From Nitrospirota bacterium (GTDB taxonomy: Bacteria > Nitrospirota > UBA9217), in NCBI GenBank assembly GCA_963754875.1, contig CAVWHO010000015.1, positions 1 to 64,000 of the forward strand: a stretch of DNA of 64,000 bases, in the 5' to 3' direction. Within the stretch, counting starts at the first letter, position 1. Each line of letters begins with the position of its first letter. A model generated the notes under the pieces. It was not told the DNA's origin and made no database searches. It worked only from the letters and a program-made list of their open reading frames with translations. The position numbers and the translations under genes are program-made. Positions 1 through 64,000 of the stretch are shown here, one piece after another.

Positions 1-694
1 CGAATCGACTACTCGGCGCACGCGGACGGCGCTGCCGAGATCGAGGAGCTGTTCGGCGTGCCGGCGCGGCTGCTCCGCAACGGCGAGGGGTGGTCGCGCG
101 AGACGTTCACGAACTTCGGCACGCACAACTCGACGCACGTCGACGCGCCGTACCACTACAACTCGACGATCGCGCGGCGAGCCGGCGCAGACGATCGACC
201 AGCTGCCGCTCGAGTGGTTCTTCGCGCCCGGCGTCGTGCTCGACTTCACCGGACGCGACGACGGCGACGCCGTTCGCGGCGGAGGAGCTGGAGCCGGCGC
301 TCGCCGCCGCGGGCCACGAGCTGCGCGAGCGCGACATCGTGCTGGTGCGGACCGGACTGCGACCGCTTCTACGCCGAGCCGGACTACATGTTCCGCGGCC
401 CGGGCGTCACCGCCGAGGCGACGGAGTGGCTCTTCGACCGAGGCATCCGCGTGATGGGCATCGACGCGTGGGGCTGGGACCGGCCGCTGAACGTGCAGGC
501 CGCGGAGGCTCTGCGAGCGCGACGAGCCGGGAGTCTTCTGGGAGGCCCACCAGGCGGACCTGCCGTACTCGCAGATCGAGCGGCTGTTCAACCTGGCGGA
601 GCTGCCGCCGACGGGCTTCACGGTCGCGTGCTTCCCGCTGAAGCTCGTCGGAGCGAGCGCCGCGCCGGCGCGAGTGGTCGCGATCGTCGACTGA
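1..694 (+). CDS. Cyclase / kynurenine formamidase-family metal-dependent hydrolase (5'-partial, several apparent sequencing frameshifts)
   Basis: GTHNSTHVDAPYH matches the family HxxTHxDAPxH motif. Later GIRVMGIDAWGWD and a C-terminal (Q)IERLFNL...PLKLVGASAAPARVVAIVD* appear across shifted frames. Confidence 0.8.
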
Positions 695-698
695 GTCG

Positions 699-1020
699 AT
701 GGCATCTCTGCGCCCCGAGACACCCGCCGATTGTGCGGCCGTACGCGACATCGTGAGGAGAGCGTTCGACCGGGAGGAGGTCGTCGATCTCGTCGATCGG
801 ATTCGGTCGTCGGAGAGCTACGTCCCGGAGCTCTCGTTCGTGGCCGAGAGCGACGGGAAGATCGTCGGGCACACCATGCTGAGCTACGTCGACCTCGTCG
901 GCGCGCGGTCGGCCCGCCGCGTCCTGACGTTGTCGCCGGTGTCCGTCGCGCCCGAAGAGCAGGGACGAGGCATCGGAGGCTCGCTCGTCAGGACAGCCGT
1001 CACGGAGGCGGATGCGCGGG
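699..1020 (+). CDS. GNAT N-acetyltransferase (YhbS-like), truncated at a sequence junction
   Basis: LRPETPAD...SFVAESDGKIVGH...LSPVSVAPEEQGRGIGGSL contains the QGRGIG acetyl-CoA motif. Homology stops abruptly after EADARG. Confidence 0.8.
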
Positions 1021-1722
1021 GTGATGGTCCATCGCCGGTTCGGCTCGGGCCAGGTCGTGAGCATCGGCGTCGAGGGCCTCTGGCGCTGGGGCTTCAACGC
1101 CAAGGTGGAGGGCGTCAACACCGCGTTCGACCGGTTCTGGGATCAGACGATTCTCTGGCTGCTGGCCGGGCGCGATTTCATTCCGTCGAAGCAGTTCTCC
1201 TTTCGCCCCAGCTCGGCCAACATCCAGCTCGGCGAGAAGGTGTATTTCCGGCTGAACCGGGCCAGGAACCCGGACCCCAAGGTCAAGAAGGTGCCGGTGC
1301 GGCTTCTGCTCGGCGACAACGAGGAGGTGGCGCGCCTCTCGCTCGCGCCAGCGCCCGGCCAGGATCCAGCCGGCTGACCGCCGAGTTCCTGCCGGAGCAG
1401 CTGGGACGTTATCGGGCGGTGGCCACGCTGCCGGACGGCACCACGCAGGAATCGCGCTTCATCGTCTTCACCGAAAACCTGGAGGAAACCGAAGTGGCGA
1501 CCGACGTGACCTATCTCGAGCGCTTCTGCGAAGCCAGCGGCGGCCGGCTGATGCAAGCCGGCGAGCTGCGGCAAACTGATCAGCGAATTCAGCGACGAGA
1601 AGCTCGACGCCCCGCCCAAGACCCGGCTGAAAAGTGCCTGGGATCAGACTTGGGTTTTCTACCTCGCGGGCCTACTGTTCGGGGTGGATTGGTATCTCAG
1701 GAGACGTTGGGGGTTGAGTTGA
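1021..1722 (+). CDS. C-terminal fragment of a GATase-like/vWA-operon membrane protein (frameshifted)
   Basis: RFGSGQVVSIGVEGLWRW...FDRFWDQTILWL, LERFCEASGGRL and a terminal TM followed by DWYLRRRWGLS* are typical of PVC MoxR/vWA-operon proteins. Confidence 0.6.
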
Positions 1723-1729
1723 GGACTGC

Positions 1730-2091
1730 ATGATGCAAATGAACCAGGAACTACAGTACCGCTCCGGCGAGGCACGGGTCGATCTGTTTGCGGGCCTCGG
1801 CGCGCTGGTTACAGCAGGGTTATCCTCTGGGCTGACTCTGACATGCGCGAAACCTCGCTCGTGTTGATGGCTCTTGCTGGCTACCTGCTCTGGCGCGCGG
1901 CCCAAGCCTGGCGGCGGCCGTACCTGGTTCTGGGAGTTGACAAGCTCGTCGTCTTCGAACGTGGCCGTCCCAGACACTACATCGCCTTGTCGGCGATCAC
2001 ATCGATTCATCAAGGTTTCAATCGAACGATCCTGCATCTGCGCGACGGGCTGAAAGTCCCGGGTCAGCCACCTTGGTTTCATGCGCGGTAA
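1730..2091 (+). CDS. Small hypothetical membrane protein (two TM segments plus a PH-like domain), frameshifted
   Basis: GAGGA RBS precedes the ATG. Two hydrophobic stretches are followed by a beta-rich tail (PYLVLGVDKLVVF...IALSAITSI). Confidence 0.4.
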
Positions 2092-2174
2092 ACATAGACC
2101 TTCAAGCACGCCCTTTCGGAGCGGTTGAAGGAGGTCACCATATGAGTCCAAACCGGCTTCGCCCCGCGGCCCCG

Positions 2175-2395
2175 TTTTGGAGTGCGGTGACCTGTCACTG
2201 CTTTGCGCGCTTGGCCGACTCAAAGGGATCGGCATCCAGCCCAGGGTTGCGAGCGGCTCTGGGAATGTCCTGCGCGCCCCCACTGCGACGGCGACCGGGC
2301 GCCGTGGGGTGGGATTCCTCGGACTCCAGGGTAGGCGCGCGCGCAACCGGGCGCGAAGTCGCCTGCCGAAAGCGCGGCCGGGTCCGCGCACTCCA
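2175..2395. repeat. REP/MITE-like palindromic element, GGAGTGCG...CGCACTCC family, copy 1
   Basis: TTTTGGAGTGCG (2175-2186) is inverted against CGCACTCCA (2387-2395). The same termini occur at 7650-7756. Confidence 0.7.
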
Positions 2396-2455
2396 CAGAG
2401 GCAAATCCAACCCTCCTGTGGCATCTTGAACATGATTTGAAACACAGTTGATCTC

Positions 2456-5400
2456 ATGCCCGCAACCACGCCCATCACCCAGCGCCTCGCGGCGGCGGAT
2501 CGCGCCCATCAACGCGAGATGGGCGGGAGCGTGCTGTTCCGCTGCGCCAAATATGCGCTCGCGCTCGTCCTGCTCGGGTTCCTGTTCGACGTGCTGCTGC
2601 ATTTCGGCGCCGGCGTGCGGCTGGCCTTCTCCCTCGCGCTCCTGGCCGGCCTCGCCGGCTTGCTCGGCTGGAGCTGGTATCTCGCCTGGGTGCGCCGGAA
2701 CCAGCTCGCCCACATCGCCCGCCTCCTCGAAGAACGCGATCCCGCCCTCGGCTCCAAGCTCATCAACGTGCTCCAGTTGCAGGGCCAGGCCGACGACGCC
2801 CAACTCAAACCGCTCACGCGCGAGCTCTCCCGGCTGGCCATCGAACGTTACGGCCAGGAACTCGCCCACATCGATTTCGAGCGGCTGGCCCGCACGCCGC
2901 AGTTGCGCCGCGAACTCAAGCGCGCCGCCTGGGCGGTCGCCGCGTTCGCGCTCGTGCTGGTGCTCTTCCACCGCGTCTCGGTGGTGGAGCTGGCGCGCTT
3001 CGCCGATCCGTTTGGCGATCATCCGCCCTATTCCTTCACCCAGCTGGCCATCCTCGATCCCGGCCCCGACGGCACGAACGTCATTTACGGCCGCAGTTTC
3101 CTGGTGCGCGTGAAGGCCACCGGGCACCGGCCCAAGGAGGTCTTCCTCACCGCGCATCCGGTGGACCATCCGGAGCAGGCCGTCACGCTGCCGATGTTCG
3201 ACAAGGGCGGCGCAGGGTTCCATCAGCAGCTCGACAACATCCGCACCGAGACGATCGTCTTCGCGCAGACGAAGGACGGCGCCAGCCGTCAGCAAGCAAG
3301 CATCGCCTCGGCGTGATCCTCGTGCCGCAGCTCGACAAGGCCTACGTGCGGATCACCCCGCCGGCCTACACCGGCCTCAAGGCGGAGGAGAAACCTTATG
3401 CGTTCAAGGGCGTGCAGGCGCTGGCCGGCAGCGAGGTGCGGTTCCGGCTGCAATCCAACCGCCCGCTCCGCGAAGGCGCGCTGGAAGTCACCACCGGCGA
3501 CGCCCCGCCGCAGGTGGTGAAACTCGCACTGAGTAGCAGCCGACGTGAGGAGGCTCCATCCAATTCCCAATTCCCAATTCCCAATTCCAAATCTGAAGCG
3601 AGCCCCACGTCGGCTGCTACGAATCAGGAATTGGACCAGAAGTCGCCGGCGCCATCACCGCCCGCGAATCCGGCCGCTTGCGCTTTCAGCCTCACCGACG
3701 TGGCCGGCATCTCCGTCGCAGGAAATCTGGGAAGGCGCGCTCACCGTCACGCACGATCTGCCGCCGGAGATCCGCATCGTGGATCCGCCCAAGGACGCCT
3801 TCGTCGCGATGGATTTCAAGTTCCAGGCCCAGATCGAGGCGACCGACGATTACGGGCTCAGGATCGTCCGCCTGCATCGCGCCTTGAATGGCAGCTTCTC
3901 CCGCGCCCAAGGTCGTGAGCTACGACGCCGTGATCCTCGCGTCGCACGAGACGCTGGACTTCAACTTCGCCGACCTGGGCGTCCAGCCCGGCGACGTCAT
4001 CTCCTTCTTCGCCGAGGCGATCGACACCGCCCCGGAAGCCCATCTGGCTCGCAGCGAAACCGTCCACCTGGTCGTCATCAGCGTCGAGGACTACAACAAT
4101 TTCCTGCGCGAGCAGACCGACCTGGCCGACATCGAAGCCAAGTACCACCGAGTTGATGAACCAGTTGCACGACCTGGTGGAGGAGCAACGCAAGCTCGGC
4201 GAACGCCAGCCCAGGCGCTCGAGGAGAAGCTCGCCAAGGCCGACGCCAAGCAGCAGGACGCCCTCCAGCAGGAACTGGACGGCCTGCTCGCAAAACAGAA
4301 CGAGCTGAACCAGAAATTGAATCAGCAGGCGGCGCGCATGGAGAGCTTCGTTCGCAAGGATCCGCTCTACGACGTGGAGGCGGAGTTGCAGGAGACGCTG
4401 AAGAAACAGGCGGATGCCATCCGCGAATCCACGAAGGAAAACAACGCCGCGTCGCAGCAGATCGCGCAGCGCAGCTCGCCGCCGAACGGCCCGCGCCAGA
4501 TGGATTCGGCATGATGAACGACTTCAAGCAAGCGTCCGACGAGCAGGTCAAGAAGCTGGGCGGCGTCGAGGAGCAGACCCGCGAGGACATCGCGCAGACC
4601 CTGCAGGACATGAGTCAGATGCAGGAGATGATGAAGGACTTCAACCAGTTCGAGGCGTTGTTCCAGGCGCAACAGGCGTTGACCGACCAAGCCAAGCCCT
4701 ACAATCGCACCGGGGAACTGAGCCGCGAAGATCAGCTCGCGCTCAAAGAGCCTCGCCGCCACGGAGAAGCAGGTGGGCGACATGATGGAACGGCTGGAGC
4801 AGAAACTGCGCGACGACTCGAAGGCGGCGAACAAGCTGTTCCCCCAGGCGGCCCAGAGCGCGTGGGATCTCGCCGACAAGATCGAGGAGGCGCGGATGCA
4901 GCAACTCGCGCGGCAGGCCACCAGCCAGATGCTCGCGAGCAAGGGCGAGGGCTGGTATCAGTCTTGCCGGCGGTTGCGCAGCGAGATGGAGAAGCTGTTC
5001 GGCCAGTGCAAATCGCAGGGCGGCTCGCCCGGTCCGCAGGAACTGGATCTTGAGTATCTGCGCCTGACGCGCGGCATGAATCCGGGGGGCGCAACTTCCA
5101 GCAATAGTCGCAGAGCCGGAAGTTCGGCCGGCCCGGCATGAATCAGGGCCAGGGCCATGTCCGGCAAAGGCGACGGCCAGGAAGGTTCGAGCGGCTACGC
5201 GGTGATGACCGGCGAGATCCCGATGTGATGGGCAACGAGTCCTTCGTGATGCGCTCGGACGTGGCGTCGAAGATGTCGCAGGCCGGGCGGGCTCGGCAAA
5301 GGCATGGTGGACCCGAACGGCAGCGGGCTGGTGCTGGAACAAGCCGGACAAGCTGAAGGGCTGAACCCGGTCGACCGCCAGTCCGGCGCCGTGTCCTCCG

Positions 5401-5483
5401 AGACCCTGCTGGAGGAATACAGCGAGGTCGTGGACAACTATTTCAAGACGATCAGCAAACAAGGAACTGGAGGTGGGAAATGA
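2456..5483 (+). CDS. Large DUF4175-like membrane-anchored Ig/coiled-coil protein (many apparent indel errors)
   Basis: N-terminal TMs with IARLLEERDPALGSKLIN, then ITPPAYTGL, DLPPEIRI, ATDDYGL, LGVQPGDVISFFAEAID, a Q/E-rich coiled coil and a terminal EEYSEVVDNYFK. The segments are spread over several ORF frames. Confidence 0.65.
3533..3620. repeat. GTAG-type REP-like palindrome inside a CDS, with a heptamer microsatellite loop
   Basis: Perfect 15-bp inverted repeat GTAGCAGCCGACGTG (3533-3547) / CACGTCGGCTGCTAC (3606-3620). The loop holds (CCAATTC)x4 at 3560-3587. Confidence 0.8.
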
Positions 5484-5504
5484 GCAAGCACTCGTCACTT
5501 GGAA

Positions 5505-5822
5505 GACGCGAACTTTCGTTTGGTTTCCCACCCCTTCCACTGAACCGCCCAAAGATTAGGGGGAGGACAAGATGGGAAAGCCTGGATCTTTGTCCTCCTC
5601 AAAATCTTCGGGTGCTTGCTTCGGCGAGTTCAAAGGTCTGAGGCGCGAAATTCCGTTTGGAGAGTTCACCCCGGTGAGGGGAGAGGGAACAGCCCAACGC
5701 GCCCTCTTCAGCCAATGCCTCCGAAGCCATCGCCCAGCCATGCGGGTGCTGAATTCCCCAAGCAGCGTCCGCCAGCTTCCTCCCTCTCCCCTCGACGGGG
5801 AGAGGGACCGAGGGGAGGGGTG
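5505..5822. repeat. Composite of palindromic elements, including the CCCTCTCCC...GGGAGAGGG family
   Basis: Hairpin AAGATT..GGAGGACAA / TTGTCCTCC..AATCTT at ~5552-5608, imperfect direct repeat CGCGAA.TT.CGTTTGG....CACCCC at ~5505 and ~5642, and CCCTCTCCCC-TCGAC-GGGGAGAGGG at ~5782-5807. Confidence 0.6.
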
Positions 5823-5849
5823 GGAAAGCTCAGCTCGCCCATCGCTCTC

Positions 5850-6522
5850 TGACGAGTCTCTGTACCCTGCTCTTGCTGGCCCCGGCTTTCACCCATGCCG
5901 CCACGAAGGCTGCGACACCAGCCGCAGCCAATCCCGCTACCTCCGATCTCACCGTGCTACAGCGCGGCAACCTGGTGTATGCCGGCAACCAGAGTTCCGT
6001 CTGCTTCGCCGACCGCTTCCTCGCCGACGTCGGCCGTCAGACCAATCTCAAGGTGACGAAGAGTTTCTGCCCGGTGAAACTCGATGCCGACGGATTGTTC
6101 GATTACCCGTTCTGCGTCATGTCCGGCAACGAGACGTTCGCCCTGTCCGAGAAGGAACGCGGCAACCTCCGCCGATTCCTGCTCAACGGCGGCTTCCTCC
6201 TCGCCAGTCCCGGGGTGCTCGGACGCCAGTGGGATAAGGCCTTCGCCAGGAACTGAAGTGTGCTCCCCGGACCAGGCGCTGAAGAAGATCCCGATGACCA
6301 TCGCACTTCGGCGTGGAACTGAATTTGATGCCTGACGGACATGCACGGCAAGGTGGTGGCGCTTGAAGACCTTGAGATCATCGGCGGTTGGTGCTGTGCA
6401 TTCCGGCGGCTGGCCTCAACGACGTGGCCACCGCCAAGGGCTGCTGCTGCTCCGGCGGCAACGAAGTCGCCGACCCGGCCAAGGTGAACGTGAACGTGTT
6501 CACGTATGCGGTGGTGTATTGA
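5850..6522 (+). CDS. DUF4159-like domain protein (start uncertain, possibly ATG at 5480; frameshifted)
   Basis: LFDYPFCVMSGNETFALSEKERGNLRRFLLNGGFLLASPG...WDKAF, and a C-terminal GLNDVATAKGCCCSGGNE...VNVNVFTYAVVY*. Confidence 0.7.
6374..6522 (+). repeat. Direct repeat copy 1 (~150 bp, 3' end of the DUF4159-like gene)
   Basis: Near-identical to 7389-7538, including an identical core GGCGGCAACGAAGTCGCCGACCCGGCCAAGGTGAACGTGAACGTGTT and the shared end GCGGTGGTGTATTGA. Confidence 0.9.
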
Positions 6523-6543
6523 AGAAGAAGTGCCCGCCAACGC

Positions 6544-7044
6544 TCACCGGATCGCCTTGAGCAGCCGCCTGGGATGCGCCGGGTGGACGGGGAACAAGTC
6601 CGCCTCGTTGAAAGCCAGGACCAGCGACTCTTCGTCAATGTCCAGCAAGTGCTTGTCCGAAGTCACCAGCACAGGAATACCCATGAGCGAAGTCTGGGCG
6701 AGGATCTTCCCGTCGTTCCGTTCGGTTTCAGGGAGGAGGGACGCATTCATCAGCCGTTCAGCGAAGCGATGCGGCAATCGCGAGTCCAGTCGCGGACAAC
6801 CCGAAAGGCTGGCAGGCCCAACCGGCGAGCTTCTCCAGGGCGACGGCTGCGAAATGGCACTGTGGCGCACGGCCTGACTCGGCAAGCACCTCGCAGTTCG
6901 GCCAGCACCGTGGGCGGCACCAGGAAGTTGTAGCCGCGACCGGTGAATTCCTCCATGAAGTCGCACACGAAATCTTTCCCCTCGGCCAGGTCGAGCAGGA
7001 AATTTGTGTCAAGCGCCAGTGGTTTCTTTGCGGCTGCCCGCCAT
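6544..7044 (-). CDS. PIN-domain (VapC-like) toxin, frameshifted
   Basis: Reconstructed M-A-G-S-R-K-K-P-L-A-LDTNFLLDL...VPPTVLAEL...ERNDGKILAQ...VLVTSDKHLL carries the PIN acidic motifs (DTN, E, D, TxD). Confidence 0.75.
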
Positions 7045-7191
7045 ACACCTTCACCATGGCTCGTGCAAATATTCCGCCTCCTGTTCCGGGGTCAACTTGC
7101 TGGCCAGTTTCCGCACCTCGGCCGCCCAACGTGTGCCGTTGGTTTCGTCCGGATAATCGAGTTTCTTCCGCTTGCCGGCTTTCCGTTTCAT
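7010..7191 (-). CDS. Putative small antitoxin overlapping the PIN gene start
   Basis: MKRKAGKRKKLDYPDETNGTRWAAEVRKLASKLTPEQEAEYL..AMVKVYGG. It is small, lies directly upstream of the PIN gene and overlaps it. Confidence 0.55.
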
Positions 7192-7388
7192 GCGTGGCAA
7201 AACTACGCGGTTGGACCGGCTTCCGCAAGCTCCGGGCAGTTCGCCCGGCCCGAACCCTCGGCGAACGGCGCGCGGCTGTCCCAGCCGCAGCACTTCTCCG
7301 CCCACAGTTACGCCAGCCGTGACTTTCGGCGAGCGCGATGGCAGAATGACCCGGGCAATGAGAGCAGCAGCATTTCACTTCCGGCCTG

Positions 7389-7538
7389 GAGATCAACGGC
7401 CGGCTGGTGCTGGTGTATTCCGCCGATGGCCTGAACGACGTGGCCAACGCCAAGGGCTGCTGCTGCGGCGGCGGCAACGAAGTCGCCGACCCGGCCAAGG
7501 TGAACGTGAACGTGTTTACCAATGCGGTGGTGTATTGA
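7389..7538 (+). repeat. Direct repeat copy 2 (orphan duplicate of the DUF4159-like gene 3' end)
   Basis: Encodes EINGRLVLVYSADGLNDVANAKGCCCGGGNEVADPAKVNVNVFTNAVVY* with no gene body upstream. Confidence 0.9.
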
Positions 7539-7561
7539 CGATCGAGCGTTTTCGCAGCGGC

Positions 7562-9170
7562 ATGAGCACTCACAACCAATCGCCCCACCGGCAGCAAGAG
7601 CCAAAGGCAGTGGGCGGCCGCGCCTGAAACGAAGCCGGCAGGCACGCGCTTTGGAGTGCGCCGGCAGAGCGCAGCGGCGACGGCGCTTTGGCTGTGGCAA
7701 CGCGGCTGTTTCCCGGCCAAAGCGGTGTCGCGCTTCGCTTGCCACCGCACTCCAAAACGCCGCAGCCCCTGCAATGGTCAGTGTTCGCCCACAGCCTACT
7801 CCTGCTGCTCTTGTCCTCGCCCTTTCCGGCTGCTCCAAATCCCCTGCCCCGAAACCCTCCGACCTCACGGTTTACTTCACCTGCGACACCCATGGGCGGC
7901 TGGTGCCGTGCGGCTGTTTCACCGGCCAGTACGGCGGCATGACGCGTCTCAAGACCCTCCTGGACGCCGAGACCACCACCAATGCCCTCCGGCTCGACGT
8001 CGGCGATGCCATCGGCGGCAGCGAGGATTTCGATGTCATCGAGTACCGCTACCTGCTGCGCGCCTACGCGGCGCTGAAGTACGACGCGTTGAACCTCGGC
8101 CACCGCGAAGCGCAGCTGTCCGCCGCGCAGTTGCGCGAGCTCAAGAGACCGGCGCCGCCGCTGCTCAGCGCCAACCTGCTCGACAAAGCCACCGGCAAGC
8201 CGTTCTTCGACTCCTACCGCATCCTCGAGCGGACCGGATGGAAGCATCGCCGTCATCGGCGTGCTCGACCCGCGCGGGTTTGGACGACGTTCTCGGCGAG
8301 GGGCTGGTCGTGGAGAGATGGAGTCCACGCTCAGCCGATTGCTGCCGGAGGTGCGCGCCAAGGCGGACCTGCTCGTGCTGCTCGCCTTCACCGACGAAGC
8401 AAACGCTGACCCGACTGGCGGAGCAGTTTTACGAGGTCCAGGTCATTCTCGGCGGCAAAGTGCAGCCAGCCGTCGCAAGTGCTTCAGAAGCGAGAACCGC
8501 AGCCTGATTTATTACGTCACCAACGAAGGCGCGCGCGCTGGGCATCCTGCGGCTCGCATCAGCCGGCGGCGCGCAGCCGCCGTGCTCGGCAACGAAATCC
8601 GCCTCCTTGACCAGATCCCCCAGGACACGACCTTCCGCGCTCGGCCAGGACTTATCGCGACGAGGTGCGGCGCACCCAGCTGGCGGTGCGATGATGCGCG
8701 ACCGGTCGCCGGCGACATGGTGCCGGGCGTGCGCACGGTGGCCACCTACGTCGGCAGCCAGCGCTGCCTGGCCTGCCATCCCACCGCCGGCGCGGTGTGG
8801 GCGCAATCGGCCACGCGCACGCCTTCGCGACGCTCTGGCGCGCCAAGGCGGATGCCGACCCCAAGTGCATCGGCTGCCACACGACCGGCTTTGGCGCCGC
8901 CATCGGGTTATCAGCGTGAGTTCGGCCGGACAAGCTCATCGATGTCGGCTGCGAGAGCTGCCACGGGCCCGGCAGCCTGCATGTTCAGGAACGCAAGGCC
9001 GCGCCACCGGGCATGGTGGCGGAGTGATTCAAGTACCGTCCGCTGGCCGCGGGCGATTGCCAGAAATGTCACTACGGCGAATTCAGCCGCGCCGTTCGAT
9101 TGGGACCAGTTCTGGCCGGCTGATCAAGCACGGCAAGGAACCCAAGGCCACCGCCGCAAGGACGCCATGA
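7562..9170 (+). CDS. Lipoprotein fusing an UshA/5'-nucleotidase-like metallophosphoesterase domain to a tetraheme cytochrome c (c554-like); frameshifted, start uncertain
   Basis: Lipobox LALSG-C, then YFTCDTHGRLVPCGC, LDVGD, YDALNLGHRE and LLSANL. Four CxxCH motifs follow: CLACH ~8765, CIGCH ~8866, CESCH ~8949, CQKCH ~9058. Confidence 0.75.
7650..7756. repeat. REP/MITE-like palindromic element, GGAGTGCG...CGCACTCC family, copy 2
   Basis: Perfect 11-bp inverted repeat TTTGGAGTGCG / CGCACTCCAAA, with an inner inverted repeat CGCTTTGGC / GCCAAAGCG. Confidence 0.8.
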
Positions 9171-10204
9171 AACCCGAACCTGCCTTCCTTTGTAGGCTGA
9201 CGCCACGTGTGGCCAGCCGTTTCCTTTCCCCTCACCCCTGCCCTCTCCCTTGGGGAGAGGAGAACCGGGTCCAGCGCGGGAGGAGTTACACGCAGCAACA
9301 CCTTTCCAAGCGACGTGAGCTACCTGTTCCCTCTCCTCGGGGAGAGGGTCAGGGTGAGGGGAAAGGAGCCGGATCGAGTTTGCGACGCACCACCCAGTTC
9401 ACGGCCGGGAATTGGACCGCAGGTTTCTTTGCTGTGCTCCTGTTCACCGCCCTGCCCGCTCTGGCCGACATCCCGGCCGGCTGGAGCACAAATCTCTCGG
9501 ACACTTTGACGTCCGCCGCGACGAATGATCGTCCGGTGCTCCTCACTTCACCGCCACGTGGTGCGGGCCGTGCAAATTGATGGCGGCAAACACGCTGCCG
9601 GATCCCGTCGTGCGCAGCAACCTGGCCCGCTTCGCCTGCGTCGCGCTCGACCTCGATGCCAACCAGGCCGCCGCCCAACAGCGCGGCGTCTCTGCCAGTC
9701 CCGCCTTCCTCGTGTTGAACTCCGCAGGGGACGTGATCCTGCGCATGGAAGGCTATCGGGATGCGACGCAATTCAATGCCTGGCTGGAGGAGGCGGTGAA
9801 GACCGCCCACGCCGCCGCGCAGAAGAAGGTGTCGGCGTTTCTGAAGCAACAAGACGCCATCGCCACGGCACTGAAATCATCCGATGCGGCGGCCCGCCGG
9901 CAGGCGCTGGCCGACCTGCTGAATCTCTGCGCCGACCGCGAACCGTCGCACCAGCATGTACGCTGCCGCTCAACTCAAGGCCGTGGCCGCCGCCGATCCG
10001 AGTGCGCTGCTCGATGGACTGGAGCACCCCCGCCTGGCCACACGCATTGCCGTGGCAAATCAGTTACGAGAAACGCTGGGCAGGGAGATTGCGTTCGATC
10101 CCTGGGCCAGCCCGGCGGAGCGCGCGAAAGTCATCACCGAACTCCGTCAACAGTCCTTTCCCAAGATCGGAGGAAAGCCTGTGCAGGCGGAACGGCAGGA
10201 ATGA
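9167..10204 (+). CDS. Exported thioredoxin-family protein with a C-terminal HEAT-like helical region (frameshifts near 9545 and 9960)
   Basis: ATGA overlap with the upstream stop, signal peptide ..LLFTALPALA-D, active site FTATWCGPCKLM. Confidence 0.7.
9222..9367. repeat. REP/MITE-like element, CCCCTCACCC..CCCTCTCC family
   Basis: Perfect 16-bp outer inverted repeat TCCTTTCCCCTCACCC / GGGTGAGGGGAAAGGA, with two internal CCTCTCC-n-GGAGAGG hairpins. Confidence 0.8.
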
Positions 10205-10309
10205 ACCGTGGCGGCGACGGCCTCGTCGCCGGAGCGCGGGCGCGGCGCCTCGACGTACGACTGCGGTTAAAGGGCCATGAGCAGAACCGAAAGGAACACG
10301 CGAAGCTTC

Positions 10310-11423
10310 CGAGGTGATTGCCTTCACCGCCGATATCGGCCAGGGAGAGGAACTCGAACCGCTCCGGGAGAAAGCGATCAAGACCGGCGCGAGCAAGATC
10401 TATATCGACGACCTCCGCGAGGAATTTGTCCGGGATTTTGTATTTCCCCTGCTGCGCGCGAATGCGGTGTACGAAGGCCGCTATCTCCTCGGCACTTCGA
10501 TAGCCCGGCCGCTGATCGCAAAGCGCCAGATCGAGATCGCGGAGCAGGAGGGCGCCGAGGCAGTCTGTCACGGTGCCACAGGCAAGGGGAACGACCAGGT
10601 CCGATTCGAGCTCACCTACTTTGCGCTCAAGCCCGACGTAAAGATCGTCGCCCCCTGGCGCGAATGGACCATGAAGGGCCGCGAGGAATTGATCGCTTAT
10701 GCCGAGAAGCACAAGATCCCGGTCATGGCGACCAAGTCGAAGCCTTATTCTACGGACCGCAACCTGCTCCACATCAGCTACGAAGGGGGCGTACTCGAAG
10801 ACCCGTGGAAAGAATCAACGAGCGACATGTTCACCATGGCCGTGCCGATAGAGAAGGCTCCGGACAAGGCAGAGTATGTGGAAGTTGAATACCGGTCCGG
10901 AAACCCCGTTGCGATCAACGGTAAACAGATGTCTCCTGCCACGCTCCTGGCCGAGGCGAACCGTATCGCCGGCAGCCATGGCGTCGGCAGAGTCGATCTC
11001 GTCGAGAACCGCTACGTGGGTATGAAGTCCCGCGGTGTATATGAAACTCCGGGCGGTACGCTCCTCCATGCCGCGCACCGGGCTGTTGAGTCCATTACCA
11101 TGGACCGTGAGGCAATGCATCTCCGCGACAGCCTGGTTTCCCGGTACGCAGAGCTTGTGTACTATGGATACTGGTTCGCGCCCGAACGTTTTATGCTCCA
11201 GGCATTGGTGGATGAGTCCCAGAAAAACGTGCTTGGCACGGCACGGTTGAAACTTTACAAAGGCAACTGCGACACCATTGGACGCAAGTCGTCTGTTTCG
11301 CTCTACAATCCCGAGTTTGCGACGTTCGAAGCGGACCGCGTTTACAATCAGAAGGATGCCGAAGGATTTATCCGCCTGAATGCGCTCCGACTCAGGATCA
11401 AGAGTAAAGTAGGAAAGTCGTAA
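10310..11423 (+). CDS. argG: Argininosuccinate synthase, 5'-truncated
   Basis: [48 protein letters not shown]. The N-terminal AYSGGLDTS PP-loop is missing. Confidence 0.95.
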
Positions 11424-11482
11424 AATTACGTCAGAGGGCACCGGTAATTGCGAAGATCACGTAAGCAGGTTAATTGCTCATC

Positions 11483-12892
11483 ATGGCCAAGAAAACCAAG
11501 AAAATAAAAAAAACAAAGAAGACAGCCAAGCCCTGGGGCGGGCGCTTCACCGCAGCCACGAATGAACTCGTTGAAGAGTTTACCGCTTCGATCCCCTACG
11601 ACTGGCGGCTCTACCCCTACGATATCGCAGGCAGCATCGCCCATGCAGCCATGCTGGCGAAGACCGGCATTATCGCGAGGACGGAAGCGCGCAGGATCAT
11701 CAGGGGACTGGAAGACATCCTGAAGGAAATTGCGTCCGGCTCTTTCTCGTTCAAGATCGAGCTTGAAGACATCCATATGAACATCGAGAGCCGGCTGATC
11801 GAAAAGATCGGTCCTGTGGGCGGAAAACTCCATACGGCCCGCAGCAGGAACGACCAGGTAGCCCTTGATATCCGCATGTATCTGCGCGATGAAATCGCCG
11901 GCATCCACGATATCCTGAGATCGCTGCAAAAGGTTCTCGTTGTGCTTGCGGATAAACATCAGGGCGTGGTTTTGCCCGGATACACGCATCTCCAGCGGGC
12001 ACAGCCCATTCTTCTGGGCCATCATCTGCTCGCGTATTACGAAATGTTCGAACGCGACCGGGGCCGGCTCGAAGACTGCTTCCGGCGCGTCAATGTCATG
12101 CCGCTGGGCGCCGGGGCCCTCGCCGGAACGGTGCTTCCTATCGACCGAACGTTCGTGGCAAAACAGCTCGCTTTCGACAGCGTGAGCGAAAACAGCTTGG
12201 ACGCCGTGTCAGACCGGGATTTCGCCATTGAGTTCGTCTCTTCCTGCGCCCAGATCATGATGCACCTCTCTCGCTTGTCCGAAGAGCTCGTCATCTGGTC
12301 GTCGTCGGAGTTCGGGTTCATTACGCTGTCTGATGCATTCACTACGGGATCGTCGATCATGCCGCAGAAGAAGAATCCCGATGTGGCAGAGCTCACGCGC
12401 GGAAAGACCGGCCGGGTGTATGGCAGCCTCACGACGCTCCTGACCCTCATGAAAGGGCTTCCGCTCGCCTATAATCGCGACATGCAGGAGGACAAGGAGC
12501 CGCTCTTTGATGCCGCGGATACGGTATCGATGTCGGTTACGGTCATGGCTGAGATGCTCAAGGACGTCGTGGTCCATGAAAAAACAATGCGGCTGGCGGC
12601 TGAAGATGGTTTCATAACCGCCACCGACCTTGCTGATTACCTGGTCAGGAAAAACATCCCCTTCCGCCGTGCGCACGAAATTGTCGGCCGGGCCGTACTT
12701 CGCGCTACTGAATTGGGATGCGGCCTCGGCGACATGTCTCTTATCGAGTACCGGAAGCTCTCGCCGCAGATCAGCGAAGATGTATATGAGGCCATCTCCG
12801 TCGAAACATCCGTGGCCAGAAGGACCTCCTACGGCGGGACAGCCCCCGTAAACCTGAAAAAACGTCTTCAGACGCTCAAGAAAATGAGATGA
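11483..12892 (+). CDS. argH: Argininosuccinate lyase
   Basis: [27 protein letters not shown] and the [12 protein letters not shown] signature. Confidence 0.97.
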
Positions 12893-14004
12893 ATACCGGA
12901 ACCCGGTGGCGTTGTGCAGCCTCTCTGGCGCTGGTCCTGACGGCAGTAACGGCGTGCGCTTTAAAAACTGATCCGCTCATACCCGCTAGCCCGAGGCCGG
13001 AGCAGGTGAAAAACATCAAGGCCGCAACCCGGGACGCCAGGGTGTTTTTGTCATGGCCGATCCCGACCAAAAACGTCGAAGGCGTAAGCATGAAGAATGC
13101 CGATATTCTGCTGTTTCGCATTTACCGGGCCGAGTTCGGACGCGAACGGAAGAGGGCCCGGTACAAGCAGTATACAGAGCTGAACATGTCAAGTCCGGCT
13201 CCGGCAAGCGTTCGGAACAGCGTCGTCTTCTGGTCCGACGACCAGGTGAAATACGGCTATATCTACGGGTATCGGATCAGAGCAGTGAGCGTTCGCGGCG
13301 GAGTCAGCAATCAATCCGAGGAAGTACGGATCACACCGCTCTTGGGCCCCGCGCCACCGAGGGGGGTCAAAGCCCTGGGTGGAGACAGTTATACGCTCAT
13401 CACCTGGGAAACGGTAACAACCTGGGTGGACGGCAGCCCGTATAAGGGCTTCGTCGGATACGATATCTACCGCGGCACGGAACAGGGCCTCTATGACGAA
13501 CCTCCGTTGAACAAAGAACCGCTCACGGTGACGTCGTATAAAGATACGGGCGCCGTAAACAACAGGACGTACTATTACCTTGTCCGTTCCGTGAACAGTC
13601 CGGTTCAGCCCTGGAAGGAGAGCCCTGATTCCGTGGAGGTAACGGCCACTCCAAGGGACCTGACGCCGCCGAACAGACCAAAGGGGCTGACGGCGGTACC
13701 GGGGGTCGGCAGGGTGTTCCTCTCCTGGAATGAAAACAAGGAGGCGGACCTTGCCGGGTATCACGTGTATCGCTCAACGAAGCACGGCAAAAATTACGAA
13801 CGTTTGACGGACAGGCTGCTTCTACGGACAACGTATTTGGACGAAACGGTCAAGACAGGTGATACTTATTACTACGTTCTGACCGCTGTGGACCAGTCTG
13901 GAAACGAAAGCGAGTATTCGCACGAGCTCAAGGTTCATGTCGAACGGCTCAGCAGGGATTCATTCACGACTGATACATCGAAAAGCGAGAAACACGGCAA
14001 CTGA
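12889..14004 (+). CDS. Fibronectin type III repeat lipoprotein
   Basis: Lipobox VTA-C followed by ALKTDPLIP. Three FN3-like units carry the LSW..., GYxIYR, Y.D and YYY.V.AV motifs. Confidence 0.8.
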
Positions 14005-14055
14005 AGCGCCGTCTTTCTTCACGGTTGTTTTTCCACAAACCGGACAGGATGCAGC

Positions 14056-15322
14056 ATGCATGATTTTCAGTATAAAAACGGCGAACTGTACTGCGAAGGG
14101 GTGCCGGTAAAAACGGTAGCACAGCGTGTCGGCACGCCGTTTTACCTCTACAGCAGTAACACGCTCGCCATGCATTTCCGCGCCTTCGACAGCGCGTTCG
14201 CCGACGTTCCGCGTCTTATCTGCTATGCTTTGAAGTCCAACTCGAACAGCGCCATTCTCCGGCTCTTGGGTCGCGAAGGCGCAGGCGCGGACATTGTTTC
14301 GGGCGGCGAACTGTTCCGCGCTCTCCGGGCCGGCATTGACCCGAAAAAAATCGTCTATGCCGGCGTGGGTAAGCGCAAGGACGAAATCGAATACGCGCTC
14401 AAAATCGGCATCCTCATGTTCAATGTCGAATCGGGCGAAGAACTCCATGCGCTCGAACGAAGCGGCAGGCGAAATGCGGTCCACGGCGCGCATCGCGTTG
14501 CGGGTAAACCCGAACATCGACCCCAAAACGCACGCGTATATTTCGACGGGACTGAAGGAGAATAAGTTCGGCATCCCGATCGAACAGGCGCTCGAATATT
14601 ACCACATGGCGAAGTCCCTCTCCCACGTGGAGATCGTTGGCGTGCACCACCACATCGGCTCGCAGATTACGGAAGTCCAGCCCTTTGTCGACGCGCTCGA
14701 AAAGGTCGTTGCATTCGTTAAGGAGCTAAAATCAGCCGGCATAAAGATCAGATACATCGATATCGGCGGCGGGCTCGGCATCACCTATAAGGACGAAACG
14801 CCGCCGCACCCCAAGGAGCTGGCACAGGCAGTTCAGCCACTGTTGAAAGAGTCTGGTTGCACGCTTGTGCTGGAGCCGGGCCGGGCAATCGTCGGGAATG
14901 CTGGCATCCTGGTGACAAGTGTCCTCTACCACAAGGGCAGCGGCGAAAAAAAATTTGTTATTGTCGATGCGGGTATGAACGACCTTATCCGGCCGAGCCT
15001 CTATGAAGCATACCACGAGATCAAGCCCGTGGTCGAGCAGTCGCCGAATCCGGAGCAGGGAGTATTCGATGTCGTCGGGCCCATCTGTGAGTCCGGCGAT
15101 TTCCTGGCCAAGGATCGAGAATTGCCCTTGGTGCGGCGAGGCGAGCTCCTCGCCGTCATGAGCGGCGGGGCCTACGGTTTTTCCATGTCGTCAAACTATA
15201 ATTCACGCCTCCGCGTTGCCGAGGTGATGGTCCGGGGCAGCGAATATTTCGTCATTCGTGAGCGTGAAACTTACAATGATCTCATCAAGGGAGAGAAGAT
15301 ACCGAGGTGGCTTGCGGGATAA
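14056..15322 (+). CDS. lysA: Diaminopimelate decarboxylase (one apparent frameshift near 14460)
   Basis: GTPFYLY, CYALKSN (PLP Lys) and DIVSGGEL in the first frame. LRVNP, NKFGI, HIGSQI, DIGGGLG, EPGR and VVGPICESGD in the second. Confidence 0.95.
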
Positions 15323-15418
15323 GCCCGCGATTCACCGCGAACCCATGCAGACTCGAAGAGTGATCGACAGCAGCAGTTCCTGATCTCCCTTCGAGGTTAT
15401 TGTCGTCACGAGGTATTT

Positions 15419-16231
15419 ATGAAAAAAATACCATTCACAAAAATGCAGGGAAGCGGCAACGATTTCATCCTGATCGACAACCGCAGGAGCATCCTGAAGG
15501 GAAAGAATCTGAAAGACCTGGCCATGACGGTCTGCCACCGGCATTACTCGGTCGGCGCCGACGGCTTAATCGTGATCGTGCCTTCAAAAAAAGTCGATTT
15601 CAAATGGCGGTTCTTCAATGCCGACGGCAGTGAGGCCGCGATGTGCGGCAATGGCTCCCGCTGCGCCGCACGCTTTGCGCTCATCAAGAAAATCGCCAAA
15701 AAGGACATGGCCTTTGAGACGCTCGCAGGGACCATTCACGCACAGGTAAAGACGAACTCGATCAGGGTCCAGCTCACGGACGCAGCAGGACTCCGCATGA
15801 ACATTGCCGTGCCCCTTGAGAGCGGCATACGGATGGGCCATTTCATCGATACCGGCGTGCCGCACCTGGTCTATTTGTCGAAGGACATCGACAACGAAGA
15901 TGTGGACCGTGTCGGCAGAACGACCCGGTATCACGATCTTTTCAAGCCGGCCGGAACGAACGTGAACTTCATCCAGATCCAGAACAAGCACAAGCTCCGC
16001 ATCAGGACCTATGAACGAGGAGTGGAGGGTGAAACCCTGGCGTGCGGCACGGGCACGGTCGCGGGCGCTCTCGTCGCAGGCGCCCTGGGCGCTGTTTTTT
16101 CTCCCGTCGAGGTCCATACCTTTGGTGGAGAAAAGCTCACGGTATCATTCGAGCGGAGCACTGAGGAATTTACCGGCATTCAACTGGAAGGGAAAGCCGA
16201 AGTTATTTGCGAAGGAGTGGTTTACATTTAG
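15419..16231 (+). CDS. dapF: Diaminopimelate epimerase
   Basis: FTKMQGSGNDF, NADGSEAAMCGNG, RTYERGVEGETLACGTG. Confidence 0.97.
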   Translation: MKKIPFTKMQGSGNDFILIDNRRSILKGKNLKDLAMTVCHRHYSVGADGLIVIVPSKKVDFKWRFFNADGSEAAMCGNGSRCAARFALIKKIAKKDMAFETLAGTIHAQVKTNSIRVQLTDAAGLRMNIAVPLESGIRMGHFIDTGVPHLVYLSKDIDNEDVDRVGRTTRYHDLFKPAGTNVNFIQIQNKHKLRIRTYERGVEGETLACGTGTVAGALVAGALGAVFSPVEVHTFGGEKLTVSFERSTEEFTGIQLEGKAEVICEGVVYI

Positions 16232-16305
16232 TCCGGGCTCCGGGATTGAAACCCGAAATATTGGACTCGAGGCCGAGGACTGCTGTATAAACGAAGGAGG
16301 TTGTA

Positions 16306-17178
16306 ATGTTTAGAGGTTCCATGGTTGCGATTGTAACGCCGTTCAAGAATGGCAAAATTGACGAAAAGGCCCTCGGTGATCTTATAGAATTTCAAATAAA
16401 AAACGGCACAGACGTGATTGTGCCGTGCGGAACCACCGGTGAGTCCGCAACGCTGTCTCATGAGGAGCACCACCGCGTTATCGAGTTTACGGTCAAAACC
16501 GTGAACAACCGCGTCCCCGTCGTGGCCGGCGCGGGCTCCAACTCGACGTCCGAGACGCTGGAGCTCACACGGTACGCGCAGAAGGCGGGCGCGAACGGCG
16601 TTTTGCTCATCACGCCGTACTATAACAAACCGACACAGGAAGGGCTTTACCAGCATTTTATGAACGTGGCCGATTCGGTCGACATCCCGATCGTTCTGTA
16701 CAATGTGCCGGGCAGAACAAGCGTCAACATGCTCCCTGCGACGGTGGCGCGTCTCCGTGAAAAGCAAAACATTGTCGGCATTAAAGAAGCGACCGGGGAC
16801 ATGAAGCAGGTGAGCGAGATCATCCGGCTCTGCGGCCGGGATTTCGATGTCATCTCCGGTGACGATTTTACAACGTTTCCGCTCCTGGCCCTCGGCGGCG
16901 TTGGTGCTATTTCTGTGACGGCCAACATCGCGCCTGCGGACTGTGCCGCCATGTTCGATGCGTTCTTTGCGAACAGGACCGACGAGGCCCTCAAGCTTCA
17001 CTATAAGCTTGAGCCGCTCCACAGCCCCATGTTCATCGAGACCAATCCGATCCCGGTCAAGACCGCGCTTGCGCTCATGGGCAGGATCGGCGGTGAGTTC
17101 CGGTTGCCGCTGTGCCCCATGGCTGACGCGAACAAGGAAAGGCTCAGTAAGGCCTTGAAGGACTACGGGCTGGTCTGA
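16306..17178 (+). CDS. dapA: 4-hydroxy-tetrahydrodipicolinate synthase
   Basis: GTTGES, PYYNKPTQEG, YNVPGRT, GIKEATG, ETNPIPVK. Confidence 0.97.
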   Translation: MFRGSMVAIVTPFKNGKIDEKALGDLIEFQIKNGTDVIVPCGTTGESATLSHEEHHRVIEFTVKTVNNRVPVVAGAGSNSTSETLELTRYAQKAGANGVLLITPYYNKPTQEGLYQHFMNVADSVDIPIVLYNVPGRTSVNMLPATVARLREKQNIVGIKEATGDMKQVSEIIRLCGRDFDVISGDDFTTFPLLALGGVGAISVTANIAPADCAAMFDAFFANRTDEALKLHYKLEPLHSPMFIETNPIPVKTALALMGRIGGEFRLPLCPMADANKERLSKALKDYGLV

Positions 17179-17271
17179 TCAGAAGCATGTGCCAAAGAGG
17201 ATGCAGTGGAAATTCTTGTTCCTTTTTCCCATGCTGTCCGTTAATCCATGTTTGAATACCTGAGGTGAATT

Positions 17272-18081
17272 ATGATTAAAGCAGTGGTGACTGGCGCAGC
17301 CGGCAGGATGGGTTCGCGCATCATCAATGTCCTTTCGACCTCGGAAGGCATCCGCCTTTCAGCGGCGATCGAGCGTAAGGGGCATCAGCTTGTCGGCCAG
17401 GACGCCTGCGCAACGGCGGGGCTCCCGGCAGGCGGGGTCCTGACCCTTGTGACTGATGACCTCGTTGCCGCGCTTAAAGCCAATGATGTCCTTATCGACT
17501 TTACCATGCCGGAGGCCAGCCTTGAGCACATACGGACCTGCGCCGAGCACGGTAAAGCAGCCGTCATCGGCTCGACCGGATTTTCTCCGGAACAGCTCGA
17601 CGAGGTCGCCAAGTACGTCCAAAAGATCCCCTGCGTGCTCTCCCCGAACATGAGCATAGGCGTGAACCTCTGCTTCAAGATCCTCGCTGAAGTCGCCAAA
17701 ACGATCGGTGAGGACTATGACATGGAGATCGTCGAGGCCCATCACCGCATGAAAAAGGATGCGCCCTCGGGCACGGCCATGAAGATGGCTCAGGTGATCG
17801 CCCAGGCCGTGAACCGGAACCTCGACGAAGTCGGTGTCTATGCCCGAAAAGGCATGATCGGCGAACGATCGAAAAAAGAGATCGGCATTCAGACGCTCCG
17901 CGCCGGGGACATCGTCGGCGATCACACCGTGATGTTCGCGGGGAAAGGCGAGCGAATCGAGATCACCCACCGAGCACACAGCCGCGATACATTCGCGGCA
18001 GGGGCCGTGCGTGCGGCGAAATGGGTCGTGGGCATGAAACCCGGGCTCTACGACATGCAGGATGTGCTCGGGTTGAAATGA
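17272..18081 (+). CDS. dapB: 4-hydroxy-tetrahydrodipicolinate reductase
   Basis: GAAGRMG, EAHHRMKKDAPSGTA, RAGDIVGDH. Confidence 0.97.
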   Translation: MIKAVVTGAAGRMGSRIINVLSTSEGIRLSAAIERKGHQLVGQDACATAGLPAGGVLTLVTDDLVAALKANDVLIDFTMPEASLEHIRTCAEHGKAAVIGSTGFSPEQLDEVAKYVQKIPCVLSPNMSIGVNLCFKILAEVAKTIGEDYDMEIVEAHHRMKKDAPSGTAMKMAQVIAQAVNRNLDEVGVYARKGMIGERSKKEIGIQTLRAGDIVGDHTVMFAGKGERIEITHRAHSRDTFAAGAVRAAKWVVGMKPGLYDMQDVLGLK

Positions 18082-18166
18082 ACGCCTTAAAAATTTGGGT
18101 GTGTCGAGCCTTTTTAAACGCAGCACCTGAAACAAAGCAGAATTTTTCTTTGAAAGGAAACCGAAA

Positions 18167-18940
18167 ATGAAAAGATCGTTCAGCCTTGTCATCACACTTG
18201 CTCTTCTGAGCCTACCGTTCCTGGCAGTCACTGCTCATGCCTTCCCGCCAAAAAAGGGCGATAAACCCTGCATAGAATGCCATAAACTCGACAAGAAGGA
18301 CGCGGAGGTCCTTGTAAAAAAAGTCGTTCCCACGGGCACTGTCACTGACATCAAGGAGGCCCCGATCAAGGGGGTGTGGCAGATCGACGTGAGCGCGGGG
18401 GAAGGAAAACACGGGGTTCTGTACCTGGATTACTCAAAAAAATTTCTCATTGCAGGACAGATCGTTCCTGTCGAGGCAATCGGCAAGCAGGCGCCACCCC
18501 GGAAAGTTGATGTTTCAAAAATTCCCCTGGAGCATGCGATCTTGCTGGGTTCCAGGAACGCGTCAAAGAAAGTCATCGTGTTCAGCGATCCCGACTGCCC
18601 CTACTGCCGGGAGCTTCACAAAGTCATCAGGCAAATTTTGCCTCAACGGAAGGACATTGCCTTTGAGATCATCCTGAATCCTCTTCCGATGCACAAGGAC
18701 GCATTTAAAAAAGCTCAGGCCATCCAGTGCTCTAAATCAGCTGAAATGCTTAACGAGGCATTTGCCGGCAAGTCAGTGCCTGAACCCACCTGCCCCGCGG
18801 ACCAGATCGAAAAAAACAAGGAGCTGGCTAAATCGCTCGATTTCAACGGTACGCCGACGCTGGTTCGTGACGATGGCACGGTGCTTTCGGGTTATCTTCC
18901 TGAAGAGAAACTGATCGAGTGGATCGATAAAAAACAGTAA
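18167..18940 (+). CDS. dsbC: DsbC-family thiol:disulfide isomerase with an N-terminal CxxCH motif
   Basis: Signal peptide ..AHA-F, CIECH, dimerisation domain (PIKGVWQI..LYLD), FSDPDCPYC, GTPT cis-Pro loop. Confidence 0.85.
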   Translation: MKRSFSLVITLALLSLPFLAVTAHAFPPKKGDKPCIECHKLDKKDAEVLVKKVVPTGTVTDIKEAPIKGVWQIDVSAGEGKHGVLYLDYSKKFLIAGQIVPVEAIGKQAPPRKVDVSKIPLEHAILLGSRNASKKVIVFSDPDCPYCRELHKVIRQILPQRKDIAFEIILNPLPMHKDAFKKAQAIQCSKSAEMLNEAFAGKSVPEPTCPADQIEKNKELAKSLDFNGTPTLVRDDGTVLSGYLPEEKLIEWIDKKQ

Positions 18941-18953
18941 TTCCGGGGGCTGG

Positions 18954-19706
18954 ATGCGGCTCGTTCGGTTTCAGGTTGAAGGAAGAGAGGCCTGCGGCAT
19001 CGTGCAGGGCGATACGGTTCAGGAGCTGGATGGGGGTTTCTTCGGCCCATTGACAATACTGCCGGCAACCTACAGTCTCGACGGGGTGAAACTTTTGGCC
19101 CCGTGCAAGCCTTCCAAGATCGTTGCCGTGGGACTGAACTACCGTGATCACGCCCTTGAATTGGGTTTTCCAATACCGGAAAACCCAATTATTTTTCTGA
19201 AACCACCGACCACCATAATCGGACCGGGCGACAGGATCGTAGTACCTGCCATGAGCAGCCGGATAGACTATGAAGCGGAACTGGGGGTCGTGATCAGGAA
19301 CGCGACGCGCTGCGTTTCCGCTGAAGAGGCGGCAGGCCACATACTCGGCTATACGTGCGCGAACGATATTACTGCCCGGGACCTGCAAAAGCAAGACGGC
19401 CAGTGGACGCGCGCCAAGTCATTCGATACCTTTTGTCCTGTAGGCCCTTGGATAGAAACCGACCTCGACCCGGGAAATCTTCTCGTCGAGTCTTATCATA
19501 ACGAAAGGCGAATGCAGTCTTCCCGGACGTCGCAGTTCATTTTCAGCGTCGATCGCCTGCTGAGTTTTATCTCAGAGATCATGACGCTCAATGCCGGCGA
19601 CCTCATCATCACCGGCACGCCGGCGGGCGTCGGGCCGATGCGCCATGGAGATGAGATTGAGGTAAGGATTGAGGGGATCGGAAGGTTACTCAATTCTGTT
19701 CAGTGA
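18954..19706 (+). CDS. Fumarylacetoacetate hydrolase family protein
   Basis: SKIVAVGLNY, DYEAELGVVI, NDITARDLQ, WTRAKSFDTFCPVGP, TGTPAGVG. Confidence 0.93.
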   Translation: MRLVRFQVEGREACGIVQGDTVQELDGGFFGPLTILPATYSLDGVKLLAPCKPSKIVAVGLNYRDHALELGFPIPENPIIFLKPPTTIIGPGDRIVVPAMSSRIDYEAELGVVIRNATRCVSAEEAAGHILGYTCANDITARDLQKQDGQWTRAKSFDTFCPVGPWIETDLDPGNLLVESYHNERRMQSSRTSQFIFSVDRLLSFISEIMTLNAGDLIITGTPAGVGPMRHGDEIEVRIEGIGRLLNSVQ

Positions 19707-19749
19707 TATTTTAAGAACTTTTTTCACTTATCAACTCGCGGAGGAATTA

Positions 19750-20997
19750 TTGGTGACAACAGAGAACGAACCCTATGTTCAATCCCTCTTTGCCGATCGG
19801 CTCGGCGGCACGATGTTCGGCAAAGAACATAAAATATACAAATTCGAGAAGATCAAACGGGCAAAGCGGGCTGCATTGGCGGCCCATCCTGGCGTCGAGC
19901 TCATAGACTTCGGCGTCGGTGAGCCCGATGAAATGGCTTTCCCCGGCGTTGTGCAGTCACTCCAGAAGGAAGCGGAGAATCCGGAAAACCGCGGTTACGC
20001 GGACAACGGAATCCAGGAGTTCAAGGACGCGGCTGCCCGGTATCTTCAAAAAGTCTATGGCGTCGGCGGCATCAGTCCGGACACCGAAGTTCTCCACGGC
20101 ATCGGCAGCAAGCCTGTGCTCGCCATGTTCCCGGCAGTATTTATCAATCCCGGCGATATAACACTCATGACGGTACCCGGATATCCGATCATGGCTACCC
20201 ACACCCGCTGGTACGGCGGCGGCGTGGTGAATTTGCCGCTCCGTGAGGAGAACGATTTTCTGCCTGACCTCGATTCTCTCTCTCCGGACGTTAAAAAACG
20301 GACCAAGCTTCTCTACATCAATTATCCGAACAATCCCACGGGCGCGGGTGCGACGATGGCCTTCTTTGAAAAGATTGTTCGCTTTGCAAAAGAGAACAGT
20401 GTCGTCGTCGTGCACGACGCGGCGTATGCCGCTCTTACCTACGGCTCCAGACCCTTTTCGTTTCTTACGGTGCCGGGGGCAAAGGAAGTCGGCGTAGAAA
20501 TCCATTCTCTTTCGAAGGCGTTCAATATGACCGGCTGGAGACTCGCGTTTGTCGCCGGAAACGAAAGGGTGATTGCGGGCTATGGAAACGTAAAAGACAA
20601 CTACGACTCTGGCCAGTTCAAGGCCATTCAAAAAGCAGGTGTCTACGCTCTCGATCATCCGGAGATTACGGATGAGATCAGGGCCAAGTACGAGCGGAGG
20701 CTCAGGGCCATGTCCTCGGTCCTTGCGGAAATGGGATTTAACGCAAGAATGCCGGCAGGCACCTTCTACCTCTACGTGAAAATGCCTAAGTGCGTCAAGA
20801 ACGGCAAGACGTTTTCGAATGCCGAAGAGTTTTCCGAATTTTTAATCACCGAAAAACTGATCAGCACAGTGCCCTGGGATGATGCCGGATCGTACATCCG
20901 CTTCTCGGCGACCTTTGAGTCCAAAGGCAAGGCTGACGAACAACGGGTGCTCGAGGAATTCAGAAAGAGAATGGGCGGTCTGCGATTTGAATTCTAG
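19750..20997 (+). CDS. dapL: LL-diaminopimelate aminotransferase (class I PLP enzyme)
   Basis: NYPNNPTG, DAAY, HSLSKAFNMTGWRL. It lies in a dapA/B/F-lysA cluster with no dapD or dapE. Confidence 0.8.
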   Translation: MVTTENEPYVQSLFADRLGGTMFGKEHKIYKFEKIKRAKRAALAAHPGVELIDFGVGEPDEMAFPGVVQSLQKEAENPENRGYADNGIQEFKDAAARYLQKVYGVGGISPDTEVLHGIGSKPVLAMFPAVFINPGDITLMTVPGYPIMATHTRWYGGGVVNLPLREENDFLPDLDSLSPDVKKRTKLLYINYPNNPTGAGATMAFFEKIVRFAKENSVVVVHDAAYAALTYGSRPFSFLTVPGAKEVGVEIHSLSKAFNMTGWRLAFVAGNERVIAGYGNVKDNYDSGQFKAIQKAGVYALDHPEITDEIRAKYERRLRAMSSVLAEMGFNARMPAGTFYLYVKMPKCVKNGKTFSNAEEFSEFLITEKLISTVPWDDAGSYIRFSATFESKGKADEQRVLEEFRKRMGGLRFEF

Positions 20998-21165
20998 GCA
21001 GCGTATCACGACGACGCACCATTCATGAGCGGCCCCCCTCCGGCAGGAGCCTGAGGCTCCCTCTAATAACGCAGCCGCCCGCCTGCACCCAGCATTTGCG
21101 AGTGCAATAGCGTAGCCTGCTCTTGCGAAAACGCGGCCATAAACGAGTGCATGGCGCGGTTTACG

Positions 21166-21197
21166 ACGCAATACCCCCGGCAGGAAGTCGGGGGATT
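21166..21197. repeat. Short intergenic hairpin repeat, copy 1
   Basis: ACGCAATACCCCCGGCAGGAAGTCGGGGGATT, nearly identical to 36435-36466. Confidence 0.65.
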
Positions 21198-21250
21198 GCA
21201 AGTCGCGGGATTCATGATGCACGGTACTTCCAGCGTACATTTAGAAATCT

Positions 21251-21751
21251 ATGTCAGTCATTGCATACATCGGGCTGGGCTCGAACATGGGCGACAAACT
21301 TGGCACGTGCCGGCGGGCAATCGAAATGCTGGGCAAGGCCGGTCGTCTGGTCAAGGTATCTTCCTTTTATTGCACCGAGCCTGTCGGTTATGCAAACCAG
21401 GAAGACTTTGTAAACGCCGTGGCAGCAATTGAAACGCTGCTGTCTCCTGCGGCGCTTTTAGCGCGCTGCCACGTGATCGAGGATGCGCTCGGCCGGAGCA
21501 GGCTGGTCCGCTGGGGCCCGCGCACAATCGATCTCGATATTCTTTTTTACGGGGACCAGGTGATCAACGATGCGGAGCTTACGATACCTCACCCCCTGAT
21601 GGCAACGCGGGCCTTTGTTCTGATCCCGCTTGCTGAAATCGCTCCTGAAACAGTGCATCCGGTCCTCAATATGGCAGTCACACAACTTCTTCACGGTCTT
21701 CGTGACGACCACCGGGTAGCGCTCTGTGACGCACCGGCCAATCCATCATGA
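21251..21751 (+). CDS. folK: 2-amino-4-hydroxy-6-hydroxymethyldihydropteridine pyrophosphokinase
   Basis: AYIGLGSNMG, RWGPRTIDLDIL, LTIPHP..RAFVLIPLAEI. Confidence 0.96.
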   Translation: MSVIAYIGLGSNMGDKLGTCRRAIEMLGKAGRLVKVSSFYCTEPVGYANQEDFVNAVAAIETLLSPAALLARCHVIEDALGRSRLVRWGPRTIDLDILFYGDQVINDAELTIPHPLMATRAFVLIPLAEIAPETVHPVLNMAVTQLLHGLRDDHRVALCDAPANPS

Positions 21752-22413
21752 ACGAAAAAATCGGTTCTCTTCGGCATACGAGGTACATCGTTACGGAAGG
21801 CCCCATCGGCGTTGGCAAAACGAGCCTCACGACCCTGATCGCCGATGAGCTTAAGGCGCATCTCCTTCTTGAACGCGCGGAGGACAATCCTTTCCTCTCG
21901 GATTTTTACCGCGACCCTGCCCGCTACCGGTTCCAGACGCAGATGTTCTTTCTGCTGAGCAGGTTCAGCCAGCAGCGGGAAATGACGCAGCCGGACCTCT
22001 TCACGCGGATCACCATCAGCGATTACCTCTTTGACAAGGACAGGATTTTCGCCTATCTGAACCTCGATGAGCATGAACTGGCGCTGTACGAACAGTTCTA
22101 TAGGATCCTTGAACCGAAAATTCTTAAGCCCGACCTCGTGATCTTTCTCCAGGCGGACACGGACACGCTGCTCCGCCGCATCAAATTGCGCGCCAGAGCC
22201 TTTGAAAAAGAGATCAATCACGAATATATCGCCGCGGTCAACGAAGCGTACAACCAGTTTTTTTTCCGGTACAGCGATACTCCGCTCCTTGTTATCAACA
22301 CCTCCGAGATCGATTTTGTATACCGCAGGGAAGACCTCGACGATCTTCTGAAGCAGATCCTGAGCATGAAACAGGGCACGCAGTACTACGTGCCGGTGTC
22401 GAGAAAGCGGTAA
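21748..22413 (+). CDS. Deoxynucleoside kinase
   Basis: P-loop EGPIGVGKTS, NPFLSDFY, QMFFLLSR, PDLVIFLQA. The folK-dNK order is commonly conserved. Confidence 0.9.
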   Translation: MNEKIGSLRHTRYIVTEGPIGVGKTSLTTLIADELKAHLLLERAEDNPFLSDFYRDPARYRFQTQMFFLLSRFSQQREMTQPDLFTRITISDYLFDKDRIFAYLNLDEHELALYEQFYRILEPKILKPDLVIFLQADTDTLLRRIKLRARAFEKEINHEYIAAVNEAYNQFFFRYSDTPLLVINTSEIDFVYRREDLDDLLKQILSMKQGTQYYVPVSRKR

Positions 22414-22494
22414 CCGTTGCCGCACCCAAAAGCACTTACACCTGTTTTTTGCGGTTGCGGTTTATGAGAGGATTGTGTAAGATTCAGCTTATCC

Positions 22495-23430
22495 ATGGCG
22501 CTCTATATTCTGAAACGGGTCCTCCTGTTCGTCCCCACGCTCCTTGGCATCTCCCTGATAACCTTCATACTGATGAAGCACCTTCCCGGCGATCCCGTCG
22601 TGGGTATGGTGGGCGAGCGTGCAACTCCTGAGACCGTCTCCCGGATACGCGCTGAACTGGGTCTGGACAAACCGCTGCCCTATCAGTATGCCCTGTACTT
22701 GAAACGCGTCTGTACCGGTCAGTTCGGGCGTTCTATCTACACAAACCGCAAAATCTCCGATGACCTTGTCCAGAAATTTCCGAACACGGTCAAACTTGCG
22801 CTTGCCGCGATGTTCTTTGCGTCTTTTTTCGGCATAGGCTTGGGAGTTTTCTCCGCAATGAACCGGGGTACGGTTTGGGACCGCGTCGTCACGCTCGTAT
22901 CCGTCGGGGGCATCTCGGTCCCGGTCTTCTGGCTCGGTCTTGCCCTCATGCTCCTGTTTTCCTTTTATCTTCGATGGCTCCCCCCGTCGGGCATGGGCAG
23001 CGGCAGCCTTATCTACATCATTCTTCCGGCAGCTACCCTTGGAACATTTTCTCTTTCCTACATCACCCGCGTTACCCGATCGACAATGCTCGAGACCCTT
23101 TCCCAGCCCTATGTTGCAGCTGCCCGCGCCAAAGGACTTTCGGAAGCGGCAGTCGTATTGAAGCACGCACTCAAGAACTCACTAATCCCCATCGTCACGC
23201 TCATCGGCCTGGACCTCGGCTCGTATTTGAACGGTGCGGTGCTGACCGAAACCATTTTCGGCTGGGACGGCCTCGGCCGCTATGCTCTGGATGGTATTAT
23301 TAAACGAGACTACCCCGTCATCATGGGGGTCGTGCTCTTCGGCGCCGTCATTTTTGTGGCCATGAACCTGATCGTGGATATTTCGTACCATTTCCTTGAT
23401 CCGCGGGTAAGGGTAAAAGGTGAAGCTTAG
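22495..23430 (+). CDS. Peptide/nickel ABC permease (DppB/OppB family)
   Basis: LPGDP, LGLDKPL, ARAKGL..KHALKN EAA loop, RDYPVIMG. Confidence 0.93.
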   Translation: MALYILKRVLLFVPTLLGISLITFILMKHLPGDPVVGMVGERATPETVSRIRAELGLDKPLPYQYALYLKRVCTGQFGRSIYTNRKISDDLVQKFPNTVKLALAAMFFASFFGIGLGVFSAMNRGTVWDRVVTLVSVGGISVPVFWLGLALMLLFSFYLRWLPPSGMGSGSLIYIILPAATLGTFSLSYITRVTRSTMLETLSQPYVAAARAKGLSEAAVVLKHALKNSLIPIVTLIGLDLGSYLNGAVLTETIFGWDGLGRYALDGIIKRDYPVIMGVVLFGAVIFVAMNLIVDISYHFLDPRVRVKGEA

Positions 23431-23489
23431 AAGTTCACAGTCAACAGGGGAAGGACGAGACCAAATTGACGGCTACGTCGCACAAACTC

Positions 23490-24326
23490 ATGCTTAGTTA
23501 TTTTTCCATTAAGGACCTGGCAAAAAATATCCCTGCAATGATCGCGACAGTCCTTCTCGTGACACTCGTGATTGCCGCCTTGGCCGCGCCTGTCCTCACT
23601 CGTTATAATCCAGAAGATGCCGATCTTGACAGCCTCAAGCAACCACCAAACAAAACACACATCCTCGGTACGGACAGTATAGGACGAGACATATACGCTC
23701 GCATTCTTTATGGCGCACGTATTTCTTTAACGATCGGAGTCGCAGCCGCTTTTTTCTCCCTCTGTATCGGTATCTTCTTCGGGTTGGTTGCCGGATATTT
23801 TGGCGGCAGGGTTGATGCTGTTCTCTCACAGTTTTTTGACATTTTCCTCGCCTTTCCCAGCCTGATTCTCGCTATCGGTATCAGCGCCGTCATGCCTGCG
23901 GGACTGACTTCTGCTATGCTCGCTATCACACTCGTGGGATGGGCCGGGTTTGCGCGGCTCGTTCGCGGCATCACACTTTCTCTCAAGGAGCAGACCTATG
24001 TAGAAGCTTCGCGCGCGCTCGGCGCGGCGCCCGCGAGGATACTCTCCACACACATCCTGCCGAATGCGCTCCCCTTGATCATTGTCGCTGGCAGTTTACG
24101 CGTGGGTGGCTTCATCCTGCTCGAAGCAGCGCTTTCTTTTCTCGGGCTCGGCGTCCAGCCGCCAACACCGACGTGGGGCTCGATGATCAGTTTAAACCGG
24201 GCGTTCATAAATTCCGCGCCCTGGATGGTGATCTTTCCCGGTATTGCCATCAGCATCACGGTTATCAGCTTTAATATCCTCGGAGATTTTTTACGGGACA
24301 AACTCGATCCGAGAATGCAGGTATGA
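23490..24326 (+). CDS. Peptide/nickel ABC permease (DppC/OppC family)
   Basis: HILGTDSIGRD, YVEASRALGA, HILPN, LSFLGLG, NILGDFLRDKLDP. Confidence 0.93.
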   Translation: MLSYFSIKDLAKNIPAMIATVLLVTLVIAALAAPVLTRYNPEDADLDSLKQPPNKTHILGTDSIGRDIYARILYGARISLTIGVAAAFFSLCIGIFFGLVAGYFGGRVDAVLSQFFDIFLAFPSLILAIGISAVMPAGLTSAMLAITLVGWAGFARLVRGITLSLKEQTYVEASRALGAAPARILSTHILPNALPLIIVAGSLRVGGFILLEAALSFLGLGVQPPTPTWGSMISLNRAFINSAPWMVIFPGIAISITVISFNILGDFLRDKLDPRMQV

Positions 24327-24353
24327 AGCTGCCTTGCCCTTCAGATTCTGTTG

Positions 24354-24382
24354 TTGACTGCCCCACTGTTAAATGGTATGTT
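24354..24382 (+). promoter_or_regulatory. Putative sigma70 promoter of the GT2 gene
   Basis: TTGACT-17 bp-TATGTT with an extended -10 TG. Confidence 0.45.
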
Positions 24383-24492
24383 CACGGGCGCACGGGCATT
24401 GTTCCTGGTGTTTCGACCATACTTTTATGCAGCAGTTTTAAGACGAGGTCATATTTAACGTAACACGGAAAGCTGGAAAGGAAAAAAATCAG

Positions 24493-25854
24493 ATGTCGTC
24501 TCAGGAATCAAAGTGCCTGCCTTCGCCCTATTTCGTTATGCGGACTAAACCCACTCCTGCATCTTGGGAGTGGCTACTTCGCTGTCTTATTCTTATCAGT
24601 CTCCTGTCTATTTTTTATGCAACTATTACCGGCAAGGCCTTTCAGTCTCTGTTCCGGTTTGCCGAGAGTGGGCACTGGGCTTCGATGCTTATCAAGCCGA
24701 GCATGCTATGGTCGTCTATGGGCATCTTGCTTTTGTTCTTCAGAACCCTGCTCTGGTTTCGCTATCGCCCCATTGATCCGGCAGACCCGGCTGATGCGCC
24801 ATTGCTCACGGTGATTATTCCGGCTTTCAATGAGGGACCCATGGTGGAGAAATCAATCGACTCGGCAGTGGCTGCGAACTATCCCTCCGACCGTCTCGAG
24901 ATCATTGTTGTTGACGATGGGAGCACGGATGACACGTGGAGCTACATTCGAGCCGCGGCTGGCCGTCACCCTCAGTTGGTAACACCAATCCGACTGCCGA
25001 AGAACAAAGGTAAGCGTGCTGCTCTTGAAACGGGCTTTCGCCGGGCGCGCGGCGAGGTTGTCATCACTATCGATTCTGACAGCGTGATCGAACCCCATAC
25101 GCTGCTCGCGATGGCGGGACCCTTCCGGAACCCGTCAATCGGGGCTGTCGCGGGCAAGGTCCTCGTTTATAATCGTAATAAAGGGATCATCCCCCGCATG
25201 CTGCATGTTCGCTTTATCCTCTCCTTCGATTTCTTGCGCGCCGCCCAGTCAACATACGGCACGGTATATTGCTGTCCCGGCGCACTGTCTGCATACCGCA
25301 CCCGCGTTGTCAGGGAAGTGCTTGACGCATGGGTCAACCAGACCTTTCTCGGCGAACCTTGTACCTACGGTGAGGACCGTTCCCTGACAAACTTCATACT
25401 TTCCCGTGGGTACGATACCGTCTATCAAAGGACGGCCGTAGTACACACAATCGCTCCCCGCACGTATGCAAAGCTTTCCGGGATGTATCTCCGCTGGGAT
25501 CGGAGTTACATTAAGGAGGAAGTTCGCTTTGCGCGCATCATCTGGAAACGTCCTCCCTTCGCCCGTTTGATCGCGTTCATGGACATTCTGGTAACCAACC
25601 TTCGCTATCCTGTCAACTATAGCATTATGGCTCTTCTTTTCATCATCTCCATACACGATCCGCAAGTCATTTTGCGATTGTTGTTTGCGATCGGTTTCAT
25701 ATCGTCGCTCTATACGCTCTATTACCTGCACAGCGAACGCTCCTGGGATTTCATCTATGGAATTTTTTACGCTTATTTTTCTTTCTTTACTCTGTTCTGG
25801 ATTTTTCCGACCGCGTTGCTCACCGTACGTTCCCGTTCGTGGATGACCCGGTAG
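24493..25854 (+). CDS. Processive membrane GT2 glycosyltransferase (hyaluronan synthase/NodC-like)
   Basis: IIPAFNE, VDDGSTD, GKRAAL, IDSDS, CCPGALSAYR, GEDRSLTN and YLRWDRSY, with N- and C-terminal TM helices. Confidence 0.85.
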   Translation: MSSQESKCLPSPYFVMRTKPTPASWEWLLRCLILISLLSIFYATITGKAFQSLFRFAESGHWASMLIKPSMLWSSMGILLLFFRTLLWFRYRPIDPADPADAPLLTVIIPAFNEGPMVEKSIDSAVAANYPSDRLEIIVVDDGSTDDTWSYIRAAAGRHPQLVTPIRLPKNKGKRAALETGFRRARGEVVITIDSDSVIEPHTLLAMAGPFRNPSIGAVAGKVLVYNRNKGIIPRMLHVRFILSFDFLRAAQSTYGTVYCCPGALSAYRTRVVREVLDAWVNQTFLGEPCTYGEDRSLTNFILSRGYDTVYQRTAVVHTIAPRTYAKLSGMYLRWDRSYIKEEVRFARIIWKRPPFARLIAFMDILVTNLRYPVNYSIMALLFIISIHDPQVILRLLFAIGFISSLYTLYYLHSERSWDFIYGIFYAYFSFFTLFWIFPTALLTVRSRSWMTR

Positions 25855-26165
25855 CGTACCCTCCGGTAGTCACCATTTCCTAAAGAACGTTGCTAATCTC
25901 AGCCTTGACAACGCTGGGATAACGAACAAGGACTGCCTGGTAAGGCAAATAAAATCTAGATATTGCCTTGGACTTCTTTCATTTTTCAAGGAAAGAGTAT
26001 AAATTCTAGCTTAACATTTTCCAAACTCTTCACTTAGCTTTTTTGGGACCTGGTGTATGTTGCATCCTGAAACATTGGTGTTTCCACTCTTAGCAACAGG
26101 TCAACACTTCATTACGAATTTTAATGCATACCCAAAAATACCTTCGACGTCCCTTGTCAGAATTA

Positions 26166-26194
26166 TTGACAAGATTTAGCATCAGGCATATAGT
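26166..26194 (+). promoter_or_regulatory. Putative sigma70 promoter
   Basis: TTGACA-17 bp-TATAGT upstream of an AAGGA RBS and the ATG at 26228. Confidence 0.6.
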
Positions 26195-26227
26195 CGTCTT
26201 CAATACTGAGAATAAGGAAAATAATAA

Positions 26228-26650
26228 ATGGCCCTGTGGAAAACTCAGACAACATTGGACCAGCTCAAAGCGCGATCAAAAAACACATTAGCCGATCATC
26301 TCGGGATCGAATTTATGGAGATAGGTGATGATTATTTGAAAGCGAAGATGCCGGTCGATTACAGAACAAAACAGCCGGCCGGTTTACTCCATGGTGGGGC
26401 TTCGGTTGTATTGGCCGAAACATTAGGGAGTGTCGCGGCAGGATTATGTATAAACAGAGAAAAGAAAGCGATAGTTGGACTGGAAATTAACGCAAATCAT
26501 ATACGTCCCGTAACTGATGGGTGGGTTACCGGCGTAACGAAGCCAATTCATGTTGGAAACACTACTCAAATATGGGAAATCAAAATTTATAATGAACAAG
26601 ATAAACTTATTTGTATTTCACGGCTCACAGTGGCAAACATAGAAAAATAG
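26228..26650 (+). CDS. Hotdog-fold thioesterase (MenI/YdiI-like)
   Basis: QPAGLLHGGASVVLAETLGS, VGLEINANHIR. Confidence 0.92.
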   Translation: MALWKTQTTLDQLKARSKNTLADHLGIEFMEIGDDYLKAKMPVDYRTKQPAGLLHGGASVVLAETLGSVAAGLCINREKKAIVGLEINANHIRPVTDGWVTGVTKPIHVGNTTQIWEIKIYNEQDKLICISRLTVANIEK

Positions 26651-26743
26651 TATCACTGATTCTTCCGAACTCTGCACATCTGATAAAATAACCAAAAGTC
26701 CATATTTCATATCGAATCTTTTATTAAAGCAGAGCACCTCAGG

Positions 26744-26783
26744 TAAGTTATAACCATTAACTTATAGTAACATTTATGTTACT
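26744..26783. promoter_or_regulatory. Palindromic operator(s) upstream of the TA pair
   Basis: AGTAACAT-TT-ATGTTACT (26766-26783) and TAAGTTA-n7-TAACTTA (26744-26764). Confidence 0.55.
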
Positions 26784-26796
26784 TTATAAATCATAA

Positions 26797-27030
26797 ATGC
26801 CTTATCGGAAAGTAACAGAATATCTGAGCAACGGGTCATCGCCCTTTGCAAAGTGGTTTGCTGGCTTGGATGCGTTTGCTGCGGCCAAAGTTACCGTGGC
26901 TCTCTATCGTTTAGAGCAGGGCAACTTTTCAAACGTCAAAGCGGTGGGAAAAGGCGTCTCAGAATACAAAATAGCCTTTGGTCCTGGTTATCGAATATAT
27001 TTCGGACAGGACGGCGCAGAAAAGAAGTAA
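26797..27030 (+). pseudogene. RelE/HigB-type addiction module toxin, C-terminally deleted
   Basis: SPFAKWF..LD...RLEQGNFSNVKAVGKGVSEYKIAFGPGYRIYFGQDG, then an early stop. The usual ILLxGGxK + helix tail is missing. Confidence 0.7.
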
Positions 27031-27039
27031 GGAGACATT

Positions 27040-27390
27040 ATGGCTATTACGCGCAAATTTAGGACAACAATTATGGATCGTGCAACGTCCGACCCAACTT
27101 TTCGTCGGCAGATGTTAACCGAAGCTGTAAATGAATTGCTTGCGGGCGATCTTGACGCCGGTAAGGCTATGCTTCGTGATTACATTAATGCGACAATAAC
27201 CTTTCAGCAGCTTGCAAAAAAACAGAAAAAAACCGATAAAAGCGTTCATCGCATGCTAGGACCTCGCGGAAATCCGAGAGCTGACAACATCCTGGAGATT
27301 ATCAAGATACTGCAGGCCTACGAACGGGTGCATCTCCGCGTAGAAGCACATAGAGCAGCGGCGTGGCACAATACTGAATCAAGATTGTAA
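27040..27390 (+). CDS. Addiction module antitoxin / HTH DNA-binding protein
   Basis: GKAMLRDYINAT..F..LA....KSVHRMLGPRGNP, directly downstream of the toxin. Confidence 0.8.
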   Translation: MAITRKFRTTIMDRATSDPTFRRQMLTEAVNELLAGDLDAGKAMLRDYINATITFQQLAKKQKKTDKSVHRMLGPRGNPRADNILEIIKILQAYERVHLRVEAHRAAAWHNTESRL

Positions 27391-27940
27391 AAATCGAATT
27401 ATTCTCGTTGCATTATAAACATCCTGAATTCGTGGAGTATCAGTCCTTTGCAATAATGTAATTTTCAACTCGAATTCTTCAATCAATATCTACCCACTCT
27501 CACCATACGATATCACGTGCGACACCCCCGTCCAGGCGCTCCCTAAAACCGTAAATTTCTATCTTGGTAGGAATGGATATTTCTACTTCGGGTTGACACC
27601 CTGTTAGATATCGTTGACATTTTTTTAGGTCCAGCATATCTTCGTGGAAGAACGGGCATATGAGCATTACCCACTTGACAAACAAAAATAGACTCCCACC
27701 CCAGTGGAGACGACCTGCGCCGTTGACACTTCATAAGGTCCAGAGAAACAGGAGCAGTTTTATCATACGCTGAATCCTAAATGGAACTTTTTATGCTATC
27801 ATTATCGGTATGAATGCAGGATGTAGCAAAGATGAAGGAAAACCCCTTGAAATAGCAGTACTTTATGTATGGGCGTACGCTATTACTGGACTGGTCACAG
27901 AAACGTTTGATTAGACAATATACATAGCTATTTGTAGCGA

Positions 27941-28156
27941 TTGTCGGAAAAGAAGCTAGTCGTGAACTGCTGGGATTTTAATAAGTGCGAGAATAAAGAT
28001 GCTTGCCCTGCTTATCCATCGAACGGCAGAAAGTGCGCCATAGTATTAGGAACGATATGTAACGGCGAGGTTCATGAGAACTATCATGATAAACTTGTTT
28101 GTTGTCCTAATTGTGAGTATTTTAAAAGTGGCTATCATGTGAAAAGCGTTGATTAA
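27941..28156 (+). CDS. Small Cys-rich 'two-CW'-type protein
   Basis: NCWDFNKC...CPAY...GRKC....GTIC...CCPNCEYF, with 8 Cys in 71 aa. Confidence 0.6.
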   Translation: MSEKKLVVNCWDFNKCENKDACPAYPSNGRKCAIVLGTICNGEVHENYHDKLVCCPNCEYFKSGYHVKSVD

Positions 28157-28608
28157 GAAAGTCCTATCAGACCTCTGAACATTTCCCCTAACATCCACAC
28201 ATTAGATTTCGCCACATGCTTCTTTGCTCTCCTTCAACGAGAGATCGGCTATTCCAAACGCGACGAGCGAATCCAATAGACCTATTCCGGTTAGTTCAGA
28301 AGAGCGACCTCATGAAGGAATTTGATGCCTTCCTTTTTATAACTTAATCCTACCGAGGTCTATCATGGAAAATGATTTTTTACAGAAGACTAAATGAAGT
28401 GGACTTTGTGATTGAGGACATAGTGGCGCAAACGAGAGAGTGTTCAGGTTTTAATTACTTTCGACCATACCGATATAGATATTCTAAAAGTTGACTTAAA
28501 GCACTGAATGCAGATAGAGAGTCAACCTTTTCTGCTAGAATTGTGATAGCTCAAGAACGCATGACAAACCCAACGCGGGATGTCAGTATTCGGCGACAGG
28601 AGGAAACA

Positions 28609-30144
28609 ATGAAGGTTAACGATCCTGTATGCGGGATGACTATCGAACATTCCGATGAAGCAGCCGTATCTTCATTCAAAGGCACAACCTATTACTTCTG
28701 CTCTTCATCCTACAAAGAAGATTTCGACAAAGACCCGGAAGCTTTCATCGAAGGAAAAGCGGTGTCTGCACTCAAAACGAAAGAACCAGAATACGGAGAA
28801 ATGTTCACTTGCCCCATGCACCCCGAGGTTCGACAAGCAGGACCGGGCGCCTGTCCCAAGTGTGGCATGCTCTTGGAGCCGGTCGAGCCGATTATGGCTT
28901 CGTCCAAAATAGAGTGGACTTGTCCGATGCATCCAGAGATAGTGCGCGATGCGCCTGGAAGCTGCCCCATCTGCGGCATGGCGCTCGAACCGAAGACAAT
29001 CTCTGCCCAAGAAGAAACGAACCCAGAACTCATTGACATGACCCGTAGGTTCAAGGTTAGCACTGTTCTTACGATCCCGCTCATGTATATCACCATGGGC
29101 GGCTACTTCCCCGCGATCTCGCCGGAGAAGTTCGTTCCCATGGAGATGTTGAAAGTGGCTGGAACTGATCCTGGCGACTCCCGTTGTGCTCTGGGGCGGC
29201 TGGCCGTTCTTCGTGCGCGGGTGGAAGTCGATAATTTCCTGGAACCCCAACATGTTCACACTCATCGGCCTCGGCGTTGCCATTTCCTATGCCTATAGCC
29301 TCTTTGCCGCATTCTTGCCGGGCATGTTCCCCACCGTTTTCCGCAGCGTAAACGGGGAAGTGGCGAATTATTTCGAGGCTGCCGCCGTTATTACGGCTCT
29401 TGTGCTGCTGGGCCAGGTACTGGAACTTCGAGCCAGGAGCAAGACAGGAGCCGCCATCAAGGCCCTGCTTGGGCTTGCGCCAAAAACCGCGCGACGCGTA
29501 AAAGAGCGTACCGAGGAGGACGTCCCACTCGAGCACGTGCATGCCGGTGATCTCTTGCGTGTACGACCTGGTGAAAAAGTGCCGGTGGACGGCATCGTCG
29601 TAGAGGGATCCAGCAGTGTAGACGAATCCATGATCACCGGCGAATCGATCCCCGTGGAAAAACATCAAGGCGACCGCGTTGTCGGCGCTACCGTGAATGG
29701 GACGGGCTCATTCATCATGCGGGCCGAGAAGGTCGGCGCCGAGACTCTGCTGGCGCAGATCGTCCACATGGTGGCCGAGGCCCAGCGGAGCCGCGCACCC
29801 ATCCAGAAACTGGCGGACATCATCGCCGGTTATTTCGTGCAGATCGTGGTATCAATCGCGGTCATAACTTTCATTGTATGGGCATTGATTGGGCCTGAGC
29901 CCCGTTTGGTCTACGCTCTGGTGAATGCAGTGGCCGTGCTGATCATCGCCTGCCCCTGCGCCCTGGGTCTCGCGACGCCCGTGTCCATCATGGTTTCCAT
30001 GGGCAAGGGCGCCACGGCAGGCGTGCTGTTCAAGAATGCCGAAGCCAAATCCTTCTAAGTCCCATCTTCGCTGCGGCGGCCATGAGCTTTAGTTCGGTTT
30101 CAGTAATCGGCAATGCGCTGCGGCTCCGGGCGGCAAGAATTTAA
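28609..30144 (+). pseudogene. copA: Cu(I)-type P1B ATPase with an internal deletion of the catalytic domains
   Basis: YHS domain (DPVCGM, YYFCS), two TCPMHP..PGxCPxCGM units, [15 protein letters not shown] and [20 protein letters not shown] then joins directly to [35 protein letters not shown] and GDGxND are absent, and there is a frameshift near 29155. Confidence 0.9.
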
Positions 30145-30203
30145 CGGTTACTGAAATAAAACCAGTCGAGCTTTATTGAATATAAGGGAGTGGGAGAAAT
30201 AGT

Positions 30204-30596
30204 ATGCGAAAGATCATGTTGCTGGTCATCGCGTTGCTCTTGTTGTTGTTCTTGTCTCTTGATGGGTTTACCCAAGAAGAAAGCCATCAGCACAAGCACC
30301 ATAGACACCCGGAATATGCGAAGATAATAAATCCCATTTCAAAGACTGAAGAGTCCATCGCTCAGGGTAGAAAACTATACGCGAAGCACTGTATAGCATG
30401 TCATGGAGAAGCTGGAAAAGGAGGAACAGGCCCAAATCTTTCAACACCGGTTCGGATCCACGGAAACACTGACGGCGAAATATTTCATGTTATTACGGAC
30501 GGCGTAGCGAAAACAGCCATGAAAGGATTCAGGAAAGAATTGTCGGACGAGATGCGGTGGCATCTTGTTAATTACATTACAAGTTTGAAAAAATAA
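30204..30596 (+). CDS. Monoheme c-type cytochrome with a His-rich N-terminus
   Basis: Signal peptide, HQHKHHRH, CIACHG, TDGEIF..IT.G...TAM, WHLVNYI. Confidence 0.88.
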   Translation: MRKIMLLVIALLLLLFLSLDGFTQEESHQHKHHRHPEYAKIINPISKTEESIAQGRKLYAKHCIACHGEAGKGGTGPNLSTPVRIHGNTDGEIFHVITDGVAKTAMKGFRKELSDEMRWHLVNYITSLKK

Positions 30597-30788
30597 GAAG
30601 CAAATTAGTAATGAGAAAGAATAAACGTTAACTTAAGTATCTTTTCACATTCGGAGATGCTCACCTTCTGCTAAATCCGGTTGTATGAAATAATACATTT
30701 CATTGAGCATGCGCTTCAATTCGTGGCGCGTGCTTTTTTATTTCTCACGTAATTTCTTGATTTTCCAATCAATAATTTAGACCTCCTT

Positions 30789-30805
30789 TTGGCCCGTTCA
30801 TTGCA
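30789..30805 (+). promoter_or_regulatory. Sigma54 (-24/-12) promoter
   Basis: TTGGCCCGTTCATTGCA has exact GG-N10-GC spacing and is followed by a GGAGGTG RBS. Confidence 0.65.
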
Positions 30806-30904
30806 TTTATATCACTCAAGGAGGTGAAAGTGAATTATCAGATAAGTACAAAAAAAAATTCTGAGAATTTATATTTAGCAGTCAAACATTCTATGGAGGG
30901 AAAA

Positions 30905-31258
30905 ATGAAAACACGTAACATTGCAATATTGATTTTAGTGATTATGATCGGCCTTGCTCTGTCCCATAATTTGTATGCAGCAGAGCCTGCGCAGGTTGCA
31001 GCCGACCATCTTTCGATGGCAAAATCATACGAAGGCAAAGCTGCTGACCAAGATGCGATAATTGCAGAGCACCAGCAAATGAAAACTGATTACAAAAAAC
31101 GCTTCTTTATTAATGAAAAGCTTACGCCATCAGCCAGAATGAAAGAAATGGAAAACCACTGCGATGCGATCATACAAGATGCCCAAAAATTGAAAACTGA
31201 ATTCCTGGAATTTGCAAAATGGCACAAGATGAGAGCTGCGGAGTTACAAGGACAATAA
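30905..31258 (+). CDS. Small exported helical His/Met-containing protein (alternative start at 30830)
   Basis: GGAGG RBS, signal peptide, then DHLSMAKSY..EHQQM..MENHC..WHKM. Confidence 0.7.
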   Translation: MKTRNIAILILVIMIGLALSHNLYAAEPAQVAADHLSMAKSYEGKAADQDAIIAEHQQMKTDYKKRFFINEKLTPSARMKEMENHCDAIIQDAQKLKTEFLEFAKWHKMRAAELQGQ

Positions 31259-31931
31259 GGCGTATGAAAGAATACGGAGCACAGTTGACGGCATGAACAT
31301 AACTCTCAAGAAGTCAGCACTGCTTGCGCTCTGTTTCGTATTCTTCTCGGCCGTTGGTGGTTTGGCTTACAAGACGCTATCATAGCTACCTGAAGTCTAG
31401 ATTAAATAAAATTATGGATCCAATATCGTTTAGTTTTGCAATAGTCACAGCTATCTCTTTAACCATACTAAAGACTAAGAGAAGAATAGTAGCATTTTGC
31501 TTTAATGATTGAATCACTTTGTGCAGAGTTGGATAATGTAAAGTTGCACAACATCGAAACAGTAAGCAGGGCGCTGCTATTAGCCTGAAAGGAAACAATA
31601 GACAAAGAGATGAGATTGGGCCTTATTCTTCAACGCAAATTTTTGGTTGCGAGGTTGTAATATCGTCATAGAACTAGCCTCACGTGTAGCTAATTCCGTC
31701 ACGTCAAGCCGTTGTTCTTCTCGGAGTAAATCCCAATAATCTGGCATGCGTCGATGATGGTTCTTTCACGACTATCCTCTGCTTGAAATCGATAATTATC
31801 ATGCGTCGGTGTATTCAGAAATAGATGAGGCGACATTAAGGAAATTACAAGTCGCAAAGTTCTTTGTAACCTTTTTGCCGTTGTATCGTCTAATTCACAA
31901 TTGCAGTAAAATTTAGTTTATTTTATGGAGG

Positions 31932-33683
31932 ATGTACTTAATGCAAAAGCACAAGAAACTCAAGGTAATGTTAACTCTCACTCTTTTAATCGGATCTCTG
32001 TCGCTTCTTTTTGGTTGTGGCGGAGGAGGAAGCAGTGCAACAACTCCGGGAGGAACAACAGGCGCAAACGGAATGATCAACGGCACAGCGGTCAAGGGAC
32101 CGATCAGCGGAGGAACAGTAACGGCATTTGCCATCACTAATGGGACCATGGGCATGCAACTGGCCAGTGGAACAACGGACAGTCAGGGAAATTTCAATAT
32201 GTCAATCGGCGACTACACAGGTTCCCTCATGCTGCAGATGAGCGGCGGGACCTACGTGGATGAGGCAACCGGCGCTACGGTGACCATGGCTCCCGGCGAT
32301 GTGATGACCGCCGTTATGACAACGCTAGCTACCGGCTCGACGGTTACCGGAATTCAAGTGACCCCTCTTACCTCCATGGCCCAGGCAATGGCGAATAATA
32401 TGGCGGGCGGCTTGATGGATGCCAATATCACCGCAGCGAACACCGCAATAGGAAATTACTTCATCGTGAACGACATCCTGCATACGACACCCATGAACCC
32501 ACTGGTATCCGGCTCGAGCGGTACCGCGACCCAGGACATGATAAACTACGGCATGGCCATCGCGGCAATATCGCAGACCGCAAAGGACATGGGAATGACC
32601 TCCTCATCCAGCATGGTCACGGCCATGATGAATGACGCGTCGGACGGCGTTTTGAACGGCATGATGGGAAGTACCCCAGTCATGATGGGCGGAATGATGG
32701 CCGGCAGCTCTATGATGACTCCTACTACGGGAACGAGCGGGCTGGCCACGGAAATGGCGACGTTCATCACGTCCACCCTGAATAAGTCAGGCGTAACTGC
32801 GACGGACATGACGACGCTCATGAACAAGTTGACTTCTTCGGCGACCGGAACCATTCCGAATGGAGGAGGAACTCCGATGAACGGGATGGTTGGCGGATCA
32901 GTATTTAACGGGACGATGGGCAACACGACGGTCATGGCCTACGCAGTGACTGACGGCGCCATGGGAGCGCAGCTTGCCAGCGGGACCACGAACAGTATGG
33001 GCAACTTCACCCTGTCCCTCGGCGCCTATTCTGGTCCTGTCATGCTCAAGATGAGCGGAGGGTCGTATACTAACCTGGCAACCGGCACGACCATAAGCAT
33101 GTTGGCCGGTGATATGATGACCGCAATCATTCCGACCATCTCAAGCGGAGCCACGGTGACGGGCATTCAGATGACGCCCCTTACCTCCATGGCCCAGGCA
33201 ATGGCTCAGGCAATGACGAACGGCATGTCTGATGCCAATATCACGGCTGCGAATACTGCAGTTGGCAACTACTTCATGGTCTCTGACATCCTCCAGACAA
33301 TGCCGATGAATGCGGCAATATCAGGATCCGGCGCTACCGCAACAACGGACATGAAAAACTATGGCATTGCCATTGCCGCCATGTCTCAGTATGCTCAGAC
33401 CATCGGCATGGCCGATCCCGCAGCACTGATAACGGCCATGATGAACGATGCGTCGGACGGAGTCATGAACGGCAAGATAGGAAGCACCCAGATAACCATG
33501 GGTGGCATGGGAGGCGGCATGATGGGCGGTGGTGGCACCATGATGCAGCCTACGGCTGGAACAAGCGGGTTTGCAACTGCGATGACCACGTTCATGGGGT
33601 CAACAGCGAACAAATCCGGCCTTTCAACTACGGACATGCAGACCCTTATTAACACACTGGCTGCGTCGAACGGAACGATTTAA
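31932..33683 (+). CDS. Met/Thr/Gly-rich lipoprotein with two tandem ~265-aa repeats
   Basis: GGAGG RBS and lipobox LLFG-CGGGG. The blocks QLASGTT.S.GNF, TPLTSMAQAMA, DANITAANTA.GNYF, TAMMNDASDGV and NKSG each occur twice. Confidence 0.85.
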   Translation: MYLMQKHKKLKVMLTLTLLIGSLSLLFGCGGGGSSATTPGGTTGANGMINGTAVKGPISGGTVTAFAITNGTMGMQLASGTTDSQGNFNMSIGDYTGSLMLQMSGGTYVDEATGATVTMAPGDVMTAVMTTLATGSTVTGIQVTPLTSMAQAMANNMAGGLMDANITAANTAIGNYFIVNDILHTTPMNPLVSGSSGTATQDMINYGMAIAAISQTAKDMGMTSSSSMVTAMMNDASDGVLNGMMGSTPVMMGGMMAGSSMMTPTTGTSGLATEMATFITSTLNKSGVTATDMTTLMNKLTSSATGTIPNGGGTPMNGMVGGSVFNGTMGNTTVMAYAVTDGAMGAQLASGTTNSMGNFTLSLGAYSGPVMLKMSGGSYTNLATGTTISMLAGDMMTAIIPTISSGATVTGIQMTPLTSMAQAMAQAMTNGMSDANITAANTAVGNYFMVSDILQTMPMNAAISGSGATATTDMKNYGIAIAAMSQYAQTIGMADPAALITAMMNDASDGVMNGKIGSTQITMGGMGGGMMGGGGTMMQPTAGTSGFATAMTTFMGSTANKSGLSTTDMQTLINTLAASNGTI

Positions 33684-33726
33684 TAATCACATATTGTTAC
33701 ATGAAATTCCGTTTCATCAATAAATA

Positions 33727-33764
33727 ATTTAAGACAGCCGGAGATCGATCCGGCTGTCTTAAAT
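33727..33764. terminator. Strong hairpin / probable intrinsic terminator
   Basis: 16-bp perfect inverted repeat ATTTAAGACAGCCGGA / TCCGGCTGTCTTAAAT downstream of the lipoprotein stop. Confidence 0.75.
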
Positions 33765-33968
33765 ACCTTCATAATCCAGATACATTTTGCGTATAAAAAA
33801 CTGATACTTTAAGCCATCTTATTCTGTACTAATATAATTGCTATAGTTGCACGCAATCTTCGCTTTCGTATGAATGTACTTTGCTTCAAACTTATTAACT
33901 GAAGTGATTAATGTATTCAAATATGAGAAGTTTATGTCAACAGAAGAAATAATCTCAAGGAGGAGACC

Positions 33969-34403
33969 ATGAAAAAGTTACTAGTAATCGCAACAGCAGT
34001 GATCGGATTTACAGCAGCAACAGCATTTGCCCAGATGGGTGGGCCGGGAGGACCGGGGGGGGGGCAAGGTCCGCAGGGAGGAATGATGGGGGCCCAACAA
34101 TCTCAACAGATGATGGGCAACCAGATGATGAGCCAGGACATGATGCGTGATATGGCCGGAATGATGCGACAGATGAACGACATGATGGGAAAGATGTCAG
34201 GGTTCATGGAACACAATGGCGGCATGAATCATGGCAGGATGATGAATATGTCCAAGATGATGGGAGAAATGTCCGCAAATATGAAAGAGATGTCAGAGCG
34301 GATGTCGCACGGTAAGATGGATGCTGCCCATATGAAAAAAATGCAGGAGCGCATGAAGAACATGGAGCATATGATGGGAACCATCGAGAAAGAGGAGAAA
34401 TAG
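33969..34403 (+). CDS. Extremely Met-rich periplasmic protein
   Basis: AGGAGG RBS, signal peptide ..ATAFA-Q, 35 Met in 144 aa (hand count) and several His. Confidence 0.85.
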   Translation: MKKLLVIATAVIGFTAATAFAQMGGPGGPGGGQGPQGGMMGAQQSQQMMGNQMMSQDMMRDMAGMMRQMNDMMGKMSGFMEHNGGMNHGRMMNMSKMMGEMSANMKEMSERMSHGKMDAAHMKKMQERMKNMEHMMGTIEKEEK

Positions 34404-34406
34404 AGC

Positions 34407-35228
34407 ATGAACAAGTGCGTGAACAGACTCAAGCAAAAAAACCGCTCCGATTGCATTACCCATGCAAATGCGTCACATTGCACAGCGAGGACGTGCTTAT
34501 CACGGGCTGTTCACGCACTCATTGCTCTGGTTATTATTCTTATCCTGCCAGGAGCTCTGCGTGCTGAGGAAGGCCGGAGCTATCTTGATATCAGCGGAGG
34601 CTACAAAACCGGTACTTTCGGCACACCTTACCGATCAAACCTCGGATATGTTTCGACAGGGCTTGGCTATGTTACCCCGGTCTATGATGTGAGCATAACG
34701 ATTCCCTACCTCTTTTTATCGAGTGAGAGTCAGAGCGGTACGAAAGATACAAGTGGGATCGGCGATATAATTCTTCGAGGCGGTAGAGTGCTGGTTGTGG
34801 AAACATCGAACGGTTTTTCTCTTGATGGCGCGCTCGCTTTAAAATTGCCAACAGCTGACGACACAAAAGGGCTGGGTACAGGTGAAATGGATTTCGGTGC
34901 ATTTCTGAACGCGCATCAGAAGGTTGCCGATGTAAAGCTTTCTTTGTTTGGAGGTTACATTGTAGTAGGTTCACCTTCGAACGTCAGCTACAACGATGTC
35001 TACCTCTATGGTTTGGGAATCTCAAAGGTGTTCGGGTTTACCGAGCTATATGGCTCCCTTGAAGGAAGGAGTGCTACTGTTTCAGGCGCTCAAAGCCCTC
35101 AGGAAATCCACGCTGGAGTATTCCATGTACTGAATAAAGATTACGCTATCAAAACAAGTACATTTGTCGGGTTAAATAATGGCGGACCCAATTTTGGGTT
35201 TGATGCCGGTGTCGTACGATGGTTTTGA
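34407..35228 (+). CDS. Putative outer-membrane beta-barrel (MetA-pathway/'transporter'-like)
   Basis: Alternating beta pattern, SGIGDIIL, LKLPTAD..KGLGTGE.D, C-terminal aromatic residues (..VVRWF). Confidence 0.7.
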   Translation: MNKCVNRLKQKNRSDCITHANASHCTARTCLSRAVHALIALVIILILPGALRAEEGRSYLDISGGYKTGTFGTPYRSNLGYVSTGLGYVTPVYDVSITIPYLFLSSESQSGTKDTSGIGDIILRGGRVLVVETSNGFSLDGALALKLPTADDTKGLGTGEMDFGAFLNAHQKVADVKLSLFGGYIVVGSPSNVSYNDVYLYGLGISKVFGFTELYGSLEGRSATVSGAQSPQEIHAGVFHVLNKDYAIKTSTFVGLNNGGPNFGFDAGVVRWF

Positions 35229-35588
35229 CAACTTCCGTCAAAGGTGTTGAGCACTCTGCCATGTCATAAGAAAAGATATGTTGAACCTGGAAATCATACT
35301 TAAATGACTTGCATAATGCTATCGGGATTCTTTGCCCTCGACATAAAATTGACATTGCAGAGCAGTAGATGTATTCGGCAATACCAGGCCGTTTAACAAG
35401 TTCATTTTCTCCAGAAAACACTACTTAAATCCAGTACCCTCGATGTCCAATTGCAACGGAACAAGAAAGTTCCCTCAGCTTGCCCAATTCAAAGCTTTTT
35501 CTTCATAATACGGTCATCTGCAAACACCTGCGCATGTCCATGACAATATCAGTTTATAAATCATTGGATTAGTGTTAGTATAAGCAAT

Positions 35589-36380
35589 ATGATCGACAGC
35601 ATCCGCGCGAAAAAATCCCTGGGCCAGAATTTCTTACGGGACCCGCACTATCTGAACAAAATCGCCGACGCTGCGAGGATAGGTCCCAATGATCAGGTGA
35701 TCGAGATCGGGCCTGGCCTGGGCCATCTTACTCACGTCCTGACCCAGCGGGCGCGGAAGGTTCTGGCCATCGAGGTGGATGACCGGCTGATCCCTCTCTT
35801 GCAGGACGAGTTCGGTGCAACGCGCAATTTCGACCTCCTCCATGCTGACGCACTGGAATATGACTACGATTCGCTGAGCGGATCATGGAAGGTCGTTGCC
35901 AACCTGCCGTATTATATTTCCACTCCCCTCATTCAGAAACTCATTCTGCACCGGAGCAAGTTCGTCAGCCTCACGCTCATGCTCCAGAAAGAAGTCGCGG
36001 AGCGCATCGCGGCCCCTGCCGGCGGAAAAGAATACGGGTTCCTTTCCGTGCTTGTTCAATTATATGCAGTCCCGAGGATCGAGTTCAAGGTGCCGGCGGG
36101 GGCATTCACTCCCAGGCCGGAGGTCGACTCGGCAGTTATGACGCTCGTGATACGCGATTGTCCCGCCACCCATCTAACAAGCGAGGACTTCTTCATGCGT
36201 GTAGTTAAAGCCGCGTTTTCCCAACGCAGGAAAACGCTCAGAAACTCTCTGAAACAGCTCAAGGTAGCCAACGAAAAAATGGCAACGGTTTCGGATAAGA
36301 CGGGCATTGATCTCGGCCGGAGGGCAGAGACCCTTACGATCGAGGAATTCGGCCGCCTTGCCGAATATTTACTTGCCTGA
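35589..36380 (+). CDS. rsmA: 16S rRNA m6,2A dimethyltransferase
   Basis: KKSLGQNFL, IEIGPGLG, VANLPYYI, F.QRRKTLRN. Confidence 0.97.
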   Translation: MIDSIRAKKSLGQNFLRDPHYLNKIADAARIGPNDQVIEIGPGLGHLTHVLTQRARKVLAIEVDDRLIPLLQDEFGATRNFDLLHADALEYDYDSLSGSWKVVANLPYYISTPLIQKLILHRSKFVSLTLMLQKEVAERIAAPAGGKEYGFLSVLVQLYAVPRIEFKVPAGAFTPRPEVDSAVMTLVIRDCPATHLTSEDFFMRVVKAAFSQRRKTLRNSLKQLKVANEKMATVSDKTGIDLGRRAETLTIEEFGRLAEYLLA

Positions 36381-36434
36381 ACAGATGATCTCGTACGTAC
36401 CCTCCTTGCGTCAGCATGAGGCCTTTCCTGTGGA

Positions 36435-36466
36435 ACGCATTACCCCCCGGCAGGAACCGGGGGATT
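36435..36466. repeat. Short intergenic hairpin repeat, copy 2
   Basis: ACGCATTACCCCCCGGCAGGAACCGGGGGATT; compare 21166-21197. Confidence 0.65.
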
Positions 36467-36619
36467 TTAAGATGACCTGTCGATCTGCAGCTGCTTCCTG
36501 GTCATCAGCATCCGGAGAGTGGCGGCAGATTCTCCGTCCGCGAGCCCCGGCTGCATAGCTATTGTGCCGGGTTCCTACTTTGTTTGAGCTTTAGCTCGTG
36601 TCTTCAAGGCCTTTTCACC

Positions 36620-36647
36620 TTGACATTTTTTCACCTTTCCCTATAAT
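36620..36647 (+). promoter_or_regulatory. Consensus sigma70 promoter of gmhA
   Basis: TTGACA-16 bp-TATAAT. Confidence 0.7.
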
Positions 36648-36684
36648 AAACGCCTGATCTTCAGTTCCTGCCAGGGAGTCCCTT

Positions 36685-37266
36685 ATGAAAGATGCCATCA
36701 TAAAAGCGTTTGATGAGAGCGCCCAGATCAAAGTCAAATTCGTCAGAGAGAATATCGACAAGATTATCGACGTAGTACAGCTCATAGCCCAGGCGTTCCG
36801 CGAAGGGAAGAAAGTGATACTCTTCGGCAACGGTGGAAGCGCTATGGACGCTTCGCATATCGCCGCGGAATTTGTGAACCGCTTTCTCATGGAACGGCCG
36901 CCCCTTCCTGCTATCGCATTAAATACAGATGCTGCGGTGCTCACGAGCATCAGCAATGACTACGATTTTTCGCAGGTGTATTCCAAACAATTGTCCGCAT
37001 TGGGCCATGAAGGCGACGTGGTGATCGGCATCAGCACAAGCGGCAACTCACCCAACGTGATCAAGGCAATTGACGTGGCAAAAAAGAACGGCATGAAGAC
37101 TGTCATCTTAACAGGCGGGACTGGCGGTAAAATGGCCGCGATGGCGGACGTTACCTTCATTGTCCCGACAAAGGTCACGGCGAGGATCCAGGAAACCCAC
37201 ATAACCCTCGGTCATGCCATCTGCCAGATGGTGGACGAAGAACTTTTCGGCAACCACAGTAAATAA
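36685..37266 (+). CDS. gmhA: Phosphoheptose (sedoheptulose-7-phosphate) isomerase
   Basis: GNGGSA.DA.H.AAE, ISNDY, ISTSGNS.N, RIQETHI..GH. Confidence 0.95.
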   Translation: MKDAIIKAFDESAQIKVKFVRENIDKIIDVVQLIAQAFREGKKVILFGNGGSAMDASHIAAEFVNRFLMERPPLPAIALNTDAAVLTSISNDYDFSQVYSKQLSALGHEGDVVIGISTSGNSPNVIKAIDVAKKNGMKTVILTGGTGGKMAAMADVTFIVPTKVTARIQETHITLGHAICQMVDEELFGNHSK

Positions 37267-37271
37267 GCCGC

Positions 37272-38201
37272 ATGAAAAAAATCGATATCTCTCATATTAA
37301 ATCCTATTCGCTCAAAGGCCGGCCAAGCAAGGTCCGGATCAATGATTTTTCCCGGCCCCACACCAAGGGCGCAGGTTTCCAGGATTTCTTTTCCTCTCTC
37401 CCGAACATTCTCGCTGCACAACATTTTAAGGACGTGGTCGCCGCCGTTGTTCAGGCCCGGAAAGACAAGCGGCCGGTGATGCTCGGCATGGGTGCCCATT
37501 CCATCAAGGTCGGACTGAGCCCCGTGATCATCGACCTCATGGAACGCGGCATCATCTCGAGCCTGTCGCTGAACGGTGCGGGAATCATCCACGACTTCGA
37601 ACTGGCATTCATCGGCCAGACATCGGAAGACGTGGACAAGGAGATCCTTTCCGGCGCTTTCGGCATGGCGGAAGAGACCGGAAGCATGCTGAACAATGCA
37701 ATCAAATCTGCAGGTGAGGACGAGGGGATCGGCGCTGCTGTCGGGAAGATGATCAACTCCGGCCCTTTCCCTTACAAAGACAAAAGCCTTCTTGCTGCCG
37801 GTATCCGCCTGAACGTCCCCGTAACGGTCCATGTCGCAATTGGAACCGATATCATTCATATGCACCCCTCCTTCGACGGCAGCGCCACCGGTGCTGCTGC
37901 ACACCGGGACTTTGTGACCTTCTGCTCGCTGGTATCCGAGCTCGAAGGCGGAGTGTACATCAACCTCGGCTCCGCTGTCCTTCTCCCGGAAATATTCCTC
38001 AAAGCCGTGACTCTGGTCCGGAACCTCGGCCATTCACTCCAGCACTTCACCACGGTCAATATGGACTTCGTCCAGCATTACCGTCCGAACACCAATGTCG
38101 TGCGCAGACCCACCCAGGGGGGCGGCAGAGGGTTCGCGCTTACCGGCCACCATGAAATCATGTTCCCACTTCTCGCTGCGGCAATCATAGAACAGCTCTA
38201 A
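37272..38201 (+). CDS. Conserved protein with a deoxyhypusine-synthase-like fold, function unknown
   Basis: GMGAHSIKVG, NGAGIIHDFE, TVHVAIGTDIIH, GSAVLLPEIFLKA, GHHEIM. Confidence 0.6.
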   Translation: MKKIDISHIKSYSLKGRPSKVRINDFSRPHTKGAGFQDFFSSLPNILAAQHFKDVVAAVVQARKDKRPVMLGMGAHSIKVGLSPVIIDLMERGIISSLSLNGAGIIHDFELAFIGQTSEDVDKEILSGAFGMAEETGSMLNNAIKSAGEDEGIGAAVGKMINSGPFPYKDKSLLAAGIRLNVPVTVHVAIGTDIIHMHPSFDGSATGAAAHRDFVTFCSLVSELEGGVYINLGSAVLLPEIFLKAVTLVRNLGHSLQHFTTVNMDFVQHYRPNTNVVRRPTQGGGRGFALTGHHEIMFPLLAAAIIEQL

Positions 38202-38411
38202 GCCCAGGAACTCAGCACATCCGACTGCCTGACAACGCATCGCAGTGCGTCTCCATATAAACAGATCAGAGTGGTCATATTCTTCCTTGCTACGATCCTC
38301 CTCTTGCCCCCAGTCCGAAATACTACAAAACCGCCGTCACAAGCTCAGATTTCGACATGGTAGGCCATTCACTCCACCGGATAACCGTCCGATTTTACAG
38401 AAAAAGCAGCA

Positions 38412-38428
38412 TTGGCAATCATTTTGCA
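38412..38428 (+). promoter_or_regulatory. Sigma54 (-24/-12) promoter
   Basis: TTGGCAATCATTTTGCA is a near-consensus match with GG-N10-GC spacing. Confidence 0.75.
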
Positions 38429-38438
38429 ATATATACGG

Positions 38439-38610
38439 TCAACTAAATGACTACTGAAAGTCACTCCGGCTATCATCTCTTTTCACTGAGCCGACATCGT
38501 TTACGTTCAGAGTCAAAATCTTAACCCCAGCCCCCCCCGACGCCTGCGGGTCTTGGATGTGTTTACTTCCGAGACGCGCAGGCGTCCCTCCTTTGTGCTT
38601 GCCTTTTTTC
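38439..38610 (+). ncRNA. Candidate sigma54-dependent small RNA or structured leader
   Basis: Starts ~12 nt after the -12 box and has no credible ORF. Hairpins TGACT/AGTCA and CGGCT/AGCCG, a C-rich single strand, a long stem (38539-38586) and T-rich runs. Confidence 0.45.
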
Positions 38611-38750
38611 GGCTTATGGTTTAAAAAAAATTTCCGCAAATTCCCGTTTTTTTCGTGTATAGTATCTAATAAAAAAACCACTCCTGCCATACAAACAGTG
38701 GCGTAAATCCTCTGGCTTTGTCGAGCACATGGTCGTAAAGATAAAAATTT

Positions 38751-39080
38751 ATGCAAAAAATACCTATTACCCAGGCTGCGCCGGGCATGGTGCTCGCCCA
38801 GGAAATAAGAAATTCCGACGATCCGTCGAGCATGACCATCTGCGGCAAAGGCGTCAAGCTTACCGAGTCGCTGATCTCACGCCTGACACAGATGGGCGTG
38901 CAGTCGGTGAGGGTAGAAGGCCATCCCGTGAAAGTGGAAGGTGAAGCTACTCTGGAAGAGATGCTTGCGGCGCTCGACAAACGGTTCAGCCGGGTTGAAG
39001 ACGATGATTTGATGAAGAAGGTCAAGGAAATGTACCGAAAGCAGATCTTCCGGTCCCTGGGAGAAACCGATGGAAGATAA
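38751..39080 (+). CDS. Small protein resembling the N-terminal domain of HD-GYP proteins
   Basis: I....PGMVLAQEI...GVKLT..LI.RL..MGV..V.V pattern. It overlaps the HDOD gene. Confidence 0.6.
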   Translation: MQKIPITQAAPGMVLAQEIRNSDDPSSMTICGKGVKLTESLISRLTQMGVQSVRVEGHPVKVEGEATLEEMLAALDKRFSRVEDDDLMKKVKEMYRKQIFRSLGETDGR

Positions 39081-39933
39081 GCGGTCCGCAATCCGCGCCA
39101 TCATACGCGATACCAAGACGTTGCCTACACTTCCCGGAATCATTGCGAAACTCGGCTCTCTTGCAGACAATGATAAAGTCTCTGCGCAAGAGATGGCCAG
39201 GGTCGTCTCCGCCGACCAGGTGCTCTCTGCAAAGGTCTTGCGGCTCGTGAATTCCGCATTTTACGGATTCCCCGGACGGGTCTCTACGGTCTCGAATGCG
39301 CTCATTCTCCTCGGCGTAAACGTCGTAAAAAGCCTTGCCATCACCAGTTCGATCTTCGATATCATGGAAAAAAACGTCGTCGGCTTGTGGGAACACTCCA
39401 TGGGCGTCGCCGTCGCCGCAAGCACTATTTCCCGGACGCTCAAACTGCCCGACCCCGAAGAAATTTCTACGGCGGCGCTCTTGCACGACATTGGGAAGGT
39501 GATCATAAAAATCAAACTCGAAAGAGACTTCGACCAGCTCACGTCGCTTATGGCAGAGAAGTGCATAACTTTGCTCGAGGCCGAACGCGAGCTGCTCGAG
39601 ACCGATCACGCAGAGATCGGCGGGTGGCTCGCCCGTTCCTGGCTTCTGCCGGAGAAACTGATCGAACCTGTTGAGTTCCATCATCACGTGGACAAGTCCT
39701 CGGTCCATCAGACCAAAACCGCCGTGGTGCATATCGCCGATGTCCTCATCAAGGCTTCGGGGTTCGGCTTCAGCGGGGACCAGTTGGTCCCCCGGATCCA
39801 GCCCGTTGCCTGGAAGAAACTTGGGCTGAACGAGACGCTCCTGGAAGCAATCATCGTGGAGATCGAAGACAAACTGGTCGACGTCAAAAATTTCAGCCTC
39901 GAAATTCAAGCAAATGATGAATCCAAAGCGTAG
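39070..39933 (+). CDS. HDOD domain protein
   Basis: LPTLP, DQVLSAKVLRLVNSAFYG, LWEHS, ALLHDIGK, DHAEIG, FHH. Confidence 0.93.
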   Translation: MEDKRSAIRAIIRDTKTLPTLPGIIAKLGSLADNDKVSAQEMARVVSADQVLSAKVLRLVNSAFYGFPGRVSTVSNALILLGVNVVKSLAITSSIFDIMEKNVVGLWEHSMGVAVAASTISRTLKLPDPEEISTAALLHDIGKVIIKIKLERDFDQLTSLMAEKCITLLEAERELLETDHAEIGGWLARSWLLPEKLIEPVEFHHHVDKSSVHQTKTAVVHIADVLIKASGFGFSGDQLVPRIQPVAWKKLGLNETLLEAIIVEIEDKLVDVKNFSLEIQANDESKA

Positions 39934-40846
39934 GATCGCACTGCTCTCCCGGGACCGCACCCTGCACACGCATCTGGGGCTCCGTCTCGAAAGCAAAGGA
40001 TACCAGGTCGTGTCCCTGCCTGAGCCGTCGCAGGTGCTCGGATTTATCTATTCGGACCCGCCCGATCTTATGCTGATCGACCTGTCCGGGGCGGATCCGT
40101 CGTATCAGCAGATTTTGCGGGATCTGAAGCAGGACAGCTATTTCAGCGTTGTCCCCGTCGTGGGGCTCATCGCCGGGGCGGACATTGAAACAACGGCCTG
40201 GGACCAGTACCCGCTTGACGACTTCGTTTCACTCCCGATCAACTATGACGAACTCTTCAGTCGCATTTTGCTTTCCTTCCAGCGCTTGCAGCGGATCTTT
40301 GACAACAACCCCCTCACTAAACTTCCGGGAAACACCTCTATCCAGCTGGCAATCGAACGGGCCCTCGGAAAGTCGATGGCGGTCTGTTACGTCGATATTA
40401 ACAATTTCAAACCCTATAACGATACTTACGGGTTTTCACGGGGCGATGAAGTGCTCCGCATGGTCGCCCGGATCATGTCGAATACGGTGAAGGAGTCAAA
40501 GGACAATGGCTTCGTCGGGCACATCGGCGGTGATGACTTCGTTTTCATTACACCGCTGGAGAACGCGGAGACGGTCTGCAAAACCATTATCGCCAGATTC
40601 AATGTCATTGCGTCGGACGTCTTTGGAGAAGAAGACAAGGCAAAGGGCCACTACCTTGCAAAGGACCGGAAAGGCATTGAGCAAAAAATCCCTCTCCTCG
40701 GAATATCGATTGCCGTAGTGCCGACGAACAAACCGCATGTGCAGCATGCGGGCAAGGTCGCGGAGGTCGCCGCGGAACTCAAGAAGCTCGCTAAAAAATC
40801 CAACGAAAGCTGCTATGTCGTAGACCGCAGGGGTAGCAGGGAATAA
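39914..40846 (+). CDS. Receiver-like + GGDEF (diguanylate cyclase) protein
   Basis: PDLMLID receiver motif, NPLTKLPGN, DINNFKPYNDTYGFSRGD, HIGGDDF. Confidence 0.88.
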   Translation: MMNPKRRIALLSRDRTLHTHLGLRLESKGYQVVSLPEPSQVLGFIYSDPPDLMLIDLSGADPSYQQILRDLKQDSYFSVVPVVGLIAGADIETTAWDQYPLDDFVSLPINYDELFSRILLSFQRLQRIFDNNPLTKLPGNTSIQLAIERALGKSMAVCYVDINNFKPYNDTYGFSRGDEVLRMVARIMSNTVKESKDNGFVGHIGGDDFVFITPLENAETVCKTIIARFNVIASDVFGEEDKAKGHYLAKDRKGIEQKIPLLGISIAVVPTNKPHVQHAGKVAEVAAELKKLAKKSNESCYVVDRRGSRE

Positions 40847-41066
40847 AGATTTGTCTTTGCCCGGCGCTAGCCCTTATCGAACGTTCCCCTTCTTCATCCC
40901 ATTCATTTCTCTCCTCCCTTTTTTCCATGTTCCCGGTGATTGCTCTGTTGATGACAGCCAGTTCTTATCCTGAAATTTGAGCTATAATAAATGTATGGCA
41001 CGGCCATCGTGAGCACGCAGAATAAAGTCAGAATCTCTGGACATGGTCAGAGTAAGGCAGGGTCCG

Positions 41067-41297
41067 ATGCCCAAAGAAGACGTACTAGAGGTGCAAGGTA
41101 AAGTAATTGAAGCCCTCCCGAATGCGATATTTCGGGTCCAGGTGGAAGGGGGCCCTGTGATTCTTGCCCACCTGTCCGGAAAGCTTCGCATACATTATAT
41201 TAAAATCCTGCCCGGCGACCGGGTCACCGTCGAGCTTACGCCCTATGATCTTAAGCGTGGAAGGATTACTTACCGCTTAAAACACGAGGCTGCGTGA
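41067..41297 (+). CDS. infA: Translation initiation factor IF-1
   Basis: [23 protein letters not shown]...[38 protein letters not shown]. Confidence 0.95.
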
Positions 41298-41421
41298 TCA
41301 GCCGGTACGAGCGACGGCGTCGTGTTTTTTATTGTTTCCATTCGATTTCCTCCCCTGCCCTATGTTATACTCTCCCTATTCGACGCTTCTGAAACAGTTC
41401 CAGGCGGATGGAAAACCAACG

Positions 41422-42326
41422 ATGCTTCTGCAAAAAGGAACGCTATGGAAATGCATAACCGCTACTACCGAGCGGGCGCTCGCTTCCGGCGCGCTGTTGC
41501 CCGCACCCACGGAATATACCTTTCTGGAAGACAGCGGCATCCGATTTTTCGTCAGGGTTTTGGCGGGCCTGCAGCGCAAGGATGAGGCGCGGAAGAAGCA
41601 GACAGCTGCTTCGCGGGGGAGAAGCAGGCCAATCCCTTTCTTCCACCTGAGAAAGACCTTACGGTTGCGGACATCTCCGACACGCATGTCGCAATCCTGA
41701 ATAAGTTTAACGTTGTTGATCATCATCTCCTGATCGTCACACGACGCTTCGAGGATCAGGAGATGCTGCTGACGGCACATGACTTCGAGGCCGTCTGGAT
41801 CTGTATGGCTGAATTCGACTGTCTGGGGTTCTACAATGGTGGACGCGAGGCAGGAGCAAGCCAGCAACACAAACATCTGCAGATCGTGCCCCTTCCCCTG
41901 GCCCCTGAGGGACCGTCAGTGCCGATCGAACCGCTGTTGGTACGGGCAGAGGGAAAAGATGTTACGACGGTTCCGGGCTTTTCCTTCCTCCACGCCTTTC
42001 AGAGACTGGGCCCAGGACTCGCCAGATCACCGAATCTCGCGGCAAAAACAACATTCGAGTTTTACAGCAATATGCTCAAGAATGTCGGCATGACTCCGCC
42101 TGCCGCAAACGGAGAGATTCGCCAGACCCTGCCCTACTGTTTTCTCATGACCCGCGAGTGGATGCTCCTTGTCCCCCGGTCGAAGGAATTTTTCGAAGAT
42201 ATTTCCCTCAATTCCCTTGCCTTCGCGGGTTCGTTCTTCGTTCGCAGTGAAAAACAGCTCGAACGTTTGAAGTCCTTGGGTCCGCTGAAGGCACTCCGAA
42301 GCGTCGCAATCCCGACAGAACCATAG
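41422..42326 (+). CDS. ATP adenylyltransferase / Ap4A phosphorylase II (frameshift at a G run near 41617)
   Basis: NPFLP, LNKFNVVDHHLLIVT, FYNGG..AGASQQHKHLQ, LLVPRS, SLNSLAFAG. Confidence 0.88.
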
Positions 42327-42377
42327 GCCTGATCCGGATTGGTCCACGGGATGCCGACTCGTCTTTCTTTTACAACA

Positions 42378-43590
42378 CTAGTGTAGTGTCTCACAAACGA
42401 CTGGTGTTATCAGCCTTTTTCTTGCGAGAGCGAGGTAATGTGCAGCCTGGCTGAATTTTCTCCAATGTTTGTTTGCAGCGTCCAAGTTTCTTAACGATCG
42501 ATTCAACGGTTGCGGTCCATACAAACGGTTTTGGGTCTTTGTTCCAAGCAGCCAAATACTCTTCGATAGCGCTCTTGAGCGCGTCCACGCTGACAAAGAC
42601 TCCGCGACGTATTCGTTTTCCCGTCAGTTCTCCGAACCAACGCTCAACAAGGTTCAACCAGCTTGAACTGGTCGGGACGAAGTGGGAAACAAAACGTGGA
42701 TGCCGTGTTAACCATCTCTGGACTTTGGGGTGCTTATGCGTGCCATAGTTATCCATCACTATGTGCAGCTGCTTTTCGACCGGGAATTCAGCATCCAGTT
42801 GCTTTAAAAACTTGAGAAATTCCTGATGGCGATGCCGAGCATAACATTGACCGATCACTTTACCTTGCGCCAATTCGAGCGCAGCAAAAAGGGTTGTCGT
42901 GCCGTTACGCTTATAGTCATGAGTCATGGTACCGCAACGCCCTTTTTTTAAAGGAAGTCCCGGTTGTGTACGATCTAACGCTTGAATCTGGCTTTTCTCA
43001 TCCACACACAGCACTAATGCTTTTTCTGGAGGATTGAGATAGAGCCCGACGACATCGGTAAGCTTTTCCAAGAACCGTGGATCGCGTGACAACTTAAATC
43101 CCGTGGTTCTGTGCGGCTGAATATGATGACTTTGCCAGATCCTATTGATCGTTGCTTTGCTCACGCCCTGCTGTTCAGCCATCGTTCGGCAACTCCAATG
43201 GGTGGCTCCAGCAGGCTTCGTTTGCAGTGTGGCATTAATTATTTTATTAATTTTGGTTGCCGTTAACTCTGGTTTACGTCCGCGACCTGCCGCAACTTCC
43301 CAAAGGCAGTCCGGACCTTCACTACAGAACCGCTGCCTCCATAATGCAGCCGTTTTATAATTGATTTGCATTTGCTTTGCGATGGCCTTGTCTTGTTGGC
43401 CATTCGCAGCGGCTAGAATAATTCGACACCGTTGAGCAACTTGTTGCGGGGTGCGATGAGCCCGCACCCATTGCTCTAGTTCTTGTCGATCAGACTCAGT
43501 AAGGTTTATGGTTAAAGCGTGTCGTGCCATGAACAGCATCCTATCACAAATCATGACATAACACCAGTTAATTGAGAGACACTACACTAG
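42378..43590 (-). mobile_element. IS630-family insertion sequence, apparently intact
   Basis: Terminal inverted repeats CTAGTGTAGTGTCTC-n7-ACTGGTGTTAT at both ends, CTAG on each flank, one transposase ORF. Confidence 0.95.
42391..43530 (-). CDS. IS630 transposase
   Basis: HTH region, THWSCR, and the catalytic motifs CVDEKSQIQ, VMDNY.THK, SSWLNLVERWF. Confidence 0.95.
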   Translation of the reverse strand: MARHALTINLTESDRQELEQWVRAHRTPQQVAQRCRIILAAANGQQDKAIAKQMQINYKTAALWRQRFCSEGPDCLWEVAAGRGRKPELTATKINKIINATLQTKPAGATHWSCRTMAEQQGVSKATINRIWQSHHIQPHRTTGFKLSRDPRFLEKLTDVVGLYLNPPEKALVLCVDEKSQIQALDRTQPGLPLKKGRCGTMTHDYKRNGTTTLFAALELAQGKVIGQCYARHRHQEFLKFLKQLDAEFPVEKQLHIVMDNYGTHKHPKVQRWLTRHPRFVSHFVPTSSSWLNLVERWFGELTGKRIRRGVFVSVDALKSAIEEYLAAWNKDPKPFVWTATVESIVKKLGRCKQTLEKIQPGCTLPRSRKKKADNTSRL

Positions 43591-43675
43591 TTCATAACCG
43601 GAAAAATGATTGAAGGGTGCGATTGAGGGTGGGGCCACAGGAATGTAACGACAAGGGGAACTGTCGGACGGGTAC

Positions 43676-44527
43676 TTATCTGCCTGCGCCTTTCTTGGAA
43701 ACTGCATCCTCTGCAACTGCTCTCCTCCGCAGCAGGAACAGAGCGATGCCTGCCAGCGAAGTGAGAGCGCTTAATATCTGGCCCATGGTAAATGGTCCTG
43801 CGACGAACCCGAGCTGGGCATCGGGCTGGCGAAAAAACTCCACGATGAACCGGAACAGGCCGTAGAGAACAAGAATAAGGGCGGTCATCATGCCCGGCCT
43901 ATGCTTTTTGTCCTTGGCTATCCAGAGGATGGTGAAGAGCAGCACGCCTTCGAGAAAAAATTCGTAGAGCTGGGAGGGATGGCGCGGCAGCGGCCCGCCG
44001 GCGGGAAAGACCATGGCCCAGGGCACGTCAGTGACCCGGCCCCAGAGCTCGCCGTTAATAAAGTTCCCGAGCCTTCCTGCCGCGAGTCCGATGGGAGCGG
44101 TTACGACAACCAGGTCGGCCACGGTCCAGAAATCGACTTTGTATTTGCGGCAGCACAGATAACCCGCTGCAAGCGTGCCGATCATCCCGCCGTGAAACGA
44201 CATTCCGCCGTGCCAGACAGCAAAAATCTCGAGAGGATTTTTCAAATAACTTGAGAGATCGTAAAACAGCACATATCCGAACCGGGCGCCGAGGATGAGC
44301 CCGAAGACCAGATAGGTGTAAAGCGATTCGAGAAATGCCTCGGGTATCGGCGCTTTCCCTTCTTTCCCCTGGCCTTTGCCCTTCGGGCTTCGGGCCTGCT
44401 TCTTTATCTGATGCCTGACCAGAATAAAGGATGATGCAAAGCCGACGGCGTACATGAGCCCGTACCACCGGACGGCAAAAGGGCCGATACGAAAAATTTC
44501 AGGACTTATATGCGGATAGGGGATCAT
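43676..44527 (-). CDS. lgt: Prolipoprotein diacylglyceryl transferase
   Basis: VRWYGLMY, GARFGYVLFY, GGMSFHGG, GRLGNFINGELWGR, RHPSQLYE. Confidence 0.97.
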   Translation of the reverse strand: MIPYPHISPEIFRIGPFAVRWYGLMYAVGFASSFILVRHQIKKQARSPKGKGQGKEGKAPIPEAFLESLYTYLVFGLILGARFGYVLFYDLSSYLKNPLEIFAVWHGGMSFHGGMIGTLAAGYLCCRKYKVDFWTVADLVVVTAPIGLAAGRLGNFINGELWGRVTDVPWAMVFPAGGPLPRHPSQLYEFFLEGVLLFTILWIAKDKKHRPGMMTALILVLYGLFRFIVEFFRQPDAQLGFVAGPFTMGQILSALTSLAGIALFLLRRRAVAEDAVSKKGAGR

Positions 44528-44580
44528 AGAAAACCGTGCGGAGCAGTTCTATTTTGAAATTGAGAAAAGCAAGCACTCCG

Positions 44581-44763
44581 TCATACTAGGGAAATGGCGT
44601 AATAGGGACAGACGGTCAGTATGCCCGGATGTTCCTCAACGCGGAAACGATCTGCATTGACCACCCATGCCCGGTCGTCACGCATCTCAAAAAAATCCGG
44701 AAATGCCTCTGCGCACCCGCCGCAACCCTGGCAGAGACTATAATCAATATTGGGAATGGCCAT
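44581..44763 (-). CDS. Monocluster ferredoxin
   Basis: CQGCGGC...CPYYAI in ~60 aa. Confidence 0.8.
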   Translation of the reverse strand: MAIPNIDYSLCQGCGGCAEAFPDFFEMRDDRAWVVNADRFRVEEHPGILTVCPYYAISLV

Positions 44764-44862
44764 GCCTATCGAAGTCCGTTCACCCCTACAGCTGTAAATA
44801 GTATACCAGAGCAGGGACCATGAAACAACGAACAAATAACAACAGATGATCCCGCTGCAGAA

Positions 44863-45423
44863 TCACTCGCAAGACCTTTTAATAAGCCTTTTCAGTTTTG
44901 CAAAATCTTTGATGAATTTCGCCTTCCCTTCAGGAAAGCGCATGGCATAGGCCGGATGAAACGTGGTGAAGTATGTCCTCCCGTCTTTCCGGACGATCCT
45001 GCCGTGCTCCCTGGACAGTTCCTGCTTGCTGTTGAGCATCGCAATGCATGCGGTGTTCCCGAGAAGAACGACGATCTTTGGGTCGATGATCTCGATCTGG
45101 TGGAATAAATGTTGACGGCCATGAATAATTGCCGCTTTCGCGGGAATTCCGCGCAGGGGAAGATAATGGACGGGGCTCGTAATGAAGACTTCCTGCTCAC
45201 GCAGCCCGATGCCCGCCATGACCGAGCGCAGAAACTTGCCGGACCTCCCGATGAAAGGCCGCCCGATCTTCGCCTCTTCCTTGCCCGGCGCTTCACCGAC
45301 AAGAACAACAGCCGCAGCCGCACTCCCCTCGCCGGCTACCGCCTTGCCCGTGCCTCCTTTTTTACAGAGAGCGCATCGGTCGATTTCGCGCACGATTTTG
45401 CGGAGCAATCGTTCCTTGTCCAT
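44863..45423 (-). CDS. Uracil-DNA glycosylase, family 4
   Basis: CALC, VGEAPG.EE..GRPFIGRSG, TFHPA. Confidence 0.9.
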   Translation of the reverse strand: MDKERLLRKIVREIDRCALCKKGGTGKAVAGEGSAAAAVVLVGEAPGKEEAKIGRPFIGRSGKFLRSVMAGIGLREQEVFITSPVHYLPLRGIPAKAAIIHGRQHLFHQIEIIDPKIVVLLGNTACIAMLNSKQELSREHGRIVRKDGRTYFTTFHPAYAMRFPEGKAKFIKDFAKLKRLIKRSCE

Positions 45424-45559
45424 CTCTTACCTGCGAATATCGATCATCTGCCGGGAGGGTGATTGCCGCAAACCTGTAGTGTTCGCACGAGGACATACTT
45501 CACCACGAGGCAAGAGGACCGCGCTGATTGCCCGGCGGAAAGACCTCGCATTCGGCGCT

Positions 45560-46150
45560 TTATGCGTACTTTTTCTTTTTCCGCATCATCTGTATCACGC
45601 GTCCGCCGTCTCTCTTCAGCCAGACCAGGCAAACGATGCCCGATAGGACCACGAGTGAACCAAGACCTGCATTGCCTCGATTGAACATCGCTATTGAGCC
45701 GGCGACCATAACGATGAGAAAACCGAGCGGGCTCAGGAGTTTCGACACGATTTCCTTCATCAGGGATATGTTGTTGAAACTTTTCCGTGCCTCGTCAAGA
45801 CGACCGAGCTTTTCATAAACATTCCCCATGCTGAACCATATGAGATTGTTCTCCGGGTCAAGCTCCTTCACTTTATTGAAATACCGGAGCGCCCGTTCAG
45901 GGTCGATTTCCTGGAGCTGCAGAGCCAGCCGCAGCCACAGCAGAGACGTCGAACCTGCTTTCCGGTAATACTCTTCCGCCTTCTCGGTCCTGCCGGTCTC
46001 GTCGAGGATCACTGCTTTGAGGAACAGCGCGCGAGGGAATTCCGGATTGGCCGCAAGCATCTCGTCGGCACCTTTCTCAGCGTTGTCGTAATCTTTCTTT
46101 TCGTAAAGCTCAAGGGTTTTTTCAAGCTTCTTTCTCAAGGATTCCATCAT
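45560..46150 (-). CDS. TPR protein with two C-terminal TM helices
   Basis: TPR-like helices (ALRYFNKVKELDPEN..WFSMGNVYEKLGRLDEA) and a hydrophobic C-terminus. Confidence 0.75.
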   Translation of the reverse strand: MMESLRKKLEKTLELYEKKDYDNAEKGADEMLAANPEFPRALFLKAVILDETGRTEKAEEYYRKAGSTSLLWLRLALQLQEIDPERALRYFNKVKELDPENNLIWFSMGNVYEKLGRLDEARKSFNNISLMKEIVSKLLSPLGFLIVMVAGSIAMFNRGNAGLGSLVVLSGIVCLVWLKRDGGRVIQMMRKKKKYA

Positions 46151-46206
46151 TTCACCTCATCGGCGGTTATGTAAGACCAACTCGTCGGCAAAAAAAATTG
46201 CAGTGG

Positions 46207-46740
46207 TCACGACGTTTGGCTCTCCATTCTCTCTTGTTTTTTCGTCAGCTCGGCAGCGAGGTCCTTAACGTAGCGGTCGATGGTCCTCCCGAAATCGACC
46301 GAGAGGTGGGCGAACACCCGCATAAAAGGGTTCTTTATTTCCGCCTGTTCAGCGACGGTGACCCTGGTCACATCGATATTCAACCCGTTGAGATTTATGA
46401 TTCTGCGGCCGTGGAAAACAGCGGACCGGACTATTTCCATTTCATAACACTTGAACGGCGTTTTTTTTCGCGTCTTGAAGGTCGACGGCGCACCGTTTGC
46501 CGGAAATTCTGTCCACACTTCATACTCGGCGGTGCGCTCCAGGATTTCAACTTTTTTCAGGTCCGTCCTCCATCGGGGCTGTTGTTCGACCTCGGTCACG
46601 ATCCGCCAAATTTCCTCCGGTACGGCGTTAAACTCCACGACCCTCTGTGCGGACTTCTTTTTCGGCAGGAACAATCCAACAACAAATACCAGCAAAGCCA
46701 GGAGAACAAGGCCGACATGTATGGCGATAACCGTATTCAT
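46207..46740 (-). CDS. SRPBCC/polyketide cyclase-like protein with an N-terminal anchor
   Basis: GLFLP...PEEIWRIVT....PRWR.DLKKVE. Confidence 0.7.
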   Translation of the reverse strand: MNTVIAIHVGLVLLALLVFVVGLFLPKKKSAQRVVEFNAVPEEIWRIVTEVEQQPRWRTDLKKVEILERTAEYEVWTEFPANGAPSTFKTRKKTPFKCYEMEIVRSAVFHGRRIINLNGLNIDVTRVTVAEQAEIKNPFMRVFAHLSVDFGRTIDRYVKDLAAELTKKQERMESQTS

Positions 46741-47209
46741 GTGGACGATTCCCATTTTACTCCGCGTTTCGATCGTGATCTGAAGTGTTTAGAATCAGAT
46801 CTAAAACTACTATCCGCACAGCCGCGCTTGCGCCATTGTGCAATGACCGAGATCCGGCAGCGGGTACACAGCAACCGGATAGGTTTGAAAAACCCGGCCC
46901 GAACTGTTCACGGCAGTATTTTCTTCCGGAAACAGTACTATAAACTATTTCAAATAGCAAGAATATTGATACGAGAAGGTCAATAGCTCCACCTCTTATT
47001 TACAGCACTAGATGCATCTTTTTTGACTTTTTTACCCGAGTGCATAAAATGCTCCGGAAGATCAGGCAGACCGCAGCAATTGTGCTATCATTTTGGATAG
47101 AGATAAGAGTGTGGGAAAGGATAACGCATATGCAACAAGTGCGAAGGATGGATGTTTTTTCGCTTTTCGTTGCTCTTCTTTTCTATTCTCTCTTAACGGA
47201 GGCCGCATC

Positions 47210-47660
47210 TATGAGCACCCTTACCATTTCGAGCCCGGTATTTCAACACAACGGCCGCATTCCGGCAGAATACACGTGTGACGGCGCCGACATTAATCCG
47301 CCTCTTGCCATCGTAAACAGTACACCTGGCGCCAAGTCGTTGGCATTGATTGTCGACGATCCGGACGCACCTAGAGGCACCTGGGTGCACTGGGTCGTCT
47401 GGAACATCAGCCCGGACATCAAGGAGATAACGGAGCACATGGTCCCCTCCGGAGCGTCAGAGGGCATGAACGATTTCAGGAAGCGAAGCTACGGCGGCCC
47501 CTGCCCGCCGTCAGGGACCCACCGGTATTTCTTTAAGCTCTATGCGCTTGATACAACTCTCGCCCTCAGTTCGAGTACGACTAAAGCAGACCTTGAGCGG
47601 GCAATGAAAGGACACATTCTCGGGCAGGCAGAGTTCGTAGGACTATATGCAAGGAAGTAG
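47210..47660 (+). CDS. YbhB/YbcL (PEBP) family protein
   Basis: YTCDG, DDPDAP.GTWVHWVVWNI, YGGPCPPSGTHRYFFKLYALD. Confidence 0.93.
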
Positions 47661-47670
47661 TAAAGGCTGT

Positions 47671-47934
47671 TCAGAGTTTTCCGCTCATTTTATAGATAAA
47701 TACGAGGATTTCCGCCACGGCTTTGTAGAGCTCCTTCGGAATTTCCTCGTAGAGATCGATTGCGGACAGGACTTCCACGAGGTTGCGGTCCTCATGGATC
47801 GGAACGCCGTTCTTGCGGGCGAGGGAAATAATTTTTTTGGCCACAAGGCCCTTTCCCTTGGCCACGACGGTCGGAGCTGCGTCAGCGCCTCGTTTATAGT
47901 TGAGTGCGGCGGCTTTCTCTCGGGTATCTTTCAT
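47671..47934 (-). CDS. Stand-alone FlhB C-terminal-like (FlhX) protein
   Basis: AAALNY...APTVVAKGKG..A..I...A....VP, EIPKELYKAVAEIL. Confidence 0.88.
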   Translation of the reverse strand: MKDTREKAAALNYKRGADAAPTVVAKGKGLVAKKIISLARKNGVPIHEDRNLVEVLSAIDLYEEIPKELYKAVAEILVFIYKMSGKL

Positions 47935-48022
47935 ATGTCTATGTTACCATCTGTTCTTGCCAGCGGTCATTTGCCGCCACTGTAAGCAGTGCATTTGCAT
48001 TCCCGGTTTTTTCCGCAGGATC

Positions 48023-49111
48023 TCACGCCTGTATGTTCACTCCCGCTGCGGGGTTGCTTTCAAAATTGATCGTCGGATGATGATGAACAACGACGTGCCC
48101 GAGCCTGAGCCCTGCCGAAACGAACTGTCCCTTGAGGACGTCAGTCCCCTCCTGAAGAAGACGGACGAAATCGCTTTTTTCCGCCATGCAGGTGACATGC
48201 ATATACCCGCCCTGGGAAACCAGATTCACGCGCACCTTTCCCGCCCGTTCCAGATCGAGGTTCACTGTGCAGGTGAAGGACCGCTCGCCGACTTTGCCCC
48301 GGTCATACTCCCTCAGAATGACTTCTCCCTCCCGAAGTTCACGCCATACGAGCGGCAGGAAAAATTGCAACGTATCCGTAAGCTTCGACTGCAGTTGATA
48401 GAACTCGATGTTCCGGAGCACAGTATTCAACGCACCGAGCAATTCGTCGGTGTTCAGCCTGCCCCGCATGTGCTCCACGACAGCCGGCTCAAGGAACATG
48501 TCCTTGAGCCGAAGGAGCGAGGCCTTCAGATCGCCGGCGATAATGCGGCCCGCCTCGATGTCGGCCGACGAGCCTTCTGCCTCCATGCCGCTCACAAGGA
48601 TCCTGAGTTTGGCCTCAAAAAAAACGCCGCCGTTCTCGAAAACATCCTGAAGAGTTTTCCCTGACAGGTTTTCAATTTGGAGCAGAAAGCGGCTGATGAT
48701 GTCGGTCTCGGGGAGGCTCTCTTTGAGCGGTTCAGGGAGCGCGGCGAGCAGCCTGACGAGCTTCTCCATGCCCCCCGTTCCGGAATTGAGCCCCTCGAAC
48801 TTATTCAGCGCTGAAAGGATCGTGCTCTTGATGGAATCGGCTTCTTCCGCACCATGACCCGACAACCTGAGGTACACGCTGTTTTCCTGCCGCTCAACCC
48901 GCAGGTTAAGAGTATCCCCTTTTTGAAGCGGAACTTCGCTCTGCACCTCCAGCATGGTGTTCTTGAGTCTGATTGTCGCGCTGCTGTCCGCACGAACATC
49001 GATCACTTCAGCAGTCACGATCTCACCGGCACGCAGCAGCGTTTCCCTCCCGTTCATGAGCAAGGAAAAAACATGGCCGATTTGTGATAGGGGACTTCCC
49101 TGCATACCCAC
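48023..49111 (-). CDS. FliK-like (hook-length control) domain protein
   Basis: NGGVFFEAKL, DLKASLL, C-terminal VNLDLERAGKVRVNL. It lies directly upstream of the FlhB-like gene. Confidence 0.65.
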   Translation of the reverse strand: MGMQGSPLSQIGHVFSLLMNGRETLLRAGEIVTAEVIDVRADSSATIRLKNTMLEVQSEVPLQKGDTLNLRVERQENSVYLRLSGHGAEEADSIKSTILSALNKFEGLNSGTGGMEKLVRLLAALPEPLKESLPETDIISRFLLQIENLSGKTLQDVFENGGVFFEAKLRILVSGMEAEGSSADIEAGRIIAGDLKASLLRLKDMFLEPAVVEHMRGRLNTDELLGALNTVLRNIEFYQLQSKLTDTLQFFLPLVWRELREGEVILREYDRGKVGERSFTCTVNLDLERAGKVRVNLVSQGGYMHVTCMAEKSDFVRLLQEGTDVLKGQFVSAGLRLGHVVVHHHPTINFESNPAAGVNIQA

Positions 49112-49557
49112 TCCGGAGACGCGTTTTCGCGTTTATCGCGCTCGTACCATTATAGCAGAAACCCATGGAACTCTTGCCACTGATGCGGTTTTGTCCAATA
49201 CCTGTCTGCGCAAAATTGCGCAATTTATCACTTTGAGAAGCTGTGTTCTGTATTTTTCATATGCCGGCAACATACATTAATAGCCTTTCCTCTGATTCTT
49301 TTTTTTGCGGCTGATCGGGCACGGAACATCCACGAGATCGGAGAAACTGCCAGGTTGTTCATCGTACTGATTACCTTCATTTCTCTGTTTCGGTTTGATG
49401 GTAATCGGGTGAGGTAGTTTGAAAAAGATGGAAATTCTGTTGCAATTGCCTTCTCTCCGAGGCCTGGGAGAACTGGCCGCTAAAAACACTATCAGAAAGC
49501 GTGTGGTAGGCTTGGGACCTCATTGCTTAATGGAGATAAGTCTAAGACCTTGTACCT

Positions 49558-50763
49558 TTATACTATCTTTGAAAATCCACTGTATTCATCCGCATTAGGG
49601 TCCATTATCTTCCCGTACGTGTCCTTGCCTTTGAATAGAAAATAGACATGTGAAGGATCGATCGTCCCGTTGCCGTAGCCATTTTGCGAGATAGTAAAAG
49701 TTACGGAAGCGCTGTTGCTTTGGGAATCGTAAACCACATTCGTTGGCTGTGCAGGAAGGTCCACTTCTGTAGAAGGCACGGGCAAACCGAAATTATAAGT
49801 ATTGCTGATGAGTGGCCCATATTGCCTTCCAATTTGCCAGTTGGCTACATTCTCAACTGAGTTTTTATCCATTGCTTTGGAGAACGTGAAATTCATTGTA
49901 AAATCTTTTGTAGCGTTCGGAGCTGATAAAGATGAACTCAGGTCAGTCAGCGCCGTTCCCATACCGTCTGTTGTAATAAATCCATTTGTGTTGTAAGCTG
50001 CCAATAATTTCGGACTGGCGACCTTAGTCATGTAGGTCTGAAGGCTCGTGATCTGCTGGGTCGCTTTCAGATTCGTTAATGTTGCCAGCTGTTTCTGCGC
50101 ATTAGCAACATCACCCATATCGGCATAGGCGCTTCCCAGTTCAAGATAACTATTTGCAAACGTTTTATCCATGGTAATCGATTTATTAAGCTGAACAATC
50201 GCGTCTTTATTATCTCCCATTGCCCTTAATACCTGCCCCAGTCCATAGTATCCGGTAGCACTGGTGGGGGCAATCTGGGTGACCTTTATGAATTGGCTCT
50301 TGGCATCACTCAAACGGCCGGAGGTAAGATAAGCCTCCCCGAGCGAATACCGGTTGTCGGCGGAATTGTAATTTAAGCGCACAGCTTTCTCATACTCTGC
50401 TTGTGCATCTTTCAATTGTCCGTTTTTAAAGTATATGTCACCGAGGGCCAGGTGAAAATTGTCCGCCGAGGGGAACACTTTGATAGCAGTTTTGTACGTT
50501 TTTATCGCATCGTCTGTTTTGTTCAGCTGAAGATAGGCCTTGGCCATGTAATCAAATGCCTTGGATGAATTATCAGAAGACAGAGAGAGAGCAGTAGTCT
50601 GTTTGAATTGTTTTACCGCTCCGGCGTAGTCTGTTTTTGTGTAGAGATCAATACCTCTCCCAAGTGCCAGGCCGGCCAAATTATCAATCTGATCCTGAGA
50701 GGCGACATTGCTTGTGAAAAGATAGTCGATTGATGACGCAGGTATGGGATCGCTATAACTCAT
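49558..50763 (-). CDS. TPR-repeat protein with a C-terminal Ig-like domain
   Basis: About six TPRs (FHLALGDIY, RYSLGEAY, GYYGLGQV, YLELGSAY) and a beta-rich C-terminus (FTFSKAMDKNSVEN..NW.I). Confidence 0.8.
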   Translation of the reverse strand: MSYSDPIPASSIDYLFTSNVASQDQIDNLAGLALGRGIDLYTKTDYAGAVKQFKQTTALSLSSDNSSKAFDYMAKAYLQLNKTDDAIKTYKTAIKVFPSADNFHLALGDIYFKNGQLKDAQAEYEKAVRLNYNSADNRYSLGEAYLTSGRLSDAKSQFIKVTQIAPTSATGYYGLGQVLRAMGDNKDAIVQLNKSITMDKTFANSYLELGSAYADMGDVANAQKQLATLTNLKATQQITSLQTYMTKVASPKLLAAYNTNGFITTDGMGTALTDLSSSLSAPNATKDFTMNFTFSKAMDKNSVENVANWQIGRQYGPLISNTYNFGLPVPSTEVDLPAQPTNVVYDSQSNSASVTFTISQNGYGNGTIDPSHVYFLFKGKDTYGKIMDPNADEYSGFSKIV

Positions 50764-50840
50764 TCAAACCGTTCCTGAGATTCGCATTCTCTAAGGTATT
50801 TAGAGGCTGATAAATTACAAATAACATCTTCCTACCATTT

Positions 50841-50867
50841 TTATCGGCTAAGCAGTCGAAAACTTTA
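50841..50867 (-). promoter_or_regulatory. Sigma28 (FliA) promoter
   Basis: The minus strand reads TAAA-GTTTTCGACTGCTTA (15 nt)-GCCGATAA, a perfect consensus. Confidence 0.85.
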
Positions 50868-50913
50868 ACAGACTGTCAAAATTTTCGCTGTCATTTCATC
50901 ATGTTTATAACCC

Positions 50914-51073
50914 GTCAAATCATTGACATAAATTTTAAATGATGTCAATTTAATCATGCCATTATTTAGAGTGCCTCCATGCTATACAATAGAAATTACT
51001 TCTAAAAATCAGCATGTTATACATAATATTTTTATGGTTTATTCATTCTCGCGGCTTAGGCAATATATTTGCA
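50914..51073 (+). promoter_or_regulatory. Sigma54 promoter with a candidate enhancer site and an IHF site
   Basis: GTCAAATCATTGAC palindrome (50914-50927), AATCAGCATGTTA IHF-like site (51007-51019), TAGGCAATATATTTGCA with GG-N10-GC spacing (51057-51073). Confidence 0.6.
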
Positions 51074-51189
51074 AGTTCAAAAGAGAATCTAAAGCATCTT
51101 CAGCACTTAATATCTTCATCTCAGTGCAAGCAGACAACAAGTGATCATAATTCACATAAACCCTATTGCGGCTACAAGGAAGGCATTCA

Positions 51190-54100
51190 ATGATACATTG
51201 CATCGGTGATAGTCCTGTATATGTATTTACCGGAGTGGACACAATCGGTGGCAACGACATTCTCTTGGATTTCAAGACCTACCGGCTTGGCCCCCACACT
51301 GCGTATAATGCGATAACAAAATGGGATATAATCGAAAGCTTTTTAAAGAATTCCGTTAAACCAAGCGATTCGGTCATGTTTTGTTTTGGGGAGATCGACT
51401 GCAGAGTACATTTACAGAAGCAATCAGAGCTGCAGAAACGGCCCCTGGAAGACGTAGTGAGTGAGTGCGTGCAGAGATATTTTGCTGTATTCGAAAAGGC
51501 GAAACACTACGGTCATCAACTGCTTGCATGGAATGTCCCGGCGTCAAGCCTCAACAACGTGGGATACGGCGAGTACTCAACCTATGGCAATTGTAAGCAA
51601 AGAAATGAAGTAATCAGTCTGTTTAATAAACATCTCAAGCGGCTCTGCGAAAAAAACGGTGTTATTTTTATTTCGATCTTTGACAAACTCGTCGATGACG
51701 ACGGGCTGACCAATCCTCTTTATTATATGGATTCCATTCATCTCTCACAAAGGGCAATGCCGCTTATTCAGGAGGTGCTGCGAAACCACGGTATACGACT
51801 TTCTCCATTGCAGCGCGATGAAGGCCGACAGCTTGATTATCTGACCACGCTGGCGAAATCCGGCACTGCCCTGGAATTCCGCAACATCAAATCATCTGCA
51901 GGATCACTGCGACCGCAAATTTTGCAATTCCTGTCACGGACCTTTGGTCTTGAAACCTTTATAGAAACAGGAACTTTTATGGGCGATACCACTTTCATCG
52001 CCTCCGACATTTTCAAAACCGTGCACACCATAGAACTAAGTCCTGAATTGCACCAAAAAGCGGTAAAGCGATTTGAGAACCGTTCTCACGTTCACGTGCA
52101 TCATGGTGACTCCAGCAGTATATTCCCGGAGATACTCGGCCAAAATAATCAGAATGTGCTCTTTTGGCTGGATGGTCATTACAGCGAGGGAATCACGGCA
52201 AAAGGTGACGAAAACACACCCATCATCCAGGAATTGAAGGCGATCAAGAACGCACAGACAAAAAACGCAGTGATCCTCATCGATGATCTCAGGATGTTTG
52301 ACACGACGTGGGACCATATCCCCCTGGATTCGGCCGCACGGGGTTATCCAATGGCGACATCTCTGTGTGCTGCAATACAGGAGATAGATCCATCATATGA
52401 ATTCGCGGTTCTTGGCGATGTTTTTATGGCTTATCCAAAACGAGATCAGCAGGTAATCTCGCAAGTAGTTGCTGCCTGCACCATCAGCAGGCTTTACGAT
52501 GGGAGCAACTATGAACTGCAAGAAGTTTTGAAAGCTGAAGCGGTAATCGGCGCAGCGCAAAATGAAGAATTGTCGTTCCTGCAGTGTCTCTATGTGCATC
52601 TTATCGGATCGGAAGAATATGGTTTTGGCCAACATTACCGGCTTTGGGCTGCGCTCACCCAGGCTGCGAATAAAAAGTACGACAGGGCATGTAAGGAATT
52701 ACTGATCGCTATCAACCTCGGATGTGAACATTGGCGAGTCAACTGGTATCTCGCAAACGACGCTTATGAAGCCGGCTTTTATTCTCTTGCTGATAAATCT
52801 CTTGAAAAGGCTGAGCAGGCTTCGCCGGATTTTCAGGAAGCAATACACCTTAAGCAAAAGATAGCACGGGACCTGAGCGAACGGCGTCAGGAGAACAGTT
52901 TCACCAGGCAAGATCATCTGGAGATCGCCGTTCATCTGCAGAGAGCGGGAAGAACACAAGCAGCCCGTGATGAACTTCAGGCAATCCTGTCGGGCAATGC
53001 TTCTGACAAGGATGTTCTCTACGAGTACGCGAGTTGCCTCATCGAGGCGAAACAGCAAGAAGCCGCAAGCGAGCAATTACAGGATATATTGAAGCGTGAT
53101 CCTTCCTACGCGAACGCTCAGAATAGCCTGGGCGTGATCGCCTATCAACAAGGTCATCTTGATAAAGCCATGGAATATTTCGGCATGGCGTTATCGCAAG
53201 AGAATCTGAATCACCAGGCATTGCAAAATGCCTTGATTCTGTCTAAGCAACTCGGCATCAGCAATGAAGCATTGTGTATGCTTCGCGACATACTGGTTAA
53301 ATTTCCAAACGACTCAACTCTCGCTAACATTGCCCAACGGTTCATCGACGATCAAAAAAACGCCAAGAATCGGGAAAACACCAACTATGCAGCAAATGAG
53401 CAATTATCGTCTATGAAAAAAGGCAATAAATCTGCTGCGGCTACCGGCAAACCAGAAACCGGTTCATCGGCTGCAGCGGCGTCCGGGATTACTTCCGGAA
53501 GTGACTCACCGCATTCTAAGACATTCATCATTAACATGGTCTATGAGCATTTATCACAACAGCAGATGCATACCAAACATGCCGATTCGATTTCAATCAT
53601 CTGGTCGGCCGTCCCGCTCGAAGGCTGCGACGTATATGCATATGTGAATGCAAGCAGCTTTCGCGGACGAATCGGCGGCATACAGGTGTTGTTAATGCTG
53701 GAGCCGGTCGTCGTATTGCCCGGTGAATACAGCGAGGTTGTATGGAGAAACTTCGACTATGTTTTTACCATGTGCGATGCACTGGTCGGAACGCACCCAA
53801 GGTTCGTCAAAATACAGTATCCGCGCGCCGACTGGATCGTTCCGGCGGCGAGCACAGAAAACCTCGATGGGCGTCGGAATAATTATCCAACGGAATCGCG
53901 TGCAAATGCAATCTGTATGATTAACGGAAACAAGCATTCCTTCATTGAGAGTGAATTGTATTCTAAACGCATGGAAGCAGCACTCTGGTTCCATCTGCAC
54001 TCCGATATTCCGTTCGAGGTTTATGGACGGCCCCCGTTCGCATTACCCAATTACCGTGGCGCACTTTCACCCGAAAACAAACTCCCGACGCTATCGCACT

Positions 54101-57100
54101 TTCGCTACAGTCTCTGCTTCGAAAATACTAATCATCGAGAGTACTCTGCAGGATACATAACCGAAAAAATCCTCGATTGTCTGGAGACGCGCACCATCCC
54201 GATCTACCTTGGCGCTGTGAATATCGAACATTATGTCCCAAAAGAGTGTTTCATCGACATGCGCGAGTTCAAAAGCTATTCGCAATTGGACGCTAATCTG
54301 CGCTCAATGACCTCGGGAGAATATCTTCGCTTTATTGACAAGATAGATGATTGGGTCTCTCGGGGTGGCCTGCGCCCCTACTCCATTCACAGAGTTTATG
54401 ATAAGCTGGCGTCGCTTCTGGCTGGAACAGCACTTGCCCTGGAGTGGCAGAATGGCTTGGTTTTCAATCATGCAACAAAACAATGGCATCCTGTAATCTC
54501 TCCTGCCTTATGGACATGGAATGATCTGGCAAATGCTGACCCACCGGTGAGTGTTCTTCCACCGAGACGCGCCGGGCAGGATAGCAACGATCTTACAAGA
54601 CAAGAGAAGGCACACCAGCTGATCGATGAATTTGCCGAGTTCAAAGCCGATGCGGAGGAGAATATGAAATCAAATGCAGCATCGTTTTATAAAACGCTCT
54701 TGTCCGTCTGGCCAATTCACAATATTCCCCAGCAACAAAATGTCTTTGTGCATCCCGTTTGGCAAAAGCAGCTTACAGCTCTCGGAGAATTAATAACCCA
54801 GGGATTGCCCGAAAACTTCCTGCTTCACCCAATTTGCCGCGAAATGTTTGTACGGATTGGATGGAACAAACAGCAAGAGCATGAACTGTCCTATATCGAC
54901 CAGCTCAGCAGCAAACTTCGAAAAAAAATATACTCCTTAAAAGAGTCGCCAATCGGATCGATTCCCCTTGACTGTAAGAAACTGCCTCTTTCCGTGAATA
55001 CTCTCGGCATGATCTGGTATTTTGCGCGTATCCATGAACTTCTGGCAAAATCGCCTGCCACGGTTATTGAATTGGGTGGTGGTTTCGGCTCACTTGCCCG
55101 GGTATTCAAATCCCTTGGCAACCCCGCCCTCACCTATACCATAATTGATTTGCCGGAGATGCTGGCTCTTCAATACTTTTATCTCTCTGCGACCCTGGGA
55201 CGAGATGCAGTCGAAGCTCATGTCAAGCCTGATGAACGCGTTGTTCCCGGAAAAATCAACCTCTTTCCGGTTTATGGAATCGAAGCTCTGAATCTTTCTG
55301 CAGATCTTTTTGTATCAACCTTCGCCCTCTCCGAGACTCCCCGGTTCATGCAGGAGCATGTCTGCGGAATTAAGAATTTTTTCAATGCACCCTTTGTTTA
55401 TATAACCGGTCAGAATGTGACCGAACGGAGCGAGCTCGGATGGCAGCCTCCACAGACAATAGTCCAGCAAGCCCGCGACTCCCGCCAAAAGGTCGTAGTG
55501 AATCGTTTTCATATCGGCGACAACTATGAACTGATTGCTTCGCAACTTGTTCACGCCGGCTTAAACCATCCGGGGACTGCCGCACGATCACTGGGCGCGA
55601 GAGATGGCGGGAACGTTGTCCGGGAAGATACGCAGACAACAGCAACGCCGGCCCAACCAAATGCAAAAACAGTCGGGTTGACAGTCAGCAAAGACCGTGC
55701 GATGCAGTTGGAGGCTACCGTAAGAAGCTTTTTCAAGCATTGCAAAGACGCGGATCAGTTGCGCCTAAAAGTGCTTTATACAACCTCCAGCAATTTTCAT
55801 GAAGCCCAATATCAGCAACTAAAACACGAGTATCCTGCTGTGGATTTCGTCCGGGAGACTTCGTTTAAAAAAGACTTCTTGGCAGTTTTGTCGGATTTTC
55901 AATATGTCTTGTTCATGGTCGACGATAACATCTTCGTTCGCGACTTTTCACTTGTGCATGTCACTCAAAGTCTCGGCAATAATCCAGATGCCATCGGGTT
56001 TTCTCTCCGGCTGGGAAAAAACACGAACTACTGCTACATGTTAAACAGAGCACAAGCTGTCCCTCCTTTTCAATTGCTGGACTACAATATGCTGAAATTC
56101 AACTGGACGACTGGAGAATGCGATTTCGGGTACCCTCTGGAGCTGTCGAGTTCGCTTTATCGAACTGCGAGTATTCTTCCGCTGCTGCATCAGCTTGATT
56201 TCAAGAACCCGAATACCTTGGAAGCTGCCCTGGATCTCAACAAACACCGATTTGCGGCGGGGAATCAGCACCTCCTCTGTTACGCAACATCGGTGGCATT
56301 CTGCAATCCGATTAATAAGGTCCAGACAGTCTACAACAATAAATCCGGCGTTGACACTTCGTATTCGCCTAGCCTGCTTGCGAAGCTGTACAGCCAGGGT
56401 TCCAGAATAGACCTTGTTCCTTTCGAGAACTTCGAACCGAACTCGTGCCATCAGGAAATGAATTTCCGGTTCGCAACCCCTTCCGAAGAACACGCTGCAG
56501 CCGCCACAGGTGACAGGTCTGCCCAATCGCTTGTCTCCATTATCATACTCAACTACAATGGTTTGGAACATATCCGGCCCTGCCTGGAGTCGATTCAGCG
56601 GAATACCCCGGAGCGCCACGAGATCATCGTGGTCGATAATGCTTCGACCGATGGTTCAAAAGAAGAGCTCCGGTCTCGCAGGGACATCACTCTCGTGGAG
56701 AATCAGACGAATATCGGTTGCCCCCCCGCGCGCGCCCAGGCACTGACGCTCGCAACAGGCGATTATGTGGTCTTCCTCGATAATGATACCATCGTCACCC
56801 CGAGATGGCTGACGACGTTCCTCGAACATGCCAAAGCAAATCCCCTCATCGGGATCATGGGACCGCGTTCAAACTATGTGTCAGGTTCCCAGCTTGTTCC
56901 CAACGTACCTTATAAGGATATCCCCGGACTCGAGGCGTTCTCCCTGCAGCTTGCCGCGGAACACAGAGATCAGCTTACCCGGACACGCCGTCTTGTCGGT
57001 TTCTGCATGTTCGTTCGAAGGGAAGTGATCGATAAAATCGGCAACATTGACGAATCATTCGGCAAGTTTGGTTTTGAGGACGATGACTATACCTGGCGCG

Positions 57101-60100
57101 CACATATCGCCGGTTTTACTGCCGTGATCGCAAATGATGTTTTCATTCATCATACGGGCGGACCACAGGGACGTGGAAATCAGCAGTACAACCAGCTCCT
57201 GTTACAGGCATGGACAGTATTCAGGAACAAGTGGGAGCTGCCCGCGAATCTGGCCTACGGGTCGCCGTTCGATCTTTCGACCATTCTAACAAGGCCCTTT
57301 GATCCGCGAAAACATTATCTTCCCCTTGTTGCCCGGTCCGATATCAAGGCGATTGTCCGTGAAGCGTCGGACCGCTCCAGGGCCGCAGAGAAGCCGTCGG
57401 TGGCCTCCGTTGCCGCGAAGGCGATCAAAAAAGCCCGCGAGCTTCAGGAGAAGGACCGGCTTGAGGATTCCATCGCAGCGCTGATGGACGGCATCGCCCA
57501 GGCACCGGCTGATAAAGCGCTTTATCTCAGTCTCGCGGAGATCCTGATCGAGGCAAAGCGATATCAGGATGCTCTTGATGCGCTCAATTCCCTGCCTGAG
57601 GAAGGAAAGAACGACATTGTAGCGCTTGCATTGAGAGGATATTGCCACGACGGATTAGGACTCTTTGCCGAGGCACATGCCGATGCCGACCGTGTTCTGG
57701 CGCGGCAGCCGAATTCAGCCATGGCTCTGAATTTAAAAGGCGTGCTTGCGTACAAACAGGGAGACAGGGACGGCGCGGAGCGGTTCTTTGCCGCCGCTGT
57801 CGCCGCCGGCCCCGGCTACGGGGAGGCCTATGCCAACCTCGGCGTATTAAAATGGTCCGCGGACAGGAAAGAGGACGGCCTCCCCCTGCTCGAAAAAGGG
57901 TTTATTCTTTCTCCGACTGCGTCTGAACTTGTTTCGCTCTATCACACGGCGATCGTTTCGGAAGGCCTCTTTGCCCGCGCCGAAAAGTTCTTTCAAGAAG
58001 CAAAGGCGCTTCATCCGAACAACAAAAGGATAGCCTTCTTGCTGATCGATCTTTTGAACAAACAGGAGAAACACGACCTCGCCATGCGCGAAATCGAGCA
58101 GGCCATGATCCGCTTCGGCATCGACGACGGAATTCTGGCCGCAGCTCTCGATGTGCGCGGGAAGGTTGGCCCTCACCACATGATACCATCCGGCAAAACG
58201 GAAAAAACGTTGAGCCTCTGTATGATCGTAAAAAACGAGGAGCACTGCCTGGCAAATTGCCTAGCGAACGCGAAGCCCATAGTTCATGAAATGATTGTAG
58301 TGGATACAGGATCGAACGACCGGACCAAGCACATCGCCCATGCCTTCGGAGCCAAGGTGCTTGATTTCGAATGGACCGAGGACTTTTCCAAAGCCCGGAA
58401 CTTCTCCTTGTCAAAGGCTTCCGGGAGATGGGTCCTCGTTCTGGATGCAGATGAGGTAATCTCTCCTTCCGATTTTGCCGCTGTGCGCGAAATAGTAGAT
58501 ACTGCCGATCCTTCAAGGACGGCTTACAAGATAATGACGCGAAATTATTCAAATGAGGCGACCGAGCAGGGATGGAGGCAAAATCGCGGGGAGTACCCGG
58601 ATGAGGAGGCTGCGACGGGGTGGTTTCCCAGCGAAAAGGTCAGGATTTTCGTGAACGATGAACGCATCAGATTTGAAGCTCCCGTTCATGAATTAGTAGA
58701 GGGCTCGCTGCAAAAAGCGGCAATAGCAATCAAGCCGTGCACTATATCGGTCCACCATTATGGAAGACTCGATGCTAAAAAAAGGGCGACAAAGGGCGAA
58801 ACGTACTATCTCCTCGGCAAAAAAAAGATGGATGAACAAGGGGGCGACCTGAAGGCTTTGTTGGAACTCGGGATACAGGCAGGGGAATTGGGGAAATATG
58901 ACGAAGCTGTTCAGTTGTTTAAAAAGCTTGTGGATGCCGATCCGAAATATTCCAAGGCCCTATTCTATCTTGGCTATACTTATATGGTCCTCGGCCGGCA
59001 TCATGACGCCCTTCCCTATTGCAAAGAAGCGTATGCACTTGACCCCGGGGACAGGGAAGCCGCCGTTAAATATGCTCAATGTGAGATCGCGGTCGGAGAT
59101 ATTGCACTTGCCGTTTCTCTGCTTGAGGACATGGTCCGGAGGTCCCCTGATTCCATCGTTGCGGAAAGCCAGCTTGCAGTCGCGTACTGCGTTATTGGCG
59201 AGAGCGGGAAAGGGATTGCGATTCTTGACCGGCTGAGAGAAAAAAATGTGGACACTGCCTCTTTTGTCCGTGATCAGGCCGGCATTTTGCGTTCAGCAGG
59301 GAGGGTGGAAGATGCCCGGCGATTGTTGGCCGTAGCCGTGCAGGCCAATCATGCCTCGGCGAAGACGCAAAAACTTTTTGAGGAAGGTAAAACCGAAGAC
59401 AGGGAGAAGGAGACGATTGCACGACCAATGACGACCAAAGGGTTGACCTCCATCATTATTGCGGTACAGGAGGGTCAGGAGCATGTAAAACAATGTATCG
59501 AGGCCCTGGAACGCAATACTCCCGAAGAACATGAAATCGTCATGGTAACGAGCGGAGCGAACAGCGTGGAGATCGAACGTCTGAAACGATATTCTAAGAA
59601 GCGAAGGAATTATCGTGTGCTCGATGCCGGCGGCGCAGCGGGATACGCCGCATACCTCAATAAAGGCATTGCCGAAACCTCGGGTGAATTCATAGTTCTC
59701 TTATCTCCCAAGACACTGGCAACGGAGAACTGGTTGTCAGGCTTACGAGAGTGCATTGATTCCCCTTCCCCCGCAGGAGTAGGGATTGTTGGCCCGATGA
59801 CCAATGATAAGGCCGGAATACAGAAGGTACCCCGGATCGATTATGAGCCTCACGAGGGTCTTGAAGGGTTTGCTCGCGATTTCAGAGAAAGAAACCGACA
59901 CCGGCGCGTCAGCGCCAAATATGTCGCTGGATTCTGCATGCTGTTGCGCCGTGACCTTGTGGAAAAGGTTGGGTTGTTCGATGAAAATCTGGGCAATAGC
60001 AACAGTGAGGATGAGGATTATTGTCTCAGGGCCGCACTTGCGGGTTTTAAAACCATTATCGCGGGAGACGTATTCATTCATCGAGGCGACGAGGAAGATA

Positions 60101-62220
60101 CAAGAAGATATCGTCGGCCGCTGCTGCAGAAGTGGACTGCCATCGGCAGGGCGTCCGAGTTAAAGAAAAAATTGACCGCAAGAGATGCAATCGAGCGCGC
60201 GAATAAGCTATTCGAAAAAGGTCAGGACAATGATGCGGTGACTGAAATTATGAAGGGGATTTCTCATTCCCCCGAGGAAGCGACTCTCTTTTATTTTCTT
60301 GCTGGAATGTTGATTGAGGCAAAGCGTTACCCGGACGCCCTCGATGCGCTTAAGGGCCTGCCTGAAGCGGCCCAGCGCAACAGAAAAGGTCTTGAGTTGA
60401 CCGGCTATGCCCAAGAGGGTATGGGTCGAGATGTTGAGGCCGAGGCGACGGCCGATCTACTCCTAGCTCTCTATGCGGAATCCGCAGCAGCAATGAATCT
60501 TAAGGGGGTACTTTCCTATAAGCGAGGAGATAAAGACGGCGCTGCTGTTTTCTTTCAACGGGCCAGAGCGCTGGACCCGGGCTATGGCGAGCCATTAATC
60601 AATCTCGGCATTTTGCATTGGGCCGCGGACCAACGGAGTGAAGCCGTGCAGCTCCTGGAAAAGGGATTTATTCTGTCCCCCCTGGCCCAAGATAATGTAT
60701 CCGCATATTATAATGCCGTGTCCGCCCTACAAGACTGGGACAGGGCCGCGCTGGTCTTCAAGGAGGCTGCGTCTCTCCATCCTTGGAACAGGAGACTCGC
60801 TTTTTTCCTCATAGAGCTCCTGCTCCAGCAGGGCGATCTCAAGGAGGCAGCGCGGGAGATTGAGGACGGAATAATTGCATTCGGCAATGGCGACGGGCTA
60901 CTGGATTCTGCCCTTGAGATCCGCGCGAAAGTCGGTCCGAAGCAAATCGACAGAGCCATTCGGAAAAAAGGAACGTTATCGGTCTGCATGATCGTCAAGA
61001 ATGAAGAACAGCACATGGCGCGTTGTCTGAGGAGTCTTGGACCGGTAGCGGATGAAATGATCGTCGTGGACACGGGGTCGACAGACAGGACAAAGGACAT
61101 AGCCCGCGCCTTTGGGGCAAAGGTTTATGATTTTGCCTGGACAAACGATTTTTCAGCGGCGAGAAACTTTTCTTTAGAGAAGGCGAGTGGGGATTGGGTC
61201 CTCGTCTACGATGCCGATGAGGTGTTGTCTCCCCTTGATTATTCCAATTTGTTCGACATCCTGCGAGCGGGGACGAAGCATAAGGCGGCGTATTCCCTGG
61301 TAACCCGGAACTATACCATGAACACCCCCCAGGGCTGGACCGCAAATAAAGGGCAATATCCCAAGGAAGAGGCTGGCAGCGGGTGGATGCCCACAGCCAA
61401 GGTGCGGCTTTTCGTGAATGACCCTCGTGTTCGTTTCGAAGGACCAGTTCATGAGGTGGTCGAACACTCACTGCTCAGAGCGGGCATACCGGTCAAAGCA
61501 TGCGCCGTCCCGGTCCATCATTACGGCAGGCTCAATGTGGAAAAGACCGCGGCCAAGGCGGAGGAGTACTATGTCCTGGGGAAGAAGAAGCTGGAAGAAA
61601 AAGGGGGCAGCCACCGCGCGCTTCGGGAACTCGCGATCCAGGCTGGTGAGCTCGGGAAATATGAAGAAGCGATCGAGCTATGGAAGCGGCTTATCGCTCA
61701 AGGCGCAAGGGGCGAAGATCTGACTCTCGCCCAATTCAATATGGGAAGTTATTACTTTGTTCTCGAGAACTATGAGGATGCCCTTGCGATGTCGAAAAAA
61801 GTTTTGGAACTCGACCCTACGATGAAAGAGAACATCATCGTCTATGCCTGCAGCGAGCTTTGCGTCGGCGACGTGAAAATGGCGATCCCGGCCCTCAAGA
61901 AAATCCCTGACGAGGGCGCGGACTATCCGCAGGCGATTGCCGCGCTTATGATAGCGCACCTATTGAACGGCGACAGAGACGACGGAATTGCCTGCATACG
62001 CAAGCTCCACGGCATCCAGGTAAACGTTCCTGAATATTTATATACTTTTGCAACGTATTTGATAAAAGCGGACAGAATCGAGTATGCGGTCATCCTGCTT
62101 GAAGCGGCGATCGAAACCGGCAATCTTCATCAAGATACCCATGCTCTCCTTGCGAAGTGTCGGCGCAGACTGGGTGCCGGTGATGCTTCAGCGCGCATGG
62201 TCATGCGACAGCATTCTTAA
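51190..62220 (+). CDS. Giant multi-domain glycosyltransferase/methyltransferase/TPR protein (~3680 aa)
   Basis: One uninterrupted 11-kb ORF. Motifs in order: SGNH-like, SAM-MTase, TPR, GT10, sugar O-MTase, GT-A, then 2x[GT2-TPR-GT2-TPR]. Confidence 0.9.
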   Translation: MIHCIGDSPVYVFTGVDTIGGNDILLDFKTYRLGPHTAYNAITKWDIIESFLKNSVKPSDSVMFCFGEIDCRVHLQKQSELQKRPLEDVVSECVQRYFAVFEKAKHYGHQLLAWNVPASSLNNVGYGEYSTYGNCKQRNEVISLFNKHLKRLCEKNGVIFISIFDKLVDDDGLTNPLYYMDSIHLSQRAMPLIQEVLRNHGIRLSPLQRDEGRQLDYLTTLAKSGTALEFRNIKSSAGSLRPQILQFLSRTFGLETFIETGTFMGDTTFIASDIFKTVHTIELSPELHQKAVKRFENRSHVHVHHGDSSSIFPEILGQNNQNVLFWLDGHYSEGITAKGDENTPIIQELKAIKNAQTKNAVILIDDLRMFDTTWDHIPLDSAARGYPMATSLCAAIQEIDPSYEFAVLGDVFMAYPKRDQQVISQVVAACTISRLYDGSNYELQEVLKAEAVIGAAQNEELSFLQCLYVHLIGSEEYGFGQHYRLWAALTQAANKKYDRACKELLIAINLGCEHWRVNWYLANDAYEAGFYSLADKSLEKAEQASPDFQEAIHLKQKIARDLSERRQENSFTRQDHLEIAVHLQRAGRTQAARDELQAILSGNASDKDVLYEYASCLIEAKQQEAASEQLQDILKRDPSYANAQNSLGVIAYQQGHLDKAMEYFGMALSQENLNHQALQNALILSKQLGISNEALCMLRDILVKFPNDSTLANIAQRFIDDQKNAKNRENTNYAANEQLSSMKKGNKSAAATGKPETGSSAAAASGITSGSDSPHSKTFIINMVYEHLSQQQMHTKHADSISIIWSAVPLEGCDVYAYVNASSFRGRIGGIQVLLMLEPVVVLPGEYSEVVWRNFDYVFTMCDALVGTHPRFVKIQYPRADWIVPAASTENLDGRRNNYPTESRANAICMINGNKHSFIESELYSKRMEAALWFHLHSDIPFEVYGRPPFALPNYRGALSPENKLPTLSHFRYSLCFENTNHREYSAGYITEKILDCLETRTIPIYLGAVNIEHYVPKECFIDMREFKSYSQLDANLRSMTSGEYLRFIDKIDDWVSRGGLRPYSIHRVYDKLASLLAGTALALEWQNGLVFNHATKQWHPVISPALWTWNDLANADPPVSVLPPRRAGQDSNDLTRQEKAHQLIDEFAEFKADAEENMKSNAASFYKTLLSVWPIHNIPQQQNVFVHPVWQKQLTALGELITQGLPENFLLHPICREMFVRIGWNKQQEHELSYIDQLSSKLRKKIYSLKESPIGSIPLDCKKLPLSVNTLGMIWYFARIHELLAKSPATVIELGGGFGSLARVFKSLGNPALTYTIIDLPEMLALQYFYLSATLGRDAVEAHVKPDERVVPGKINLFPVYGIEALNLSADLFVSTFALSETPRFMQEHVCGIKNFFNAPFVYITGQNVTERSELGWQPPQTIVQQARDSRQKVVVNRFHIGDNYELIASQLVHAGLNHPGTAARSLGARDGGNVVREDTQTTATPAQPNAKTVGLTVSKDRAMQLEATVRSFFKHCKDADQLRLKVLYTTSSNFHEAQYQQLKHEYPAVDFVRETSFKKDFLAVLSDFQYVLFMVDDNIFVRDFSLVHVTQSLGNNPDAIGFSLRLGKNTNYCYMLNRAQAVPPFQLLDYNMLKFNWTTGECDFGYPLELSSSLYRTASILPLLHQLDFKNPNTLEAALDLNKHRFAAGNQHLLCYATSVAFCNPINKVQTVYNNKSGVDTSYSPSLLAKLYSQGSRIDLVPFENFEPNSCHQEMNFRFATPSEEHAAAATGDRSAQSLVSIIILNYNGLEHIRPCLESIQRNTPERHEIIVVDNASTDGSKEELRSRRDITLVENQTNIGCPPARAQALTLATGDYVVFLDNDTIVTPRWLTTFLEHAKANPLIGIMGPRSNYVSGSQLVPNVPYKDIPGLEAFSLQLAAEHRDQLTRTRRLVGFCMFVRREVIDKIGNIDESFGKFGFEDDDYTWRAHIAGFTAVIANDVFIHHTGGPQGRGNQQYNQLLLQAWTVFRNKWELPANLAYGSPFDLSTILTRPFDPRKHYLPLVARSDIKAIVREASDRSRAAEKPSVASVAAKAIKKARELQEKDRLEDSIAALMDGIAQAPADKALYLSLAEILIEAKRYQDALDALNSLPEEGKNDIVALALRGYCHDGLGLFAEAHADADRVLARQPNSAMALNLKGVLAYKQGDRDGAERFFAAAVAAGPGYGEAYANLGVLKWSADRKEDGLPLLEKGFILSPTASELVSLYHTAIVSEGLFARAEKFFQEAKALHPNNKRIAFLLIDLLNKQEKHDLAMREIEQAMIRFGIDDGILAAALDVRGKVGPHHMIPSGKTEKTLSLCMIVKNEEHCLANCLANAKPIVHEMIVVDTGSNDRTKHIAHAFGAKVLDFEWTEDFSKARNFSLSKASGRWVLVLDADEVISPSDFAAVREIVDTADPSRTAYKIMTRNYSNEATEQGWRQNRGEYPDEEAATGWFPSEKVRIFVNDERIRFEAPVHELVEGSLQKAAIAIKPCTISVHHYGRLDAKKRATKGETYYLLGKKKMDEQGGDLKALLELGIQAGELGKYDEAVQLFKKLVDADPKYSKALFYLGYTYMVLGRHHDALPYCKEAYALDPGDREAAVKYAQCEIAVGDIALAVSLLEDMVRRSPDSIVAESQLAVAYCVIGESGKGIAILDRLREKNVDTASFVRDQAGILRSAGRVEDARRLLAVAVQANHASAKTQKLFEEGKTEDREKETIARPMTTKGLTSIIIAVQEGQEHVKQCIEALERNTPEEHEIVMVTSGANSVEIERLKRYSKKRRNYRVLDAGGAAGYAAYLNKGIAETSGEFIVLLSPKTLATENWLSGLRECIDSPSPAGVGIVGPMTNDKAGIQKVPRIDYEPHEGLEGFARDFRERNRHRRVSAKYVAGFCMLLRRDLVEKVGLFDENLGNSNSEDEDYCLRAALAGFKTIIAGDVFIHRGDEEDTRRYRRPLLQKWTAIGRASELKKKLTARDAIERANKLFEKGQDNDAVTEIMKGISHSPEEATLFYFLAGMLIEAKRYPDALDALKGLPEAAQRNRKGLELTGYAQEGMGRDVEAEATADLLLALYAESAAAMNLKGVLSYKRGDKDGAAVFFQRARALDPGYGEPLINLGILHWAADQRSEAVQLLEKGFILSPLAQDNVSAYYNAVSALQDWDRAALVFKEAASLHPWNRRLAFFLIELLLQQGDLKEAAREIEDGIIAFGNGDGLLDSALEIRAKVGPKQIDRAIRKKGTLSVCMIVKNEEQHMARCLRSLGPVADEMIVVDTGSTDRTKDIARAFGAKVYDFAWTNDFSAARNFSLEKASGDWVLVYDADEVLSPLDYSNLFDILRAGTKHKAAYSLVTRNYTMNTPQGWTANKGQYPKEEAGSGWMPTAKVRLFVNDPRVRFEGPVHEVVEHSLLRAGIPVKACAVPVHHYGRLNVEKTAAKAEEYYVLGKKKLEEKGGSHRALRELAIQAGELGKYEEAIELWKRLIAQGARGEDLTLAQFNMGSYYFVLENYEDALAMSKKVLELDPTMKENIIVYACSELCVGDVKMAIPALKKIPDEGADYPQAIAALMIAHLLNGDRDDGIACIRKLHGIQVNVPEYLYTFATYLIKADRIEYAVILLEAAIETGNLHQDTHALLAKCRRRLGAGDASARMVMRQHS

Positions 62221-62594
62221 ATTGCCGATCCCCGTAGACCTGCAGCAAGATTCAAATTTATATTGATGAGAATATTGAGCTTCTCGGATTCGGGATCAGC
62301 CATGACATCGAGAATTTGTTTGTCGATAAAAAGACTTAACGTTAAAATGTCTTTTCTGATCTGCAGCGGGAGCGGGTTGTCCTGCCGGGCAAGCTCTGAC
62401 TGAATGATGGTCCATATCTGCTGATTGAGACGCAATGCATCACTAAGCCTCTGGAAATGCCCTTCCTCTGCCCACCTGGCCTGGCAATCCTGAAGCTTCA
62501 TCGCCGCATTATTGAGGGCTGCTGCTTCGATGTCCCGTCCGGACATGGTTGATTTTTGAACATTCTTATAAACCTGCATTTGCGTTGCGTACAC
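62217..62594 (-). CDS. flaF: Flagellar biosynthesis regulator FlaF
   Basis: SGRDIEAAAL, ALRLNQQIW, NPLPLQIR..IL.LS.F, LININ.NLAAGL. GTG start after an AGGAGG RBS. Confidence 0.88.
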   Translation of the reverse strand: MYATQMQVYKNVQKSTMSGRDIEAAALNNAAMKLQDCQARWAEEGHFQRLSDALRLNQQIWTIIQSELARQDNPLPLQIRKDILTLSLFIDKQILDVMADPESEKLNILININLNLAAGLRGSAI

Positions 62595-62973
62595 GATTAA
62601 TAACCTCCTGCTCATATTCGATGAGCTTTCGAGCGGCCTTCATGGCCTGGTAATACTCATTCTGTAAGATATGCTGACTGATGAGAGCAATTAAACCCCT
62701 GGTACTTGGAGCGGCCTCTAATACTTCTTTTACCAATTGCCAGTACACCTTATGGTGTTTGGCCAGATGGCTTTCATCGACGTACATGAGTTGAATGGCA
62801 AAGTATATGCGGCGACACGGTGAATCCGCTTCCTTTGCACTCAGAATATCCTTCTCGCGAAGAATGGGAACGTTATTTTCTACAAGAAAATCGCTCCGGC
62901 TTTTCCCGTTCGTGATGACTGCCCCGCCGATAATCAGGCGTTCGTGCGGTTTTAAAACGATTTTTAGAGCCAT
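62566..62973 (-). CDS. flbT: Flagellar biosynthesis regulator FlbT
   Basis: MALKIVLKPHERLIIGGAVITNG, ILREKDIL...A.SP.RRIYF.IQLMY, YYQA.K..RKLIEYE. Confidence 0.92.
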   Translation of the reverse strand: MALKIVLKPHERLIIGGAVITNGKSRSDFLVENNVPILREKDILSAKEADSPCRRIYFAIQLMYVDESHLAKHHKVYWQLVKEVLEAAPSTRGLIALISQHILQNEYYQAMKAARKLIEYEQEVINRVRNANAGL

Positions 62974-63011
62974 AATAGTCTCGATCCCGTAAAAGCCGGA
63001 GTATTATATCC

Positions 63012-63473
63012 TTATACTTTTACATTAATGATGGTTCCGCTCTGGACATGGTCCGCTTTCTGCGTCAGTTGTGGACTGATCGCGTCTTTGTACTGCTTAA
63101 GGTCCACGAGTGCGGCAGCAACTTCCTGGTCCGTAGACTGGTCCGTCAGCTTGGTGGCCGTCAGCGTATCCTTCTGTGCAGGAGCGAGAGGTGACTTCTT
63201 TATCTCATCCTGAACTCCTTTGATCCCTTTGATCAAATCCAGGCGCTGCGGGCTTCCGATGGGGAAAAAGGGAGGAAAGCTGAACATGATCGTTTCCAGC
63301 TGGTCTTTAATATAATTGGTGTCGGCCAGATTGGTCAGCACTTGAGCGGTGGCCCCAGAAGACCTGGCGGCGTCTGAAGAACGATTCTGGACGGCGGCTG
63401 ATGTGCCGTTTTTCTTCGCCGTGCCTGCACCATCGGCCGACGCTGTTTGAAGGTTTATGCCGGTGACATCCAT
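63012..63473 (-). CDS. Hypothetical protein in the flagellin locus
   Basis: GGAGAG RBS, a low-complexity N-terminus, FPPFFPIG, and a C-terminal GTIINVKV like the G..ID/N..V tails of small flagellar-locus proteins. Confidence 0.65.
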   Translation of the reverse strand: MDVTGINLQTASADGAGTAKKNGTSAAVQNRSSDAARSSGATAQVLTNLADTNYIKDQLETIMFSFPPFFPIGSPQRLDLIKGIKGVQDEIKKSPLAPAQKDTLTATKLTDQSTDQEVAAALVDLKQYKDAISPQLTQKADHVQSGTIINVKV

Positions 63474-63504
63474 GACTCTCTCCTCTGGATTGGATAGATT
63501 TTAG

Positions 63505-63536
63505 AAAAAGACGGGAGGAGTTTCACCTCCCGCCTC
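63505..63536 (-). terminator. Intrinsic terminator after the flagellin gene
   Basis: The minus strand reads GAGGCGGGAGG-TGAAACT-CCTCCCGTC-TTTTT. Confidence 0.8.
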
Positions 63537-63553
63537 GATCCGTAATCCTAACG

Positions 63554-64000
63554 CTAGGCGAACAGCCTCAGGACCGACTGTGCTGCCTGTGAAGAGAGTG
63601 ACAATGCTGTCGTACCAAGAGACTGACGAGTTTGCAGCATCAGCATGTTGGCGCCTTCCTGGTTCGTATCAGCCAGCGTCAGGTTGTCCGAGCCCGTGGT
63701 GAGAACATTGGTCAGTTGTGTCGAAAAATCCTGACGTGTCTGGATGATGCTGAGGTTGTTGGACATTGATCCTGAATCGTTCTGCAAGGTCGTCAGAGCA
63801 TCATTCAGTTTGTTGATGTCCTTTGTCACCGCATCGTTACTCACCCACCCGTTCTGCGCCTCCGACAGCCCGAGTCCGCTGCTGGTAGCATCGAAGCCCT
63901 GCACGTTGAGGGAATGCCCCCCTCCGAAGTTCACGACGAGCGCGCTTGGTGACGCGGTGGTCAGGAGGTTAACACCCTGGAACGAGGAGTCCGCTGCCAT
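63554..64000 (-). CDS. fliC: Flagellin, C-terminal part (runs off the window)
   Basis: DSSFQGVNLL, NLSIIQTRQDF, LTLADTNQEGANMLMLQTRQSL...ALSL.SQAAQSVLRLF. Confidence 0.93.
   Translation of the reverse strand: MAADSSFQGVNLLTTASPSALVVNFGGGHSLNVQGFDATSSGLGLSEAQNGWVSNDAVTKDINKLNDALTTLQNDSGSMSNNLSIIQTRQDFSTQLTNVLTTGSDNLTLADTNQEGANMLMLQTRQSLGTTALSLSSQAAQSVLRLFA

Follow-up and report, generated by a model that had tools for sequence, protein, structure and literature searches.

The question raised by this locus is what a gene encoding one giant chain of sugar-handling domains does inside a flagellar gene cluster, and on which substrate its product would act. We consider it probable that the gene encodes a cytoplasmic polyprotein for an O-glycan of flagellin. 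Initiation would fall to its C-terminal GmaR-like domains, extension and capping to its N-terminal modules. The features of the analysed stretch (the window: 64,000 nucleotides, G000:C15:1-64000) are collected in Table 1.

Extent and domain content of the giant gene

The frame is free of stop codons from 51166 to 62220 on the forward strand, and a purine-rich, ribosome-binding-like stretch lies just 5' of its ATG at 51190. The preliminary description had read this region as a single ORF, which holds, since there is one frame and the database gene call (P0008) has the same length of 3,676 aa. It is the longest ORF in the whole genome (G000), whose host is probably a member of Nitrospirota, the nearest named loci bearing the labels Thermodesulfovibrionales and Nitrospiraceae. 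As had also been described, no membrane helix was found in the protein, the top 19-residue hydropathy being 1.47. The first beta-strand of the structural model begins at residue 2, which would leave no room for a signal peptide. Most of the module junctions were found again in independent assemblies: L070 carries SGNH-methyltransferase-TPR-GT10 and NanM-GTA-GT2a at 52–74% identity, G003 carries GT10-NanM-GTA-GT2a, and G397 carries GT2a-TPR-GT2-TPR.

Table 1. Features of the window, with positions counted from its first nucleotide.
Feature	Positions	Strand	Remarks
fliK-like hook-length control gene	48023..49111	-	PF02120 1.7e-11
Conserved flagellar-cluster TPR gene	49558..50763	-	divergent from giant gene
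Sigma-28-type promoter	50842..50867	-	exact consensus match; points at TPR gene, not giant gene
Giant multi-domain glycosyltransferase ORF	51190..62220	+	3,676 aa, ~411 kDa
SGNH-fold domain	51190..51825	+	Ser8, Asp181, His184; His9 to Pro; predicted O-acetyl transferase or esterase
Predicted class I SAM methyltransferase (methyltransferase 1) and co-travelling tail	51826..52929	+	FIETGT/FWLDGH; weak matches only
TPR array 1, then Ser/Ala/Gly-rich linker	52927..53469	+	
GT10 fucosyltransferase-like domain	53497..54579	+	PF00852 1.9e-15, over cut-off
NanM-like putative sugar O-methyltransferase	54637..55599	+	TIGR04371 57 bits, cut-off 44
GT-A-fold domain, unnamed family	55657..56499	+	SKDRAMQL; Asp89-Asp90 invariant
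GT2a	56527..57399	+	catalytic motifs all intact; predicted chain-extending transferase
TPR array 2	57427..58179	+	conserved core type
GT2b, GmaR-like	58192..58869	+	SLCMIVKNEE; motifs intact; predicted initiating transferase
TPR array 3	58867..59409	+	
GT2c, degenerate	59422..60159	+	without DNGSxD, DxD; likely pseudo-enzyme or spacer
TPR array 4	60187..60939	+	conserved core type
GT2d, GmaR-like	60952..61629	+	motifs intact; predicted initiating transferase; PDB match GmaR 22ao
TPR array 5	61627..62217	+	C-terminal
flaF	62217..62615	-	NF009435 over cut-off; tail-to-tail with giant gene, stop codons overlap
flbT	62566..62973	-	NF001995/NF009432
Conserved 153-aa gene	63012..63473	-	no family; between flbT and flagellin
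Flagellin, 3' end	63554..64000	-	whole protein 516 aa; gene runs on to contig position 65104; predicted substrate

From the N- to the C-terminus, the modules are SGNH, methyltransferase, TPR, GT10, NanM-like methyltransferase, an unnamed GT-A fold and two successive GT2-TPR-GT2-TPR units. Judged by its family assignments, the giant protein unites nine domains predicted to transfer or modify sugars. One of these, the third GT2 (GT2c), is degenerate, being without the nucleotide-binding DNGSxD motif and without DxD, so that eight at most look catalytic. The preliminary description had counted about nine catalytic-type domains, and although its order and folds were supported and all the motifs that it quoted were found in the translation, the count comes down accordingly. 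Pfam-type domain mapping, which it had recommended, placed GT10 and the NanM-like domain (TIGR04371) over their cut-offs and SGNH and methyltransferase 1 under theirs.

The SGNH domain scored 6.5e-6 and 27.2 bits against PF13472, below the cut-off of 32.9. Its model has the SGNH fold (pLDDT 94.9) with the sialate O-acetylesterase 6xpg as the top Foldseek match (E 6.4e-9), and the Ser and Asp-x-x-His residues are retained. Residue 9 is Pro here and His in 10 of 11 SGNH domains of giant proteins, a change that may disable the domain. Methyltransferase 1 matched PF13578 at 3.4e-5 and solved structures at E 0.03 at best. The GT10 domain reached 57.5 bits against PF00852 (curated cut-off 23.9) and matched the solved alpha-1,3-fucosyltransferase 2nzw (E 3.9e-9). 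For the SKDRAMQL domain, searches of Pfam and NCBIfam gave no match, and its profile found nothing among the sequences of solved structures; its model is a GT-A fold (pLDDT 94.4), aligned with GnT-I at Z 13.7 and rmsd 3.7 over 191 positions.

Four stretches of the giant protein matched PF00535. GT2b and GT2d both carry the DTGS, DADE, HE and HYG motifs, which are invariant across 32 cores, and the top solved-structure match of GT2d is GmaR (22ao, E 3.5e-31). This match covers the glycosyltransferase domain only; between GT2d and the C-terminus of the giant protein, about 200 aa are left. In GT2c, DNGSTDG is replaced by TSGANSV and NND by SPK. All 25 GT2a domains that follow a GT-A domain have retained their motifs. 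The GT2 preceding the core TPR was intact in 4 of 27 proteins with an intact upstream paralogue and in 10 of 19 without one (p 0.009), in a count that left out 5'-open proteins and in which kin are not independent. Such decay would fit replacement by a module added upstream.

The flagellar gene cluster and the predicted substrate

The giant gene is flanked by the fliK-like and TPR genes and, at its other end, by flaF, flbT, an orf and flagellin; the adjoining flaF, flbT and flagellin of the preliminary description were confirmed by family matches. Flagellin was found as a single copy in the genome, with Ser or Thr at 75 of the 246 residues of its central region; FliF is also present. Scanning the forward strand 5' of the giant gene for sigma-70, sigma-28 and sigma-54 promoters gave no matches; the promoter of the neighbouring TPR gene was recognised by what we take to be the sigma-28-type consensus. 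Neither Maf-type PF01973 nor GT41 gave a match in the genome, which is 90% complete, the giant protein included. The genes for donor sugars comprise gmd (over cut-off), rmlBCD and fcl-like genes (497 and 447 bits against a cut-off of 500), and they are located in wzx/WbaP clusters of LPS/EPS type, not adjoining the giant gene.

Among 400 other genomes from the phylum, a search that scored just two candidates per genome found the TPR-GT2-TPR core in 31. In 21 of the 31, the core lies within ~10 kb of flaF or flagellin, with 16 of these tail-to-tail with flaF; among the remaining core genomes, three have it beside other, presumably flagellar genes and two have flagellin on another contig. Within the window's family, 17 genomes have flagellin and FlaF, and 15 of them carry the core, as against 0 of the 46 without; kin are not independent in these counts, which linkage within one block alone could produce. 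The slot beside flaF is empty in at least two flagellin loci (G246, G232), so the giant gene appears to be dispensable; elsewhere, the slot holds other TPR-glycosyltransferases. The link to flagellin proposed in the preliminary description is thus supported by the embedding in the cluster, the co-occurrence with flagellin, GmaR as the closest solved relative and the split forms beside flagellin (see below).

An unlikely alternative is a protein O-glycosylation machine of broader scope: in the cytoplasm, it would then work chiefly on some other filament or surface protein that is exported (type IV pilin or pseudopilin), and flagellin would be one of its clients or no client at all. The giant family is not confined to flagellin hosts: five genomes of another family (G291, G205, G347, G237 and G231; 96–100% complete) have core-bearing giants of 1,584–3,358 aa and gave no match to flagellin or FliF. 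There, the giants adjoin TPR-GT41 and TPR-GT9 genes, and pilin-type genes are present in all five, as they are in the window's genome, which has 17 prepilin-type matches. Moreover, two GmaR-like lineages in one chain could serve two substrates. However, within the window's family the core was found only in genomes with flagellin, and the giant gene sits inside the flagellar cluster with no pilin gene recognised adjoining it.

Very unlikely is a multi-module synthase of LPS O-antigen, capsule or EPS that has been parked in the flagellar cluster. Fusions of several glycosyltransferases with a methyltransferase are known in lipid-linked glycan assembly, as described for WsaE and Klebsiella multi-module enzymes (PMC3898925, PMC11231755), and the donor genes of the window's genome lie in clusters of that kind. 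On the other hand, the giant protein has no recognisable membrane anchor; its gene has no recognised neighbour for a transporter, a flippase or an initiating phosphotransferase; its five TPR arrays and two GmaR-like domains are typical of protein or peptide glycosylation; and the separate LPS/EPS clusters of the genome have their own transferases. Flagellin remains the substrate that we favour.

Variable front ends on a conserved core

Judged from domain content, the family consists of a C-terminal TPR-GT2(GmaR-like)-TPR core with hypervariable N-terminal cassettes. The best 150 core clusters have a median length of 1,694 aa, whereby 89 are at least 1,500 aa and 23 reach 2,500 aa; among the same clusters, the last GmaR-like domain lies no more than 260 aa from the C-terminus in 143 of 148. 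The front ends seen were GT2, GT4-like, GT9, GT10, several methyltransferases, sulfotransferase-like, radical SAM and SGNH domains. In this sense, the survey agrees with the module shuffling that had been expected in flagellin-adjacent giants.

The variation follows a direction. A non-glycosyltransferase tailoring domain occurs in 11 of 21 scanned relatives, and in all 11 it is the N-most recognised catalytic domain (from a table read by eye). Among the 21 proteins sharing at least three front modules, a set retrieved by N-terminal queries and made up of related members, SGNH always comes first and GTA-GT2a last, except for one repeated methyltransferase, and the only swaps are between GT10 and methyltransferase 1. 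Module order is strongly polar. A freely shuffled order had been the first idea, and it was dropped given this near-fixed arrangement. As a separate observation, one of the 11 relatives with a tailoring domain has an additional methyltransferase at its C-terminus.

Split forms of the giant also exist. In G401, flgK-flgL is followed by a 492-aa GmaR-like GT2 gene, fliC-fliD, sugar genes, a 2,156-aa front cassette (SGNH-GT10-MT-TPR-NanM-GTA-GT2a) and gmd-fcl-like genes. In L074, the break falls after GT2a and the split form adjoins flaF. Split forms (L064, L074) would suit a reading in which only the C-terminal core acts on flagellin, the N-terminal modules being hitch-hiking fusions (lost stop codons) that are independent or decaying. 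The degenerate GT2c, the loss of His9 in the SGNH domain, the lower G+C of the 5' half of the gene (0.45–0.49, compared with 0.50–0.56 in the 3' half) and the predominance of viral members in the SGNH and GT-A families in the Atlas point the same way. We nevertheless give this reading very little credence, since the modules stay fused at 45–70% identity, in near-fixed order and in many independent assemblies, and since the GT2a motifs are intact in every domain that follows a GT-A. One polyprotein, front modules included, acting on flagellin is still the interpretation that we favour.

The two GT2-TPR-GT2-TPR blocks of the preliminary description are both present, but they are not sister copies. 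The protein identity between them is 33–60%, and the DNA identity is 66% over 626 bases and 80% over 55 bases; this similarity escaped self-BLAST of the whole protein, which gave no repeat, and emerged on searching segment by segment. The GmaR-like module of each block clusters with relatives of its own, and a shared clade was rejected in an AU test (p 0.0009) on a quick tree with 22 of 57 rows, the tested pair having been picked after the first tree was seen. Given this identity and the non-sister modules, we rejected the idea that the C-terminal block was duplicated in tandem recently. Because these modules are not sisters, the second block looks captured or ancient rather than freshly duplicated. 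That the assembled ORF is an artefact, for example, a two-strain chimera yielding the doubled block, is hardly credible: the non-sister modules and the rarity of two cores in one protein (5 among the best 150 clusters) would agree with it, but the DNA identity between the blocks is too low for a repeat mis-join, and other assemblies (G291, G205, P0274) have proteins that share both the double core and its TPR-to-GT2c junction.

Proposed glycosylation of flagellin and known systems

The ORF, its domains and motifs, its gene neighbourhood and its distribution are observed; from them we infer the substrate, the sugars and the order of steps, with extension and tailoring taken from family assignments and from the analogy with C. 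difficile type B glycosylation. By analogy with GmaR and FlmG, flagellin would be bound by the TPR arrays of the core and would receive its first sugar, probably HexNAc, from the two GmaR-like GT2 domains at Ser/Thr of its variable region. Because the two GmaR-like modules come from different lineages, GT2b and GT2d possibly act at different sites. GT2a and the GT-A-fold domain would then extend the chain, GT10 would add fucose from GDP-fucose, the two methyltransferases would O-methylate the glycan and the SGNH domain would O-acetylate or de-acetylate it, whereas GT2c is likely a dead spacer. The sugar donors would be supplied by genes elsewhere in the genome. The glycan, likely a short and decorated chain, would be built directly on flagellin in the cytoplasm before export, with the TPR-bound protein as the scaffold and no covalent carrier, and the fusion would keep a strain-specific pathway as one swappable cassette. 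If this reading is right, one giant gene and one flagellin gene should be able to reconstitute a complex, lipid-free O-glycan. A predicted complex between the core of the G090 relative and its own flagellin scored 0.00, which is uninformative either way.

Whether the modules also act in strict order is a more tentative matter. An assembly line read from the C- to the N-terminus, in which the core clamps flagellin and adds the first sugar, the upstream modules the next ones and the N-terminal modules the cap, is conceivable, though we consider it rather doubtful. If true, gaining a module at the 5' end would mean gaining a new step, and the glycan could be predicted or reprogrammed from the domain order.

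Among the known systems, GmaR of Listeria monocytogenes is described as a GT2-TPR enzyme that transfers GlcNAc onto flagellin (PMC9638930). The giant protein shares with it the same type of GT2 followed by TPRs, and its gene lies in a flagellar locus, flagellin being the acceptor of GmaR. However, GmaR is a 637-aa protein in which a single catalytic domain is accompanied by a MogR antirepressor domain, whereas the giant protein has two GmaR-like modules and seven other catalytic-type domains. GT2-TPR genes of Clostridium have already been read as flagellin transferases (PMC13317340). In Clostridioides difficile type B (GT1, GT2-methyltransferase, GT3), GT2-family enzymes beside fliC add sugars stepwise: a GT2 initiator and then a GT2-methyltransferase fusion are reported to act sequentially on flagellin, the methyltransferase domain of the fusion being proposed to methylate rhamnoses (PMC5207246). 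There the genes are separate, whereas in the giant protein initiator, extenders and tailoring are predicted in one chain, with GT10, SGNH and NanM-like domains in addition.

FlmG and Maf are likewise described as cytoplasmic flagellin O-glycosyltransferases, with a TPR domain recognising flagellin and, as here, a system of FlaF/FlbT type (PMC7591256, PMC13317340); in Caulobacter FlmG, it is the TPR domain that binds flagellin (PMC7591256). Unlike the giant protein, FlmG has a GT-B-type domain, and FlmG and Maf are reported to add single nonulosonic acids. Overall, the giant protein resembles GmaR and the C. difficile extension enzymes joined in one chain, while apparently being distinct from GmaR proper as well as from Maf and FlmG.

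In chloroviruses, a protein-linked glycan is described as being assembled in part by multi-domain enzymes (A064R, A111/114R; PMC9614988, PMC7826918). The two rhamnosyltransferases and the methyltransferase of A064R are reported to act in domain order (PMC9614988). This likeness is one of description: A064R has three domains, works on a viral N-glycan and runs from N to C, whereas the order in the giant protein would run from C to N. WsaE and the Klebsiella enzymes are similar in that a single chain unites several glycosyltransferase modules with a terminating methyltransferase, but their glycans are described as exported by an ABC transporter (PMC3898925, PMC11231755), and no such transporter or membrane anchor was recognised at the giant locus. 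In the literature covered, mostly journals without subscription and main texts, no giant of such architecture was found, in line with the preliminary description; smaller precedents for parts of it do exist in the C. difficile GT2 fusion, A064R and WsaE. The whole pathway is apparently held in one chain here, whereas characterised flagellin glycosylation uses separate enzymes or fusions of two to three activities.

The preliminary description had also likened the protein to a modular NRPS or PKS. No carrier domain (PF00550) was found in 14 segments covering the giant protein at E up to 0.1, with two TPR-rich segments judged on their best 25 families. This analogy is loose because there is no carrier domain, the modules belong to different enzyme families rather than to repeated units, one GT2 is degenerate and forms with separate proteins exist; what may survive of it is an ordered relay, which the strongly polar module order keeps possible.

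With at least 150 protein clusters sharing the core and differing in their front ends, the family would be a natural kit for varying surface sugars. Its hypervariable slot may point to surface glycans being under selection, with phage as one conceivable agent. A further observation concerns the SKDRAMQL domain, for which 1,095 relatives were found among 1,513 candidates, almost all without a Pfam match and with the Asp-Asp pair invariant; it represents an unnamed GT-A family of more than 1,000 relatives awaiting assignment.

SGNH and GT-A modules and a carrier-like segment

The Atlas clusters closest to the SGNH (window 51190-51825) and GT-A (window 55657-56499) modules of the giant glycosyltransferase were mostly viral, and in the top three clusters the share of the majority, be it viral or bacterial, was 67-92% for SGNH and 64-83% for GT-A. 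The viral affinity of both modules derived from these clusters is taken as a lead only. In the giants of two relatives, G011 and G012, an SGNH-like N-terminus is followed by a carrier-protein-like segment, with a weak match to PF00550 in G011 (E 0.032); a PF00550 search of the G012 segment gave no match. At these loci (L030:8245-10763 in G011 and L026:8402-11052 in G012), the start of the giant gene is overlapped by a fatty-acyl-AMP-ligase-like gene, an arrangement that may pass an acyl group on to the flagellin glycan.

Neighbours of the giants in relatives

Immediately upstream of the giant gene in G090 and G072 is a second giant of about 2,730 aa (L039:2075-10282 and L040:2147-10339, respectively); its matches (NodU-like, TPR and radical-SAM methyltransferase-like) all scored below the cut-off. 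In the product of a neighbour gene in G041 (L035:3807-8282; 1,491 aa), two stretches of the B12-binding/radical-SAM type are joined to a glycosyltransferase domain. In the aflagellate carriers G347 (L052), G237 (L055) and G205 (L101), a LuxR-type regulator adjoins the giant gene or its cluster; further along in G347 and G237 come a multiheme cytochrome gene and hydrogenase-like genes.

Other genes of the window and its genome

The TPR gene was kept in the flagellar cluster even with the glycosyltransferase slot beside flaF empty. In some relatives, a flagellin-like gene instead occupies the position between flbT and flagellin.

Further genes of the window
Feature	Position	Strand	Remarks
IS630-family transposase	42391-43554	-	
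TPR gene, about 400 aa	49558-50763	-	sigma-28-type consensus upstream
Gene of no known family	63012-63473	-	between flbT and flagellin; conserved in many relatives

Most of the selected ORFs in window 1-10300 had no Pfam match; the G+C content there was 0.62-0.67, compared to 0.41-0.58 for most of the remaining window. The second gmd-like gene of the genome (contig C10, L088:4124-5312) is broken across two frames.
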